This document shows, one piece after another, positions 1 to 64,000 of a DNA stretch of 64,000 nucleotides. The translations under genes were made by a program, and so were the position numbers. The notes under the pieces were generated by a model that worked only from the letters and a program-made list of their open reading frames with translations, had not been told where the DNA came from and did no database searches. Positions within the stretch are counted from its first letter, which is position 1. The number at the start of each line of letters is the position of its first letter. This DNA is from Gnetum montanum (lineage: Eukaryota; Plantae; Gnetophyta): NCBI GenBank assembly GCA_015680685.1, contig MNCI01001762.1, positions 89,993 through 153,992 of the forward strand. Direction: 5' to 3'.

Positions 1-419
1 CGGGACAATAATATTGATCACTAAACCTGTAACAAATGAAGGGGAAATAGAGGACATCATTGGTGATAACAAAGCTCTCCACCCCTTGTTACTAGTGATG
101 AGGATGTGGCCCTAAATATATGATCAATAATTAACAATCCGAGTTCAGGAAAAGATGGCAGTTAAGGCAGGGGCTTGGACAACCATCAAGAGGATAAGAA
201 AACTGATGAATGTGGCCATGACAATTGAAGGGAAATTGATAGATATCATGATGGAGGTAGTCCTCCTTCCTCTTTGCCCTCTTCTAGTTTTGAAAAATGT
301 CGCAAAAAGAATAATCATGATGAAGGTGCACAATGGGACAATAATATTGATCACTAGGCCTATAATGAATGAAGGGGTAATAGAGGACATCATCACTGAT
401 AACAAAATAATGATGATGA

Positions 420-1450
420 TGAGCCTTTGCTGGAAACTCAAAGAATGCTTAACATTGTAGAGATAGTTAAGATCCCAACTAGGCATGTGAAAGATAGTCA
501 AATCAAGCACCTAGACATGAAAAATATCACAAGATTTGAGAGGGAATATAGCTCTGATCCACAAACACATTTACAAGCCTTTCATGATGCCTGTGCCTTG
601 TAGAATATCGATAATGATTGGTAGAAACTCAAGCTATTTCTCAGGACACATCAAGGAAGCTAAAAAATGGTAATGATCCCTGCAATTGGAATCCATCCAT
701 AGATGGCGTACCATGCTAGAACTATTTAATGATAAATACTAGACATACTCCAGAGTATCATATTTGAGAAGGTAAATCCAAGGCTAGAAATAAGGAACAC
801 ATGAACCCTTGGATGATGCATGGGTAGATATTATTTTCTCTTACCATGATGCTCTAGCCATGGTTATTCTCAGAGGGAACAACTCCACCACATCATAGAT
901 GGGCTCACAGCAGAAACTAGAAGAACCCTTGGGGTTTATTCCCAAGGGAGACTATTTGAACTAAGGCCTCATCAGATCCAAAGGATAATAGAGTAGGTAG
1001 AAAAAGAAGAAGATGATTTGTGGAAAAGAGAAAGTACATAAGAATATAATAAGAACCCTTCCATTAGGAAAAGGGAGGTCCAATTTGGTGAAAAGGAGAA
1101 ATCACCACTCAATGAGGTGGTGAATAAGAAAATTTTGCCAATTCAAAAATCTATTTATGACATTTTGGAAAAGATTAATAAACTATGGAACTCTTTGGAT
1201 GAGAAGTTCCAAATTGCTATGAAGATTGCTAAGGAATCCAAAGAGTAGAATAGTGATTATAACCATAAGAGGCAGAAAGAAGTTGAATGTGCCTACCAAA
1301 GAGGTAAGGGAGAAATTGCTACAGTATACGAAGTTGTGGAGACAAAATCTAATGATGATGTTGGGTGTGACATTTGTTAGTATGAACATCCTAAGGGATG
1401 TTTCCCTATGATGTCACACTTATAAGAGTCTGGAGTGTACACGCTGAATC
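420..1450 (+). pseudogene. gag: Decayed gag of Athila-like copy 1
   Basis: Reads RFEREYSSDPQTHLQAFHDACAL..NIDNDW*KLKLF (retrotransposon gag core) and a knuckle-like CDIC*YEHPKGCFP near 1366. Many stops and frameshifts. Confidence 0.8.
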
Positions 1451-2093
1451 CTTGACTAGCAAGAGCAAGCAACCAAATGATTTCCTTATCCTCAAGGCAA
1501 TCTAAGGCAGTTCCACTAGTAACAACAAGTTTACTATCTAAGTGGATCTCCACTAGAACTACATGAACAATACTAGTAGTGGCACCAACCATATTCATGG
1601 GGAATGGCACTGCCAAGATAGCAATACCCTTATAGGCAACTAGATCCATATAGGTACTATGTTCAATAACTTATTTCTCTATGAAGTTCTACCAGCCATG
1701 CCTCATTTCAGCATCACTATTACCCTCTAGAGTACCATTAAACTTATTCACCATCTACTTGAGGGGAACATTCATATCCATACCATCCTCTGCATCTGTC
1801 TACACATATGCCTCTACCCTTAACCTAGTTACCTCATGTTCCATCCATGTAGGAAAAAAATTCCCTCACACTTGTAGCAACAAAATTTTACGAGGGCTAT
1901 ACACTTACAATTGGCCTTCTAGCCTAGTGGTTTGAACAATTGATTTAGGAAACAACCATTTTTCTAACCCAAAAATCCTCCCAAACCCTCATAACCTAAT
2001 GTAGCTAGTCACAATGTATCTTCAACATCAACATCCTCTACATCAAACACATTCAAGGACCTTTCAAACCAAACGTCACATCAAATCTGCATT

Positions 2094-4810
2094 GTGATGT
2101 TAACTCATGCTGTCTTCAATTGGATCAAGGTTGGAAGCCTTCCCACGAAGAGATTTGATTTGGGATGTCCTCTGATTTACTTACAGATCATTGAACATGA
2201 GCCATGTAAGGCTCTTCTTGATTTTAGTTTTGGTGTCAATCTCATCTTCCATGACATGTACAATGCTTGGAACCTACCACCACTCAAGAAGAGCAATATC
2301 CATTTGGAATTGGAAGGCTAGTCAATCACTATTTTTTTGGAATTAGTGGAGGACATTGTGACTATAGTTTTTGAATGGTCTTATCTTGCTAATTTTCTGG
2401 TGATCAAGGTAGAAAACTACAAAGGTGACTTCCCCATCATTATGGGACATGCGTGGTTAAACATGGTTGATGCACGAATGGGCATTAGGGACCTCTCTTT
2501 GGAAATATCCAAGGAAAAAATTTGGATGTCTTGAGAAGAAGTGTTTTCCATGCATCGCGTACAATGATAACAAGTGTAATCGTGTGCAAAAAATCTGGTC
2601 TATTAAAAGTACATTCATTAAAGAATGCAATCAATGTATACATGAAATTAATATCCAAAGGTGTTAGTACGCAGTAGCCACAACACAAGAGGGTACCCAG
2701 TGGTTGATAGCTGACTTTGACAGCAACACACTATGCATGTAGACCTCTACAAGCCTAACATGTGCTTATGTTGAAGGCATGAATGAACTTGAACAAGTTC
2801 ATAACCAACTCTTTGATGATGAGGATGATGATACTTATTGGGGAGAGTTGGAAATTCCTAATAATTTTAAAATAGAGCCCCTAGAGTTAAAAACTCTATT
2901 AGTTGGCATGGAATATGCATTTTTAAGAAATGGTAAACTAGTTATAATCAATGCAAATCTTGCTCATGAACAAAAAGATAGGTTGTTGAAGGTGGTCAAC
3001 AAATGGCCAATAGCCTTTGCTTGGTCATATCTTGAATTGACTGGAATTGATCCAAGGATATGCTAGCATCGTATCTAGACCGATCTGGCCATGAAGCTAA
3101 GATGGCAGTTGCAGAGGTGGCTGAACCCCAAGTTGAAGTAGATCGTCAAAGAGGAAGTTGAACAACTCCTCAAGGTGGGGTTCATCTATTCCATCACTAA
3201 TAGTAAGTGGGTTAACCCACTCATAATTTTGCTAAAGAAAGATGGTAAGTGGTAGGTCTACATTAGCTTTTTAAGCTATTAAATATGATAACATTTAAGG
3301 ATCACTTCTCATTACTATTTGTGGACCAAGTGTTGGATGCTATATCCGAGCATTGCTATTATAGCTTCTTGGATGGTTATAGTGGCTATAACCAAATCCA
3401 GATCATGCCAAAAGTTTAGCCCAAAACAAAATTGACGAGTCCTTGTGGAACTTTTGCATATTGTAAGATGTTGTTTGATCTATGCAATGCCCCTACAACA
3501 TTTCAAGCTTAATCCTTAGTATTTTTCAATAGCAAACTGGTAGCGGGGTAGAAGTCTTTATGGATGACTTCTCTACCAATGGGGCTACAATTGAGTAAGC
3601 CCTAGATCACCTTGAGCAGGTATTGAAAAGATGTGTTGTAACAAACCTTAGGCTCAATTAGCAAAAAAGTCATTTCATTTTCTAGGAAGGCATAGTACTA
3701 GGGCACAAAATTACTTAGGCAAGGATTGAGGTAGATCCATAAAAGATAAGGATCATCCAAGGAATAACACACCAACCAGAGATAGTTAAAGATGTTTAAT
3801 CATTCCTTGGACACACTAGTTACTGCTGGCGATTCATAGAGAATTTCTCTAAGATCGCAAAGCTGTTGGTTGAGCTTACAAAGAAAGATGCTCCATTCAT
3901 CTGGACCAAGAAGTGTGAACATGCATTCCAACTACTAAAGAAAAAACTTGTAGAAAATTTAATTCTACGAGCATTGGACTGGTTTAGACAATTTCATATA
4001 ATGATAGATGCATCTAATTATGCCTTGGAAGCCATGCTTATATAATTGGCCGAGAAGAAACATCCATATTACATCCACTACACAAGCTAAAGCATTGTAG
4101 GTGGATAGTTAAATTACATCACAATTGAGAAAGAACAAATGGCAGTTGTGTATGCTCTCAAAAATTTTAGGCACTCTGTGCTTAGCTATAAAGTGTTTGT
4201 GAACACATATCATAGTTCCATATGCTTCCTAATGAATAAGATAATAGTGAGTCCCTGTATCATGTGGTGTGGCTCATGATCTTGCAGAAACTTGATCTCA
4301 CAATGGTAGATCAAAAAGGAACTTAGAATGTGATCACTAACCACCTCTTTTTGTTAAGATGGGATAACAAGAGGAGGAGAGTTTGCTTTTTAATCAATTT
4401 TCAGATAAACTCCTCTTTACAGGAGCAATAAATGACCAAGTTGCCACTAAAGAAAAATGATATGATGGCATCCTCACTTACATTCTCACTTAGGAGATGC
4501 CACAAGATATAGACCATAGGAAGAAATAACAGTTTCTTCATCAAGAAAAGTACTTCATGGAGATAAATGAACACCTTTACAAGGTATGCACCAATGGCCT
4601 AGTTTGTTGGTGTGTCCCTGATGTGGATCAATTGCATGTTCTCTAAGATGTTCATGAAGGCCCTTGTAGAGGCCACTATGCAAGGAGATGCACGACCATA
4701 AAGATCCTGATGGTAGGATACTATTGGCCCACAATCTTCAAGGATGCCCATCAATTTGTCGGATCCTATGAGTACTATTAGAAAGATGGTGGGATGACTG
4801 CATGAATGAA
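2094..4810 (+). pseudogene. pol: Decayed pol (protease-RT-RNase H-integrase N-terminus) of Athila-like copy 1
   Basis: Protease ALLDFSFGVNLI..PIIMGHAWL; AFAWSYLELTGIDPRIC; RT QRWLNPKLK*IVKEEVEQLLKVGFIY and EVFMDDFS near 3551; RNase H IDASNYALEA..NYITIEKEQMAVVYAL; integrase VHEGPCRGHY..GYYWPTIFKDAH. Confidence 0.9.
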
Positions 4811-4894
4811 GATCTTAGAGAGGGTAATAGGCTACAAGGGTTCCATGGTGGGAGACTCCAAGAAGCTAAGTTTTGAAACTGTTGCAAGAGCTTG

Positions 4895-5570
4895 GATGCT
4901 CTTTTCTCTGAGTACTCACATCATGGATTGAATTGATTGTATAGAATTCTATTCAAATGCAAGGTTCACCTAGATACTTTTGCATGAACGACAAGAAAAT
5001 CAGGATTGATTCCTTTCATTATAGTACAAGATTAGCATTTAACTTACTTTCCAACACTTTACTTTTTATGCACTTTACTTTCAAGTACTTAAGAAATTAA
5101 TATTTTATTTTGTTGTAACATGAGTATGAACACTTTGAGCATAATGTATTAATGCTTAGTAATCCCAATAGTAAATACTTGGTACCCCCAATACTAAATT
5201 CTTTCTAAGCTAGCATCATTAGTATATGTTCAAGATGTGTACAAAACATGGGAATGTATGCTTTACATTTAGGATAGTTTAGTTAATTAATTAGCTAATT
5301 TAAATAATTGACCATTCCTTTATTTAATCATTTTTTAGACAAAGAAGATAATAAAAATTATAAAAATAAATATCTTACACCTTAGTTACACTTAACCAGA
5401 CAAATGAATTAACACAAGTGATGATGGAAAAGATAGACTAGTAGTCATATCTTTTACCATCTAAGAATATAGGCCACTTAGGTAAAACATAGTCCATAAA
5501 CTTTGACTAGATCACATGTACACACTAGTGATTTATATGGTTGGGCATAGGAAATATCCATTATTCATTA
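4895..5570 (+). repeat. 3' LTR (3' portion only) of Athila-like copy 1
   Basis: Ends ..ATATGGTTGGGCATAGGAAATATCCATTATTCATTA, homologous to the LTR end at 7504-7543. Confidence 0.75.
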
Positions 5571-6685
5571 AGTATGTAACTTATGATTTTTAAATCATAG
5601 GTTCGATTCTAATAAGTATATTGATTTGATATACCATGGTGTTTAATAAAAACATTATGAATGTTAATGTTGGCTATATGTCTTGGGGGTGCATATAGTT
5701 ATTTAGTTCTGGTTCAATAATGAGATGTTAACCTAGTGGTAAGAATCTTTTAAACTTTAAGTTATAGGCTTAATTCTAGTGGGCAAGGTTGAGTTATATA
5801 GTTAATTCAACTATATGTTTTAGGTGTTAACATTGTTAAAACAAAAGTTTTGGGTTTCAACACCTTCCATCCCCATTTAGATATGGTTCTAATCTTCCTC
5901 TCCCTCAAAAGTAGTTATGCATTTTGATATTAACAAAACTATGCTTTAAGATTCTCATGTTTGTAACATGTAGATGTTTAACTTATGAAGTAGCTATAAG
6001 AGTGGAAGGTAAGACAAGATGTTAGATTATTATTAACTAAATGTATCAATTAAGAAAAGAATAAAAAATGATCATCACTTGGAGCCTCAATACTCATCTT
6101 GTCAGCGAGTGTTTCGAGATGGTTGATAGATGAGCAAAAGCCTAACATCTTTGAATGACTATGTTCAGGCTCAAAACAATTTAACTATAAACATTATGAT
6201 TATATATTTTTTGGGGACGTCCTAAGTGTACTTGATTTGATAGCCTTTTGCTTACAAATCCTTCTTAAATAATATAGTAATTGGAACTTAAAAAGAATTT
6301 TTTAACAATATTTACCCCTAAGACATATATCCTAATGAGAATTTTATAATTTAGCATTGCCCACCAAAATTGAAATAATAACTTAGAGTTTTCAAATCAA
6401 GAGTTTCTAGAAAGTCTACATTTTTTTCTTTGTTGGATAGTTTGGATAAGAATGTAGCTATTAAAGATTTTCATAATGATTTTCTTGATTTTTCTTAGAT
6501 TAATGGACATCATGTTTTTTCATATTGGCTCAAGATTTTTTATAATTTTATTAGTTCTAATACTAATATTTAACCAATATTTAAATATCTTTGGAGGTTA
6601 ATAATAATGTGTAGTTATGGAAGTAGCGAATTCAGAAGATATGGAATGTCACTACTTTAATAATTAGATATTTTTTGTGGTACTT

Positions 6686-7543
6686 TAATGAATCATGAAT
6701 TAAATAGGCTATGTTGATGGGCATGCATTGATGTAACCCCATAGATGTAGTCTTATTGATGCATGCTAGGATGCATTGACACAGATGCATCGATGCTAAT
6801 GTAGGCAATGTCTATATAAGTGCACTTACCATGCATATTTATGACACTTAGAAATCATAGCCTAGCCAAGTTCTTGTAGTTTCACCTTCCTAGAGTTAGA
6901 ATATTTTTCCTTTAAGTGCCTGCAATGTACTTAAGTGCATTGGCATGAACAACAATAAAGTCAAGATTTCCTACATTCATTGCAGCCCTTAGAATAGTTT
7001 ACCCTTTACATTTGGCATTTTACTTTTTATGCAATTTACATTTATGATTTTAATTAATTAATGCAAATAATCATAAATACATTAGTACAATTACTTCAAA
7101 CATAACATATTATGCTTGATGATTCGAGTAGTGGATATTTGGTACACCCAGTAATAGCCACTTGGTAACCTAGTAGCATTAATATGAGTTCATAATATGT
7201 ATAAAAAGTGGGAATGGTTACTTTATGTTAGGATAGTTAATGACTAGATTAGCTAATTAGTTAGATCATTAATTGTTAAATATTCATCCACTTATCTAGC
7301 CATTAGGATAAAAATATATTAAAAATACTTATAAAAATAGATATCATGTGCCTTAACCCATATTTAACCATATGCACTGATAACACACAAGTGTGCGTTA
7401 GGAAGACAACAATCATACAAGTTCACAATTCACTCTTTAGGACTAGGAAAACTTTGAAGACTAAGTCTACAAAATTAGACTAGATCACTAGTGCATGCTT
7501 GTAATTCATATGGTTGGGCGTAGGAGACACTCGTCACTCATCA
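6686..7543 (+). repeat. 5' LTR of Athila-like copy 2
   Basis: Starts TAATGAATCATG (decayed TGATGAATCATG, compare the terminus at 33175 on the minus strand), ends CACTCATCA, has a TATA-like CTATATAAG near 6812, and is followed by a PBS. Confidence 0.8.
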
Positions 7544-7544
7544 T

Positions 7545-7562
7545 TGGTGCAGTTGTTGGGGA
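7545..7562 (+). promoter_or_regulatory. Primer binding site, tRNA-Asp type (Athila)
   Basis: TGGTGCAGTTGTTGGGGA directly after the LTR, a decayed form of the Athila PBS TGGCGCCGTTGCCGGGGA. Confidence 0.8.
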
Positions 7563-8579
7563 CTTAGTTTAGCTAAGTGCACTGATAATAGATTGTGAAT
7601 TTATATAAAGTTGTTGTAAAGATAAAAATAAAAATGACTCACTCTTATTCAAAAATGAAAAATAATTATGAAATTAAAATATCAAAGGCATACTGATTAT
7701 ATACACAACTAACAAGACTTCTTTTTATAGGAACAAGTCTCCACCACACACAGGTGAATCGAATCAATGACAAGAGGTACCAAAGAAGCCCTAATAATTT
7801 AGAGTTATCTATGTTCATCTCGATCCTTATAATTGAAATTTCACTCTTATCCTTTATCAAGATGAACCTATGTGCTAGAGGACATGGAAGATAACACTAT
7901 TTTACCTCATGATCGATATATTCCCTTCATGTTGATGGCCAACCTCATCAGATTAGGCATTGTAGTACTCAATGCACAATATGAGGTCTTAGAGCATACC
8001 TATATGGACTATTAGCATATAGATATCCAACATAAGAAATATTGGCACATGGAAGCATGCTATAAGACCTCTAAGGGCAAAAAGATCCCAACATAATTAT
8101 TCTTACAGTAACATAGAGAGTATGAGGATTTTTTTGGACAATCCCAATATGCAAATTCTCCTCCTTTCTTTGAGGAGAACATCCTTCACCAATGGTTACA
8201 ATCAAATTTGGAAAACCTTGGTGAAGGAAAGACAAAGTCTTAGAACCAAGAAATCTCAAAGGATGGAAATTCTAGTCATTCATCTAACGACAAGAAGAAT
8301 GATAAGGAAAATAAAAAAGAGAAATAAAAGAATCATTCTCCTAGTCCTTGTTTCTTATCTTTGTTATCAAACTTTGATAAGAGGAGCCATGGTCAAGATA
8401 AAAGGAGACATTGTCAAGATCAGGATGGAGATTATAGGAGATCCCATTATGATGATAGGAGCCAAGATCAGAGACAACCACAAGAGGAAGAAGAACACCA
8501 CTAGGAATGAAGGCACGTCAGACACATCATAGGCATCATGGCCATGAAAGGGGTCATGGTAAATGATATGACTATGATG

Positions 8580-10736
8580 AGCCTCTACTAGCTACTAGAA
8601 ACATGCTCAATATTTCAGAGGTAGTGAGAATTCCTACAAGGCATCAAAAAGATAGTTGGATTAAGAGGATGTATATGAATAATATCCCTATGCTTGAAGG
8701 AGATATAATGCAAATCCATAAAATCATCTATAGTTTTTTCATGATGCATGTACCTTGAAGAGCATAGAAAATGAATGTTAGAAACTTAAATTATTCCCAA
8801 GAATATTCATTAAATAAGCAAAAAGCTAGTACCGATTCTTGGAATTAGAATCTATTCATTGATGAAGTACCATGTTGGAACTATTCAATGACAAATACCA
8901 AACGTACTTCAAAATGTATAAATTCTAGAGGTGGATCCAAGGATAGAAAGAAGAAAATGATGAGTCCTTGGATGTGGTCCTAGATAGGTAATACTCTCTA
9001 TTGCACTGGTGCCTAGGCCATGGATACTCTTAAAGAGAACAACTTCTCCACATCATAGATCGACTTTGGAATATGACTAATGAAATCCTTGGGGTCTATG
9101 CTCAAGGAAGACTCTTTGAAATATGGACCCATTAGATTTAGAGGCTGATAGACCAGGTGGTCAAAGAAGAGAAGTTAAAAAAGTGTAAGATTGTAGAGAA
9201 GTATAACAAGGATCTCTCCATTCATAAAAGGAAGGTGTGTTTTTATGATTAGAGCATGCCTTGATGAAGTGGTGTAGAGGAAGATCTTGCCAATACAAAA
9301 ATGCCACTAAAATATTAGCTAAGGTTGATAAAATGTGGGACTCCTTGGATGAAAAGTTTAAAATAGCTCTTAAAATTATAGAAGGAAGACTAGAGCAAGA
9401 GGATAGTGGTTAATATAGAAGGAAAAAGAAGAATGCAAGAAGAAGTTACTATAAAAAAAGGGTAAAGCTACAACAGTCGAAGAGGTTGTAGATTCCAAAA
9501 TAGATTATGACAGTTGTGACATCTATCATTATGAACATCTCAAGGGATATTTCCCTATTGTGTCACATTTGTAAGACTCTAGGGCATATGCTGTAAACCT
9601 AAATCTAGCAAAGAGATAGCCACCTAGGTATTTGCCTTATCCACAAGGCAACTATAGTTAGTAGTTCCATCAAATAACATATTATTCGAGTGGAGAAACT
9701 TCTTAACTACATTAGCAATACCAGTAATGGCAAAATGCATAGTCATGTAGGATGCCACCATCATAGCAGTAGTATCCTTATAGGTAGCTAGATCCTTATG
9801 GATATTATGTACAACAAGTTGTATCTCCTCATGACTCATCTAGGCATGTCTACTTTTCTCATCACTACTATCCTTTAGAATATTATAGAGTAACTTCTCA
9901 AAGAAGTGAGTTTCCTTTTTCTTTTCTTTCTCCATATCCCTCAACAACCCCTACATCATTAACCATCACATTATTGCCACCTACTTCACTTATGCAGGAA
10001 GAAATTCTAACATACCCACAACATCAAAATTCTGTGAGGGTAGTAAACTTACTATCAAACATTTGTTCGAGTGATTCTAAATAGAAACCTCATCAGAGGG
10101 AATTCTTTAGAAAAAACAACCATAAAAAAAATACTTGTAGACACCCATGGCTATTAACCATGCTTCATCTACCTCTCAAAGTACCGTTGAGTGGCCTTCA
10201 CACCAAAAGTTCTTGAGTGTCCACATCATCATGTTGATCCACATGGTCACCAATTGGATAAAAGTTGGACACCTTCCTAGGAAATGATCTAATCTTGGAA
10301 GTCCCCTTATCTATTTATAGATTGCAAGAAAGGATCCATCTATGGCTCTATTAGATTCAAGTTCTAAAATGAACTTAATCTCAAAAGAAATGTACAAGAC
10401 CTAGAACCTACCTTCTCTTAAAAAGAGCAACATCAAACTAGAACTTGTAGATTAGCCCATCACTATTTATTTGGGGTAGTTGAGGACATTGTAACCACTA
10501 TGTGTGGATGGTCATATCTTGTAGATTCCCTTGTAATCCACATGGATAATTGTAAGGACTTTCCCATCATTATGGGGAGGGCTTGGCTAAGTACCATAGA
10601 TGCCAATATGGGGAGTAGAGACCTTTCCTTGGAAATATTCAAGGAAAATTAATTTGATAAAGTGGAGGAGAAGAGGATTCCATGCATCACATACAATGAG
10701 ATAGGGTGTCATTACGTATAGAAAATATGAATAGTC
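8580..10736 (+). pseudogene. gag: Decayed gag-protease of Athila-like copy 2, cut at 10736 by a CRM-like insertion
   Basis: Homologous to 420-2600: FFHDACTLKSIENEC*KLKLFPR, knuckle-like CDIYHYEHLKG, protease ALLDSSSKMNLI..PIIMGRAWL. Confidence 0.85.
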
Positions 10737-11540
10737 TGATGAGGACATCAGCAAACCCATCTTTAAACCTCGATATGTTTATGCATAAATATTTATGTGT
10801 TATTGTGTTTATCTTTCAATGTTGTTTTGTTGATGATGATCTCAAGGTATTTGACATGTTTAGAAGTGTCTTGGGCCTATTTTGATGACTTTAGGGTGTT
10901 TCAACAGCTACAGGGACTTGTTTGGAGGTGATCGGATGTTCCAGGCCTCAAAACAAGCATCTTTGTATTTTGGCCTTGTAGAGGAGATGTCTCATCTACA
11001 AAGGAGACCTCTCATTTGCAAGTGAGATATCTTATCTACATTGTAGATTTCTTTGCTAAGACATCCCCCATGATTTGAAGGGATCTAATCTATGACCTTT
11101 ACACTTAGGAGAGACATCTCCTATTTCTTGAAGACATCTCCCATGGATTTTAATGAACATTAAATTGAATGATAAATTAGAGGGAATATGAAGAGATAAG
11201 GGGAAAAGGTATAAATAGACCTCTTGGACCTTCAATTTAAATCTAGAGAGAGTTTGAAGAGAGATTGAAGAGAGTCTAGGGAGTTGAGAAAAGAGTAGAG
11301 AGAGATTGAGTCTTGGCAAGGTGCCTTGATGATCATCCTTGTGTATGTGTAATTGCTTTGATTGAGTGTGTGAGAGTTGGATTAAATCTCTTGTCTATCC
11401 TTGGGAATTGTGCTTCCTTTTAGTTGTAATTTCTCAATTTGAGAAAGAATAAAGCTTTCAGTTTCCTTTTTCTTATTCAATTTGCAATTTTTATGACTTT
11501 CAAAGAGCTTGGATGTGGAATCCATGGGAGCTCCTCATCA
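10737..11540 (+). repeat. 5' LTR of CRM-like chromovirus copy 1
   Basis: Perfect 9-bp terminal inverted repeat TGATGAGGA..TCCTCATCA, TATAAATAG near 11210, PBS follows. Confidence 0.9.
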
Positions 11541-11543
11541 TAT

Positions 11544-11554
11544 TGGTATTAGAG
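11544..11554 (+). promoter_or_regulatory. Primer binding site, tRNA-iMet type
   Basis: TGGTATTAGAG (canonical TGGTATCAGAG) 3 nt after the LTR. Confidence 0.85.
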
Positions 11555-11899
11555 TAGCTTGGAATTGAAGAAAATTGCATTCAAGTAGATAATTATCATC
11601 TCAATTACAAAGAATCAATCCAAATTCTCAAGCTTGGATGACTTTTTTCTTGCTACTTGTTCTACTCATCCTAGGATTTGAAAATTTCCCTTTGATTCCT
11701 AAGTTTGCCATATCTTTTAAGAATTAGAAGATAATTGTGGAATTAAAGATCCATTGGCTTGTAATAGCTAGGATTTGAAGATCTTATGCTTATTTCTCTT
11801 AAGATCAGAAAAAATTCTTATCTCATTCTTTGAGAAATCTTGAACATTTCACATTTCCTTGTAGAATTTTATGAAAATTTCCCTTTTAGATCAATTTCC

Positions 11900-14290
11900 A
11901 TGATGAATCCAAAGAGGAAGATAGTTCAAGCTTTGTTAAGAGACATGGATGACATGAGAAATTCTCTTAAGCTTATTGTTGAGAAAATTAAAAAGCTTGG
12001 AGAGAACAAAGGAACTACTTCTTCACCAAAAGCATCCAAGCAAGGGTACAAGTCATGTAATTCTTCACCAAGACCTTCTTCAAGACATTCATCAATTCCA
12101 TCCCTTGAAGATGATATTCCTTTTAAGGATGAATACTTTGGAGAAGGAGAAGCCCAAGATGATGTATTTCTTCATGATTATAGTGTTGAAAATAAGTCTC
12201 AAGGCTTCATTTTTCCTAGGAAAAGGAAAAAGGAACTTCCTTCTAAGCCTCGAAGGAAGCAAGGTGAAGGAATTGAAGTCACTTTTGCAAAAGGTTTCAG
12301 GCATGCTTCAAGGATACCTCATGTTGAATTCAAATCCTTCAATGACATGGAAGGAACTGAATATTTTCTCTCTTGGCTAAAAATGATTAACAAGTACTTT
12401 GAACTTGAAGATTTGGAGAATTATCAAAAGATGTCTTTTGTTGAAACAAAATTGAAAGATATAGCACTTGTATGGTGGGAAAATGAAAGTCATTCTTACA
12501 AGGTGAATAATGACACTCCTATCAAGGATTTCTCTTTAATGTAGTTCATGCTCAAGCAAAAAATTGAGAAGACTCATCATAGATAAGAGGCCATCCAAAA
12601 ATTATAGTAGCTAAGGCAACCTGATAAGAGTGTGAAGGATTACTACATGGATTTTTGTAGGTCTTTCCATCTTGCAAAAGTTCTTTGGGATGATTATGAA
12701 TAAGCATCTAGCTTTCAAGGAGGACTTAAAAGGAAGTATCAATAAGAGCTAACCTTCTATGAGCCCTAAACATTGGATGAGGCTTTTAAACTAGCTCTTA
12801 AGGCTAAGCAGAAACTCCAAGGATATAATAGACATCCCAAAATTTCTAAAGCCAAGGACTCCAAAGATGAGAAAGGAGCTAAGGAGAAGAGAAATGCCAA
12901 AGAAGACACAAAGGAGAAGTAAGAGAAGTTCAAGGAGGACTAAGATTCCAAAAAAGATTACTCCAAGAATGAAAGGGTCAAGAAAATAGCTACACATCTA
13001 GACTTCAGTGGTTCAATTGTAATGAAAAGGAACACAGAAAATGGAAGTGCAAAACACCAAAGATCTCCAAAGGCAAGGAACTTCAGATCTTAGAAAAGCA
13101 AAAATCCTCCAATGAAGGTAATCCTCATGCACCAATGATTGAAGATATCACTGAAATTAATTCTTACACTTTTATGCAAAATGTTAATGCCAATGTAGAT
13201 CCTAGAAGAAAGATGCTCTTTAGGATTGGAGCTAGGTGTCTATATAGTGCTGAATGGATACAAATTTTAATTGATAGGGGAGCTCAAGAAAATGTGGTTT
13301 CTTCAAAAGTTGTTTCTAAGCTAGGTTTGAAGACATTTCCACATCCTAGGCCCTATAGAGTCCATTGGATATCTAAGGATCATTTTCAAGAAGTTAAGGA
13401 GAGGTGTATTTTATATTTTAGAATTGGTTCTTTTAAAGACAAGGTAAATTGTGACATCCTCCCTATTAATTATGCTATTGTTATTTTGGAAAGACATTGG
13501 AATTTTGACAACAAGGCTTCTTTTAGTGGTTCAAGAAATGTTTGGTCTATTCCAAGAGAAGATGGAATACATGAACTCATACCTATGTCTTGCCAGTAAT
13601 GTAAGGAAAATATCCTTATTAATGCTTCATTGATCTTATCTGGTGAGCAAGAGTACCTACAAGCACATGAAGAGGTTGGGAATGGTTTTTTCATCATGTC
13701 AACACTTGCAAAAAGTGAAGAGGAGCATAAAATGAACTTCCTCTAGCAATGCAACTTTTGGCATTGGAATTTGCTGATGTTTTCAAGGGAAAATTGGAAG
13801 GTTTTCCACCAATGAGATCCATCCAACATCAAATAGATTTCATTCTTGAAGCTATAATTCCAAATGAAAGAGCCTACTGTATGACTCCAAATTAGAGGGA
13901 AGAATTGAGTAAGCAAGTGAATTACTATCTAATAGTTTTATTATGGAATCCATCTCTCCTTGTGTCATTCCAGCTGTGTTAGTTCCCAAGAAGGACATTG
14001 ATGAATTAAGGATGTGCATAGATTCTAGGGCTATTAATAGGATTACTATGAAGTATAGATTTCCTATTCCTAGGATGGATGACATTCCTAATGTGCTTAA
14101 AAATGCTGAGATTCTTTCTAAAATTGATTTAAAAAAGTGGTTATCATCAAATAAGGATTAAACTAGGAGATGAATGGAAAATAGCCTTTAAAACACTAGA
14201 TGGCTTATATGAGCGGTTAGTCATGTATTTTGGGCTAACTAACACATTTATGAGGCTCATGCATGAAGTCCTAAAGGATTTTATTGGTTA
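11900..14290 (+). pseudogene. gag-pol: Decayed gag-protease-RT (N-half) of CRM-like copy 1
   Basis: Gag LSWLKMINKYFE..KLKDIALVWWE; knuckle remnant WFNCNEKEHRKWKC near 13010; protease LIDRGAQENVVS..PHPRPYRVHWI (CRM-typical); RT SPCVIPAVLVPKK..RMCIDSRAINRITMKYRFPIPRMDD. Confidence 0.88.
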
Positions 14291-15530
14291 GTATTAGTGT
14301 TTCATCAAAAATTTGTTAAGAATTTCTAAGTCATTAGTAGAGCTAATAAAAAAGGATGCATCCTTCAATTGTACCAAGGAATGCAAGCTAGGATTCTAAT
14401 AGTTAAAATAAAAGCTCATAGAGACTCCCATTCTATGCGGTCCAAATTAGTTCAAACCCTTCCACATCATGATAGATGTATCCAATTATGCATTGGAGGT
14501 ACTGCTTACATAATTAATGATAAAAAATGTTCTTATTACATCCATTATGCAAGAAAAAGCATTGTGGAGGCATGGTTGAATTACACTACCACCGAAAAGG
14601 AGCTTATGGTAGTGGTATACACCTTAGAGAAATTTAGGAATTATGTACTTGGATATCAGATCTTTATACACATAGAACATAGTTCCATCAGGTTCCTAAT
14701 GAATAATAAGCTAGTGGTGAACCCCCATGCTATACAGTGGCTAGTGATTCTATAGGAGTTTGATCTTACGATGATGGATAGAAAGAAAATCAAGAATGTG
14801 ATCACTGATCACGTATCTCAGTTACGATGGGACAAAAAAGAGGATAAGGAAACTTTATTTGATCAATTTCCAAGTGAACTCCTCTTTAGAAAAGTTATTG
14901 AGGTTCAAGGTCCTAATGGTTTTAATTGGTATAATGAATTCCTCTCTTATATGCTCACCTAGAAGACTCCTTTAGAATGGGACAACAAGAAGAAACAATA
15001 GTTTCTTCTTCAAGTTATGCATTACATGAAGATCAAAGGTATGCTTTACAAGGTTTGTATCTATGACTTGGTATGATGTTGTGTGCTCAATGTTGATCAA
15101 TTACAGATCCTCTAGGATGCTCATGAAGGTTCCTACAGGGCCATTATGCATGGAGAAGGACTGCTGTGAAAATCTTCATGGAAGGATACTTTTGGTTGAA
15201 AATATTCAAGGATCATCATCATTTTTCCTATTCATGTGAGCACTACTAAAGAGATGGAGGAATAATCGTATGAATGGAGGGGACCTAGCAGTGGATCCAA
15301 CCACTAGATTCTTTTGACCTTTTGGGTATTAACTTCATGGGATCCATCAATCCCATGTCCAATGGGAAGGCATATAGTATTGTAATGATTGACTACTACA
15401 CCAAGTTGGTTGAAGCTATAGCTATCATTGACTATTCATCCTTCACTATAGTATAGTTTGTTCAATAGAATGTGGTAAACAAGTTTGGTATAACTAGGAG
15501 ACTTATTTTATATTAATGGAATTCAGTTTA
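14291..15530 (+). pseudogene. pol: Athila-like RNase H-integrase fragment (probably the continuation of copy 2)
   Basis: Collinear with 3825-4810: NYTTTEKELMVVVYTLEKFRNYVLG, AHEGSY, GYFWLKIFKD, integrase core FDLLGINFMGSINP..DYYTKLVEA. Confidence 0.85.
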
Positions 15531-15589
15531 TATGTGCTACTTGAAACACTGATGTTGAAATTTGTGTTTCAATATCAAATTAAATTTAA

Positions 15590-18300
15590 GTTCAAGAAAG
15601 ATATGGATAAGATTAAAATGTAAATAGATTCTAGAGTTGTCAAGTATAGGTTTTTAATCCCTAGAATAGATGAAATTTTTTCTATACTTACTAATGTTGA
15701 AATTCTCTTCAAGATTAACTTTGTATTAAATCATGAGGTGAATGAAAATTAACCTTTGAGACATTAGATGATTTTTATGAATGGTTAGTCATGCCTTTTG
15801 AACTAACTAATGTTCTAGGAACATTCATGATGCTTATGCATGAGGTTTTGATGGATCTTATTGGAAAATGTTGCATTATTTTCTTTGATGACATTCTTGT
15901 TAGTAGTTCCAATAAGAAGGAATATGTGACACTTGAGATTGATACAATTAAAGTTACATGAGGTCAAATTGGTAAACAATGGCTAGTAATGTCATTTTAT
16001 GAAGAAGGAAATTTTCTACTTAGGTCATGTTGTTTCCAAAACCCAAGTCAACATGGATCCAAGTAAAGATGAAGGCAAGCAATGATTGACCTTGACATAA
16101 AGATGTGTAAGAGGTAATATATTTTCATAGTTTGGCTAGGTTTTCTAGAAGATTTATTATAAATTTTAGTTCTATTACATGTTCTATGCTTTCTTGTTTG
16201 AAGAAGAATTTAGAATTTGTATGAGACGAAGAAAAGGAAAAGTCAATTAAAGCCTTGAAAGTAAAAATTCACAATGTTTTAGTATTGGATATTCCATATT
16301 TTTCTCATATTTTTGAAGTGGAGATGGATGCAAGTGACTTGTATTTTAAGGGGTGATATCCCAAAAAGGTATCATTACATTTTTCTTTAAAAAATTGAAT
16401 GAATCAATTCAAATGTATTGGTTCTATGAAAAAATTTGTACACTATAATTTAGGTCTTAAAATATTAGAGATATTATTTGTTGGAAAGTAAATTTTTGTT
16501 ATTGAATGATCACATGCAATTGCAATTCCTAAATTTATAAAAGAAGTTGAGTTCTAATCATATGAAATGGTTGAAGCATCTTCAACAATTTCACTTTATG
16601 CTAAAACATAGAAATAAAAAAAAGTAATATAGTGGTAGATGCTCTTTCAAGAATCTATATTGTGAATTATTCATATGCTCAAGTAGAAGGACTTCAGTCC
16701 TTGACTTCTTTGTACTTTCATGATGCTAATTTTGGAGACTTTTGGAAAGACCTTAATTCTCCATTGCATGGTAGAGTGAATAGGTGGAGGAAATATCATG
16801 TACAAGAGGGCATCATCTTCATATGGCAAAGTGTGATTTCAAGTTAATAATTTTGAATGAAAAGCATAATTATAATATGGTTAGATACATGGGTAAGAAA
16901 AAAGATATATGAGCTTATGAAGTAGAGGTATTATTGATTAGGTAAGAGAAATGAGATAAATAAATTTGTTAAAGAGTTTCTTTTTTGCCAAAAACTCAAT
17001 GTAGGTAAGGGTATTTTTGAATATTATTTACCTATGCCAATTCCTAACACTTCATGGAAAAGTGTCCTTATGGATTTTATTTTTGGAATTCATAAGACAT
17101 AAGCTGATCATGATTCTATTTTTGTTGTTGTTGATAGATTCACTAAAATGGTCCATTTTATTCCTTGTAATAGAAGTAATGATGCATCTCATGTTGCATA
17201 GTTGTATTTCCAAAATATTATAAGCTGACATGGTCCCTCATTGAATATTGTAGGTGATAGAGATGTTAAATTTACAAGTCATTTATGAAGACCATTGTGA
17301 AAATTTTTTTGATACAAAATTATCCTTTTCTAGTGCCTATCATCCACAAATTAATGACCAAACTAAAGTTGTAAATAAATCATTACTCAAAATTTTAAAG
17401 TGTCTATGAGGATTAGACTAATAGATAGAAAAACATATTTTAACATGCTAAGTTTATTTATAATAGTTCTTATCATTCTATGATTGGAAAAGGTCCATTT
17501 AAGGTAAACTATGGTTATGATCCTAGGACGATAGATGATTGAAGAAAATTTGATGATTGTGCTTATGTTAGTTTAGATTTTGTAAAATGCATGTAAGACT
17601 TGCATAAGTAGTTAAAGAAAAAACTTGAAGGCCAGGCAAAATAAGTTGCTGCTACCAAGAACTTGAAAAAGAAGAAGGTGAAATTTAATGTTGGTGATTA
17701 TGTATGGCTTCATTTTGGCAAGGAAGGAATGAATAATGTAAACTTCTACAAGATTAAGTTCAAGAAGTTTGATCCATTTCAAATTAGAAACAAATGAATC
17801 ATAATGCTTATGAGTTTGATTTTTCTAATGATTTTTCATTTTCTTATGTCTTGAATGTTTCAAATTTGAATCATTTCCATGAAAAAGTGCTTACACATGG
17901 TGTTGGAATCCAAAATAAGGAAAACATAGATACACTCTAAGATATATAGTCTAATTAAAACTTTATATAACTCAGCATTGCATACTAGAATTGAATCCAT
18001 TACTTGAAGCTTCCAAATCAAGTGTCTTACTACTAGGCTAACACCTCATTATTCAAAGTGCTTACATATGACTTAGAGAATAGTCTTGAGATCCTTAAAG
18101 ATGAACTTGAAGATTAAAACTCATCCAAGTTATGAAGGAAAGAATTTATGTTGCAAGTAAGAGAAACTAAAAGTATAAGGAGTTGAAAGATGCATGAGTA
18201 CTTGATGCATTAGAATGATGAAGAACCTAAAAATGCAATTTGGGTTCATGGGAAATATTTGGCTTTATGGGGGATTAATGTTGTGCCAAGTGTACAACCA
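15590..18300 (+). pseudogene. pol: Decayed RT-RNase H-integrase-chromodomain of CRM-like copy 2
   Basis: Second copy of RT KKD..IDSR..KYRFLIPRID, FFDDILV near 15880, [48 protein letters not shown], and a C-terminal KMHEYLMH*NDEEPKNAIWV. Confidence 0.85.
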
Positions 18301-18324
18301 ACTTAAAAAAAATGTTTCAATCTT

Positions 18325-18610
18325 AATCACCCAACCCATGTGTCATTCTTAGTGGAACATTTTATGTGTTTCTTGTTGTTTATGAGTGTTTTGTATTTTT
18401 TTATATTTCTTTATGTTTTTTCTTGATGTTTTGACATGTTTGGAGATGTTTTGAGCATATTTTAATTAGTTTAGAGGATTCTAGGATTAATGGGAACATG
18501 TTTAAAGGTGTTCATATATTCCAAATCTTAAAATGAGCATCCTTAGTTTTGGCCTTGCTAGAATAGGGATCTCCTTCCAAGATAAGTTACCTTGTCTAGA
18601 GTATAGAAGT
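18325..18610 (+). repeat. 3' LTR of CRM-like copy 2, left part (split by the Tekay insertion)
   Basis: Aligns by eye with 10750-11010 (TTTATGTGTT..TTGACATGTTT..TTTTGGCCTTG). Confidence 0.7.
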
Positions 18611-19124
18611 TGTAACATCCCATTCTCAGATGTCGTAAAAACATGTTTGTTTGTCACTTAATTCTTCACATCTAAAGCATTCATAAGCATTATAATAGAA
18701 ACATCATAAAATACTTGATAAATGAATTAATTGGTAAATGAATAACTAGTGCTCAAAATAGAAAAGAAAAAGAAAAAAATTTATTAATAAAGAAAGTATT
18801 GTAATGCCCTCTAGGTTATCTTCTCATGCCACTTAAGCCTTAGAGGTAATCCAACACTACCACGATGGTTAGGCTATCTAGCCAAAGGGGTAATCAGTCC
18901 CTTCTTGTCCTGCTTCACTTGGTTCCCGTTACTTGCCTTTTTTCAGGCTTCACAACTCCATGCTGGCATGACCTCCAAACCCAGCCTTAAATGGTATAGG
19001 CCAAACCCATTCCCGAGGGATACATGAATAGTTGTAACTCCTCATAATGAGGCACCCCTTCATTTGAAGGTTAATTACATTTTTACAATATGTTTCTATC
19101 CTTAACAAAGGATGAGACATTACA
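18611..19124 (-). repeat. 3' LTR of Tekay element
   Basis: TGTAACATCC..GAGACATTACA; 16 mismatches to 28204-28719 in the first 120 bp, mostly transitions. Confidence 0.93.
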
Positions 19125-19140
19125 ATCTACCCTCATTAAG
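19125..19140 (-). promoter_or_regulatory. Polypurine tract of Tekay element (decayed)
   Basis: Minus strand reads CTTAATGAGGGTAGAT immediately before the 3' LTR TG. Confidence 0.6.
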
Positions 19141-19326
19141 CATCCAACTCATCTTCAAGCGCTTCCTCTATATCTAGTTTTTTAGCTACTACTTCTTCAT
19201 TATGCTCCTCAACTTCAGCTTCCTTATTATTCTTATTACCATCTACATAAACAAAAGACTATAAATTATAAAATATAATTTATTACATCATTAATAAACA
19301 CAATTTATAATTTAATATCATGATGA

Positions 19327-22300
19327 TCATTGAACAAGTAGTTTGCTAATAGTTTTATTTTGTAGCTTCTTAGTTTGATGGTTCTTAATTGTAATGGGTT
19401 TAACTTCAAAGCTGACGTTGGATTGCAAGGGCAAAGTATTCCAATATAGCACATATGGCACATCATTTGCATGAAATTTCTTTAGCAAACTTACATGGAA
19501 AATTGGGAGAATTCTTAAGGTTACTAAAAGATTTAACCAATATGCCCCTTCATCAATTCTTTTAGAAATTTCAAAGGGTCCATAATATCTAGGTTCCAAT
19601 TTAGTATATTTTCCAAGTTTAAGAGAGCTTTTGGTAGGTTTTACTCTTAGTAGTACTTGGACTTCCACTTGGAATTCTTTCTTAAGCTAATGTTGATCTG
19701 CATATCACTTATATTTATCTTGGGTAGCTTGTGAATTTTGTTTAACTCTTGTGATAATATTTTTCATTATTTTTATTTCTTCTTCCTTCCATTCCATTCT
19801 TAAGGTTGGATTTACCTAAGTTAGTGGTGTACAGCAGTTACATCCATATACTACTTTGAATGATGTTCAATACATGAAACCTTGATAATTATTGCTATAG
19901 GAAAATTCTACCAAGCATAAGTAATTTTTTCACATTTTCAATCTACTTTCAACATAGCTTTGTAGAATATCTTCTAATATTCTATTCACACATTTAGTTT
20001 TCCCATCGATCTCTAGATGGTAAGTTATGCTAAATTTCAATTGGGTTCCAAGCTCTTTGAAGAAAGTTTGTCAAAATTCACATATGAACTTGGGATCTCG
20101 GTCCAAGGTGATCGATTTTGGACAATCATGCAATCAAAATACTTCTCATATGAATTTTTGGACTACTTCTTCAGCTATGTTTATAGATTTTAAAGCTATA
20201 AAATGTGCCATGTTTGATAGATGGTCAACCACTACCAAAATCAAGTCTTTTCCCTTTTTGGTTATTATCAATCCCACAATGAAATCCATGGTAACATCTT
20301 CCCATTTCTAGGTTGGGACTTCTAGAGGTTGTAATAATCCACTAGGTTTCTTTTGTTCAGATTTGATTCATTGGCATGCTATGAAATTTTTAATGTACGA
20401 GGACACATCATTCTTCATTGTAGGCCAAAAATAATATTTACGTAACATCATATAAGTCTTAATATAACTAAGGTTTCCTATATATGATACTTCATGTGCT
20501 TCACACAAAAACCTTAGTCTCCAATTTCCTTCTAGAATGCACACTCTTTGTCCTTTCATCAATAAATCATTAGAAAAAATTGATATTAAGGCTTAGAGGA
20601 AATATTGGTTAAAATCTTCTTGAAATAAAGATATTCTTTTATTTGATCCTTAATTTCTTATTCCATAGGGGTCATTACCACACCTATCATCAAGTTTCAC
20701 ATTCGACTAAGAGCATTAGCTACCACATTTTGTTTATTGGGAATATATTTGATTTCAAAATTTTATTCATCCAATAATTCTACCCATTATTATTGACGAG
20801 TGTTCAAAATATATTGTCTCTACAAATATTCTAAACTTTTATGATCTATTTTTAGTACAAACCTTTTTTCATAAAGATAATGTCTCCAAACTTTCAGAGC
20901 ATGAACAATTACTAGTAATTCTAAATCATGGGTTGACTAATTTACCTTAGCTTCTCATAATTTATGACATTCATAACATTACACTTTATCTTCTTGTGAA
21001 AGAACTACACTGATTTCTATTCCATAGGCATCCATGGGTACTTTAAATGGTAATTCTTCATTCAGAATTCTCAAAATAGGTGTTGTTGTGAGTAGCATCT
21101 TTAATTTGAGGAAAGCTTTCCTATAGTTTTCATCAAACTTGAACACATGCTTTTCCTATAAAAGGTCAATCAAGGGGACTACTAAAGTAGACTAATCTCT
21201 AACAAAACATTGGTAAAAACTTGCTAAGACCAAAAAACTCTGAACCACTATAGCATCTTTTAGTTCAGGCTAGTCTTGAATTGCACTAACCTTTACTAGA
21301 TCTACTTGTAATCCTTTCTTACAAACTATATGACCCAAATAAGAGACTTCTTCTTTAAAGAGCTCACATTTACTTAATTTAGCATTAAGTAATGCTCCTT
21401 AAGAATTTTCATTATAATTTTCAAATGTTTGACATGTTCTTCTCTTGACTTAGAATAAACAAGTATATCATCAATAAATATTATAACAAAGTGATCAAGA
21501 TATTCATGAAAAATATTATTCATTGATGTCATGAATGTTGCAGGTGCATTAGTTCATCCAAATGGCCTCACAACAAATTCATATAATTCATACCTAGTTC
21601 TAAAAGTAGTTTTCTCAATATCTTTCTCTTTAATCCTTATTTGGTGATAACCTGATTTTAAATCAATCTTTGAAAAATAACATTCCCTTGTAAGTTGGTC
21701 AAACAAATCATTAATTCTAGGTTAAGGATAAGTATTTTTAATAATCACTTTTTTTAATGCCCTATAATCGATGTATAATCTTAATGTACCATCTTTCTTT
21801 TTAATGAATAAGACTAGTGCATTCCAAGGTGGTATGCTAGATCAAATTTTTCCTTCTTCCAATAATTGATCTAATTGTACTTTCAATTCTCTTAATTCAG
21901 AAGTGGAAAATCTATACAGGGCTTTTGAAATAGGTTGTGTACTAGGAAAAATATCAATAGCATGCTTGACAATTCTTTTTCAAGGCAGTTCTCTAGTTTT
22001 ACCAAATACTAAATTTTTATATTCCTCAAGTTCTTTTGGAATCTCAATATATGAAGATTTCTAAGGTTGAGTTACTTTGACAATCAACATCATAACACCC
22101 TTTTTAACTAATCTTTTGGCTTTTTTGATGATTATCATAAGAATTTATTTTGTTGTTCCTACCCTACTTAGAACCTTGACTCCATTAATGGTTGGAAATT
22201 TTAAAATACGAGTGCCAAAGTGGGTAGTAATATCAAATTTTTTTAGGGAAAACATTCCTAAAATTGCATCAACATCACCTAGTTTAAATTTAAAGAATTC

Positions 22301-23827
22301 ATCAACAAAAGACATGTCTTACAAAGTGAAGTTAATTTCTTCATACTTGGTGTGCTTACTCATTATAGTTCCATCCATAGGTTATATCTTAATAATTTTC
22401 TTGAAATATAAACTTAATTTCAATAAATTAATTAACTTTGAAGAAATAAAGTTATCACTAGCACCACTATCAATCAAAAATTTTATTTATTTACCTTTAA
22501 TTGAACCTTCAAAAATCAATAAAGCAAATTAAAATTTATGTAAACCTGATTTAGTTGATGTAGATATCTTCTTCAAGACTATGGTGGTGGTTTGGATTTT
22601 TCCTTTGTTCATGTTTGGGTTGGGTTTTTGATTCTTGATTTGATTGGTCCTTTGTACCTTTGCTCATAGTTTTGGACAATCTCATTTGAAATAATCTTCA
22701 CCACAAACAAAACATCCTATCTCTGATTGAGCTCTTTTGGTTGGTGTTTCTTCTACCATTTCTTGTTAAAGGATAGCTCGTATCTAATTCAATTCTTCAT
22801 AATCCTTATTAATTCTATAGGCTTCATCAATTTCTTGAGGATTATGTGCTCATGTCTAGGGACATAGTTATGCATGTAATGCACCAATGAGCTTTGAAGC
22901 TAATTGTCCCTCATCCAAGTGGCTTACATATCGAGAGAGATAACAAAATTCCTTGTAGTAATCTTCTATAGATCATCTTCCTAATCTTAAGGAATCAAAT
23001 CTCATTTTGCACTCTTTAAGAAAAGAATTGGGTACAAATTTTTGTTCAAACTCTTGATAAAAGTTAAACTAATTTGTAATCAAACCTTAAGATCTCAATC
23101 CATTCTACCATGTTTCCATAAGCCCTCTTAAATATAGGGAGATGACTTCTAAACATTCTTGAATTAACAGATTCAAGATATCAAAATAAATTTTCATTCT
23201 ATCAAGCTAGTCTTTTGCCTTGGCACTGGATCCAGGGGCTCCATCATAATGATCTAATTTTACCCTCTTGGCATGAACTTGTGTTAGTGATTCTCTGGGT
23301 ATATTATGCCAATTCTTGTGTCCTTCAATTTTGGTTTCTACTCTTTGACCTAAAGAAGGGATATTAGTATCTTGGTGACCAGTAGGTGGGGGTTGGTTTC
23401 AGTGTAAGTCCCTAAGGAAAAGTTCATCTCTAAGTGAAATGTGGCTAGGATTTGAAGGTTTAGTGAGATGGTCAGTTAATTGTTTGATGGAGCCTGCTAA
23501 GGAATCCATCTTTCCTTGCACATCTAACCATTTATTGTTTGAACTTTTAGATAATTTCCTAATTTCTTTAGACATATTCTACATATCTATTTTGAAACCT
23601 TGATTTGACTGACAAAACTCTTCTTAAACGCCCCTGATCTCATTAATTTGAACCTTAAGAGTATTCATCTGGTCATTGACTTGGATCTCCACTGCTCTCT
23701 AATGTACTCTTTAGGTTTTGAACATTGATAGGTTGAAGAAATTAGACATGTTAGAAATCCTTGGTCTCAATGGCCCTTTTTATGGTTCTTAAAATAGTTA
23801 ATCGGTTGAAGAAGTTGAAGTTTTCAT
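19327..23827 (-). pseudogene. gag-pol: Decayed gag-pol of Tekay element
   Basis: Knuckle GCFVCGEDYFK*DCP; protease FLIDSGASDNFIS; [38 protein letters not shown]; RNase [21 protein letters not shown]; integrase SGLLQPLEVP, KLEPRYYGPFEI, PIFHVSLLKK; start of a chromodomain EVKPITI..LLVQ. Confidence 0.92.
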
Positions 23828-24040
23828 GGACTTCTACCCAACCACCGAATCCTAATTATTTTGGAACTTTAAATAATGTATTAAAAGGTAATTTTCTATC
23901 ACCTAGAAGCTAAATTTGACTATTCCATTTGATCTAGAAGGTCCAATTCTATGTGAATTATTTTTCGTTTGGTTGAAAATGGACTCCAAATTCCAAAGTT
24001 GTGGCCTTTTTAAGTTTGTAAAAACTTATGTGATTTTCGA

Positions 24041-24106
24041 GACTTCCCGAGAGGTCACCCATCCTAGTTCTACTATAGATCTAGCATGCTTAATTATAGA
24101 ATTTTT
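24041..24106 (-). promoter_or_regulatory. 5S rRNA-derived fragment spanning the Pol III internal control region (box A / IE / box C)
   Basis: GACTTCCCGAGAGGTCACCCATCCTAGTTCTACTATAGATCTAGCATGCTTAATTATAGAATT matches the reverse complement of plant 5S rRNA (GACTTCCCAGGAGGTCACCCATCCTAGTACTACTCTCGCCCAAGCACGCTTAACTGCGGAGTT). The 5S ends are absent. Confidence 0.85.
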
Positions 24107-24464
24107 ATTCTTGTTATTACCAAAGCACAAAAATCAAATTTTACAAATTATTTTGTGCACTTTTGATTTAAACCAACATGTTGATGATAGAAATTTTGAA
24201 TTTCCCATCAGTTGACAAAAATTTCAAAATTTCTGTCAATTGTCAAAAAATTTCAAATTTCCTATTGATTGATGAAAAAATTATTCAATCACCAAAGGTA
24301 GGGGTAGCTACTCAATAGGGACAACAATGAGGTAGGAAATGTGCATGAGGGCATCAGTAGGCAAGGCAAGAAGGTGCACAAAGGTAGTGGCTGGAAAAAG
24401 TGCACGTTGACAATGATGGCATGAAGTTAATAGGGAAGGGGATTATGCTAGTTGGTGTAGCGCA

Positions 24465-24585
24465 GGCCTATGCTGCCCCTTTCTAGGACTCATGAAACCC
24501 TCCTTATGACCTACATGGCCCTTTCTAGGGCCTACATAGCCCTTCATAGGGCTCACATGATCCTTTTCAAGGCCTATGTGGCCCA
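24465..24585. repeat. Degenerate 21-bp tandem repeat (about 6 units)
   Basis: Units such as GACCTACATGGCCCTTTCTAG, GGCCTACATAGCCCTTCATAG, GGCTCACATGATCCTTTTCAA. Confidence 0.7.
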
Positions 24586-24770
24586 AAACGGGGTTCATGC
24601 AGCTAATGTTTGGATGGCACAGCTCAAGCGAGGCCTATGTGACCTAAACATGTGTCTATGTGGCCCTGGCAAGGGCCAGCATAGCCCACCAAGGAGGTAG
24701 TGCTATGCGTAATTTTTGGGGTTCTGGCGTAGAAAAACGGTCATTATCAGCAGCACTAGAGTGCAATAGA

Positions 24771-24935
24771 GGATGCCTGTAATCCATGATGCTAGGAATG
24801 CCTATAATCTCTAGGACTAAGAGGTGCCTATAATCTGCAGCACCAAGGATGCCTATAACTGGTAGCTTTGTTATAGCACCACAAGTGCCTGTAATCGGTG
24901 GCATCGTTAAAGCACCAAGGATGCCTATAATCCAT
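24771..24935. repeat. Array of six TGCCTRTAA(T)C motifs, spacing 25-36 bp
   Basis: Copies at about 24774, 24799, 24825, 24850, 24886 and 24922. Confidence 0.8.
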
Positions 24936-25704
24936 GGTGTAGGGGGGACAATGCAACTACGGCAATGTGGTAGAGGTAGTAGTGAGATGCATAGCAATGG
25001 AGGCCAACGAACGATGTAGTAGGCAATGCTAATGGCAAGTTGGGAGGTAGTGGGTGGTAGTAAAGCATGACACGGGGGCAATAGAGCATGGTGTGATGAC
25101 AATGGAGCATGGCGATAATCAACAGGTGGCAGTAGGTAGGTACCAGATGCATGGTAGCAAGTGACTGGCAACTGGCAGTTGGTGGTTGGTGAGTGATGGC
25201 TAGTGGCTAGTGATTGGTGACTAGCAACTAGTGGCTAGCCTTGGGCCACCACTAGTGGGGCCAATGCTGTTGCTGGTAGATATGGTCACCCTGGCACTTG
25301 AACATGAACCATATACAGTTAGGAGCAAAGGTTCCTTTTCTTAAGAAAATTTTATTATTATTATATTTTTTAATTAAAAAAAATAATTGGGCTCGGGGTT
25401 GAACCCACAACCTCTTACTTCTTTTACAAATTAAATTTAAAATTTTTTAAAAAACATTTTTTTAGTTTTAAAGTACACGTAACCCAAGAAATGCCATATC
25501 TCCTAATTTGTAAGTTAGATTTTGATAAAATTGATAACGTTGGAATCATCTTGAAGAGCACTATGCATTGAGCAAAAGATAATGCTATTTTGGTTGACCT
25601 AGTAATTATAAAATTACAAAAATTGGACATTGGCCCTACTTAATTATTAATTAACTTAAGTTGATACTTCCTCTTTACTCTTACTAAGATTCTTGTTGTT
25701 CTTT

Positions 25705-25712
25705 TATAAATA
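25705..25712 (+). promoter_or_regulatory. Putative TATA box of the antisense accessory gene
   Basis: TATAAATA about 120 bp upstream of the ATG at 25830. Confidence 0.45.
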
Positions 25713-25829
25713 CATGGAAGAAGTCTTTGCCCATCATAGCACAATATTGGAAAAATATTGGAGGATTTAATCAATGGAGAAGATTGAAAATTTCTACTAG
25801 CAATGCAAAGGATTTTAACCATCAAAATC

Positions 25830-28034
25830 ATGACCCCAAAGCATCTTGCTCAAGCTTCTTATCAAGCTCCATCTCAAGCTCAAACTCCTTTAGGTAGCTT
25901 TGTGTCCATTCTTTTGCAGCAAAATAATGTAGTTACAGCTTCAAATTGTGTGCATAATTGACTTGGAAAGGAAGAGTTTTAATATCTTACAACTTCACAA
26001 TTTTTTAAATTATTTATCTTACATGTTTTCAAGGCAACATATTGCAAAAGCTTAATAGTTGAATGGTGTAATCAATAGAATAAAAATGGAAGTTCTATTT
26101 CATATTTAGTTTTTGAAGCACTAACAATTAGCCTTGCTGAAATCTAAATAGTATTTTGTTTTTAATATAGGGAGGATCCTTTAATTCCCTTGATTTTCTC
26201 TCGTAATTTTAAATTATTTTTCCAAAACGAATTATTTGATTATGTTTTTGATTTTTCTATCTATAAAAGTCAAATTTTTCATGGTGATTTTATCTATGAA
26301 ATTCACTTTGAATTATGTCAATTCATTCATAGAAAAGTCTTATGGCATCAATCCTAGGCCTTTATTAGTGTCTATTTCATATATATACTTCATGGCACTA
26401 AAAATTACAGAGTTTATGATTGGTCCTTATTTTTCTTCCTTGTACAATGGCATGAATGACACTACTACTACCAAAAAAATCCCTAAAATACTTATCTCAT
26501 ACATTGTGTACCCTTTTCATGTCTTTAATCCTAAGTTGCAACCCTACCAACAAACTTTTTAGTCATTATAATCTTCATTTATGTCCTAAGTTTCTTGAAG
26601 AGGATAGAATTATAAAGAGTAAGATCGAGGATGGCAAGAAATGTTAGATGGTTTTTTAGCAGGCCAGAAATCAAGAGGGAAGCAGCAAGGTGTGTGTGTG
26701 TATATATATAATTCTTATTGTTACTTACATCTTTTTATGTATTTGACAATGTATTCTAGGCTACAGAATGAACTAATTCAAAGTGCCTAGGCTAGAGTTA
26801 CATAGGTTGAGGATGTTCAAGGTGCTTCAACCTTTGTAGGGTTTTACCACAATAATAAGTCACACTTGCCAAATCCAAGGTATATATATATATATAATAT
26901 CCCAGTTTATTATTTTACTTACTTTTCTACTAATTCTTTTTATAGAGGCAACATACTAGACAAGGTTTTTCCAGCCCAATAGTTATAAGACAAAAAACCC
27001 AACAAAAAACCCAAAAACAAGCTCAACAACAAAGTACAAGATCGAATAAGTAAAAAAGAACTAGAGGTAAGTTTTAATTATTTTAAGGTTTGCATACTTT
27101 CCTTTTTGTCTTCTTTTATGATGTTGATCCTATTCATTTCATAGATGTCTCTACATTGAACGTACTTTATTTGAGAAATGGAGAGAGATGATGTAGGCAC
27201 TAGTTTTGAACAAACTCCTATTTCTTCATATCCCATTCCTCCATCTAGATTACCATGCATGCCTTTGATTCTAGTGACACTAGATTCCTTTCCATAGGTG
27301 ATGCCAACACTAGCTTCTATATCTATTCTAGTAATTTCTTCTTTCTCTATCTCGAGTTTTCATTATTTGATAGAACACATAGTTATGACTATCAAAGAAG
27401 AACTTGTGCTACTTCAACATCTTGGCCAATGAATTTCTAATAACAAACCCTGCTACTCTATTCGCAAGAATGTATACCACATACTAGAGTCCTAGTCATG
27501 CGACATTGAGAAAGTCTATGAATGAGTACATGATGGCATTCCATCATCCTTCCATCTAATTCTTGAGGATGCTCTGAAAGTTGTTAAAGATCTAGAGCAA
27601 CTCTAAGAAGAATTGAAGAGTGCTACATGCCTAGCTCACCATCTACAATCCTGTGAATGGTTTCATCAAATTAATAATGATTGAATTTAGGTAAGTAGTT
27701 TTTATTCTTTTCTCTTCTCCTTTTATTCTTTCTATTGAATATTTTTATTCATAACTTATAACTTTAATCTTGTTTTATGTAGAGGAAAGAAAAGGAATGG
27801 AAAAAAGACATGGATGATCAATTGATTCAAATGGAGATGCTAAAAACCCAACTTAAGAGAAAGGAGGAATTAGTGGGTATATCAAGGGATGCCACTAAAT
27901 ACATCAAGAAATTATGTGATGGGTTGGTGGGATGCAAGGCATGGCTCAGCAAAATGGATGCCACTGATGAAGAATGGGAAGCACAATTGAAGATAGTCTC
28001 TGATCTCCTCGACCCATTCCATCGAAATAAATGA
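25830..28034 (+). pseudogene. Spliced antisense accessory gene inside the Tekay leader (5 exons, about 632 aa; PMD-like N-domain, C-terminal coiled coil)
   Basis: Exons 25830-26689, 26760-26879, 26946-27066, 27145-27690, 27783-28034 total 1899 nt (633 codons). Four short AT-rich GT-AG introns with concordant phases (2,2,0,0). About two dozen in-frame stops, no frameshift needed. Confidence 0.78.
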
Positions 28035-28190
28035 TCACTATTATGTTTTCTTATTCCTTTTATTTCACATCTTCCCTACTCTTGCATTCTGCCTTTTCCC
28101 TTACATGTAATCTCCTTAGATGTACTTTTTTTTATAATAATAATAATAAAATAATATTTTTTTCCACTTTGGTTCTCGATTCCTAATTTT

Positions 28191-28201
28191 CTTTGATACC
28201 A
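28191..28201 (-). promoter_or_regulatory. Primer binding site, tRNA-iMet type, of Tekay element
   Basis: Minus strand TGGTATCAAAG, 2 nt from the 5' LTR end. Confidence 0.88.
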
Positions 28202-28203
28202 AA

Positions 28204-28719
28204 TGTGACATCTCATTCACAGATGTCATAAAAGCATGTTCATTTGTCACTTAATTCTTCACATTCATGACATTCATAAGAATTGTAATGGAAACATCAT
28301 AAAATACTTAATAAATGAATTAACTAGTAAATGAATAAATGGGTACTTGAAATAGAAAAGGAAATGAAAAAATTTTATTAATAAGAGAGAGTACTATAAT
28401 GCCCTCTAGGTTATCTTCCCATGCCACTAAAGCCTTAGAGGCAATCTAGTACTATCACCATGGTTAGGCTATATAATTGAAGGGGTGATCAATCCCTTCT
28501 TTTCCTACTTCACTTGGCTCCTATTACTTTCCTTTTTCCAAGCTCTACAACTCTATGCTAGCATGACATCCAAACTTGACCTTAAATAACATAGGTCAAA
28601 CCCATTCCTGATGGATACATGAATAGTTGTAACTTCTCATAATGAGGTTTCCCTTCATTTTAAGGTTAATTACATTTTTATAATATGTTTATGCCTTTAA
28701 CAAGAGACGGGATGTTATA
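28204..28719 (-). repeat. 5' LTR of Tekay element
   Basis: TGTGACATCT..GGGATGTTATA, a direct repeat of 18611-19124. Confidence 0.93.
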
Positions 28720-28882
28720 GATGTCTACCATACAAGTAAGATGTCTCTTGTACAATCTTGCAACTATGGAAAGATATCTATACCACATGCAAGACATCTT
28801 CTCTAGACCTAAGATGTCTACACCACCTACAATGCATGTCCTCTATGAACTATTTGCTTTTGGTTGGGACATGTTCCCATCA
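28720..28882 (+). repeat. 3' LTR of CRM-like copy 2, right part
   Basis: AGATGTCT/AGACATCT sub-repeats like 10985-11140; possible terminus ..CCCATCA. Confidence 0.55.
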
Positions 28883-29039
28883 CCAAAGACGTATGAGGTA
28901 GAATGGTCAAAATGAAGATAGGATAGTGGTGCTACATATGATAAAATAATACAAATAAAATTAAAGAAACAATTTTACAAAATTGTAATCAAGCATGATA
29001 TCTTAAATTAGTATGATAGAAATGTAAATTATTTGGATG

Positions 29040-29390
29040 GATGTTAAATATTACTAGAAGAGATAAACTATATAATGCAAACATCATAAGAAGACTTGGA
29101 GTGATTGCTCTCTCAAATAAGCTATAAGAATGACAACTTAGATGGTTTAATCATGTGTAAAGAAGATTTAATAATAAGCCTGTAAATAAAGATTGCTACT
29201 TCACTTTTCCAGGAAAGTCAGCAAGAAGAAGATCAAAGAAGAAATTAAAGAAAATGATTGAAGATGATTTGAAGAAGTTATAAATAAATAAGAATCTCAC
29301 TCTTAATAGAGGTGAATGATGAAAAATAAATCATGTAGTTGATCCCATTTTGTTTGGATAAGATTAGGATGATGATGATTATGATGAATA
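29040..29390 (+). mobile_element. 5'-truncated RTE-clade LINE, 3' end
   Basis: MLNITRRDKLYNANIIRRLGVIALSNKL*E*QLRWFNHV*RR..RRRSKKKLKKMIEDDL..HVVDP matches the RTE ORF C-terminus (TRRDKIRN..LRWFGHV.RR..GRPKK), followed by a (GAT)n tail. Confidence 0.82.
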
Positions 29391-29484
29391 AAAAAGATTC
29401 TCTTGAAAAAAGTTTAGATATATATTATAAATATATAACTAAGATAATGAAGTAATACATAGAAGTATAATAACATCATCTATA

Positions 29485-29620
29485 GGGACCATCACTTAGA
29501 GTGATGGTAAGGTTCTTATTTCTCAAGTTGTAAGCATAGCTACTTGAAAGAGATTAGGCATCCACTCATCTACCATCCCTCCTAGCACCTTACCTTATTG
29601 AGCCACTGGATGATGATCCT
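29485..29620 (+). mobile_element. Short SINE-like insertion with 15-bp TSD
   Basis: Perfect direct repeat ATAACATCATCTATA at 29470-29484 and 29621-29635. The insert starts GGG, has an A-box-like AGTGATGGTAAG and ends CACTGGATGATGAT(CCT). Confidence 0.6.
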
Positions 29621-32277
29621 ATAACATCATCTATACTATAAATACAAATTTCTCCCAAGCAAGCACCATCAAAGCCTTTGTCACATGCCCATTGAAATCT
29701 TACACATGTTATTATTATAAGTCCAAGGTAATAAATTTGTTATAAAGTGCAGCCATGGGTGCACCATAGTGTTCAAGACACTCATCTCTTAGTGGAGAGA
29801 ATATGAGTTCAATTCTTGCATTTTCCTTCAAGTGTGGTAGTGTCAAAGTAGCCTTGTGATCATGCACTCTTGTTTAGTAGGTCATATCTAGCTTGTGATG
29901 AGGTTGTACTACTAGCCGCTAAAAAAACATATCTATTACAAAGTACCTTAAAAAAGACTTGTTTATCTTTCAACAATTCCTCCTCAAGTGCATCATCTAT
30001 AACTTTTTATCTAAATTCATATCCATTAATATGTCTTCTCCTTTTTTTATGGTTTTCCTCTATACTAAAGAGCCAAATATCAAATTCTTCAATACTGAAT
30101 AATAAATTTTCTAGATATTTTTCCTATTCTATAAGGATTTTTATTCATGGATAAAAAAGAAAAAGCTCTTCATGCTTTAAATCACCACAATCTTAAGAGG
30201 TTTAATGAGTGAGAAAAATCCTAACCTCATTTCAAGTAGGTACACCCAAGCTCAAACCTAGGTCTTATAACTTAAGGACTAAGGATCTTACCATCACTTC
30301 AAATAGTGGTGCCTATCCAGGATCACATATAATTCTTAATTTTGTTTAAAAATTATAATAACTTGGGGTTTATAGCTTAGCATCCCTTCTTTATTAACCA
30401 TTATTTTTTATTGTCTTTAGCATATTTATATTTTAATGATAACATGGTTTATGATATAGTGATCTTTTAATGTAGCCTATGCTAGTAATGAGTAATGTAC
30501 TCTCTTTTACATTGATGTGATTTGAACTTGAGACCTCTTATATTAATTTCTATGCATCTACAAGTTTGAACACTTGACCCTTGCTTACATGTGATACACT
30601 GACATTTTATTCTTTCATATTTTTTTTCTTGTTACTTTTGGAATCATTCTTTTATTATGTCATTGATTCTTATTGCTCTTAGTTGGATAGATTGGAAGGA
30701 TGGTGGTGGCCCATTATTGGTATTCTATTTAGATTTTTATATATTATATTTTATTATAAGGTTTTGGAATAAAATAAAAATATAGTAGTAAGATATGTTA
30801 AATATTAGGGTTTTATTCAAGTTATTATTTCTATGTTTGATGAGAACAATGACTTTAGATGATGACAATGAGTGGATATTTTATATGTGTATCGACACAT
30901 TTTACATGTTGAAGACCTCAAGAAATAAATACTATGCATTAAAGATGATTTGTAGAAGAGGTAACTAATATGGTGGCTGGGAGTTCATGACAAATCATCA
31001 TGTTGTAGTCAAAGATTAATATAATTTTAGGATGGTGTTGAGGAGATAGGACCAAAGAGAAATATAATATTGATACTAGTCATAACATTACCCAATAGTT
31101 GAATTGGAGATCCATGAGGGTCAGTATAAATAGTTGAGGTATTATGTCAAATAGTCCTTGATGGCTAGTTAAGTTAGTATCAACTTTATAGTTTTCCAAA
31201 CATCTTATATTGAAAACCTTATAAAAAATTAATAGGTAGTGGAAATCATGGATTAATGATAGATTATATTTTGGTTAACGTATATATTAATAGTTATGTG
31301 AATTAATAATTTAGATAATCAATACTTACTGTTATTTCTAATAGTGTATTTTGTAGTATAGGCCTTATCTCCCAATGTTGTTTCATGGAGCTACAAGGTG
31401 GTATTTCCTCTACTATGAAGGTATAATAACCCTTCTTACATGTTTTTCATGTAGATTTATTATAAAGCTTTGGAGGTTGTTAAGATGGAGTGGCATGAAT
31501 AATTAACTTTAGATAGAAGATCATCTCATTATATATTCATGTTATAATTTAACCATTTAATGGAATTGTAAGTTAACCTTGAATATGGATTGTTTTGTCA
31601 ACATTGATTCATGTTGTAATGAGGCCTAAGTGGGCACAAATGTTTTATTATGGATTTTTTAAGAATTTTTTTTTAAGTTTCTATGTGCTAAAATGCTTAA
31701 ATGATTTATAAGTATTTAAGTAATACTTTGTTAAGAACTTAATTTTACTTATTATATCCCTTAAGTTATTTTATATGTTTGCCTATGGTTAATTCCAAAA
31801 TGTGAGAAAAAATAAATTAAATTAATAATTTAACTTGAATATAAAAAACATGTAATAAATCAATCTTTATTTAATTATTAAGCTAAACATCATATCTATG
31901 TCCAGGATTAATATTCAAATATTATTCTTCCTTGAAATTTTGAAGATAAAAAATAATGGAATTTTTAATAATGTTATTAAAGAATCTTTTTTTACATCTC
32001 CTATATCTAAGGTTATTTTCTTATTAGCAATTACTTTTCAAGATATTGTATCAAAATTGTATAAGGATCATCACCTAAAATCTTTATGCTCATCTAAAAA
32101 AGAAAGTTCTTAAGAGAGTTGGTAGATGAGTCAAAGCCTAACCTGTTTAAGAAGTTGTTCCTAGGCTAAAATACATGTCTATTGACTTGGAAAATAATAA
32201 CCTTATCATCACTTGAAATGATGATCCTTATTGTATAAATCTCCTATCTAGTCTAGGCAGGAAAGCATTATGCATGG

Positions 32278-33175
32278 TGATGAGTGGCGAGGTACCCCTA
32301 CACTCAACCATATTAATACGAGTGTTCACACATGATCCGGTCAAACTCCGTAGATGGACTAGTTGTGATATATAGATAGTTACTCATTGATCATAGTTCA
32401 CTATCTTCCCACCTGGACTAGTATTTGCTTTGTCACGTATGGTTTAGTCTAGAGTGAGGTGTATGATGTGTTTCCTATAACTATGCTACTCCTAGGGACA
32501 ATGGAAAATAACTTTAGTTTAAGCTAAGAGGGAAAGGGTGAAGAGAGTCTAAGCTAGCCTAAGTGCGATGAACATCCATCCCTTAATCATCTGTACACAT
32601 CTTGGACCTCATGTACTACTACTGGGATTACCAAGCACATGTCCTAGGTACGCTACTGGGATACCAAGTAGTCACACTTAAATGCTCGTGATTAAGTTGT
32701 ACTCATTCCGTGTTTAATAATAAGGATAGGAGAGGAGGAAGGTAAAGAGATATTAAGTAAGAAAGTAATAAATAACAATTAAACTAAGTGAATGCTGCAA
32801 TGATGAAGTAATCTCGATCTTTATTGCCGATCATGTGCATGTCCAAGTACATCACACTCAAATAAAGGTTCCGTACAATTACAATCATCACACTGTGGGC
32901 ATGCACTGGGGAAAGGGTTGAGAGTAAAAAATAACAAAAAGATCCTACTCTAACACTAACTTCTTATTACTCTCCTGTGTGCCCAATTGAATATTTATAG
33001 GCTCACACATGAACCACAATATCATGTACCCAATATCACTAGCTAGGCTGTGATATTGAGTACCCAATATTGGGGTTCCAATATCAGGACTCATTAGACT
33101 TACTATCTTGTACCCAATATTAGGGGTCTAATAATAGGGGTCCAATATCAGCACTTGGCAAACCATGATTCATCA
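32278..33175 (-). repeat. 3' LTR of minus-strand Athila-like element
   Basis: TGATGAGTGG..GATTCATCA termini; its reverse complement matches 6686-7543; PPT GTGGGGGTA at 33176-33184 on the minus strand; internal CCCAATAT sub-repeats at 33015-33150. Confidence 0.88.
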
Positions 33176-33349
33176 TACCCCCACAACTAAATAACAACTC
33201 ATCCTCGAGTCAAAGAAAGTAAGGAACAAGTTCAATTGATTACACAGTGGATAGGTATGAGTTTATTGACTAACTAGAAATTTATTCATGTCGTAATGGA
33301 GAGTTGAATACAACAAAATTGGGACACAAACACAAAATTACAAAATTTA

Positions 33350-33793
33350 TTAGAACTCATGTGGTTCTAGTGGTGGTGACTCCTCCATGGGTGCTTTTCC
33401 TTTGTCCTACGCTTTAGGCTTCTAAGATCGATACCGTTGAAGAAGTGCCTAATGTTTCTTCTCTTCTATCCAAGGATTATGAGCCATCCATGCTGATGTT
33501 CCAATGTTTGATGGAGTCAGCACTTCCCATGGACACAACAACTGCAGGAACACTTGATTAGCCTTAATATGCCATGCTACAAATAGCCATTATTCCTCTT
33601 CATAGGCTCAAGCCCTAACCTCTCCACCTTTTGCTTGGCTAGATCATGCAATGACAGGAGTTCCCTGATAGATGTTGAATGATTGTGCCTCCTGCTCTGC
33701 ATGTTCTACATGAGGTCCTTGGCTTCTGCCTCCCCCTAGGCATTTAGCTACACCTTGAGAAGGTCCTCCTTGTTTTCCTCTTTTAGGGGCCAT
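33350..33793 (-). pseudogene. Sense 3' extra ORF of Athila-like element (148 codons, unknown function)
   Basis: MAPKRGKQGGPSQG..WLFVAWHIKANQVFLQLLCPW..DKGKAPMEESPPLEPHEF*; frame intact with about six internal stops. Confidence 0.6.
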
Positions 33794-35089
33794 CTATAAC
33801 CACACAAAGATCAATTGTTAGTAAGGTTATTGAAAGAAGTTCAATTATTTCATACCTTACTTATTGCCTTTAGTAAATGTGGAATTCTTTGCTTAGTGTG
33901 ATTTTAGAGTTAGAAATTTTTTTAAGGAAGTTGCCCTAAAAGTTTAATGTTGGACCTGGTTTGTTTAGGTGACACACCAAAGGACACGTAATGGTTTTGA
34001 GGAACATTTGATAAAATGATGACAAAGGAAAGAATAGATTTGACAATGAAGTACTCGAAGGGTATAAAATGATGTGGTGGTGTGCAACAAGTACAAATTA
34101 CAAAAGTCATGCAAGTGGATCCTTCCCAAAGCAAGTTCAAACCTATAATGCCCTTGTGTAACCACACCTTAAAATGTCCGTAGGCACTAGAAGGGTTAAA
34201 TGTAATCCACACCAGTTCAACAAAACACACACATGTAGATACCACCGTGATGAGGTATGAATTCAATGCTACATAAGATACAAGTCACAAATACATGAAC
34301 AACAAGATGAGGTGAATTGTAGAAGGGATTGTAGAGATTGGGACATGAGGTAACTAACCTAGGGCACAATGAATCTTGAGTGTAGGATGTGATTAATGTG
34401 TCATTAGGCCGGTGCTCCAAAATCAAGACCAAGTCCATTCCTACGATCACTGACATTGTATTGCTTCATCCAATGATGGAAAATCATAAGAGCACCATGA
34501 CAGCAAGGTGTATGATCACTTGGCATTTTTTTTCAAGGGAGGAGTGATTTTTGCGGCACACATGTGTTTTTTTTCCTTTTTTTCTGTCAATGCTTGGATG
34601 CATGTCTTTCTAGTAGGACCCCCTAGAATAGTATTGTTTTTTCTAAATTGAGTGCATTTATTACTCTTACTTCCATTTTTCGTTATATCTACAAGGATCT
34701 TAGTACAACCAGTCTACATGGTAACTCCCATGAATGTCACCAAAGATAATCCACAAGTCCCCTTGACACCCTAGCCATTCCCACTTAGTCCATCCTTCTT
34801 CTCTCTAGCTATAATGAACATAAGACTACTTTAAGTTTTCATGATTAGGAATATCATTGTAACTAGGGTAGAACCTCCTATTAATAGAATGGGTGGATGG
34901 ATGTTGTGGGCTAGCTGTTCAAATAATTAGTCACCTGAGACTTGATAGCATAGAACAACATCTCAACGAATGAGTCACATGAGTGTTTTATTTGTAGATG
35001 AGATTATTCATAAAAAGACAAAACAATAATTGAAAGATAAAAAACTAGAAAACAAAAAATTGTAAATTAAAGAAAATGAAAACATTTAT

Positions 35090-36590
35090 TAATTCTGCTG
35101 TTGTTAGAATGGGGGATACCCCCTATAACTAAATGGTTGAGCATGCCTAGAATTAATAAATGGAAGGTTAGGATCCTTGCATGTTGGAAATATTGGGACC
35201 CTGTCATACCTACACACTTGATTAGAGTTGACATAGTCGGGCAAGTTATAAGATGTGGGTAATTTATAAGGAGTTGATCAACTATGGTACCTGTGACCGT
35301 AAGATGGTATGCAAGGATCAACATGTCTCCCCATGTGGCTATATTCATTGGACCCCATGGTTGTTAGAGTATTGAGTGGTGGTCTTGATAAGGTAACATG
35401 AGGCATTGGGTTCAAAGAGGAAGATGCACCACAGTGTTGGACTTGTGCTGAGTTGGTGGATGCAGTGGTTTTTGAACTGTGGTGTGCCTTTCTATGGTCA
35501 TGTCTAAAGGAGAGATGTCTTTGATGTTGTAGAGGGTTCCCACTACTGCTGACAGTAGAAGCACAAGTAACGTTCATGGGTTGATGCTATGGTGCATATC
35601 CTTCGAGCACAATTGGTGGCGATATAGAAAGAGGTGAGGGATGAGAACATTGAAATTGAGGAGAAGTGTAAGGTACCCAAGGTGGTGGTCCTATTGGTGA
35701 GGATAAAGGTTGATAGTATTGAGGAGAATAATAATAATGTGGCAAGATAGAGGATGTTGATCCAGTTGGGGAAACATGATGTTGAACTTGATAAGCACTT
35801 AGGTTCAGATGGTATGAAGGGTGTAACCAATTTGGGGATGGCCTCCCCCATAACTAGGATTGTTGCCATTGTGATTGAACATAGTATTTCTGCATGAACT
35901 CTGGATGTAACATTCTTCCCCAATGCTCATGTAAATGTGACATGATTGGGCATTGACCCTTCAGGTGATTATATAGGGAAATGTTACATTAATACGTATG
36001 ATTGGTAGTTAAGTTCTTATTCTCTTCAACCCTTCTTTCCAATTGCCTAAAGGTGTTTTGTCGTGTTTCTTGGTTCATCATGACTCTATCTCCAATAACG
36101 TTGGCATATTCTTCACATTTTTCATGTATCCATTCCATCATCCTATTGATCTTTTCCTCAACTTCATCCAATGATTGTAGTACTGGCAAAGATGGCTCCA
36201 CCTCCTTATGGTGAGTTGATTTCTCCTCTTCATAATCATGGATCCTTGTTGATTTTTGGGCCTATTGAGATTTTTCAACATTCTCCCATTTAGCTAGTTC
36301 TACTTCTTCTTTTGCTACCCACTTGATAAGCTCTTGGAATTGATGGGTTCATAGCTCATATAGTTGACCTTAGGCTTACATCCCTAGGATCTCCCTTGTT
36401 TCATTACGGAGCCCATCCATGATATGGTACATTAGCCTTTCCCTGGAGAACCCATGCCCTAGGTAGTTGTTTAACAATGCATAGTATCTTTCAAAGGCCA
36501 TGTCCAAGGGTACGTGTTGCACTTGCTTCCATTCTTGGATTTGTCTTCTCAAGGTTGACACTCTTGCATAAGTTAACATTCTTCATCACA
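35090..36590 (-). pseudogene. gag: Decayed Athila-like gag (C-terminal part)
   Basis: LRRQIQEWKQ..LDMAFERYYALL..GHGFSRERLMYHIMDGLRNETREILG; knuckle remnant CNISLYNHLKGQCPIMSHL; Pro/His-rich tail. Confidence 0.8.
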
Positions 36591-38930
36591 CTTGTTAACA
36601 TACTTTGATAAGGGAAGATGAAGACCAAGGAATCATGATAGGGAAAGGGGAAGGAATCATGTGAGACATACTAATAGAAGAATATATCTTGATGAAAAGG
36701 ATAGAAAAAGGGAAATTAGACATGAGAGAAGAGCAATATGAGCATCAAAGTGATCATTACTATAATAGATATTATGAACCAAAAGACTATGAAGAACTTC
36801 TATTAGCAACCCAGGGCATGATTAACATTAAGGAAGCAGTGTATATACTTACCAAACATCTAAGGGATACTCATGTTAAGTCATTTCATATGAATAACAT
36901 TCCAAATTTTTAGGGAGAATAGAATACAAATTCACAACATTATCTTTAAGCTTTCTATGATGCTTGTGCCCTATAGAATATAGAGAATGATTGGTAGAAA
37001 TTAAAGTTTTTTTTCAAAACACTCATGAAAAAAAGTAGAAATTTGGTACAAATCCTTAGAATCAAAATCAATAAAAGATGAAGTACCATGCTAGAGCTCT
37101 TCAATGATAAGTATCAACCTATTCCAAAGTGTCAAACTTAAGGAAATAAATCCAAAGATGAAAAAAAAGGACACATAAGTCCCATAATGCGATAATGAGT
37201 AAATGCTATTCACTATTACCTACATGCCTAGGCCATAGATTTTTTTCAAAAGGAAAAACTACAACATATCATTGATGGGTTAAGAAACAAAACAAAGGAG
37301 ATCCTTGGAATATATTCTTAAGGAAGGTTATTAGAGATGAAAACTCATCAAATTTAATAGTTGGTTCAAGTGACAAAACAAGAATCAGTACAAGAGTGTA
37401 ATAGAGACCCTACTATCAAAAAAAGAGATGTGAGCATATGTGAGACACAAGAAGAAGAAATACTAGAAGACATAATCTAATGAAAGGCTCTACCTATTTA
37501 GAAATTAGTAAATGATATTGCAGCAAAGGTGGAGAAAAGGTGGAATTTTGTGGATGAAAAGTTTGCAACAACACTTAAGATAGTGAAAGAGAAATCTAAA
37601 CAAGTAATTAATAGAAATAAGAATAGGAAAAAGAAGAGGGATAATGAACATAAGCATTATCTGAACAAAGGAAAAGTTGTTGTAGTAGAGGAGGTTATAG
37701 ACTTAAGTAATGAAGATGATAATAATTGGAATCTATGCTATTATGAACATCCTAAGGGATGTTGTCCTATTATGATCCACTTAAAAGAGTCTGAGGCATA
37801 CATACTTAATGTAAAAATTTTCAAAAAAAAAATCCTAGATGATTATCTTATCTACAAGATAATTACAAATAGTCCTTTCAATAATCATACTATTCATGTT
37901 GGGCTTAGCCTCAAAAATAAAAGCAATACCAACAATAATAACAACAATCACAATTTTGGTAGATGTCATTGCTAAAACAAGAGTATCTATATTGATAGCC
38001 AAATCCTTAGGAATATTATGTTCAGCATCCTATATCTCCTAATAATAATTTTGTCCAATTTTATTGTAACTATTATCTAGCTAAGTACCATAGACCTACA
38101 ACCCCATGCATGGAATCATAACCTTATATGTCTCTATCCCTAGCAGGTCATTCTTAAAAAGCTTCCAATCGTTTACTACCAGTACCACCACAAGTAATAT
38201 AAGAAGAGCTATCAACACAATTGTAATAAAAAAGAGGTAACTAAGTAGTTAGTATACATAGAGTAGATAATACCAACAATATTACATGTAAATCTAGAAA
38301 GCTTCCTTTCTTTTAGACAAGTCTAGAAAAGGTTGGTAGAGTAAGGACTCTATCCAACCTTATTTCTTGTACGAAACTTCATCCTACAATCATCATACTT
38401 TGACAACAACCAAATTAAAATTTTAGAAATATCATGTTAACTCATACAATATCAAATTGGATAAATGTATAAACTCTTTCTAAGAAAAGAATAGATTGTA
38501 CAAACCCTCTAATTTATTTGCAAATTGCTGAAAATTTACTATGTAAAAGGTTTTGCAATCAATTTGATATCTCAAGAAACATACAAGAAATGGAACCTAC
38601 TGCCATTAAAGAAGTAACATAATACTAGAGCTTGCAAACTAATCAATAATCATTTATTTAGGATAGGTAGAAGACATGGTGAACATTATTAATGAATGAT
38701 CTTATCCATCAAATTTTCTTGTGATCGATATGAAGAATGATAAGGAGCACTTTCCTATCATTATGGGGAGAGCATGGCTTGCCACAAATGATGCTAAGCT
38801 AGGAATAAGAGATTTATGCTTGAAATGTTTCAATGAAGATGAGTAAGGAGCCATATAGTTGTAAAGAATTCCATGCATTACTTATGATGATGAAGGGTGT
38901 AGTTGTGAACCAAAATTTAAGAATGTTAAC
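36591..38930 (+). pseudogene. gag: Decayed Athila-like gag-protease fragment
   Basis: MNNIPNF..AFYDACAL*NIENDW*KLKFF, WNLCYYEHPKGCCPIMIHL, protease end FPIIMGRAWLATNDAKL; homologous to 420-2600. Confidence 0.82.
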
Positions 38931-39889
38931 ATGATCCTTGTACTAGCCCAAAACAAATTTGGAAAACACGTATGAAAAAAGAAATAATATCTACGAAACT
39001 AAAAGACACCCAATGATTAAGAAGTAAGAGTATAAAACTATCCAAAACATGCATGGAAATATCCAACCTACTTATCAACTCCTATCTCAAGAAAATGACC
39101 TAAATAGAGAACTACATAAGAATATCCTAAATCATGACCATATTTGGATTCATGGGAATCCAAAACCTAAAATCAAAAAAGAAAAAAAAACATATTTGGA
39201 TCCTCTATAATGAAAAGACAAGCTAGTCCAACAAGATAAATATGTTCAAATGATTAGAACTTGAATATCATCAATGTTACTTGAAATAATAAATAAAAGC
39301 ATAAATTACTAAGGATGATAAACAAGAGATTTATAGTGTATGATCTTGGGGATATGTGATTTATTTTCCAAACCCTCGTCCATGAGTGTAGTCATGAGGG
39401 AGGCCCCCTATCTTGAATCAAAAATTAATAAGTGCATTTTAATTTTTTTATTTTATAATTCTTTAATTTATAATATTTTTCCTACTTTTTTATATTTTAG
39501 ATATTTTCTTCATTATTTAATATCTTTTTTATTCTTTAATAGTTTTTACAATTTCTTATTATTTCCTTTATTCTTTCATAGTAATCATATTCACCACAAG
39601 TAAAATCACAATCATGATTTCTTTCGTGTCACCTACTTTACCTTCTCCCATATCTTTGTCCATGGTCTCTATCTCTATCATGATCATGATCACCATTCCT
39701 TCTTGATTTCTATTCTAATCTCTCTTATTATTATAACCAAGTTATCTATCTTTGTCTCTTCTCCTTGGCCTATATTCATCCTCATTAGAGCTTGATGATG
39801 AGGATGAAGAACTACGAAAGCCATGCCAGCTTGCTCTTCTACCATGACCTCTTTGTTTGTCTCTTAGTGGCTTGTTGGAAGACCTAGTC

Positions 39890-40055
39890 CTTAAGATCCT
39901 CCTTATGTTAGGATGGTTGTTTATATCTCAACTAGAAATCAAAGGAATAGTTGCATCAAGTAGCTTAACATGAACAACATTCCCAAGTTTAAGAAAGGCT
40001 ATAATGTAGATCTTCAATACCATTTGCAAGTCTTCCATGATGCTTGTGCATTGTC
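39890..40055 (+). pseudogene. gag: Short Athila-like gag fragment
   Basis: MNNIPKFKKGYNVDLQYHLQVFHDACAL. Confidence 0.7.
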
Positions 40056-40591
40056 TTCAAGTCTTCAAGGCTATAATATTTTTTTTCTTTAATATTTTTT
40101 ACAATTTATTATTATTTCCTTTATTCTTTCATATATTTTAAGTTGTTTATATTTTTTTCTATTCTTCTACATATTTGATTCTTTATACAATTTTACCATT
40201 TTTTATGTATATACTTTTGTTAATTTATCTAATAAAGTATCAAGTAATAAGTAAGATGTAGTTGAAATAGTAAGAATTTCATGCTTTATTATGAAATCAC
40301 TGAAGAACTAATTATATATATAGTGAGATCACATCATCCATGCACTCATTTCCAATAGTAAGAGGTTCTTACCATGGATATAAAACTAAGATAAACTTAT
40401 GACCATTATGCCTAGATGAAAAGGTGAAGAATCAAGTGAGAATGAAGAGGGTATAATATCAAAGGGATTTGTGAATTCTCTAAAGCTACTACTATGAGTC
40501 TTATTATGCTATTAAGTTGTAATTTTTAATTGAGTTCTAACACAAAATGAAAGTGTATTATAAAATAAGTACTACATTACCATGTCACTCG

Positions 40592-41510
40592 TGTAATGAT
40601 GAAAACAATTGATACTAGAATATTGAGAGAATCCTTACATACAGTATTAAACCTAGGATCCATTAACCTTGAAAGGATCTAGGGAACCTTAGTAGTCTTG
40701 TTGATTACCTAAGAACTTAAAAGATCTATTACTAAGACAAATAAAATGAAAATGAATTGTAATGTATGAAAAGAAAGATTCAACATTGGACTGAGAATGG
40801 AGAGAGAGGATAATGATGTGGCTAAAACAAAAACCTACAAATTTTATATTAAATGATATAAAAAATGATAAAGAAAAGGTTTAGTAAGATACAGATCAAG
40901 GCTTTCAAAAGCCTAAGAATACAAAAAATATCCTTAAAATCTAGTGCAGGGGGTAGGGTGTGTTCTTTCATTGAATCTACACTTATCTTTCTTGATCGAT
41001 CTACATCACAATAAATGCTACTATAAGGTCTATTTATCCTTAGAAATCTAGGCCAAAAAGGTTGCAAACGATTGTGAAAAGTCTACCAAGATCTCTCTTC
41101 TTTATGTTAAAAATAATATATTAAAAATTTTTGTCAAAAGATTGCTTTACCAAGAGATTACCTAAAAGGCTCACCAAAAGGTCCTAAAAATGGTGTTAAA
41201 TTTGGCTTAAATAGGCTTTGAATTTACTGCTTTTGTGTTAGTTGCATTTCCATGTGCTTTCTGGACTGTTACATGGTGTTTTTGGATCATTTTCAATGCC
41301 TAAAACTATAGCATATGATTTACTAGCATTTTTTACCTTTCCCATCACTTTGGTAGTGTTTTGTACTATTTTCATGGCCCAAAACTGTAGCATATGGATC
41401 ATTAGTGTTTTTGAATTTTTGTGCTACAATTAGCAACATATTTTTTATGTTTCCTTTAATACCTTGGCATAATGAAATTCACAACTTGTAATCATAAATT
41501 TCATTTTACA
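40592..41510 (-). repeat. LTR-like segment (solo or orphan LTR)
   Basis: TGTAATGATGAAAA..TTTCATTTTACA imperfect inverted termini and a minus-strand TATAAAA near 40845. No convincing TSD, PBS or PPT. Confidence 0.5.
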
Positions 41511-42050
41511 TATTAAAAAATAGTCTAGAATTTGGCAAAAATAAGGTCATAGGGTAACATTTTTTAAGGGAAATCAAGGCATTTGTATTTATTCTTGAAT
41601 TGGATCAAATTACATGATAAAAATTTGGTTACTATGCTTTCTTGTTTGAAACATAAATTTTCCTTAAGGTATTTCATTGGCTGCTCTTTGTTGATGTTTT
41701 GAGTATCGACCTGAAAGACATCAACAAAGAATGTGAAACACTGCTATAAATTCATCACTAATGCTTTCCCTTGACACTTTATTCTGTAGCTGTCGAATCA
41801 TGCCAAGGCATACTTACGATGGTGAAATAAGGCTAAAATATGATGTTGAGAATTTTAGATAAGATAATATCCACATTGGCTATTGGAAAGGTCAAATGGA
41901 CTAATGAAGAATGCCAAATGTTTTAACATCATGGTTATGGCATAGTGACATGTTTACTAGCTAAGGAGGTCTTCATGCTTCACGCTTGAACTGTTGGTCA
42001 CTCAATGATGTTTGGAGGAATCACCGCTTTGTTCTTGGGCTTCTTTAACC

Positions 42051-42053
<3 letters not shown>

Positions 42054-42082
<29 letters not shown>
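42054..42082. repeat. (CT)n microsatellite, about 14 units
   Basis: Direct reading. Confidence 0.95.
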
Positions 42083-42084
<2 letters not shown>

Positions 42085-42829
42085 AACAGCTATTGATTTG
42101 CTCAACTTTAGACTACATTGGCCTATTGGCTTTCTTGGTATTTGCTCCCTCTTTTACTATGTAGGAAAAACCATCATTGGATTTTATTGCCAGGGCTGAA
42201 TTTTTATTTTGTTTTCTTGCTGAATGAGGAGTTTTGTAATTCAGCAAACTTGATCATTGAAGCATGTAGAAGAAGATGTTACATAACCATGATGCATGGA
42301 TGTCAAACATAGGTTTTCATTGTTAGCAAGGTAAGGAGGACTAAAATTTGTTTATAGGATCATGGCTTAGAAGGGATAACAAGAGTGATCTAAGGTAAAC
42401 ACTATTGGAAAGTTCAAATAAGCTAGTTGAATCTAATGTATTGAGGTTGCATGGTAACTCAGTACTATGATGAGTCACAGCTTTATGATGACTTCAGGCT
42501 TATCCTACAAAAATAACTTCAAGAGAACAAGAAAACAAGTTAAAGAATACATGCAATTACAAGAGGTTAGATGAGGTAACAAGGAAATATAGGCCACCAT
42601 TGATTATAACTGGTAAAATATAAGAACTTTGTATCTTGCATTGTAGATTCATACAAATTTTGCAATGTTTTGAGATGCCAAAGAAGATAAAAGATTATGT
42701 AGGTTCTCTTGTTATAGGTTACTCAAATTGTCAATGTTAATCATTTTCTAAACCTAAGAACAAAGGTAAACAAAGGCTACAAGCCAATGGATCAACGTTA
42801 GATATAATGAGTTTTGATATAAGAATGGT

Positions 42830-45040
42830 TGACTAGGTTGGTTAATTCATTCCCATCTATGTCCATGAACTTGAATGCTATGTTGCCATAGGCTTTGGTA
42901 ACCAAGAAAGGTCCTTTCCAATTGGCTAAGAATTTATCTACATGTTCATGTATGGCCTTGAGAATATGGTCTTCTTCCTTGAATTTTTGCCAATTAGGTT
43001 CATGGCGGTAACATTATTTTTCTTCTCTTGATATTGTTCAATGTTAACAAGTGTTTATATTCATTATTTCTTCATCAAATCAAGGTCAATGATATGCAAC
43101 TCTTTATTCTACTCATTAGCGAGGAAATTAGATAGAGCTACCCTTAAGAATGGAACCTACAATTCAAGAGGAAAAATACCTTCAAGTTTGTAAACTATGC
43201 TATAGGATGTGGCACCAGTTATAGTTTAGTATATTGTCCTATAGGTCCAAAGTGCATATCAGAGTTGTTTGTCCCATCTACATTTATCATTATTTAAAAT
43301 TTTCTTCAAAAGGTTAATGATGATCTTGTTACTGGCTTCAGCTTTGTCATTAGCTCGTGGATAGTAGGGTGATAAAAAAGAATGCTTAATATTTGATCAT
43401 TGAAAAAAGGCTTTCATTTCTTAGTTGCTAAACTATGGTCTATTATTTGTGATGATGGTTAGAGATAAGCCAAAATGAAATACTATGTTGTCTAAGATGA
43501 ATTTATAGATTTTTTGTGATGTTTTTTTCCTCAGAGAAATAGCTTCAATCTACTTTGTGAAATATTCGATTGCAGTAATGATGAAGCTATGTCTTGCAGA
43601 GGAATTAAGAGTTATATGTTCAATTATGTCAATTCCTCATCATTGGAACAACCATGTGATTTGAGTAATGTGTAACTCAATTGATGGAACATGTATAAGG
43701 TTGTTGTACCATTGATAGATGTTACAAGTCTTTATCTTCTGTAGGCAATCGCCTTTCATATAGGACCAATAGTATCCTAGATGTCTAATCTTAGAAGACA
43801 TGGCTCTTGGTCCTACATGTCCTCCACATATGCCATTATGAACCTGTTCTAGGACTATATGGACGTATGCTCTACTCAAGCATACTAACAATACACCATT
43901 GTAGGATTTTTGACATAATGTGTTATCAACCATAATGACATATAATTTTGATCATTTATGTACAACATCCTTTTGACAAGTAGTTAGGTTTTGTGGAGGT
44001 TCATCATGTAAGAGGTGAAACTTGTTGTCATCATACCACTCTTGTTGGGATATGTTATCTATGGTTGCTATGGAATTGCTTTGAGTATTTTGTGATATGG
44101 GAAGAGAAAATGTTTTTTTCATGAAAGTTAACTTACTAAACACATCAAGCATTACACTTAAGGTGAACATGGCAATGACATTAACTAATGTATTTTTGGC
44201 TTGGAAAATGTGTTGGATATCAATGTATGTAAACTAATAAATCAAGGTCTTAACTAAGTCATAGTAAGGTTGTAGGAATTTTTCTTTATGTGCATAGACT
44301 TCAATCTATTACAATTAAGCAAATAAACCCATGGTCACAAGCTATCATCAATCCTTTGATTAATCCATCATATTTTACCACATTGTTAGTGCATAGAAAT
44401 TGAAAATGATAGCTAAAATTTTGGATTTCACCAGAGGAAAGTATTATGATGATAGATGAATTGGCTTCATGTGCAGTTGAAGCTTCATCACAGTGCATGA
44501 TGACCTTATAAACTTTGGATATATCATTAATAATGTTTACATGTTCATCAGGGAACTTAGGATCTACAACTGCATTATCTTGTATTGGACAAGTTGTTAA
44601 CTGCATGACTATGGCTTGGCCTTTAATTAAGGCTTGGAAAACATAATGTAGGTCAAACTTGACTATTATGGATTTCCATCAAGCTATTTGGCTACTCTCA
44701 TATATGTTGGTCATGATGGCTCAAAATACATTGTTGTTATATATGATGTTGACTTGACTACTAAAAAGGTATTGCCTCCATTTTTTCAAAGAGAAGACTA
44801 AGGCTAGACTATACTTTTAAGCTCAATGTATAAGGTCTCATAAGCTATCAATGCATAAATCAAGTATTAAATGAGTAACTTTTCTCAATCAACTCATTTT
44901 TTATAGAGCAAAGAGACTATGGATGTGTTGGAGACTACAAGGTAGATGTAGAATGGATTGTCCTTCTAAGGTGGATACATAGTTGGTAACTTAGCTAACT
45001 CTTACTTAATATTATCAAATGTACATTTCAACATGTCATG
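42830..45040 (-). pseudogene. pol: Tat/Ogre-type pol fragment: RNase H, additional (archaeal-type) RNase H, integrase
   Basis: LAKLPTMYPP..FYIYLVVS; LIKGQAIV; aRH VIMHCDEAS..FLCTNNVVKYDGLIKGL; integrase QVHNGICGGH..LGYYW, EYFTK*IEAISL, YYPRANDKAEASNKII, KFLANWKGPFLV. Confidence 0.88.
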
Positions 45041-45129
45041 GATATTACTTTTAATGATCAAATTGAGAAATCAATAACTCTAAACATGAAAAAGATCACA
45101 TCTTACATTTATAGTAGATATTTCACATG

Positions 45130-47170
45130 TATTAAGAATATGATATTTTATGAACCCTAAGAAATGCATTTTTAGGATAAAATTAGGGAGGTTATTAGGG
45201 CACATAATTTTTCAAAAAGGAATAGCCACATATTAATCAAGAATACAAGAAGTCTAGAATATTGAGCACCCTAAACATACAAAGTCCTTGTGCTCATTCT
45301 TTGGAAAAATTAACTTTATAAAGAGATTCATACCTAGATTTGTTGAGATAACAAAGCCTTTATTTACTAATGTTAAAGAAGGATGTGAAAGTTTGAAAAA
45401 AGGTTGAAGAATCTATGAAAGATCTAAAACTAATAAAAATGTCATTATGGAAGCTCCATATCTGGTAAAACTAGGTTGAAAGAAGACTTTTATATGCATA
45501 TGCATCTATAGAATTAATGGTAGTAATATTAACACAAAAGAATAATAAAGAATAAGATACAACTGAATTCTTTGGATATTAATTCAAGGAACCTTTAAAG
45601 AATTACTTAGAATTAAGGAAACAGACATTTTCTATGATTAAATCTCTAATTCAATTCAAGTATTATTTAGAAAATACAGCTATTATGACTATAGAACTAA
45701 TTGTAAGACAATTTTTATCCCAAACTGAAATTGAAATCAAAAGATCTAGTTGGATTACTAACCTAAAAAAATTTAAATTTACACTAGAAATCTACAAAAA
45801 ACTAAAAAAAAAACATAGGTTTGACTAGGATAATGGCAAAAGATTTGAAATATGAATTAATAGCTCCTTTTGAAATCAAATATTAGTATGACAATATTAT
45901 TAGATTTTTTACCAAAAAAAAGAAGTTCCTAAGCATCTCAAAAAAGCTTAGAAAAGAAATTTTATTCATAAGATAAGCAAATACATCCTAATTGGAGGAA
46001 TATTATACAAAAAATATTTTATTGAAATACTATTAAAATGTATGTCAAATTGAAAAATTGAAAAGATTTTAAATAAGTTGCATGATCACAAAGATTTATA
46101 TTATGAATCTCCAAGAGAAACAATGTAACATATCTTAAGATAAGATTTTTAATTTCCCATAATGTATCAAGACTTGAACAACAAAATTTAGACTTTTATG
46201 ACTACTAGGTTCATCAATCAAAGCTTAAAATAACAAATGCTCTATTAAAGGTAGTGGTAGTACATAGACCTTTTCAACGTTGGGACTATACTTTATAGAA
46301 ACCATTACTCAAGCTAATGTAGAACAATGGTTTATTTTTATAGCGACTAGTTATTTCACCAAATGGCTAGAACATAAAGCTCTTAGGGAAAGCACATCAT
46401 ATGATGTAATTAAATTCCTAGAATACTACATCATAAATCATTTTGGAATATCAAAGTCATTAGTTACCAATAATAGTCCTACATTTTAGTCAATTAAATA
46501 TATATAATGGCCTTCAAAAAATATTGTGCTATTTTCATCTTCAAATTATTACCCTCAGGATAATGTTTTGGTTAAATTAACTAACAAAAATTTGATATAA
46601 CATTCCATCTTTTCTAATAGTCTCAAGATTTGTTTTAAAGAGGATTGCGATGGTTAGCTATCCCTCATCTACAAATAAAAGTTCAAGGAATTGGCATGAA
46701 CATTTATAAGGAATTTTATGGATAGATGGAATCAAGATTAAAAAATCAATATCCACTTCACCATTTAACCTTGTTTATGGATTTAATATCGATATAACTA
46801 GTAAGATCATGTTCTTAATAGTAGAGTTCATACACAATTACAATGCAAGAATAGATAAAAAGTGGAGATTAATAATTATGTTAGTAGAAATAAAAGAAAA
46901 AAATAAATGAAGTTCTAAATAAGCTCCTACAAAATGTAGCTATAACAAAGATATGATTTGATCATCAAGTGAGAAAAAGTCATTCAGAGAAGGAGATTTA
47001 GTTTTACTATGGAAAATTAATAAAAAATGTTACCATCACAAATTCTTGGCTAGGTGGAGTAGACTATTGGTAGTTAAATAACAATTGGCTAATACCTTCA
47101 AATTAGCTACGTTAGATGGAGAAGTATTAAGCTATCATTACAACATCATTCATCTAAAACATTACTTTAG
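45130..47170 (+). pseudogene. pol: Non-chromovirus Gypsy pol fragment (RT end, RNase H, integrase)
   Basis: NPKKCIFRIKLGRLLGHII; FFGKINFIKRFIP; FIATSYFTKWLE; SSNYYPQDNVL; TSPFNLVYG; FREGDLVLLW. No aRH between RNase H and integrase. Confidence 0.82.
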
Positions 47171-47315
47171 GCAACCACCAACTTGGAAATAACTTAATGA
47201 AGATGAACAAGAAATGTAAATATGTATATAGTGTATCATAACTATTTTTTAAGAAGCTAGGTGATGAACTAAAATTAGACTATAAATATAATTTATCAAT
47301 AAAACAACAAGAGTC

Positions 47316-47870
47316 ATGGTAAAAAAGGTAAGATCTATGATAAGAAGAAGGTTGTTTGGTGGCTTAGGAAAGACTAACATAAAAGCTAGATGTTTTATCC
47401 CTTACATTTCTAGATGTTGTCCTGAACATGTCCAAAGGATATATTATAGAACTATCACATATGAAGAATCTTACAATTCTCCCTTCATGACTTGGCTTGT
47501 TGACAATTCACAATGCTTACCAATGGATTATCAATTCATATTTAAGAGTGGATTCAAGTTTCTAAATGTTCAAAGCTATTATTGGAAGGAAAGCCTAAAG
47601 AAGAAGAAAGTTCAAATCACAGTTTTAATTATGAAAATGCTTTAGTTTCTCAACTTAAAAATTATGAAGAAAGACCTAATAGTTTTGAGAGTTAGCAAGA
47701 AAATGAGGAAGATTCCAAAGAAGATGTTATCTAAAATTTCTAGTTCATGAATCATAAATGAGAAATAAAGAGCCATGAACTAGAGTACCAACTCAAGTAG
47801 TCAAAGAAATTGAATATGATGGAGCTATAGAACATAAAGTTCTAAGGAAAATTTTGATTGCTATTCATTA
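47316..47870 (+). pseudogene. Possible sense 3' extra ORF after integrase, unknown function
   Basis: 109-aa ORF (MVKKVRS..) continuing after a frameshift into a charged tail; lies between the integrase end and the PPT. Confidence 0.4.
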
Positions 47871-48158
47871 TTAGCTAGTAACACTAGTTTAACTTTATTT
47901 TTATTTAACAATTTAGTTTTTATTAGAATGAGGTTTTTTCATCTATACATAGCCTTAAGCTAGTAGAGGTTTTTTCCAAAAAAATTAAAATATTTCAATT
48001 ATTACTAAGAATTATAAGTTAGAAAGATTTGTCTTTCTATGATAAAAGAATTTTTGTTACAATTCCACCATTGCATGGAATAGTTATGTCTAATGAAAGG
48101 TTTAAAAGCAAATTGTTTGAGCACAAAATGAGTTTGTTACAAAAGGGAAGCACATAAC

Positions 48159-49750
48159 TATTAGAGTTTAAAAGAATAATTTGGTACCAATTTTGAGCTA
48201 AATCTTTACCATGCACTGGAAGAACATTATTAAAATTGAAGAGATCCTAAAAATGTTGAAGATTAAGTTTTTCTAAGTCTAGATACATGATAATTAACAA
48301 ATGCAGATGAGTGGTATTAATAGCCATAAGTAAAAATCCATTTTAAGAATTGCATGATTATTCACAATTACTTTAAGAATGAAGCTCATTTAACTCAAAC
48401 ATAATTCTAGAGATCAAGTCTTATCCATGATTATGATTAAAGATTTATAGTGAATACAAAATATTGATTAACTCTAAAGAATATTTTTAAAATATCAAGG
48501 TCTTTAAATTAAATAAGGACAAGACTGACATAAGGACCTCATCCATTCAAGCCATTTAGAATCAGTTCATAGAATCAAAATCTAGTTCTAACAATTTTGG
48601 TTTTACAAAGAGTCTAGTTACCACATCAACAATGGACTACTTGGAAAAAGCTCATAAAATTAATATTTCATTTTAAATGAGTTATCTAAAATCAGTTCTT
48701 CAAGGATTGGAATTACTCTACATATCAATAGGAAAGTGCTTGTAGAATGAAAATTTCATTATACAAGAGAAGCTCCATGTTAGCTCAATAAGAAAGCAAC
48801 TGTGGAATCAAAAAATACTTTGACAGAAAAATTCAACCTGGTTCCATTAAAGGCTAAAGTAAGGAATTAACTTTTGTACATAATAGTAAGAAAGCTCATA
48901 GAACCAAAAATTTGTTTTATAAACTAGCTTATTTTGGTACTACCACATCACCTAGTATATTTTTAATCCAGCTAAGGAAAGTGGGATCAAGAAAATCTTA
49001 AGCAAAAGAAGAATATTTTAACCTAAATCAATCTTATAACAAGAGTTTAAGTGCCAAAAAGGCAATTCATAAAGCTTGAAGAACCAAAAAATGGTTCTAA
49101 AAAAAAAGCTTCAAATTGGATCTAGAAAGAATAGTCAAACTTCATAGGACCCAAGCCCATGAGGATTCAAAAGCTTATAGAATAGGATTTGATTCTAAAG
49201 AAGAGACCAAACTTTATTCTATAAATAAGCTCAAGAAGATCTACATATAAACACAATCCTAGTAGAACCAAAAAATGGTTCTGGAGTGAGATTCTCATTT
49301 GATGGTGTTCTAGAATTTGTAAGTGCCACAAAGGCAATAAAAATGCATGAGTAAGACAAAAGATCTAGAAAATTGAATGATGTCATGATTTTTGGAAATT
49401 GCCCCAACTTTATCTTTTGTTTCTTTCATGTTCAAAGTCTAGTTTATGTTAGTAGTTTTATGTATTTAAAGAAGGCTAAAACACCAAGAAAATTAGGTAG
49501 AAAACCTTAGAAAATATTATTTTATAATAGAAAATGGGAAAAAATTTTATCCTACATGAAGAGGAGTTACAAGACCTCTCGACTCCTCAAGCTATAAAAG
49601 AAGGCCATAAGCCTCATTGTAAAGAAAGAATGGAGCAATGAAATTTTCAAGATAAATGAAGTGAAGCTTTTCTTTCTTCTCTCTTGTTCCATCTTTTATC
49701 CATTTGAGTGGCTATTAATTTGTTAGTTTAGGTACCCAAATTTTCTCACA
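48159..49750 (+). repeat. 3' LTR (about 1.6 kb) of the plus-strand Gypsy
   Basis: PPT-like AAAAGGGAAG at 48141-48150; imperfect inverted termini sharing AATTTGGTACC / GGTACCCAAATT..CTCACA; TATA CTATAAAAG near 49592; GAACCAAAAAATGGTTCT sub-repeats. Confidence 0.65.
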
Positions 49751-51305
49751 TTCTTATATCCAAATATCTTACAATTAAGCTCTTCCATCATGACTTATGC
49801 AAGCCCCAATTCTCATAAATTATTCTAAAAATTCTCACATTCTCACAAGTTTAATCATAATTTTTTAGAAATTTTTTCTCACAAAATTCTTTGCATTTTT
49901 TCATGGTGTTCTAGCCATTTTGATTTTTTTTCTTGGTAGAAACAGGCCATTTTTCTAGAATCTAGTCAAAAAGAGTTGATAAAATTAAATTTCAGTGAAA
50001 TCCCATAGCATGTTTTTAGTTGTTTACATGTGGATCTAGGGTTATTTTGCTGTTTTTGCCTTGGTAAATAAGATTTTTAAAAGTAGACTTGCTTTTTTAG
50101 ATGCTTTTTCTAAAATATCAGGTTGAGCCCATTTTCTTAGATCTAGGGCTAAGGATTCATTAAAATTAAATTCTAATGGAATCCTACCCCCTTACATTCG
50201 ATGCTTTTTGTGAATTAGATGTTGGTTTGTCTATTTTGGTCATAATCTATGGTTTCATAATGTTAAATTTGTGTTTTTTTGGTGCAAAAAAGAAAGTTAT
50301 GTTGTGTATTTTTTATTATAAAAATGGCTTAAGTTTTACAAAATTTAATGTTTTTGGTTTTTATTATTGTGGCTATGGTCTTGTTCAATTTGGAGCTATA
50401 TTGATCAAGTTGGCTGTGCAACTGGTGTTTATGCCATTTTTCATATTTTCATCAACATTAATGAACTTGTTTTGAAAAAGTAGCTAAGACTTTGAATTTA
50501 TATTAAGTATGGGTGCATGGGGCTCAATTCAAGATTTCAAAAAGTGGTGGAATGACTCCATTTGAAGCCCGAATGAATTTTTGGTAAATTTTTTTCTAAC
50601 CTTGCACAAATGGGGGTTAATGGTGATAGCTACATTTTCGCTATTTTTGGCTATGTTTTGTATAACAATGATTACATGTTTTTTTGTTGCAATGGTCATG
50701 GCTAGAAAGTTCATGATTTTAGGATTCCTTCCATGGTGGAATCACTAAAATCGAGGATAAGATGCATTTTTTATGAATTTTGTAATAAGGCTATGTTAAT
50801 TGCTCTAAATTTGGTTGTAGCACTTTACCCCTTTGAGGATGGATGTGGTTGTCATAGTTGGAATTGTCAACCTCCATGCCCTAGGGATTATAAATTATGT
50901 TGTAATTTTTTTAATGTATTTTTAAGAAAAAGAGTTTTTTACAATTTTTAGTAAGTTTTTTTTATTTATGTCTATTATGGCCACTTTTTCTATGTTTTGA
51001 TGCTTTCTCTAAATGCATGTTTTGATCTAAGGCATAATTTTGGTTGTGATGTTTTGGTTATAATAGTTTTGGCTATGATATCAAGTCTAGGAGAGGTTGT
51101 AATAATATATATTTTGTTTTGAATTTTCTTAAACAAATTTGAATCAACACCCTAGAGCTTTTTATAGAAGCTAATTTCACCCCCAACTAGGATGTGTAAA
51201 ATTTGATAAGAAGTTACAAGTGTTGGAATGTTATGTTAATGTAGTTTGTTTGTTTTTTTTAATATATTTTCCCCTTGTAGGGTCTTGCTGAAGCCGGTGC
51301 TCATT

Positions 51306-54300
51306 ATGGTTGAGCTTGTTGGGATTCCCTACTATCTTGATCAACCTACAAACCATACTTCTCTTCCTGACTTGGCATTCAAGAAGACATTAATGTGGTT
51401 CTACCCAGAGGCAAGGGATTTTCTTGCCTATCTTCTCTAGTACTTTAGTGTGATGATGTGGTTACACTTGTCTAAGGAGGTGGTTGCAATCATTGTGGAG
51501 ACCTTGTTACTTGCATCTACATGCCTGGTTCCCTGGTTTATAATCTATGGGCCAAAGACTTAGGTAGTAAGAGAATTGGTGGATTTCATCAGTCCATGGT
51601 ACCTTTTAAATATCTGGACCATGCTAGAGTATTCACAATACAACATGAATAATATTCTACTGGTGGCATAAAGAGTTCATTCCTTATTCCAAAATCCTTC
51701 AAGAACTATGTATCGGTTACAAGGGTAAGCACAACTATTAGAGGTTTTAATATTTTGGTTTTATCTCATCTAGTATTCTCTTTTCTAACTTGTTGGTTTC
51801 ACACATATCTTACAAGTGTAGGGTCAATGATCAAAGTTTAATCAAGAATGATCAAACCCTAATGGTAGCCTATACCACATTGAATGAATTCACCAAGGGT
51901 CCCAAGATTAGATATGTTGTTTTTGAATAGCTAAGAGGGGAGTTTGATGAATACCCAACTAGATTTGGACTTGTTTACAAGAAGTGTGTGGTTGCCAAAA
52001 TAACACATAGTTGGTGGGCGGCCCCTAAGGATATCAAAGATATGGGTATTACTGCTGGGACATCCACACAAGCTTCTTTAAGCAAGAAGAAGAAAAGTGA
52101 GAAATCAGGTATGTCGTTATCCTAAAGGTTTTATGGTTACTTAGGCTTTAATTTTTTATGGCCAAAACATAGTTGTATTGATACCAAACACTTGTCTTTT
52201 TCTTATAGGGCCTTCTAGTCTTGTAGATGTTATCATACCTCTCACCAAATGTTCTGTGAAGAATCTCATGCTAAATTTCATTGAGATGGGACCAACATAG
52301 GAATGGTTAAGGGAGAATGCATCTAAAGACATTCAAGCAAACATTGATCATGCAGGATTGCTTAAGATCTTCATGGTGCCCAATCTTGTCATCCCTTCTA
52401 CAGAGATGTTGAATATCATCAACTCTTTTGATAAAAAAATTGATGTGTTCCACACCATAGTACAAGGCCTATATATTGCTATTGCCATTATTAGTTCGTC
52501 TACCTTCCATGAATTATTTGGTGTTCCCTTTGACAGGATAGTAGTTGCCACCAAATTAATGAAAGAGGTAGGCCACCATGTAGAGGTTGAGGAATGACTT
52601 GGTGCTATCAAGGGCCACTTTGGTCTTGCTTGCAGTAGCATTATGAACCCTAATGCAAAAGAATCCTATCCCCTATTCAAATTTAGGGTATTTCCTAAAT
52701 TGTTGTCACAAAAGAAGCTGATTGGCATTGCACAGGGATGGACCTTCAAGAAAGTTATGAAAGAGGATACTCATTTTAACTAGGCAATTTCCTTAGCTAT
52801 GAGCCTCAAAGAGGAAATCCTCAAAATTCGTGTAGACTCTTCCATAATAGTCCACATGCACCATGCGTTTTTTGTAGGCTATTTGAAGAGGTTTTCAAAA
52901 TTTTTGGTGGTTAAGAGATGTGGATCATGGATGTGCTAGGACCCATGACAACTTTCTAGGCCTTGGATAAATCATCTTTATCCAACCATGAGGGCTTAGA
53001 AGCCAACATAGGGTATGGGAGATTCACTATCAGTGACCACCAAGAACCTTGATGTCAATCAGTAGGAATCCCATGACAGCATGGAAAAGGCACCTCTTAC
53101 ATTTCTACCAAACATTAAGAGGGCCCAATGGTTACATGCTAAAGTTGTTGGAGTAGCTAGGGCTAGCCTAAAGAGGCCCATAGAAGAAGCACCACCAGTA
53201 TCAAAGCCACCCTCCAAGCAAAAGATTATCTGCAAGATCCCACACTTGAACTAGGTAGTCACAGGTACACTTCAACTATGTTTTCTTTTCTTTTGACATT
53301 GTTTTTGTTCCATGGCTATTCATGTTTACTTATCTAATGATTTTTGGTTGTAGATCAATGACAAAACCTAGTAGCCTAAGTTGTCACTGCAAAAGAAGAA
53401 TAAAGACAAGTAGTGGATGCACATAGATGGGTCAAGAAGGAAGAGTAGAAGTGTAGGATCATGGTAGAGGAAAAATAGAGGCATGCAAAGGAGGCACTTT
53501 TGCAACAAGATATAGGTGATCTTGACACCGTGTTTGGTGGGTCACTACCTAGGGAGTCTTCGATCAAAATCCTTGATGATGATGAAGATGAAGAGCATAG
53601 GTATGCTTATTCCCTACATGTTATTGCCTACAATATGATGTTTGGTTTTAGAGTTCTTACTTATTCAATAATTATTATGCTTATCGTAGTTCCTAAGCTA
53701 GCAACAAAGGCCCTTGTATCTGACTTTTACATGAAATCATGGATAGAGATCCTAGACAAGATAGAATTTATGCATGGGATGGAAAAGGACATCATTGGTT
53801 AGATGTAATAGGTTGCACCCAAAATTGGTAAGAACTATGTTTTGATATGCCTTAGTCATTTTGCTATGAGATGGATTTTATGCTATAGCTATATTGTATA
53901 TTAGGTTTATGATTATTATCTTTTGTTATTTTTAGTGCCATCAGTCACATGGGATCTAGCCCAAGACATGGAGTTCGACTCCTTATCTAAACTTCCTTTT
54001 GAGACCACACATGTTCCCTTGAAGCTTTACGAAACTACCACTAATTTAGTAGTTTTGTATGCTAAAGCTTCATGGGAGATTCAGAGTGTAACGAATCCCT
54101 ATGGGAATAAGTTATGGTCTTGAAGAAGGAAAATAAAAGGCAAGTTGAGAGGATGTATGATCTCGAGGAATGTAAAGCCTTTGTGAATGCCCAAGTGGAG
54201 AACTCAGGGGCCTTATAGACCAAAGAGCTCACATGGACCTACTACTAGTGCACTATCTATGATAAGATTTCTCTTTCTTGAGAGTTTCATGAGCAACAAA

Positions 54301-54990
54301 TGCAGATGGACTTGATCTCTCAAAGGACACAGGATTGCAAGGATTATTGTGCTTGGGTCCTGGAGTGGGGTAAGACATAAAGGAACCAAAAATGCAAGTA
54401 TAAGGTCAATTGAGATGCTATTTGAAATGGCTGAAGAAGAAGACAACCAAACAAAAAAAGAGAGAGATGTTTATTCAGGGCACTCAGACTGAGTATGCTT
54501 TCAACCTCTTTGAAAGCACTCTAACAATGGTTGAGTCTCCTACTCCACAAACCACCATAGCTGTAGATGAGGTTGCTATGGATACTATCTCATGGGAGCC
54601 ACCATCATGGACGGATGTGGATAGAACCAACATCCTCACAAGCATTAATTTAGGGGACAATGATTGGGCTAGTATGACAGAAGACAAGATCCTCCAACGT
54701 TTGGAGACTAGCCTTCCCCATCTTCCACAAGAGTTCGCAGAGCCCACTTCTCCACAGGTATGATGGGATTTATGTTTTTCATTTAAGTTTTAGTTTTTAT
54801 TATATTTTTATGTTTCTTGTTTTGCATGGTTCATGTTACAATTTTGGTTATGATGATTACTACTTAGTTATGTGTTGCTATCTCATAGGCATTTTATGAT
54901 ATTGGTGGCCCTAGTGGTGTAGGTGATGATGATGATGATGCACCACCTCCTCCTCCTTTGCATCCCCCCTTAGCACCATTAGATGCATGA
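51306..54990 (+). pseudogene. Spliced gene (7 coding exons, about 1020 aa; central PMD-like domain, coiled coil, acidic/Pro-rich tail), antisense to the adjacent Tat/Ogre gag
   Basis: Exons 51306-51724, 51822-52108, 52209-53264, 53354-53600, 53690-53827, 53936-54757, 54889-54990. Six GT-AG introns of 89-131 bp; five junctions keep frame and one (53601-53689) needs a 1-nt indel. An upstream acceptor lies at 51280. Confidence 0.8.
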
Positions 54991-55354
54991 TGTGGTAGTC
55001 TTTAGTATTTATTTAATTTTATGTTTGAGATTGTATGGCTTATGTGAGTTAATACTTGAGTTATAGACATTTTATCATTTATGATTAATAGGTTTAACAT
55101 TTATGCCATACAATGTGGCCATGGCTATATTATTTTATTTTAAGATGTTTTAAATTTTAAGTTTTGGTTTTGGTTTTGGCTATATACATTATTGATTACT
55201 TTATTTTTTAAGGTTCTAAGGTTACAAGTGTTGGAAATATTTATGCAAAATATGACTATGTTTGCTATGTTGAGGACTATAAGATTATGAATAGGCAATA
55301 GTTACTTGTCATTTTTTTAATAATAAGAGAAAAGGCATGACAGGTTGTACATTT

Positions 55355-55528
55355 ATGACTAATTTAAGGCCATGGAGGGCCGTGATGCCAGTTTAGAGTC
55401 TCAGTGGACTACGATGCTAATTTAAGGCCTCGGTGGACCATGATACCGATTTAAGGCCTTGGCAGGCCATGATGCTAATTTAAGGCCTCAATAGGCCATG
55501 GGTTTGCCAGTTTTAGGCCATGCCAGGT
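55355..55528. repeat. 29-bp tandem repeat, about 6 units
   Basis: Consensus near GATGCTAATTTAAGGCCTCGGTGGACCAT; unit starts at 55384, 55413, 55442, 55471. Confidence 0.9.
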
Positions 55529-55728
55529 CCTCGAAGTCTTATATTTTTTTGGTAAAATATTTTGTTAGTTTTTCTAGTTTTATGATTTTATTTATTTTTT
55601 ATTTTTCATTATGCATGAAAGTAACAAAAAAGAGAGGCTATAATGCAAATGAAAGTATAAATCTAGGTTATCTGCATGAAGAGTAGAATAAACTACACAA
55701 ACAAGCATAACAAATTAGTAAAGAAAAG

Positions 55729-58700
55729 CTAAGCTACATGGCTATCAGCTACATGGTCATAAGGACATGGGGTGGAAGGGTTAAGGGGTACTACATTTGT
55801 GCACACTCTTCCTAATCTTTGAAAGATTAGGGAATCAGTTAGATCTACTCTACATAATTTTGTATTCATCATTACCTTCACTAATGATTTTAAATGGGAG
55901 TTCATCCCATGGTGCATCTTGCTACCCATCATTATTGTTATTGGCTTCCTATTTTCTCTTAGGTTGTTGGATCTTGTGATTGGGAATTTCTTCTTGAAAC
56001 TTCACTTTAGGCCCCTGCTCTATGTTGATGTCATTAATTGCTAGGGGCATTGAGTTATCACCATGAATGATGATCTCACCTCCTTCATAAGGAAGGTGAA
56101 TCTCTTGGTGGATAGGAGAAGACATAGCTCGTAACTAAGCCAACCAAGGTCTTCCTAGGATAAGGTCAAACCCAGCTATCTCCTCCACCACCAAAAAATT
56201 TGTAGTCATGGCGAATGGCTTCCTTGCCACAAAATCTAAGGAGATGGGCCCCCTGATAGCAACCCTCAATTCATTAAAAGACTTGAGAGCAGCTATCAAT
56301 GTTTCTTGTATTTGCTCTGTCAACCTGAATCATTCAACAATGGTCCACAGGATGACATTAGTAGCAACACCATCATCTACATGCACTTGATGCATGTTTA
56401 ACTACCCTATGTGTATGATTATGAATAGAGGAGCCCTAGTAATTTCACCATCCTAAGGATTAACCTTAATTTTGCTATCAAAAAATGTTTTAGGTGTTGA
56501 CTTCCCCTCCTTGGATGTGGGAGGACCAATCACTACATTGATGGATTCCTCGTTAGTGGGGATATCCTCACTAATAGGGATAAAATTCAATATTTTGAGT
56601 AATGCCTCACGATGTGTGGCGGAAGTCATGAATAGGCCATACAAGCTTAGAGTAGTATTATTTTGCTTAAGAGATTATCTTACCTAATCTATAGCACTAA
56701 GGAAAATTTTCTTGTTGGCCATGGGCTTATCATCCCATTTGTGCTTCACTTCTTGCATGCATCCCAAAATGTGTACTTTGATCTTAGGTTGTGATTGTTG
56801 GGACTTCTCCTTATTCTTCTGTCCATGAGCTTTGGGATCATCCTATGGTTTGTTGTTTAGAGTGGGTTGGGTAGAGGAGGTCATGGGTATAGTCGATATG
56901 GGACCGGGATTTGGTGGGTCCACATCCTTTTGTGCCTCCATCTACTTGTCACCCTTATTGTGGGGCTTTTGCTTTTATTTTTTCTTTTGCTTATTTGAAG
57001 CTTTTTGGTTGTCAATTGTTGGTTGTGAGGAAGATGTGGTAGGATTGGCTACCATAGGAGATTGTTGGGTGGTCTTATTAGTTGGTGAGGCTATGGCTAG
57101 TTGGGCTATGGTGGGTTGGGGTACCTTCATGATAAATGGTTCCCTGGGAGGCACTTGTGATAGCACCCTTATGAAAAAACAAGATCTTGACCTAGTGGAA
57201 GCTAAAGAAGCCCTTTCACCATAAGGGGATATGCGAATCACAAATGTTTCTCTTGAGGATCTTCAAATATCATCTACATCGAATGTCAATATAATATATG
57301 TAGTATTGCTAGCATTTAGTGAGCCTTTCTATAGCTACATCGATTGATTTTAAGGTTGGATAGGGTTGGATGCATCTAAAACTAGCTCTCTTGTATCTAT
57401 CATCTTTTGCAAATTATCCTTCAGTGCAAGGTAGAAGTTTATGTCATAACTAGGTAGTTGGTGATAGTAGAAAAAGTAGTCTATCTTGAAGTATTTAGGT
57501 AGTGGTGGATCATCTTTTGTTGCTCTAGTAGGGTCCTTGGCTATTTGACAGAGTCTATCATGTTTCTTTCATAAAGCTTCAGACATCTATTTGTATTGGA
57601 TACATTCACTTTTCAATAGTTGATCTAATAGCTTTAATGGTTTTAACGGTAGTGTAGTGTATTTAGACCTATCCTTCCTAAAATTTGGTTTGGTCATTGT
57701 TGATGTGGTGGGCCTAGAGGCTGAAGGTTGGTTATCATAGTTATTATTGGTGGGAACCTTGGGTGGATTGGTTCTTGGCCCCTAGCTAGTGGTCTTAGCC
57801 TCTATAGTTGCTATAGTAATATTGTTATGTTTTCACTTCTCCTTGTCTCTCAGTGTAGGTTTTTGTATGCTACATAGGTTGGGTCATGACTGACCTCTAT
57901 AGCATCTTCTATATTTTTGATTTGGGAGAATGCTTGGCTAAGTGACCGTAGGTCAAGGTAGTAAAGTTTAAACCTAATAAAGTCATTAACTACCCTCTTA
58001 AATATAGCCAAAAGGTGAGTTTTGGCTATGAGCTCTAGTATTTTGTTCATGAGTCCATTCCATCATTGGATGAACTTCTATACGAGCTCAAGGGATCCCT
58101 TCTTAACCTTCATGAGTTGGTCAAGCATGGTATTAGGCTTCAAGCTATATTTGAAGTGATTAACAAACTAAGCTATCAAATCTTCAAGGGAGGATATAAA
58201 TCCTCTAGGTAATGTGTGGTACCAATCAAGTGCTTTCCTAGTCAAGGACACATGAAAAATCCTCATGATGGTATGAGGCCACAGCTGCAATAGCAAGCAC
58301 TTATAAGGTGAGCATTATGGTCACCTTCTCCATAGTGTTTGCTAAATTGAGGGATAGGGACACCAAGAGGAAGTGTCAAAGGTAGGACCACAGGACTGAT
58401 AGGATCATCCTGGTAGAAGTCCATGATCTTTACACTTTGAGATGTAGAGGATTTAGCCTCTTTAACTTCTTTGTCAAGTCCTGGATCATTTAGAAGGCTT
58501 GGACCAGGTCTTGCAGTGGTCCCCTTGGCTGTGAGGCTTACACATATGGCTATGATGTCTATTGCTAGGATTGTGGCCTCACTATGTATTGTATGACAGA
58601 AGGAAGGGGTTGCATTATGGTTGTGGCTTGTGGGCCAAACAAAGAAAAGAATGTTTGTGCTAGTACTTGAGGCATAAATAGGATAAATGGGGTATGTGAC

Positions 58701-59227
58701 CCCTATGTTGCTTGGGGACTCATAGTGAATCCCATGTGAGTAGTTAGTGGATTTATGGTGGTAAAAGCCACCATCGATGGTTTTATACAGTGAGGTTGTG
58801 TTGTAAATGGTATTGATGTGTTATGGTTTGTTGTTTGTGACATTTCCTAAGTTTGATGTGTGGCTATAACAAGTGTGGGGTTCACTGTAGTAAGGTAGGA
58901 AGGAGTGGAAGATGGTGGTACCATGCCCATAGAGAAAACAAAAGCATTGGAAGAAGGTGTTGTGACCTTTGGGGATGTTTGTTGGAACAGTCCTCCCAGG
59001 ATGTCTTCAGGCTTAGATTCTACCTTAAGTTCATCCTCCTCTTCCTGTTGTTCCTCATAGCTATGTTTGTCATCTTCTTCTTCCACGACAATCATTTGGG
59101 CTAGGATGCTAGCATAGATGTTAGTAAGGAAAATTTGATCATATGGGGAAGGGATGTACTCTTTCCCACTCCTATGCATGAGCTCAAATTCCCTCTTGGC
59201 CTTGGCTTCAATTCATGGAATTAACAT
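55729..59227 (-). pseudogene. gag: Decayed Tat/Ogre-type gag-protease
   Basis: Gag SLTRKALDWYHTLPRGFISSLEDL; Tat-type knuckle remnant FYYHQLPSYDINFYLALKDNLQKMID; LFMTSATHREALLKIL; protease VHVDDGVATNVI..FDLILGRPWL..SSPIHQ. Ends at a stop with no RT following. Confidence 0.85.
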
Positions 59228-59659
59228 GCCTATTTGTATTTTAGCATAAATGAAATTATAACAATCTTCATTTATGACTACAAAGTTAGGACTCTCCCTT
59301 CTAACTCTCAAAGATCACCTACACTCAATGATAGCAAGGTCTTTGGGATCATAGACCCTCACGACTTGTTGATATGACCTACTATCATTATAGTTGTAAG
59401 GCAACTTAGTTGATCATGGGAGAGACATGGGTATTTTAATGAAGATGACTCAAGATAGGGTATGAAAAGAGAAAATGAAAGTATATTTTAACAATGGAAA
59501 TCAAAAGCAATCAAAGGAAACAAAAATGGTTGAAACCAGACACTTACTAAAAATGGCAAGCAGGGGGTAAGAGGAAGTACAATTCTTTATCCAAAATGGA
59601 AAGGCACAAAAGTTATAGAAAAATTTACTCACACTAACCTTTTAGTTGTCACACTCCTT

Positions 59660-60060
59660 AATGCCAACATTGGCTTCCTAGCTATCACACCCCTGGATGT
59701 GGTAGAGGGGAAGAGGGGGTGAGATGGGGGGGATCTCACACTTTACAAAGCCAACATTGGTAACAAGGGGTGAAAGCTATTATAGGTGTGAAGAAAAGGA
59801 TGCAAATTTTTACAGTTGGAAATTCTATAATGTTTAAATCTAGCAAAAATAGGCAAAATTGATAAAAAATAGATTGCTTACTATAACTAGTAAGTGGAAG
59901 GTAAGGGGGCTTTACCCCTTTACTAGAAATGGCACACTAAGAATGTTGAGGTCAAGCTTCACCCATGTTGGTCTCCTAACTATCACACTCCTAAGTTTGA
60001 CAAGGGGGAAAGAGGAGGTGAGATGGGAGGATCTCACACCTTCTTTAACCAACATTGATG
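59660..60060. repeat. Two ~95-bp direct repeats (period about 300 bp) in the Tat leader
   Basis: CCTAGCTATCACACCCCT..GGTGAGATGGGGGGATCTCACAC..CCAACATTG and CCTAACTATCACACTCCT..GGTGAGATGGGAGGATCTCACAC..CCAACATTG. Confidence 0.8.
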
Positions 60061-62166
60061 AAAGGGAAAAAAGTGGAACAACCAAAATAGAAACCTACAA
60101 CTTTCTGAAAATGGTTTTAGAAACTACCCAAATTCAACCACAAAAAGTACTTTTGGTTGGTAATGATGGTAATGTTTGTTTTGTTGTGAGAATTATTGCC
60201 AAGGTAAAACATTGGTATGTATGTTTTCAACATTGGTTTTGGTTGTTGAAATTCATAGTAGATGTTGGAAAATTCAACACCCAACCACCTACAACTTTAA
60301 CATTGGGGTTTCTATTACAAGGGGTGAGTGATATCATTGGGTTTTCAAAAGGAGCTTCAAGGTCTTTGTTAGAAAAATTAGAGATTTCCAGTAAGTAGGC
60401 AACGTTGGCTATGGGGGCAATTAGATTTGGCTATAGAAATTAGGCAAAGGCCCTCCTTCTAATGCCAAGAAATTATTGCAATAGAAAATCTTGGTTGTTG
60501 GAGAAACCAAGGATTCTCAGTCACAAGCAACCGTAACCCCAAATCCCCTAGGAGCTCCATAAGAAAAATGGAATTCATGGTGTCCTTGATGGTCTACTAG
60601 ATCACCCAGGGACTTAGAGGGGGTGCAAAATGGAAGTGTAAAAAGATGCAGATTTATAAAATAATGCACTAGAAATATAACAATTATATTTGAAATTATA
60701 CACAAACTAAAATCACAAATTTCACTAAATGAACAAAGAATGATTTTCAAATTTGAGCATGTAGAAATTATAATCAATTTCCTCACTAAAGTCCATTCTT
60801 ACCTTGCCTTGCTAATATGTGGTAGATGACTTTGCTATTTATACTGATGATTGTGTATGAAAATTACTAGAAGGGAAAAAATATCATTATCGCACCATAG
60901 AAACATGAAAATGAGTACTAACTTGGAAGGATAGGCTTACTAGGCATCAAAAGGATGGTACTAAGGTGGTGTGGATTTCCTGCTTATTTGGCCATGATTC
61001 CTGAAGGGATGGGAGAAGTAGAGGAGTCTTGGTGAAATAAGCCACAACTAAGAGCAAAAGACACGGAGTAGTGCAATACAATTTTGCAGGGATAAGATCT
61101 ATCCCCATGGGTGGTGGCTTTATATTATAAAGCCACTACCTTGCTATTACCTTTTATTTTTTTTGGATTTTTCATTTTATTTATCTTCAACGAAGAATCG
61201 ATGTTGTTTGTTATTAATCAAGTTAAACTTCATCATGACTGACCAAAATCAATATGATGATTCTTAAGACTCTCAGCATATCGAAGTTCATCACAGTTGT
61301 ACTATTCAAATGTGAAAGTTTCAAAAAAATGTTTATTTATCGATCTACATCAATACAATCAACATGGATCAATACCACCATATAATAACATATCTAAGTT
61401 CATTGTAGTCATGTTGTTCAAACGTGAAACTCTCCAAAAAAAAATTTCGGTATTGATCTACATCAATTCGATTGACATGGATTGATATCATTGTATAATA
61501 AAATATTGATTTTAATTGATGAGATTGATATATTTATTTATAACCTGAATGTAAATTCTACCTTTATTGATTGGAATTACACAAATCAGTATAATTTGAT
61601 TCCATTTATTACAAGACATTGATAATGTGATGTTGGTTGATATTGTTAAACCTTAAGGAATTTTTTTCCTTAGTGCATCTATGAATATCAATTCCATGAT
61701 GTCCCTTTATAAAATAATCTTATTAATGTCATGTCATTGCATCCTTCGATATTAATCAATATGATTAAAATAAAAGAAAATAATTTTATTAGCTAGTTTA
61801 TTAATACATTTTACTTTGTTATTTTTACTTCTTGTCATTAGATCTTATTATTAAGGTAGGAATTCACATATAACTTGCTTAGGAAGGCTTTTCCTAGGAT
61901 TATTTGGGCTAAAACTTCTCCTTACAAGGTCTACTTTGTTTGTTGGAAGAATTACTTACTATCTCAAGGTTTCTACCTTTCCTAAGTTTTAAAGATCTAA
62001 GATGCATTTTTTTTCAATAAACTCATTCACTAACTTGCTCTTGGATCAAATTTCAAGTTGGTTATACCCTACTATCCTATCCAAGTGTCTTACCCCACAT
62101 CCCCCTAATTAATCTAGGTTGTGTCCCTAGTCTAGGTTAATTAGTTGAATTATTAGTATTAGGGAT

Positions 62167-62765
62167 TAATGAATCAATAAAGAGTCATGTTGATGGGCCC
62201 TTGTTGACGTGGCCTCATCAACAAGCCTACATTAATGCAACCCCATCTATGTAATGTTGCCCCATCGATGGGGCTGCATCAACATAGCATTTGCTGCATT
62301 TATGAGGCCCTGTTGATGCAACTTCATAATAAAGTCTATAAATACATGCTCACCCACATTATTTATGGCATATCTTATCATACTTGTAGTGAAACTCTTG
62401 CAGTTTCCTTTTTCCAAAGTTAGAATATTTTCCAAGTGCCTACAATAGGAGTCATTGAATGTATAGATCTTTATTCAAGCACTATTGTACCTGAGCACGG
62501 TAGTGTGTGCGGCAATAAAGATGAGCTTTCTAATAAACCTTACAATACTTTAGCTAGATTAATATTCTCTTCATGCATTTAATGGTTTTAGTAATTTTAT
62601 TTAATGCTTTTAAGTAAATTAATCTAACTAGGCTAAACTAAGCTAGCTAGGGTAAAGAACAATCAATGAAACACATAAGTATGACCACTTCAAGCATGCG
62701 TATGGTGCTTGGTAATCCCAGTAACACTTAATGTTTGGCAACCTAGTAGCTATACATGTTCAAAA
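62167..62765 (+). repeat. Athila-like LTR, 3' truncated
   Basis: Starts TAATGAATCA and is collinear with 6686-7195 (TGTTGATGGGC, GTCTATAAATA, GTTAGAATATTTT, GCAATAAAG, TTGGCAACCTAGTAGC). Confidence 0.75.
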
Positions 62766-64000
62766 TTTTTATTTATTCATAATGTTATAGATTGATAGCG
62801 ATACTCTTGGGAAATAATTTATATTGTTAATGAACTTTAATTAACTTAGCAAAAACATGTAAGCATTTGCTTAGTATATTAAGAAAAGTTAATTATAACA
62901 TATAACATACATTATTTTTATTGAAACTAAAACTAAATTTTTATTTACATCCACTAAGACCATGTGGATCTACCAAACTAGTTTTAGAATTCATTTGTAC
63001 ATCATAATTTTTTGTACATAACTTAGCTTAGCTGACTAGAATTGAACATGAGACTTGGGTTTTCCAAGCCAAGGCCTTAAGACATATAGGCAACATGATA
63101 CTTGAGAAGAATTATAGATGAATATAATGATGCCTCTTAAGTGCAACTCAAACTAAAAACCTCTTACTTAAGAAAACACTAATCTTTAATAACCTCTTGC
63201 TTAATAAGACATTGAGCTAACTACTTGAACCACCTATTGATCAATAAACTTTAAACTAATCTTTAACTATGAACAATTTTAATTAGTCTTAACATGAACT
63301 AATAAGCATTATGAAGGAGATCAAGGATAACCAAAGTTAAATATAGGAAAATATATTAGTTAACTTTCAATTCTCTAAAAATATAAGATGTAAATTCTTA
63401 TTTCAAAGGGATGAGTTTTCCGAACAACCACCAACCTTGGTAGTATATTTTGGATGTCTTGGTTCTCCATTTTGGCTATGGAAAAGATGGCCTTTTGTTG
63501 GCAAAGAATTTTAAGTTGCTACTCTAGTTTTCTTGACATTCAAACTACATTTTCATATATCGATCATATCACCCCTAAGTTTCCTAGATTCTTTTTATGC
63601 TGATAAGAATACATTGAAGTTAAAGCAACTTATAAAGCTTCCAATTACTTGTATTCCGTCAAGTTTGACAGTCCAAAAAAATCAAGGTGAAGGAATATCA
63701 TAATAGTTGTGGTTGCTATCCTTACTATGGTTGCAATAATGAATAGTCAAAGAAATAGTCTTAGCATTAATCAAATTCTAGGAATACTCTCTATGTATAC
63801 TTTAATTTATATAAAAATATAATATTTAAAAATATGATTCTTCTTTGTTTACAGATTGTTTGCCTTTTCTATTTGGAAAAGAATTTCTTGCAACCTAACC
63901 ATGTTATGTAGCAGATATGATTAGTTAACCTAAACCTCCATGATTACAATGTTTTTCTTTTAGGATACAATGTTAGCTACCCTCTAGCACCTATAACCCA

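Follow-up and report, generated by a model that had tools for sequence, protein, structure and literature searches.

A decayed four-intron gene antisense to gag-pol in the leader of a Tekay-like chromovirus from Gnetum montanum

The 64-kb stretch of Gnetum montanum DNA analysed here, referred to as the window, contains a 10.1-kb Ty3/gypsy element on its minus strand (18611–28719), and opposite the leader of this element, on the plus strand, lie the exons and introns of an antisense gene (Table 1). The element has an LTR pair, a 5-bp target-site duplication (TSD; GAAGT/GATGT, equal at four of five positions with one mismatch), a primer-binding site (PBS) that we take from its motif to be of the tRNA-Met type, a purine tract (PPT) at about 19125–19135, before the 3' LTR on the element strand, and the domain order gag-PR-RT-RH-INT, all of which place it in Ty3/gypsy. 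The gag ATG stands at 23827, and Pfam recognized Retrotrans_gag (E 6.5e-8), RVP_2 (1.3e-6), RVT_1 (1.3e-28) and SH3_Tf2-1 (7e-16) in the polyprotein; RH and the INT core were seen in translation. The LTRs, 84% identical, differ by 68 transitions and 16 transversions (K2P 0.19), indicating that the element is old. A search of Rfam across 18500–28800 gave 0 matches.

Table 1. Coordinates of the host element and its antisense gene in the window
Feature	Position	Strand	Remarks
3' LTR	18611..19124	-	514 nt; 84% identity to 28204-28719
gag-PR-RT-RH-INT polyprotein	19125..23827	-	decayed, with frameshifts and stops; half a type II chromodomain, acidic tail
GC-rich leader stretch	24300..25300	.	50% GC; short tandem repeats, periods 21, 26, 36
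TATA-like site named in the preliminary description	25705..25711	+	consensus match; one of four between 25600 and 26400
Long first exon, 5' part	25830..26630	+	may be UTR, intron or frameshifted exon
Minimal first coding exon	26631..26689	+	in-frame ATG, context GAGG-ATG-G; frame score uninformative
Intron 1	26690..26759	+	70 nt, phase 2
Exon 2	26760..26879	+	120 nt; model frame scores best on plus strand
Intron 2	26880..26945	+	66 nt, phase 2
Exon 3	26946..27066	+	121 nt, lysine-rich, putatively NLS-like; 12-bp tandem repeat 26990-27033
Intron 3	27067..27144	+	78 nt, phase 0, donor AG/GTAAGT
Exon 4	27145..27690	+	546 nt; S/P/T-rich first third, predicted helical rest; 9 stops
Intron 4	27691..27782	+	92 nt, phase 0, donor AG/GTAAGT
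Exon 5	27783..28034	+	83 stop-free codons and stop; three predicted helices
3' UTR-like stretch	28035..28190	+	pyrimidine-rich, AATAAA at 28145, ends against PBS
PBS	28191..28201	-	abuts the antisense gene's 3' UTR-like stretch
5' LTR	28204..28719	-	516 nt; TG.. end

The RT core is 64–68% identical to the best 25 of 120 plant Ty3 polyproteins, which carry no lineage labels, and we presume from its motifs that the element resembles Tekay. By its PBS, TSD, size and half chromodomain it fits a Tekay-like chromovirus. A tRNA-Met PBS is given for 74% of Tekay elements in a survey supplement (PMC6317226 MOESM5), the TSD is 5 bp long (four of five positions equal) and the size lies within 5.6–20.7 kb, features that also fit Reina, Galadriel and CRM and are not exclusive to Tekay. 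The type II chromodomain is described by the motifs (K/R)-X-(L/T)-R-X-(k/r) and EEXTWEXE (PMC3350952); here, KKLQNK occupies the place of the first with one mismatch, the frame is broken after LLVQ, EEXTWEXE was found in no frame, and Pfam gave no Chromo match. After the chromodomain break, on the minus strand at 19135–19330, an AT-rich run of about 85 nt ends in the acceptor-like TTTATGTAG, followed by about 35 acidic codons and a stop just before the PPT; no clear splice donor was seen nearby, and the site may serve a subgenomic RNA as a splice acceptor on the sense strand. Across the whole 64-kb window, CG reaches 0.14 and CAG/CTG about 0.4 of the expected frequency, which suggests that the genome is heavily methylated at CG and CHG and fits a plant whose genome is large. 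Another retroelement family is present on the plus strand in three copies (410–2567, 8568–10709 and 36785–38900) that are 66–70% alike, and RT-like stretches of this family lie near 3228, 13919 and 15746.

Four plus-strand GT-AG introns had been proposed in a preliminary description of the locus, and we recovered all of them at the coordinates given there. Judged by the general splice consensus, each begins with GT and ends with YAG; they are 66–92 nt long, 74–83% AT and 51–58% T. A strict filter (AG/GT..YAG, 60–110 nt, T at least 0.5), the thresholds of which were chosen after the introns were known, returned six candidates on both strands of the 64 kb, and four of the six are these introns. 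Because the thresholds had first been set in this way, we varied them over 24 settings: in 24/24, four to five candidates persisted within 1.2 kb (26600–27800), with 2–30 candidates on the rest of the plus strand and 0–27 on the entire minus strand. The exact 8-mer AG/GTAAGT has two occurrences in the window, which are the donors of introns 3 and 4.

Removal of the introns reproduced the 633-codon frame described previously, with 24 internal stops and a terminal stop and with the junction peptides as quoted; the frame of exons 2–5 was confirmed, and the 860-nt first coding exon of the same model was not. Exons 2–5 (345 codons) contain 13 stops versus 24 expected per frame from dinucleotide shuffles, a deficit with P 0.02 for the best of three frames and P 0.009 for TAA alone. 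Their density of 3.8 stops per 100 codons compares with 3.7 in gag-PR-RT, 3.0–5.0 across the polyprotein region (19125–23827) and 8–11 in the off frames. Exon 5 is free of internal stops (P 0.011); the deficit in exon 4 by itself is not significant (P 0.36). A score of three-base periodicity, derived from gag-pol of the element itself, favoured the model frame over the other plus-strand frames in every one of exons 2–5, though marginally in exon 3 (2.4 vs 2.1 bits), and their join reached 13.7 bits, above 3000/3000 null joins drawn from the rest of the window (mean -9.9, maximum 13.3). Codon-position periodicity is marked in exons 2–5 (chi2 P 5e-5), with G1 0.26 exceeding G2 0.12 as in pol, and values of P < 0.02 were also found in three of seven control stretches. 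CHG retention is 0.15 in the gene vs 0.14 in pol. Decay equal to that of pol suggests that both were probably intact at insertion, although the comparison discriminates weakly because the whole window is CG/CHG-depleted. Together, these data support the presence, between PBS and gag, of a decayed protein gene that has introns and runs antisense to gag-pol.

The part of the first exon upstream of the ATG at 26631 behaves differently in its two halves. For the 860-nt exon as a whole, the stop deficit is borderline (P 0.05) and TAA is not depleted (P 0.53). The 5' portion, 25830–26170, favours the 633-codon frame by 4.5 bits, whereas 26171–26630 scores better in another frame (0.7 vs -3.7 bits), which is open for 122 codons (26194–26562) and matches no Pfam family above the cut-off; an extra acceptor-like site stands at 26170. 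A start at 26631 yields a 365-codon model with 13 stops and is as plausible as the 633-codon model, and the first exon may be a long exon with frameshifts, may contain further introns or may be a short exon behind a UTR. TATA-like sites occur at 25607, 25705, 26262 and 26380. Both the length of 633 codons and the TATA box at 25705 favoured earlier are doubtful, and the promoter of its own that was attributed to the gene has consensus matches only and was not confirmed. At the other end of the gene, the AATAAA stands 46 nt before the PBS.

The leader of the element measures 4363 nt and has 92 ATGs, a count inflated by deamination. Such a leader would hinder scanning, which implies that gag needs an internal start or splicing, or else argues for a later insertion. 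The GC-rich stretch at 24300–25300 sits between the gag start and the 5' end of the antisense gene and is a candidate regulatory region. It includes, on the element strand, a 192-codon open frame (24656–25234) that has no Pfam match. It is also less CHG-depleted than the pol and gene region (25/95 vs 46/337, Fisher P 0.005), in a comparison that is post hoc and confounded by composition.

By composition, the predicted product consists of a basic patch in exon 3 (10 K+R in 28 residues), an S/P/T-rich stretch and then amphipathic helices, with a heptad periodicity that is not significant (28/300 shuffles). The structural model of exon 5 has three helices (pLDDT 75, pTM 0.43), and that of exon 4 is of low confidence (pLDDT 37.5). 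Foldseek found no match to the exon 5 model at E 0.001; its best VIA Z was 8.1, among unrelated helical bundles, so the matches of this modelled fold are generic and point to no specific fold. No homologue emerged from protein databases: exon 5 gave 0 matches at E 0.001 against 1.84 billion representatives and 0/51 candidates in a word-seeded search of longer proteins, exons 2–4 read through with X gave 0/323 candidates in a word-seeded protein search, and none of five exon pieces matched a Pfam family above the cut-off (best E 0.02), the long first exon being compared with Pfam only. Domains of the Tat/Ogre/Retand type (PMD, Transposase_28, DUF390) were likewise not detected by Pfam, with a sensitivity lowered by the decayed, short pieces. 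Three of 221 metagenome candidates passed the search, and all were rejected: a 19-residue match on contig L001 was judged to be chance, as were, from the alignment alone, 35-residue, 40% matches on L002 and L003. The 2.2-kb contig L001 itself carries an open 531-codon frame (452–2047) with a Walker-A-type motif, which we take to be primase-helicase-like.

Sister copies of the element were found neither inside the 64-kb window nor in metagenome and viral contig collections; in the viral contigs, exon 5 gave 0/17 candidates, the LTR had no match, and one RT locus matched at 38%. We also searched 50.6 million RNA reads from four of eight runs with the same species label, covering about 26% of runs X4–X6 and about 2% of run X1. 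Thirty-two reads align to 25700–28100, four of them 90–95% alike and 28 less than 90% alike; none reaches 95%, indicating that they derive from related loci and not from this one. The reads are few, all but about one fit partially, X5 and X6 represent one sample, and some reads lie on low-complexity sequence. The 12 oligo-dT reads fall only in bins from 26672 to 28048, with none in the 12 preceding bins, and the 20 X1 reads spread over 17 of 30 bins, among them intron bins and 26186–26428; 25700–25861 and 26186–26428 were matched by related loci in run X1 only. Among these 32 reads, from libraries of unknown strand, there were no splice joints, loose ends or start sites, which we do not count against splicing, and no links to LTRs. 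This distribution suggests a diverged multi-copy family that has introns and whose conservation or expression is highest in exons 2–5.

A second decayed multi-intron gene was observed on the plus strand at about 51280–54990, with long near-open frames and intron-like donors near 52109, 53265, 53601, 53828 and 54758. It faces a minus-strand stretch resembling gag and protease (55800–59200; Retrotrans_gag E 0.003, below the cut-off), and a 29-bp tandem array (55359–55500) lies between the two. None of nine pieces of this gene matched a Pfam family above the cut-off, no likeness to the antisense gene at 25830–28034 was seen, and no LTR pair was found; it may belong to a DNA transposon or be a further gene carried in antisense by an LTR element.

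Extra genes upstream of gag have been catalogued in this lineage. In the supplement of a survey of 782 Tekay elements, an eORF-5'R is listed for 12% and an eORF-5'F for 33% (PMC6317226 MOESM5), so the suggestion that an antisense gene here is not known as a normal Tekay feature was wrong as to position and orientation. The gene described here shares with the Tekay eORF-5'R a Tekay-type lineage, a place upstream of gag, antisense orientation and an orphan product. However, those eORFs were found with getorf as unbroken ORFs of at least 250 codons (PMC6317226), whereas the longest exon here has 182 codons and there are four introns, making the gene invisible to a method based on ORF length. The 5' aORF of sunflower Tekay 13-2 encodes 402 aa with an NLS, three coils and disorder and is kept in 500/523 copies (PMC11728184). 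This aORF and those of rice RIRE3, RIRE8 and Retrosat-2 share a length of about 400 aa, a basic NLS-like patch, few helices, disorder and the lack of a Pfam family; they differ in being given as ORF(+), the article showing 0 occurrences of introns or splicing (PMC11728184), and the likeness seen is one of architecture. Antisense orientation, together with the internal promoter and nuclear product predicted for the gene here, is shared by Grande gene23, which has its own promoter, and by the aORFs of RIRE2, Retand and PvRetro13, some of which are SMC-like helical; according to a 2020 review, antisense aORFs are mostly located 3' and have their own promoters, and the same review calls for a search for antisense and spliced transcripts (PMC7264820). 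The brtn of Boty-like fungal Ty3/gypsy elements is also an antisense extra gene (PMC7264820, PMC8365987), but it is fungal and lies between pol and the 3' LTR, unlike the gene here, which is in the 5' leader of a plant element. No protein-coding gene with several introns, lying in antisense within a plant LTR element, turned up in the literature searched, which included few subscription journals. Position and orientation are already known for Tekay, and what that literature did not show is their combination with introns in a plant chromovirus.

In the reading to which we assign a probability of about 0.6, an old Tekay-like chromovirus holds in its leader a decayed antisense gene with four introns that is likely an accessory gene of the element family itself, with residency in the element family being the best reading of one decayed copy. 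Like an element-borne eORF-5'R, the gene lies inside the LTRs, upstream of gag and in antisense. The genomic RNA is the strand opposite to the gene, and the spliceosome is blind to introns in that orientation; introns carried in antisense therefore remain unspliced and are copied by reverse transcription. An internal promoter would drive transcription toward the 5' LTR from a start somewhere in 25.6–26.3 kb, and the spliced mRNA would end near the AATAAA at 28145, just short of the PBS. Its product is predicted to be a regulator that is nuclear, mostly helical and at least about 365 residues long; with a basic patch, an S/P-rich linker and a helical C-terminal half, it would act in the nucleus on the element's chromatin or RNA. 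A role as nuclear regulator is likely by analogy of architecture with the sunflower Tekay 5' aORF and Grande GENE23, and could be that of an anti-silencing, export or integration factor; as some 2 kb of the genomic RNA would be complementary to the mRNA, antisense control may be added. The gene would have been functional at the insertion of the element and then have decayed together with it.

The strongest rival reading, which we consider unlikely, is that a DNA transposon derived from a Helitron, MULE or CACTA element brought a gene or gene fragment with introns into the leader of this copy soon after the copy had inserted. Short multi-intron genes are typical of the accessory genes and captured fragments of such transposons, and an entry of this kind would account for the multi-copy reads and for a leader as unwieldy as 4.4 kb. 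On either side of the segment, near 25.35 kb and 28.14 kb, stands a 16-bp inverted match, and the window also harbours the second multi-intron gene. However, the 16-bp match is (TAA)n-type low complexity and no longer TIR is present, although ends could have decayed; Pfam detected no transposase remnant, and by eye no hairpin-CTRR end lies between stop and PBS. The 3' end of the gene is flush against the PBS, leaving no room for a transposon terminus. At 10.1 kb the element has a normal size, the Tekay mean being 11.5 kb, with about 7.3 kb remaining if the segment is taken away.

It is improbable that the gene is a passenger, a piece of a host gene captured by the element lineage in antisense with its introns and carried unused through several rounds of replication. 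Plant LTR elements are documented to capture genes (PMC7264820), and a 5'-truncated capture would explain the first exon, as the doubtful 5' end suits a fragment. Against this, no host homologue was found for exon 5 among the 1.84 billion representatives or in the word-seeded searches, transduced pieces are described as usually sense and in few copies (PMC7264820), and the stop density is no higher than that of pol, which argues that the frame was still intact at insertion. We regard as very improbable the idea that the spliced antisense RNA is a non-coding regulator that pairs with genomic RNA, the frame being a relic: multi-exonic antisense non-coding transcripts are reported from Arabidopsis Ty1/copia families, but those start in the 3' LTR and are non-coding (bioRxiv 10.1101/2024.04.02.587720), whereas the frame here is kept across three junctions and exon 5 is free of stops. 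A chance arrangement of GT and AG in AT-rich decayed DNA, for which the 24 internal stops and the initially post hoc intron thresholds might speak, is largely refuted by a cluster that holds in 24/24 settings, AG/GTAAGT donors found nowhere else in the window and a join that outscores 3000/3000 nulls.

Beyond the reading of an accessory gene of this family, we tentatively raise a broader scheme that we think doubtful as a whole: the gene may represent a hidden class of multi-intron antisense accessory genes in plant chromoviruses, kept intact during retrotransposition by their backward orientation, overlooked by surveys based on ORF length and including an anti-silencing or transcriptional regulator in this case. 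In such a scheme the gene and gag would stand head-to-head, separated by a GC island that carries repeats and is less depleted of CHG, the product of the gene would be a sequence-specific regulator of its own element, a retrotransposon counterpart of VANC of VANDAL, and the second multi-intron gene, facing the gag-protease stretch, would be another member of the class.

Because the copy is dead and single, the accessory gene favoured here points the way to a family before it can give a mechanism, and it offers a testable candidate for chromovirus self-regulation. Extra genes in plant LTR retrotransposons have been counted, in the survey cited, from unbroken ORFs of at least 250 codons (PMC6317226). 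A four-intron accessory gene suggests that these counts may fall short, above all in large, heavily methylated genomes.

Follow-up and report, generated by a model that had tools for sequence, protein, structure and literature searches.

A decayed seven-exon gene antisense to a gag-protease region in Gnetum montanum, probably the accessory gene of a non-autonomous Ty3/gypsy element

How does a gene with six introns come to lie tail to tail with the gag-protease (gag-PR) region of a retroelement, and does it belong to that element? The question is raised by a stretch of 64,000 nucleotides of Gnetum montanum (hereafter the window), in which an earlier note had described a seven-exon gene of about 1,000 aa, antisense to a Tat/Ogre gag-protease. 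The window is repeat-only DNA, with observed/expected ratios of 0.06-0.22 for CG and 0.16-0.49 for CHG, a depletion that would point to a large, heavily methylated land-plant genome. In our reading, which we consider probable, the gene is a dead copy of a repeated antisense accessory gene carried by a non-autonomous Ty3/gypsy element that lacks RT-RH-INT and probably belongs to the Ogre/Tat group.

Table 1. Positions in the window of the antisense gene, its neighbours and the second element
Feature	Position	Strand	Remarks
Complete Ty3 element	18611-28719	-	LTRs 18611-19124 / 28204-28719, 84% alike
Second antisense gene, decayed	~25714-28035	+	between 5' LTR and gag of element 18611-28719
TATA-like motif, candidate promoter	49593..49599	+	left edge of repeated block
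Candidate 5'-UTR intron	49732..51280	+	AG/GTACC ... TTGTAG, T 0.43, GC 0.30
Exon 1, coding from first ATG	51306..51724	+	3 stops; exon start possibly 51281
Intron 1	51725-51821	+	GT-AG
Exon 2	51822..52108	+	1 stop; basic SKKKKSEK at its end
Intron 2	52109-52208	+	GT-AG
Exon 3, largest tract	52209..53264	+	9 stops in 351 codons
Intron 3	53265-53353	+	GT-AG
Exon 4	53354..53600	+	5 stops; charged helix-like stretch, acidic DDDEDEE
Intron 4	53601-53689	+	GT-AG
Exon 5	53690..53827	+	entry and exit best frames differ
Intron 5	53828-53935	+	GT-AG
Exon 6	53936..54757	+	coiled-coil-like middle, acidic tail; frame breaks near 54.09 and 54.42 kb
Intron 6	54758-54888	+	GT-AG
Exon 7	54889..54990	+	Asp run, Pro run, stop
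29-bp tandem array	55359-55500	.	4.9 copies, between two converging 3' ends
gag C-terminus and aspartic protease frame, decayed	55784..57262	-	VHVDDGVATNV at 56386-56354, later DLILGRPWL
gag, decayed	57853..59430 (upper end approximate)	-	Retrotrans_gag
PBS-like motif, tRNA-Asn type	60451..60467	-	sole match in window
Probable 5' LTR	60475..61000 (edges approximate)	-	upstream of PBS; depth falls at 61001-61600

Structure, decay and coding content of the seven-exon gene

The seven-exon structure of the gene is real. Its six GT-AG introns are T-rich and measure 89-131 nt each, and the coding tracts between them sum to ~1,020 codons. GC content is 0.28 in the introns against 0.41 in the exons, and the share of T is 0.49 against 0.28. 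A fixed intron-like rule recovers all six within 3.2 kb (two of them via a neighbouring donor or acceptor) and marks 14 places over both strands of the remaining window, three of these inside a second antisense gene; the Poisson probability of such clustering is ~2e-6, for a rule tuned on these very introns. Composition and clustering together bear out the six short introns of the earlier note. Splice phase is consistent with the lowest-stop frames on either side at introns 1, 2 and 6. At intron 3, the in-phase downstream frame, with five stops within its initial 45 codons and none later, reads as a charged helix. Phase at introns 4 and 5 is consistent only given one frame break inside exon 5, which we place somewhere within that exon; the reading frame is ambiguous for exon 5 as a whole and for the latter half of exon 1.

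Upstream of exon 1 lies a candidate leader intron of 1.55 kb, and the TATA-like motif before it may be the promoter of the gene. The surroundings of this motif (49434-49900) show thin cover by related RNA reads. A 16-nt word occurs twice in identical form, at 51213, just 5' of exon 1, and at 55221, within the non-coding 3' part of the gene.

The gene was once real, and the copy in the window is dead. Across the 1,016 codons of the chosen tracts there are 27 stops, compared with 157 in 2,014 codons of the other frames (frames picked afterwards). These 27 comprise 16 TAG, 6 TAA and 5 TGA, a pattern consistent with deamination of methylated C. About three frame breaks come in addition, one in exon 5 and two in exon 6, so that the single protein of about 1,000 aa proposed earlier stands as to its length but not as one open reading. 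At the exon 6 breaks, 4-33 contigs per DNA run (25-49% of depth) deviate in length from the window, and the breaks are therefore not fixed in the family. The earlier note had also proposed a search for junction reads, which gave no splice joints for the gene in the portions covered (2-26% each) of four RNA runs from 3 samples and 2 studies. The same portions of these runs leave positions 51769-52235 with zero cover, and 97-99% of their aligned reads match the stretch only partially.

All the sequence motifs on which the gene had been described are present: SKKKKSEK at 52081, NSFDKKIDVFH at 52421, SSSTFHELFGVP at 52493, HFN*AISLAMSLKEEI at 52772 and the C-terminus at 54889-54990. SKKKKSEK is a putative NLS-like patch, and exon 3 probably encodes a helical globular domain followed by a low-complexity basic stretch. 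The spacing of the exon 3 motifs may resemble that of the plant mobile domain (PMD), a likeness that we put forward with some doubt. As for the coiled coil assigned to exon 4, that exon does have a crude heptad score of 0.97, but this barely exceeds the score of exon 3 (0.95), and exon 6 scores best (1.10).

Homology searches with exon 3 found no homologue in a word search against longer proteins only, none, host or other, among 1.84 billion representative sequences of uncertain plant coverage, none in metagenome and viral contigs, and no match in the PDB. Control word searches with the protease region and gag were likewise empty, so the word-search blanks for exon 3 carry little weight. Pfam gave only chance-level matches (DUF2441, Imm74) on the chosen tracts of the gene and no transposase match on those scanned. 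In the profile check suggested in the earlier note, PMD (PF10536) had no match up to E 10, in a search that also misses the neighbouring decayed protease. TRP28 (PF04195) matched no exon tract and no alternative frame of exon 1 in this decayed sequence. A protein atlas search with the exon 6 tail returned no usable match, and a single-sequence fold model of exon 3 (pLDDT 33) was unusable.

The gag-protease side and the extent of the repeat

The gene and the minus-strand gag-PR lie tail to tail across the 29-bp array, and the convergence described earlier is correct. The array pattern has no match in viral contigs and two in metagenomes, both chance, and Rfam gave 0 matches. For gag, the Pfam match to Retrotrans_gag (~58263-58012, E 0.0013) lies below the cut-off. 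The protease was missed by both Pfam and PDB and was identified from its motifs. For a piece free of stops that lies upstream of the protease, the nearest atlas clusters were Asp_protease_2 and G-patch (0.76-0.84, a lead only, below 0.9). Besides this lead, a likeness of gag-PR to Ogre/Tat is suggested by its motifs.

Upstream of gag is a PBS-like motif, which we take to be of the tRNA-Asn type. With decay of methylated positions allowed, it had one match in 100 resamples, and an Arg-type PBS has no match in the window. The leader between PBS and gag contains a 100-nt duplication (59670-59769 / 59968-60066, 75% alike). This side therefore has what defines a Ty3/gypsy element, gag and an aspartic protease in one orientation after a PBS-like motif, and the layout is that of Retand, with a tandem array and an antisense ORF downstream of the sense genes. 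No second LTR for the gag-PR side, and neither a 3' LTR nor a PPT followed by TG, was found in the window. No RT frame follows the protease, whose frame ends at ~55.78 kb, and this copy has no RT-RH-INT there.

Two heavily decayed pol fragments lie back to back at 42800-47200. The minus-strand fragment holds RH, an aRH-like domain (RVT_3, E 0.039) and integrase (E 1.3e-7), and the plus-strand fragment, read by eye, runs from RT to integrase. The order RH-aRH-INT is known from Ogre and Retand of angiosperms (PMC6317226, accessible part). We considered these fragments as the pol of the element and rejected them, as they have two orientations, are more decayed and lie at low depth. Another gag-protease family is present elsewhere in the window, with three diverged copies at 410-2600, 8568-10709 and 36785-38900 that are 65-70% alike. 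Positions 62201-62800 hold a very deep repeat, probably part of another LTR, with a summed depth of ~100,000-165,000 in all four DNA runs and more RNA reads than any other part of the stretch analysed.

Depth was taken from contigs of four DNA runs aligned at 80% likeness and is not a copy number. All four runs show low depth at 46.0-49.6 kb, a rise in the bin 49601-50200 and a drop at 61.0-61.6 kb; the plateau between them (49.6-61.0 kb) takes in the gene, the array, gag-PR and the leader as one block. The bin medians of run X1 are 106 for the flank, 3,073 for the 5' region, 2,986 for the gene, 3,682 for the junction with the array, 5,377 for PR, 16,881 for gag, 2,482 for leader and LTR, and 197 for the next bin. 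The bins of the gene thus reach ~28 times the flank depth in this run, and the gene is repeated rather than a host gene in single copy. Parts of 51200-59400 are represented in 16 DNA runs from 6 studies with 6 organism labels. We read the abundance of the gene as on par with that of the family-specific leader, and the depth of gag as including sister families. Depth in the gag and PR-tail bins exceeds that of the gene by a factor of 3-10, from which we conclude that most relatives of this gag lack the gene or carry a diverged one.

Decay gives a second measure. The stop rate is 2.7% in the antisense gene and 2.1% and 1.9% in two gag-PR frames; counted in the best frame, it is 2.3% in exon 3 and 2.5% in gag-PR, whereas the pol fragments at 42.8-47.2 kb reach 4.1-4.7%. 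The gene and gag-PR are equally decayed, and the pol scraps are older.

Ownership of the gene

That the gag-PR element owns the gene, as the earlier note had supposed, is the probable reading. The depth plateau and the decay agree with the gag-PR side, but a shared LTR pair is missing from the argument, as no second LTR was found.

The strongest competitor, which we regard as unlikely, makes the gene part of a plus-orientation LTR element, with an LTR near 49.6 kb and with the gene in the place of the 5' extra ORF that some Ogre elements carry, or part of another repeat; its junction with gag-PR would then exist only here or in one recombinant subfamily. The TATA motif at the left edge of the block, together with CATTGTAA, would suit such an element, since it resembles LTR R regions. 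The upstream DNA is of low depth, however, which leaves no repeated U3 there, and none of five types of plus-strand PBS occurs between 49.7 and 51.3 kb. Sense 5' PMD-CC ORFs are known in Tat lineage IV (PMC4408406, accessible part), but no plus-strand gag follows the gene here, and retrotransposition would be expected to remove six introns from the sense strand. The excess of gag and PR depth over gene depth fits this competitor, as does the lack of any bridge between gene and PR among the 32 contig pieces listed (320,043 others).

A DNA transposon is a less probable source still. Here the gene would be the intron-rich accessory gene of a CACTA (TnpA-like), a MULE (VANB/VANC-like) or a Helitron (as cargo) inserted beside gag-PR, and the array would be a subterminal repeat. 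Multiple short introns and coiled coils are typical of such genes (TnpA and VANC in the accessible part of PMC13547354), copying at the DNA level preserves introns, and the copy number of the gene is high. Yet no TIRs around the gene rise above background, CACTR and YAGTG are each found once only, internally, the scanned tracts have no transposase match, and depth does not drop at the junction. At the junction between gene and gag-PR, neither a TIR nor a second repeat end stands above background; three end-to-end alignments that beat letter shuffles were rejected, as such scores arise in 5-17% of 144 random tile pairs. The two circumstances that the earlier note had set against its own proposal are a TIR-bounded transposon, of which no TIRs were seen, and a single-copy host gene, with which the high depth and the decay disagree.

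Passive amplification of a captured host gene, or of a fragment of a host gene family, with no function for the element is very improbable: splice signals are ordinary for plants and gymnosperms frequently capture gene fragments (PMC13477047, accessible part), but the entire unit from promoter to stop is amplified, the gene has decayed as far as gag-PR, and exon 3 lacks a host homologue in the representative sequences (a weak point, given their plant coverage).

The same window contains an antisense multi-intron gene whose enclosure is plain. The complete element at 18611-28719, presumably chromovirus-type, has flanks that match at 4/5 positions (target site), a Met-type PBS at 28201 and PR-RT-INT-SH3 by Pfam. 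The second antisense gene inside it has four short GT-AG introns (26690-26759, 26880-26945, 27067-27144 and 27691-27782), the last three of which are consistent with one reading (by eye), and no Pfam match. The layout therefore occurs in this genome, as the second gene sits inside a complete LTR pair, which shows that the layout exists, not that the seven-exon gene has the same enclosure. Kinship of the two genes was rejected: 3 of 48 tract pairs fell at or below 4 of 200 shuffles, with a best score of 39 and no convincing alignment.

Known antisense genes, a possible life cycle and significance

The assignment to Tat/Ogre given in the earlier note, or one to Retand, is not established, with RT-RH-INT missing and a PBS of a type that is in the minority in those lineages. 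The accessible part of PMC6317226 gives tRNA-Arg as the PBS of 89% of Ogre elements and tRNA-Asn as rare in Ogre, Retand and TatIII, and its supplement reports eORF-3'R in 60% of Ogre, 86% of Retand and 18% of TatIII elements. A close resemblance is to Tat III and Ogre: gymnosperm Tat III has an antisense 3' PMD ORF (PMC4408406, accessible part), and the PMD or PMD-CC ORFs of these lineages share with our gene the orientation antisense to gag, the position 3' of the coding region, an OTA-like gag-PR and a globular domain followed by a coiled coil. The gene described here differs in its six introns, its ~1,020 codons and the lack of a Pfam PMD match, and the element in lacking RT-RH-INT and in its tRNA-Asn-type rather than Arg-type PBS. 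For TatII, the accessible part of PMC6317226 reports an Asp or Asn PBS (the Asn class being 15%), an aRH between PR and RT, and no listed eORF-3'R. The Asn-type PBS fits that 15% class, but nothing follows PR here, and the features listed for TatII include no antisense 3' gene.

Retand offers a converging antisense ORF, a tandem array at the end of the sense genes and non-autonomous forms, among them clusters that lack RH and INT yet retain TRP28 (PMC11963269 Table 1, accessible part). Our gene, in contrast, has no TRP28 match; the accessible text of PMC11963269 calls ORFs without splicing and does not mention 'intron', and its Retand elements come from eudicots and monocots only. Maize Grande gene23 is antisense, is read from an upstream promoter of its own and has a nuclear product, features predicted here from the TATA-like and basic motifs, but introns are not described for it in the accessible part of PMC7264820. 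Multi-exonic antisense transcripts of Arabidopsis Copia elements are spliced antisense units in LTR elements too, but they do not encode protein, and their start lies in the 3' LTR (bioRxiv 10.1101/2024.04.02.587720, accessible part). The brtn unit of Boty is likewise antisense in an LTR element; it is fungal, however, and the accessible text of PMC8365987 does not describe introns for it.

Antisense 3' ORFs are thus already known in Tat, Ogre and Retand, and the literature searched, which excluded most subscription papers, yielded no plant LTR element with a protein-coding antisense gene of several introns and no six-intron version of such an ORF. Arabidopsis ATLANTYS elements have multi-exon gene models, so that annotation may already have recorded introns in genes of this sort.

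If the gag-PR element does own the gene, its genomic RNA would initiate in the LTR near 61 kb and run through gag-PR and the array, and then through the gene in reverse. Introns would be retained on that RNA because their splice sites are reverse-complemented there, and would therefore be carried into each new insertion. The gene itself would have a separate promoter near 49.6 kb and perhaps the 1.55-kb leader intron, and splicing of its transcript would yield a protein of ~1,020 aa with an N-terminal domain, a basic NLS-like patch, a helical domain, a coiled coil and an acidic and Pro-rich tail. RT and integrase would be supplied by autonomous relatives. Our leading, though tentative, suggestion for the protein, by analogy with PMD-CC and TRP28-CC proteins, is a nuclear, trans-acting chromatin or anti-silencing helper. 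The PMD proteins MAIN and MAIL1 act in silencing (PMC5418596, accessible part) and VANC acts in anti-silencing (PMC13547354, accessible part).

We also propose, speculatively, that plants with giant genomes harbor a hidden class of host-like, multi-intron coding genes in LTR retrotransposons, protected by their antisense orientation and gained independently by several lineages, and that an RT-less family kept such a gene while losing pol. Two examples would then lie in the same 64 kb: the 3' seven-exon gene, from an undescribed family of 1,000-aa proteins in an amplified RT-less Ogre/Tat-like element, and the 5' five-exon gene of the chromovirus-type element. ORF-based surveys would have missed this class. 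The extra ORFs in the accessible parts of PMC11963269 and PMC6317226 were surveyed as unspliced frames, so genes like the seven-exon one would be broken up or overlooked.

What the antisense ORFs of plant LTR elements do, and where they come from, are open questions in the field; a review calls for the study of spliced antisense transcripts (PMC7264820, accessible part). Should the ownership proposed here be true, the introns would be a record of the origin of the gene, by DNA-level capture or by intron gain, and the retention of the gene in a pol-less element would speak for a selected function. Repeats of this kind can inflate gene counts in giant plant genomes.
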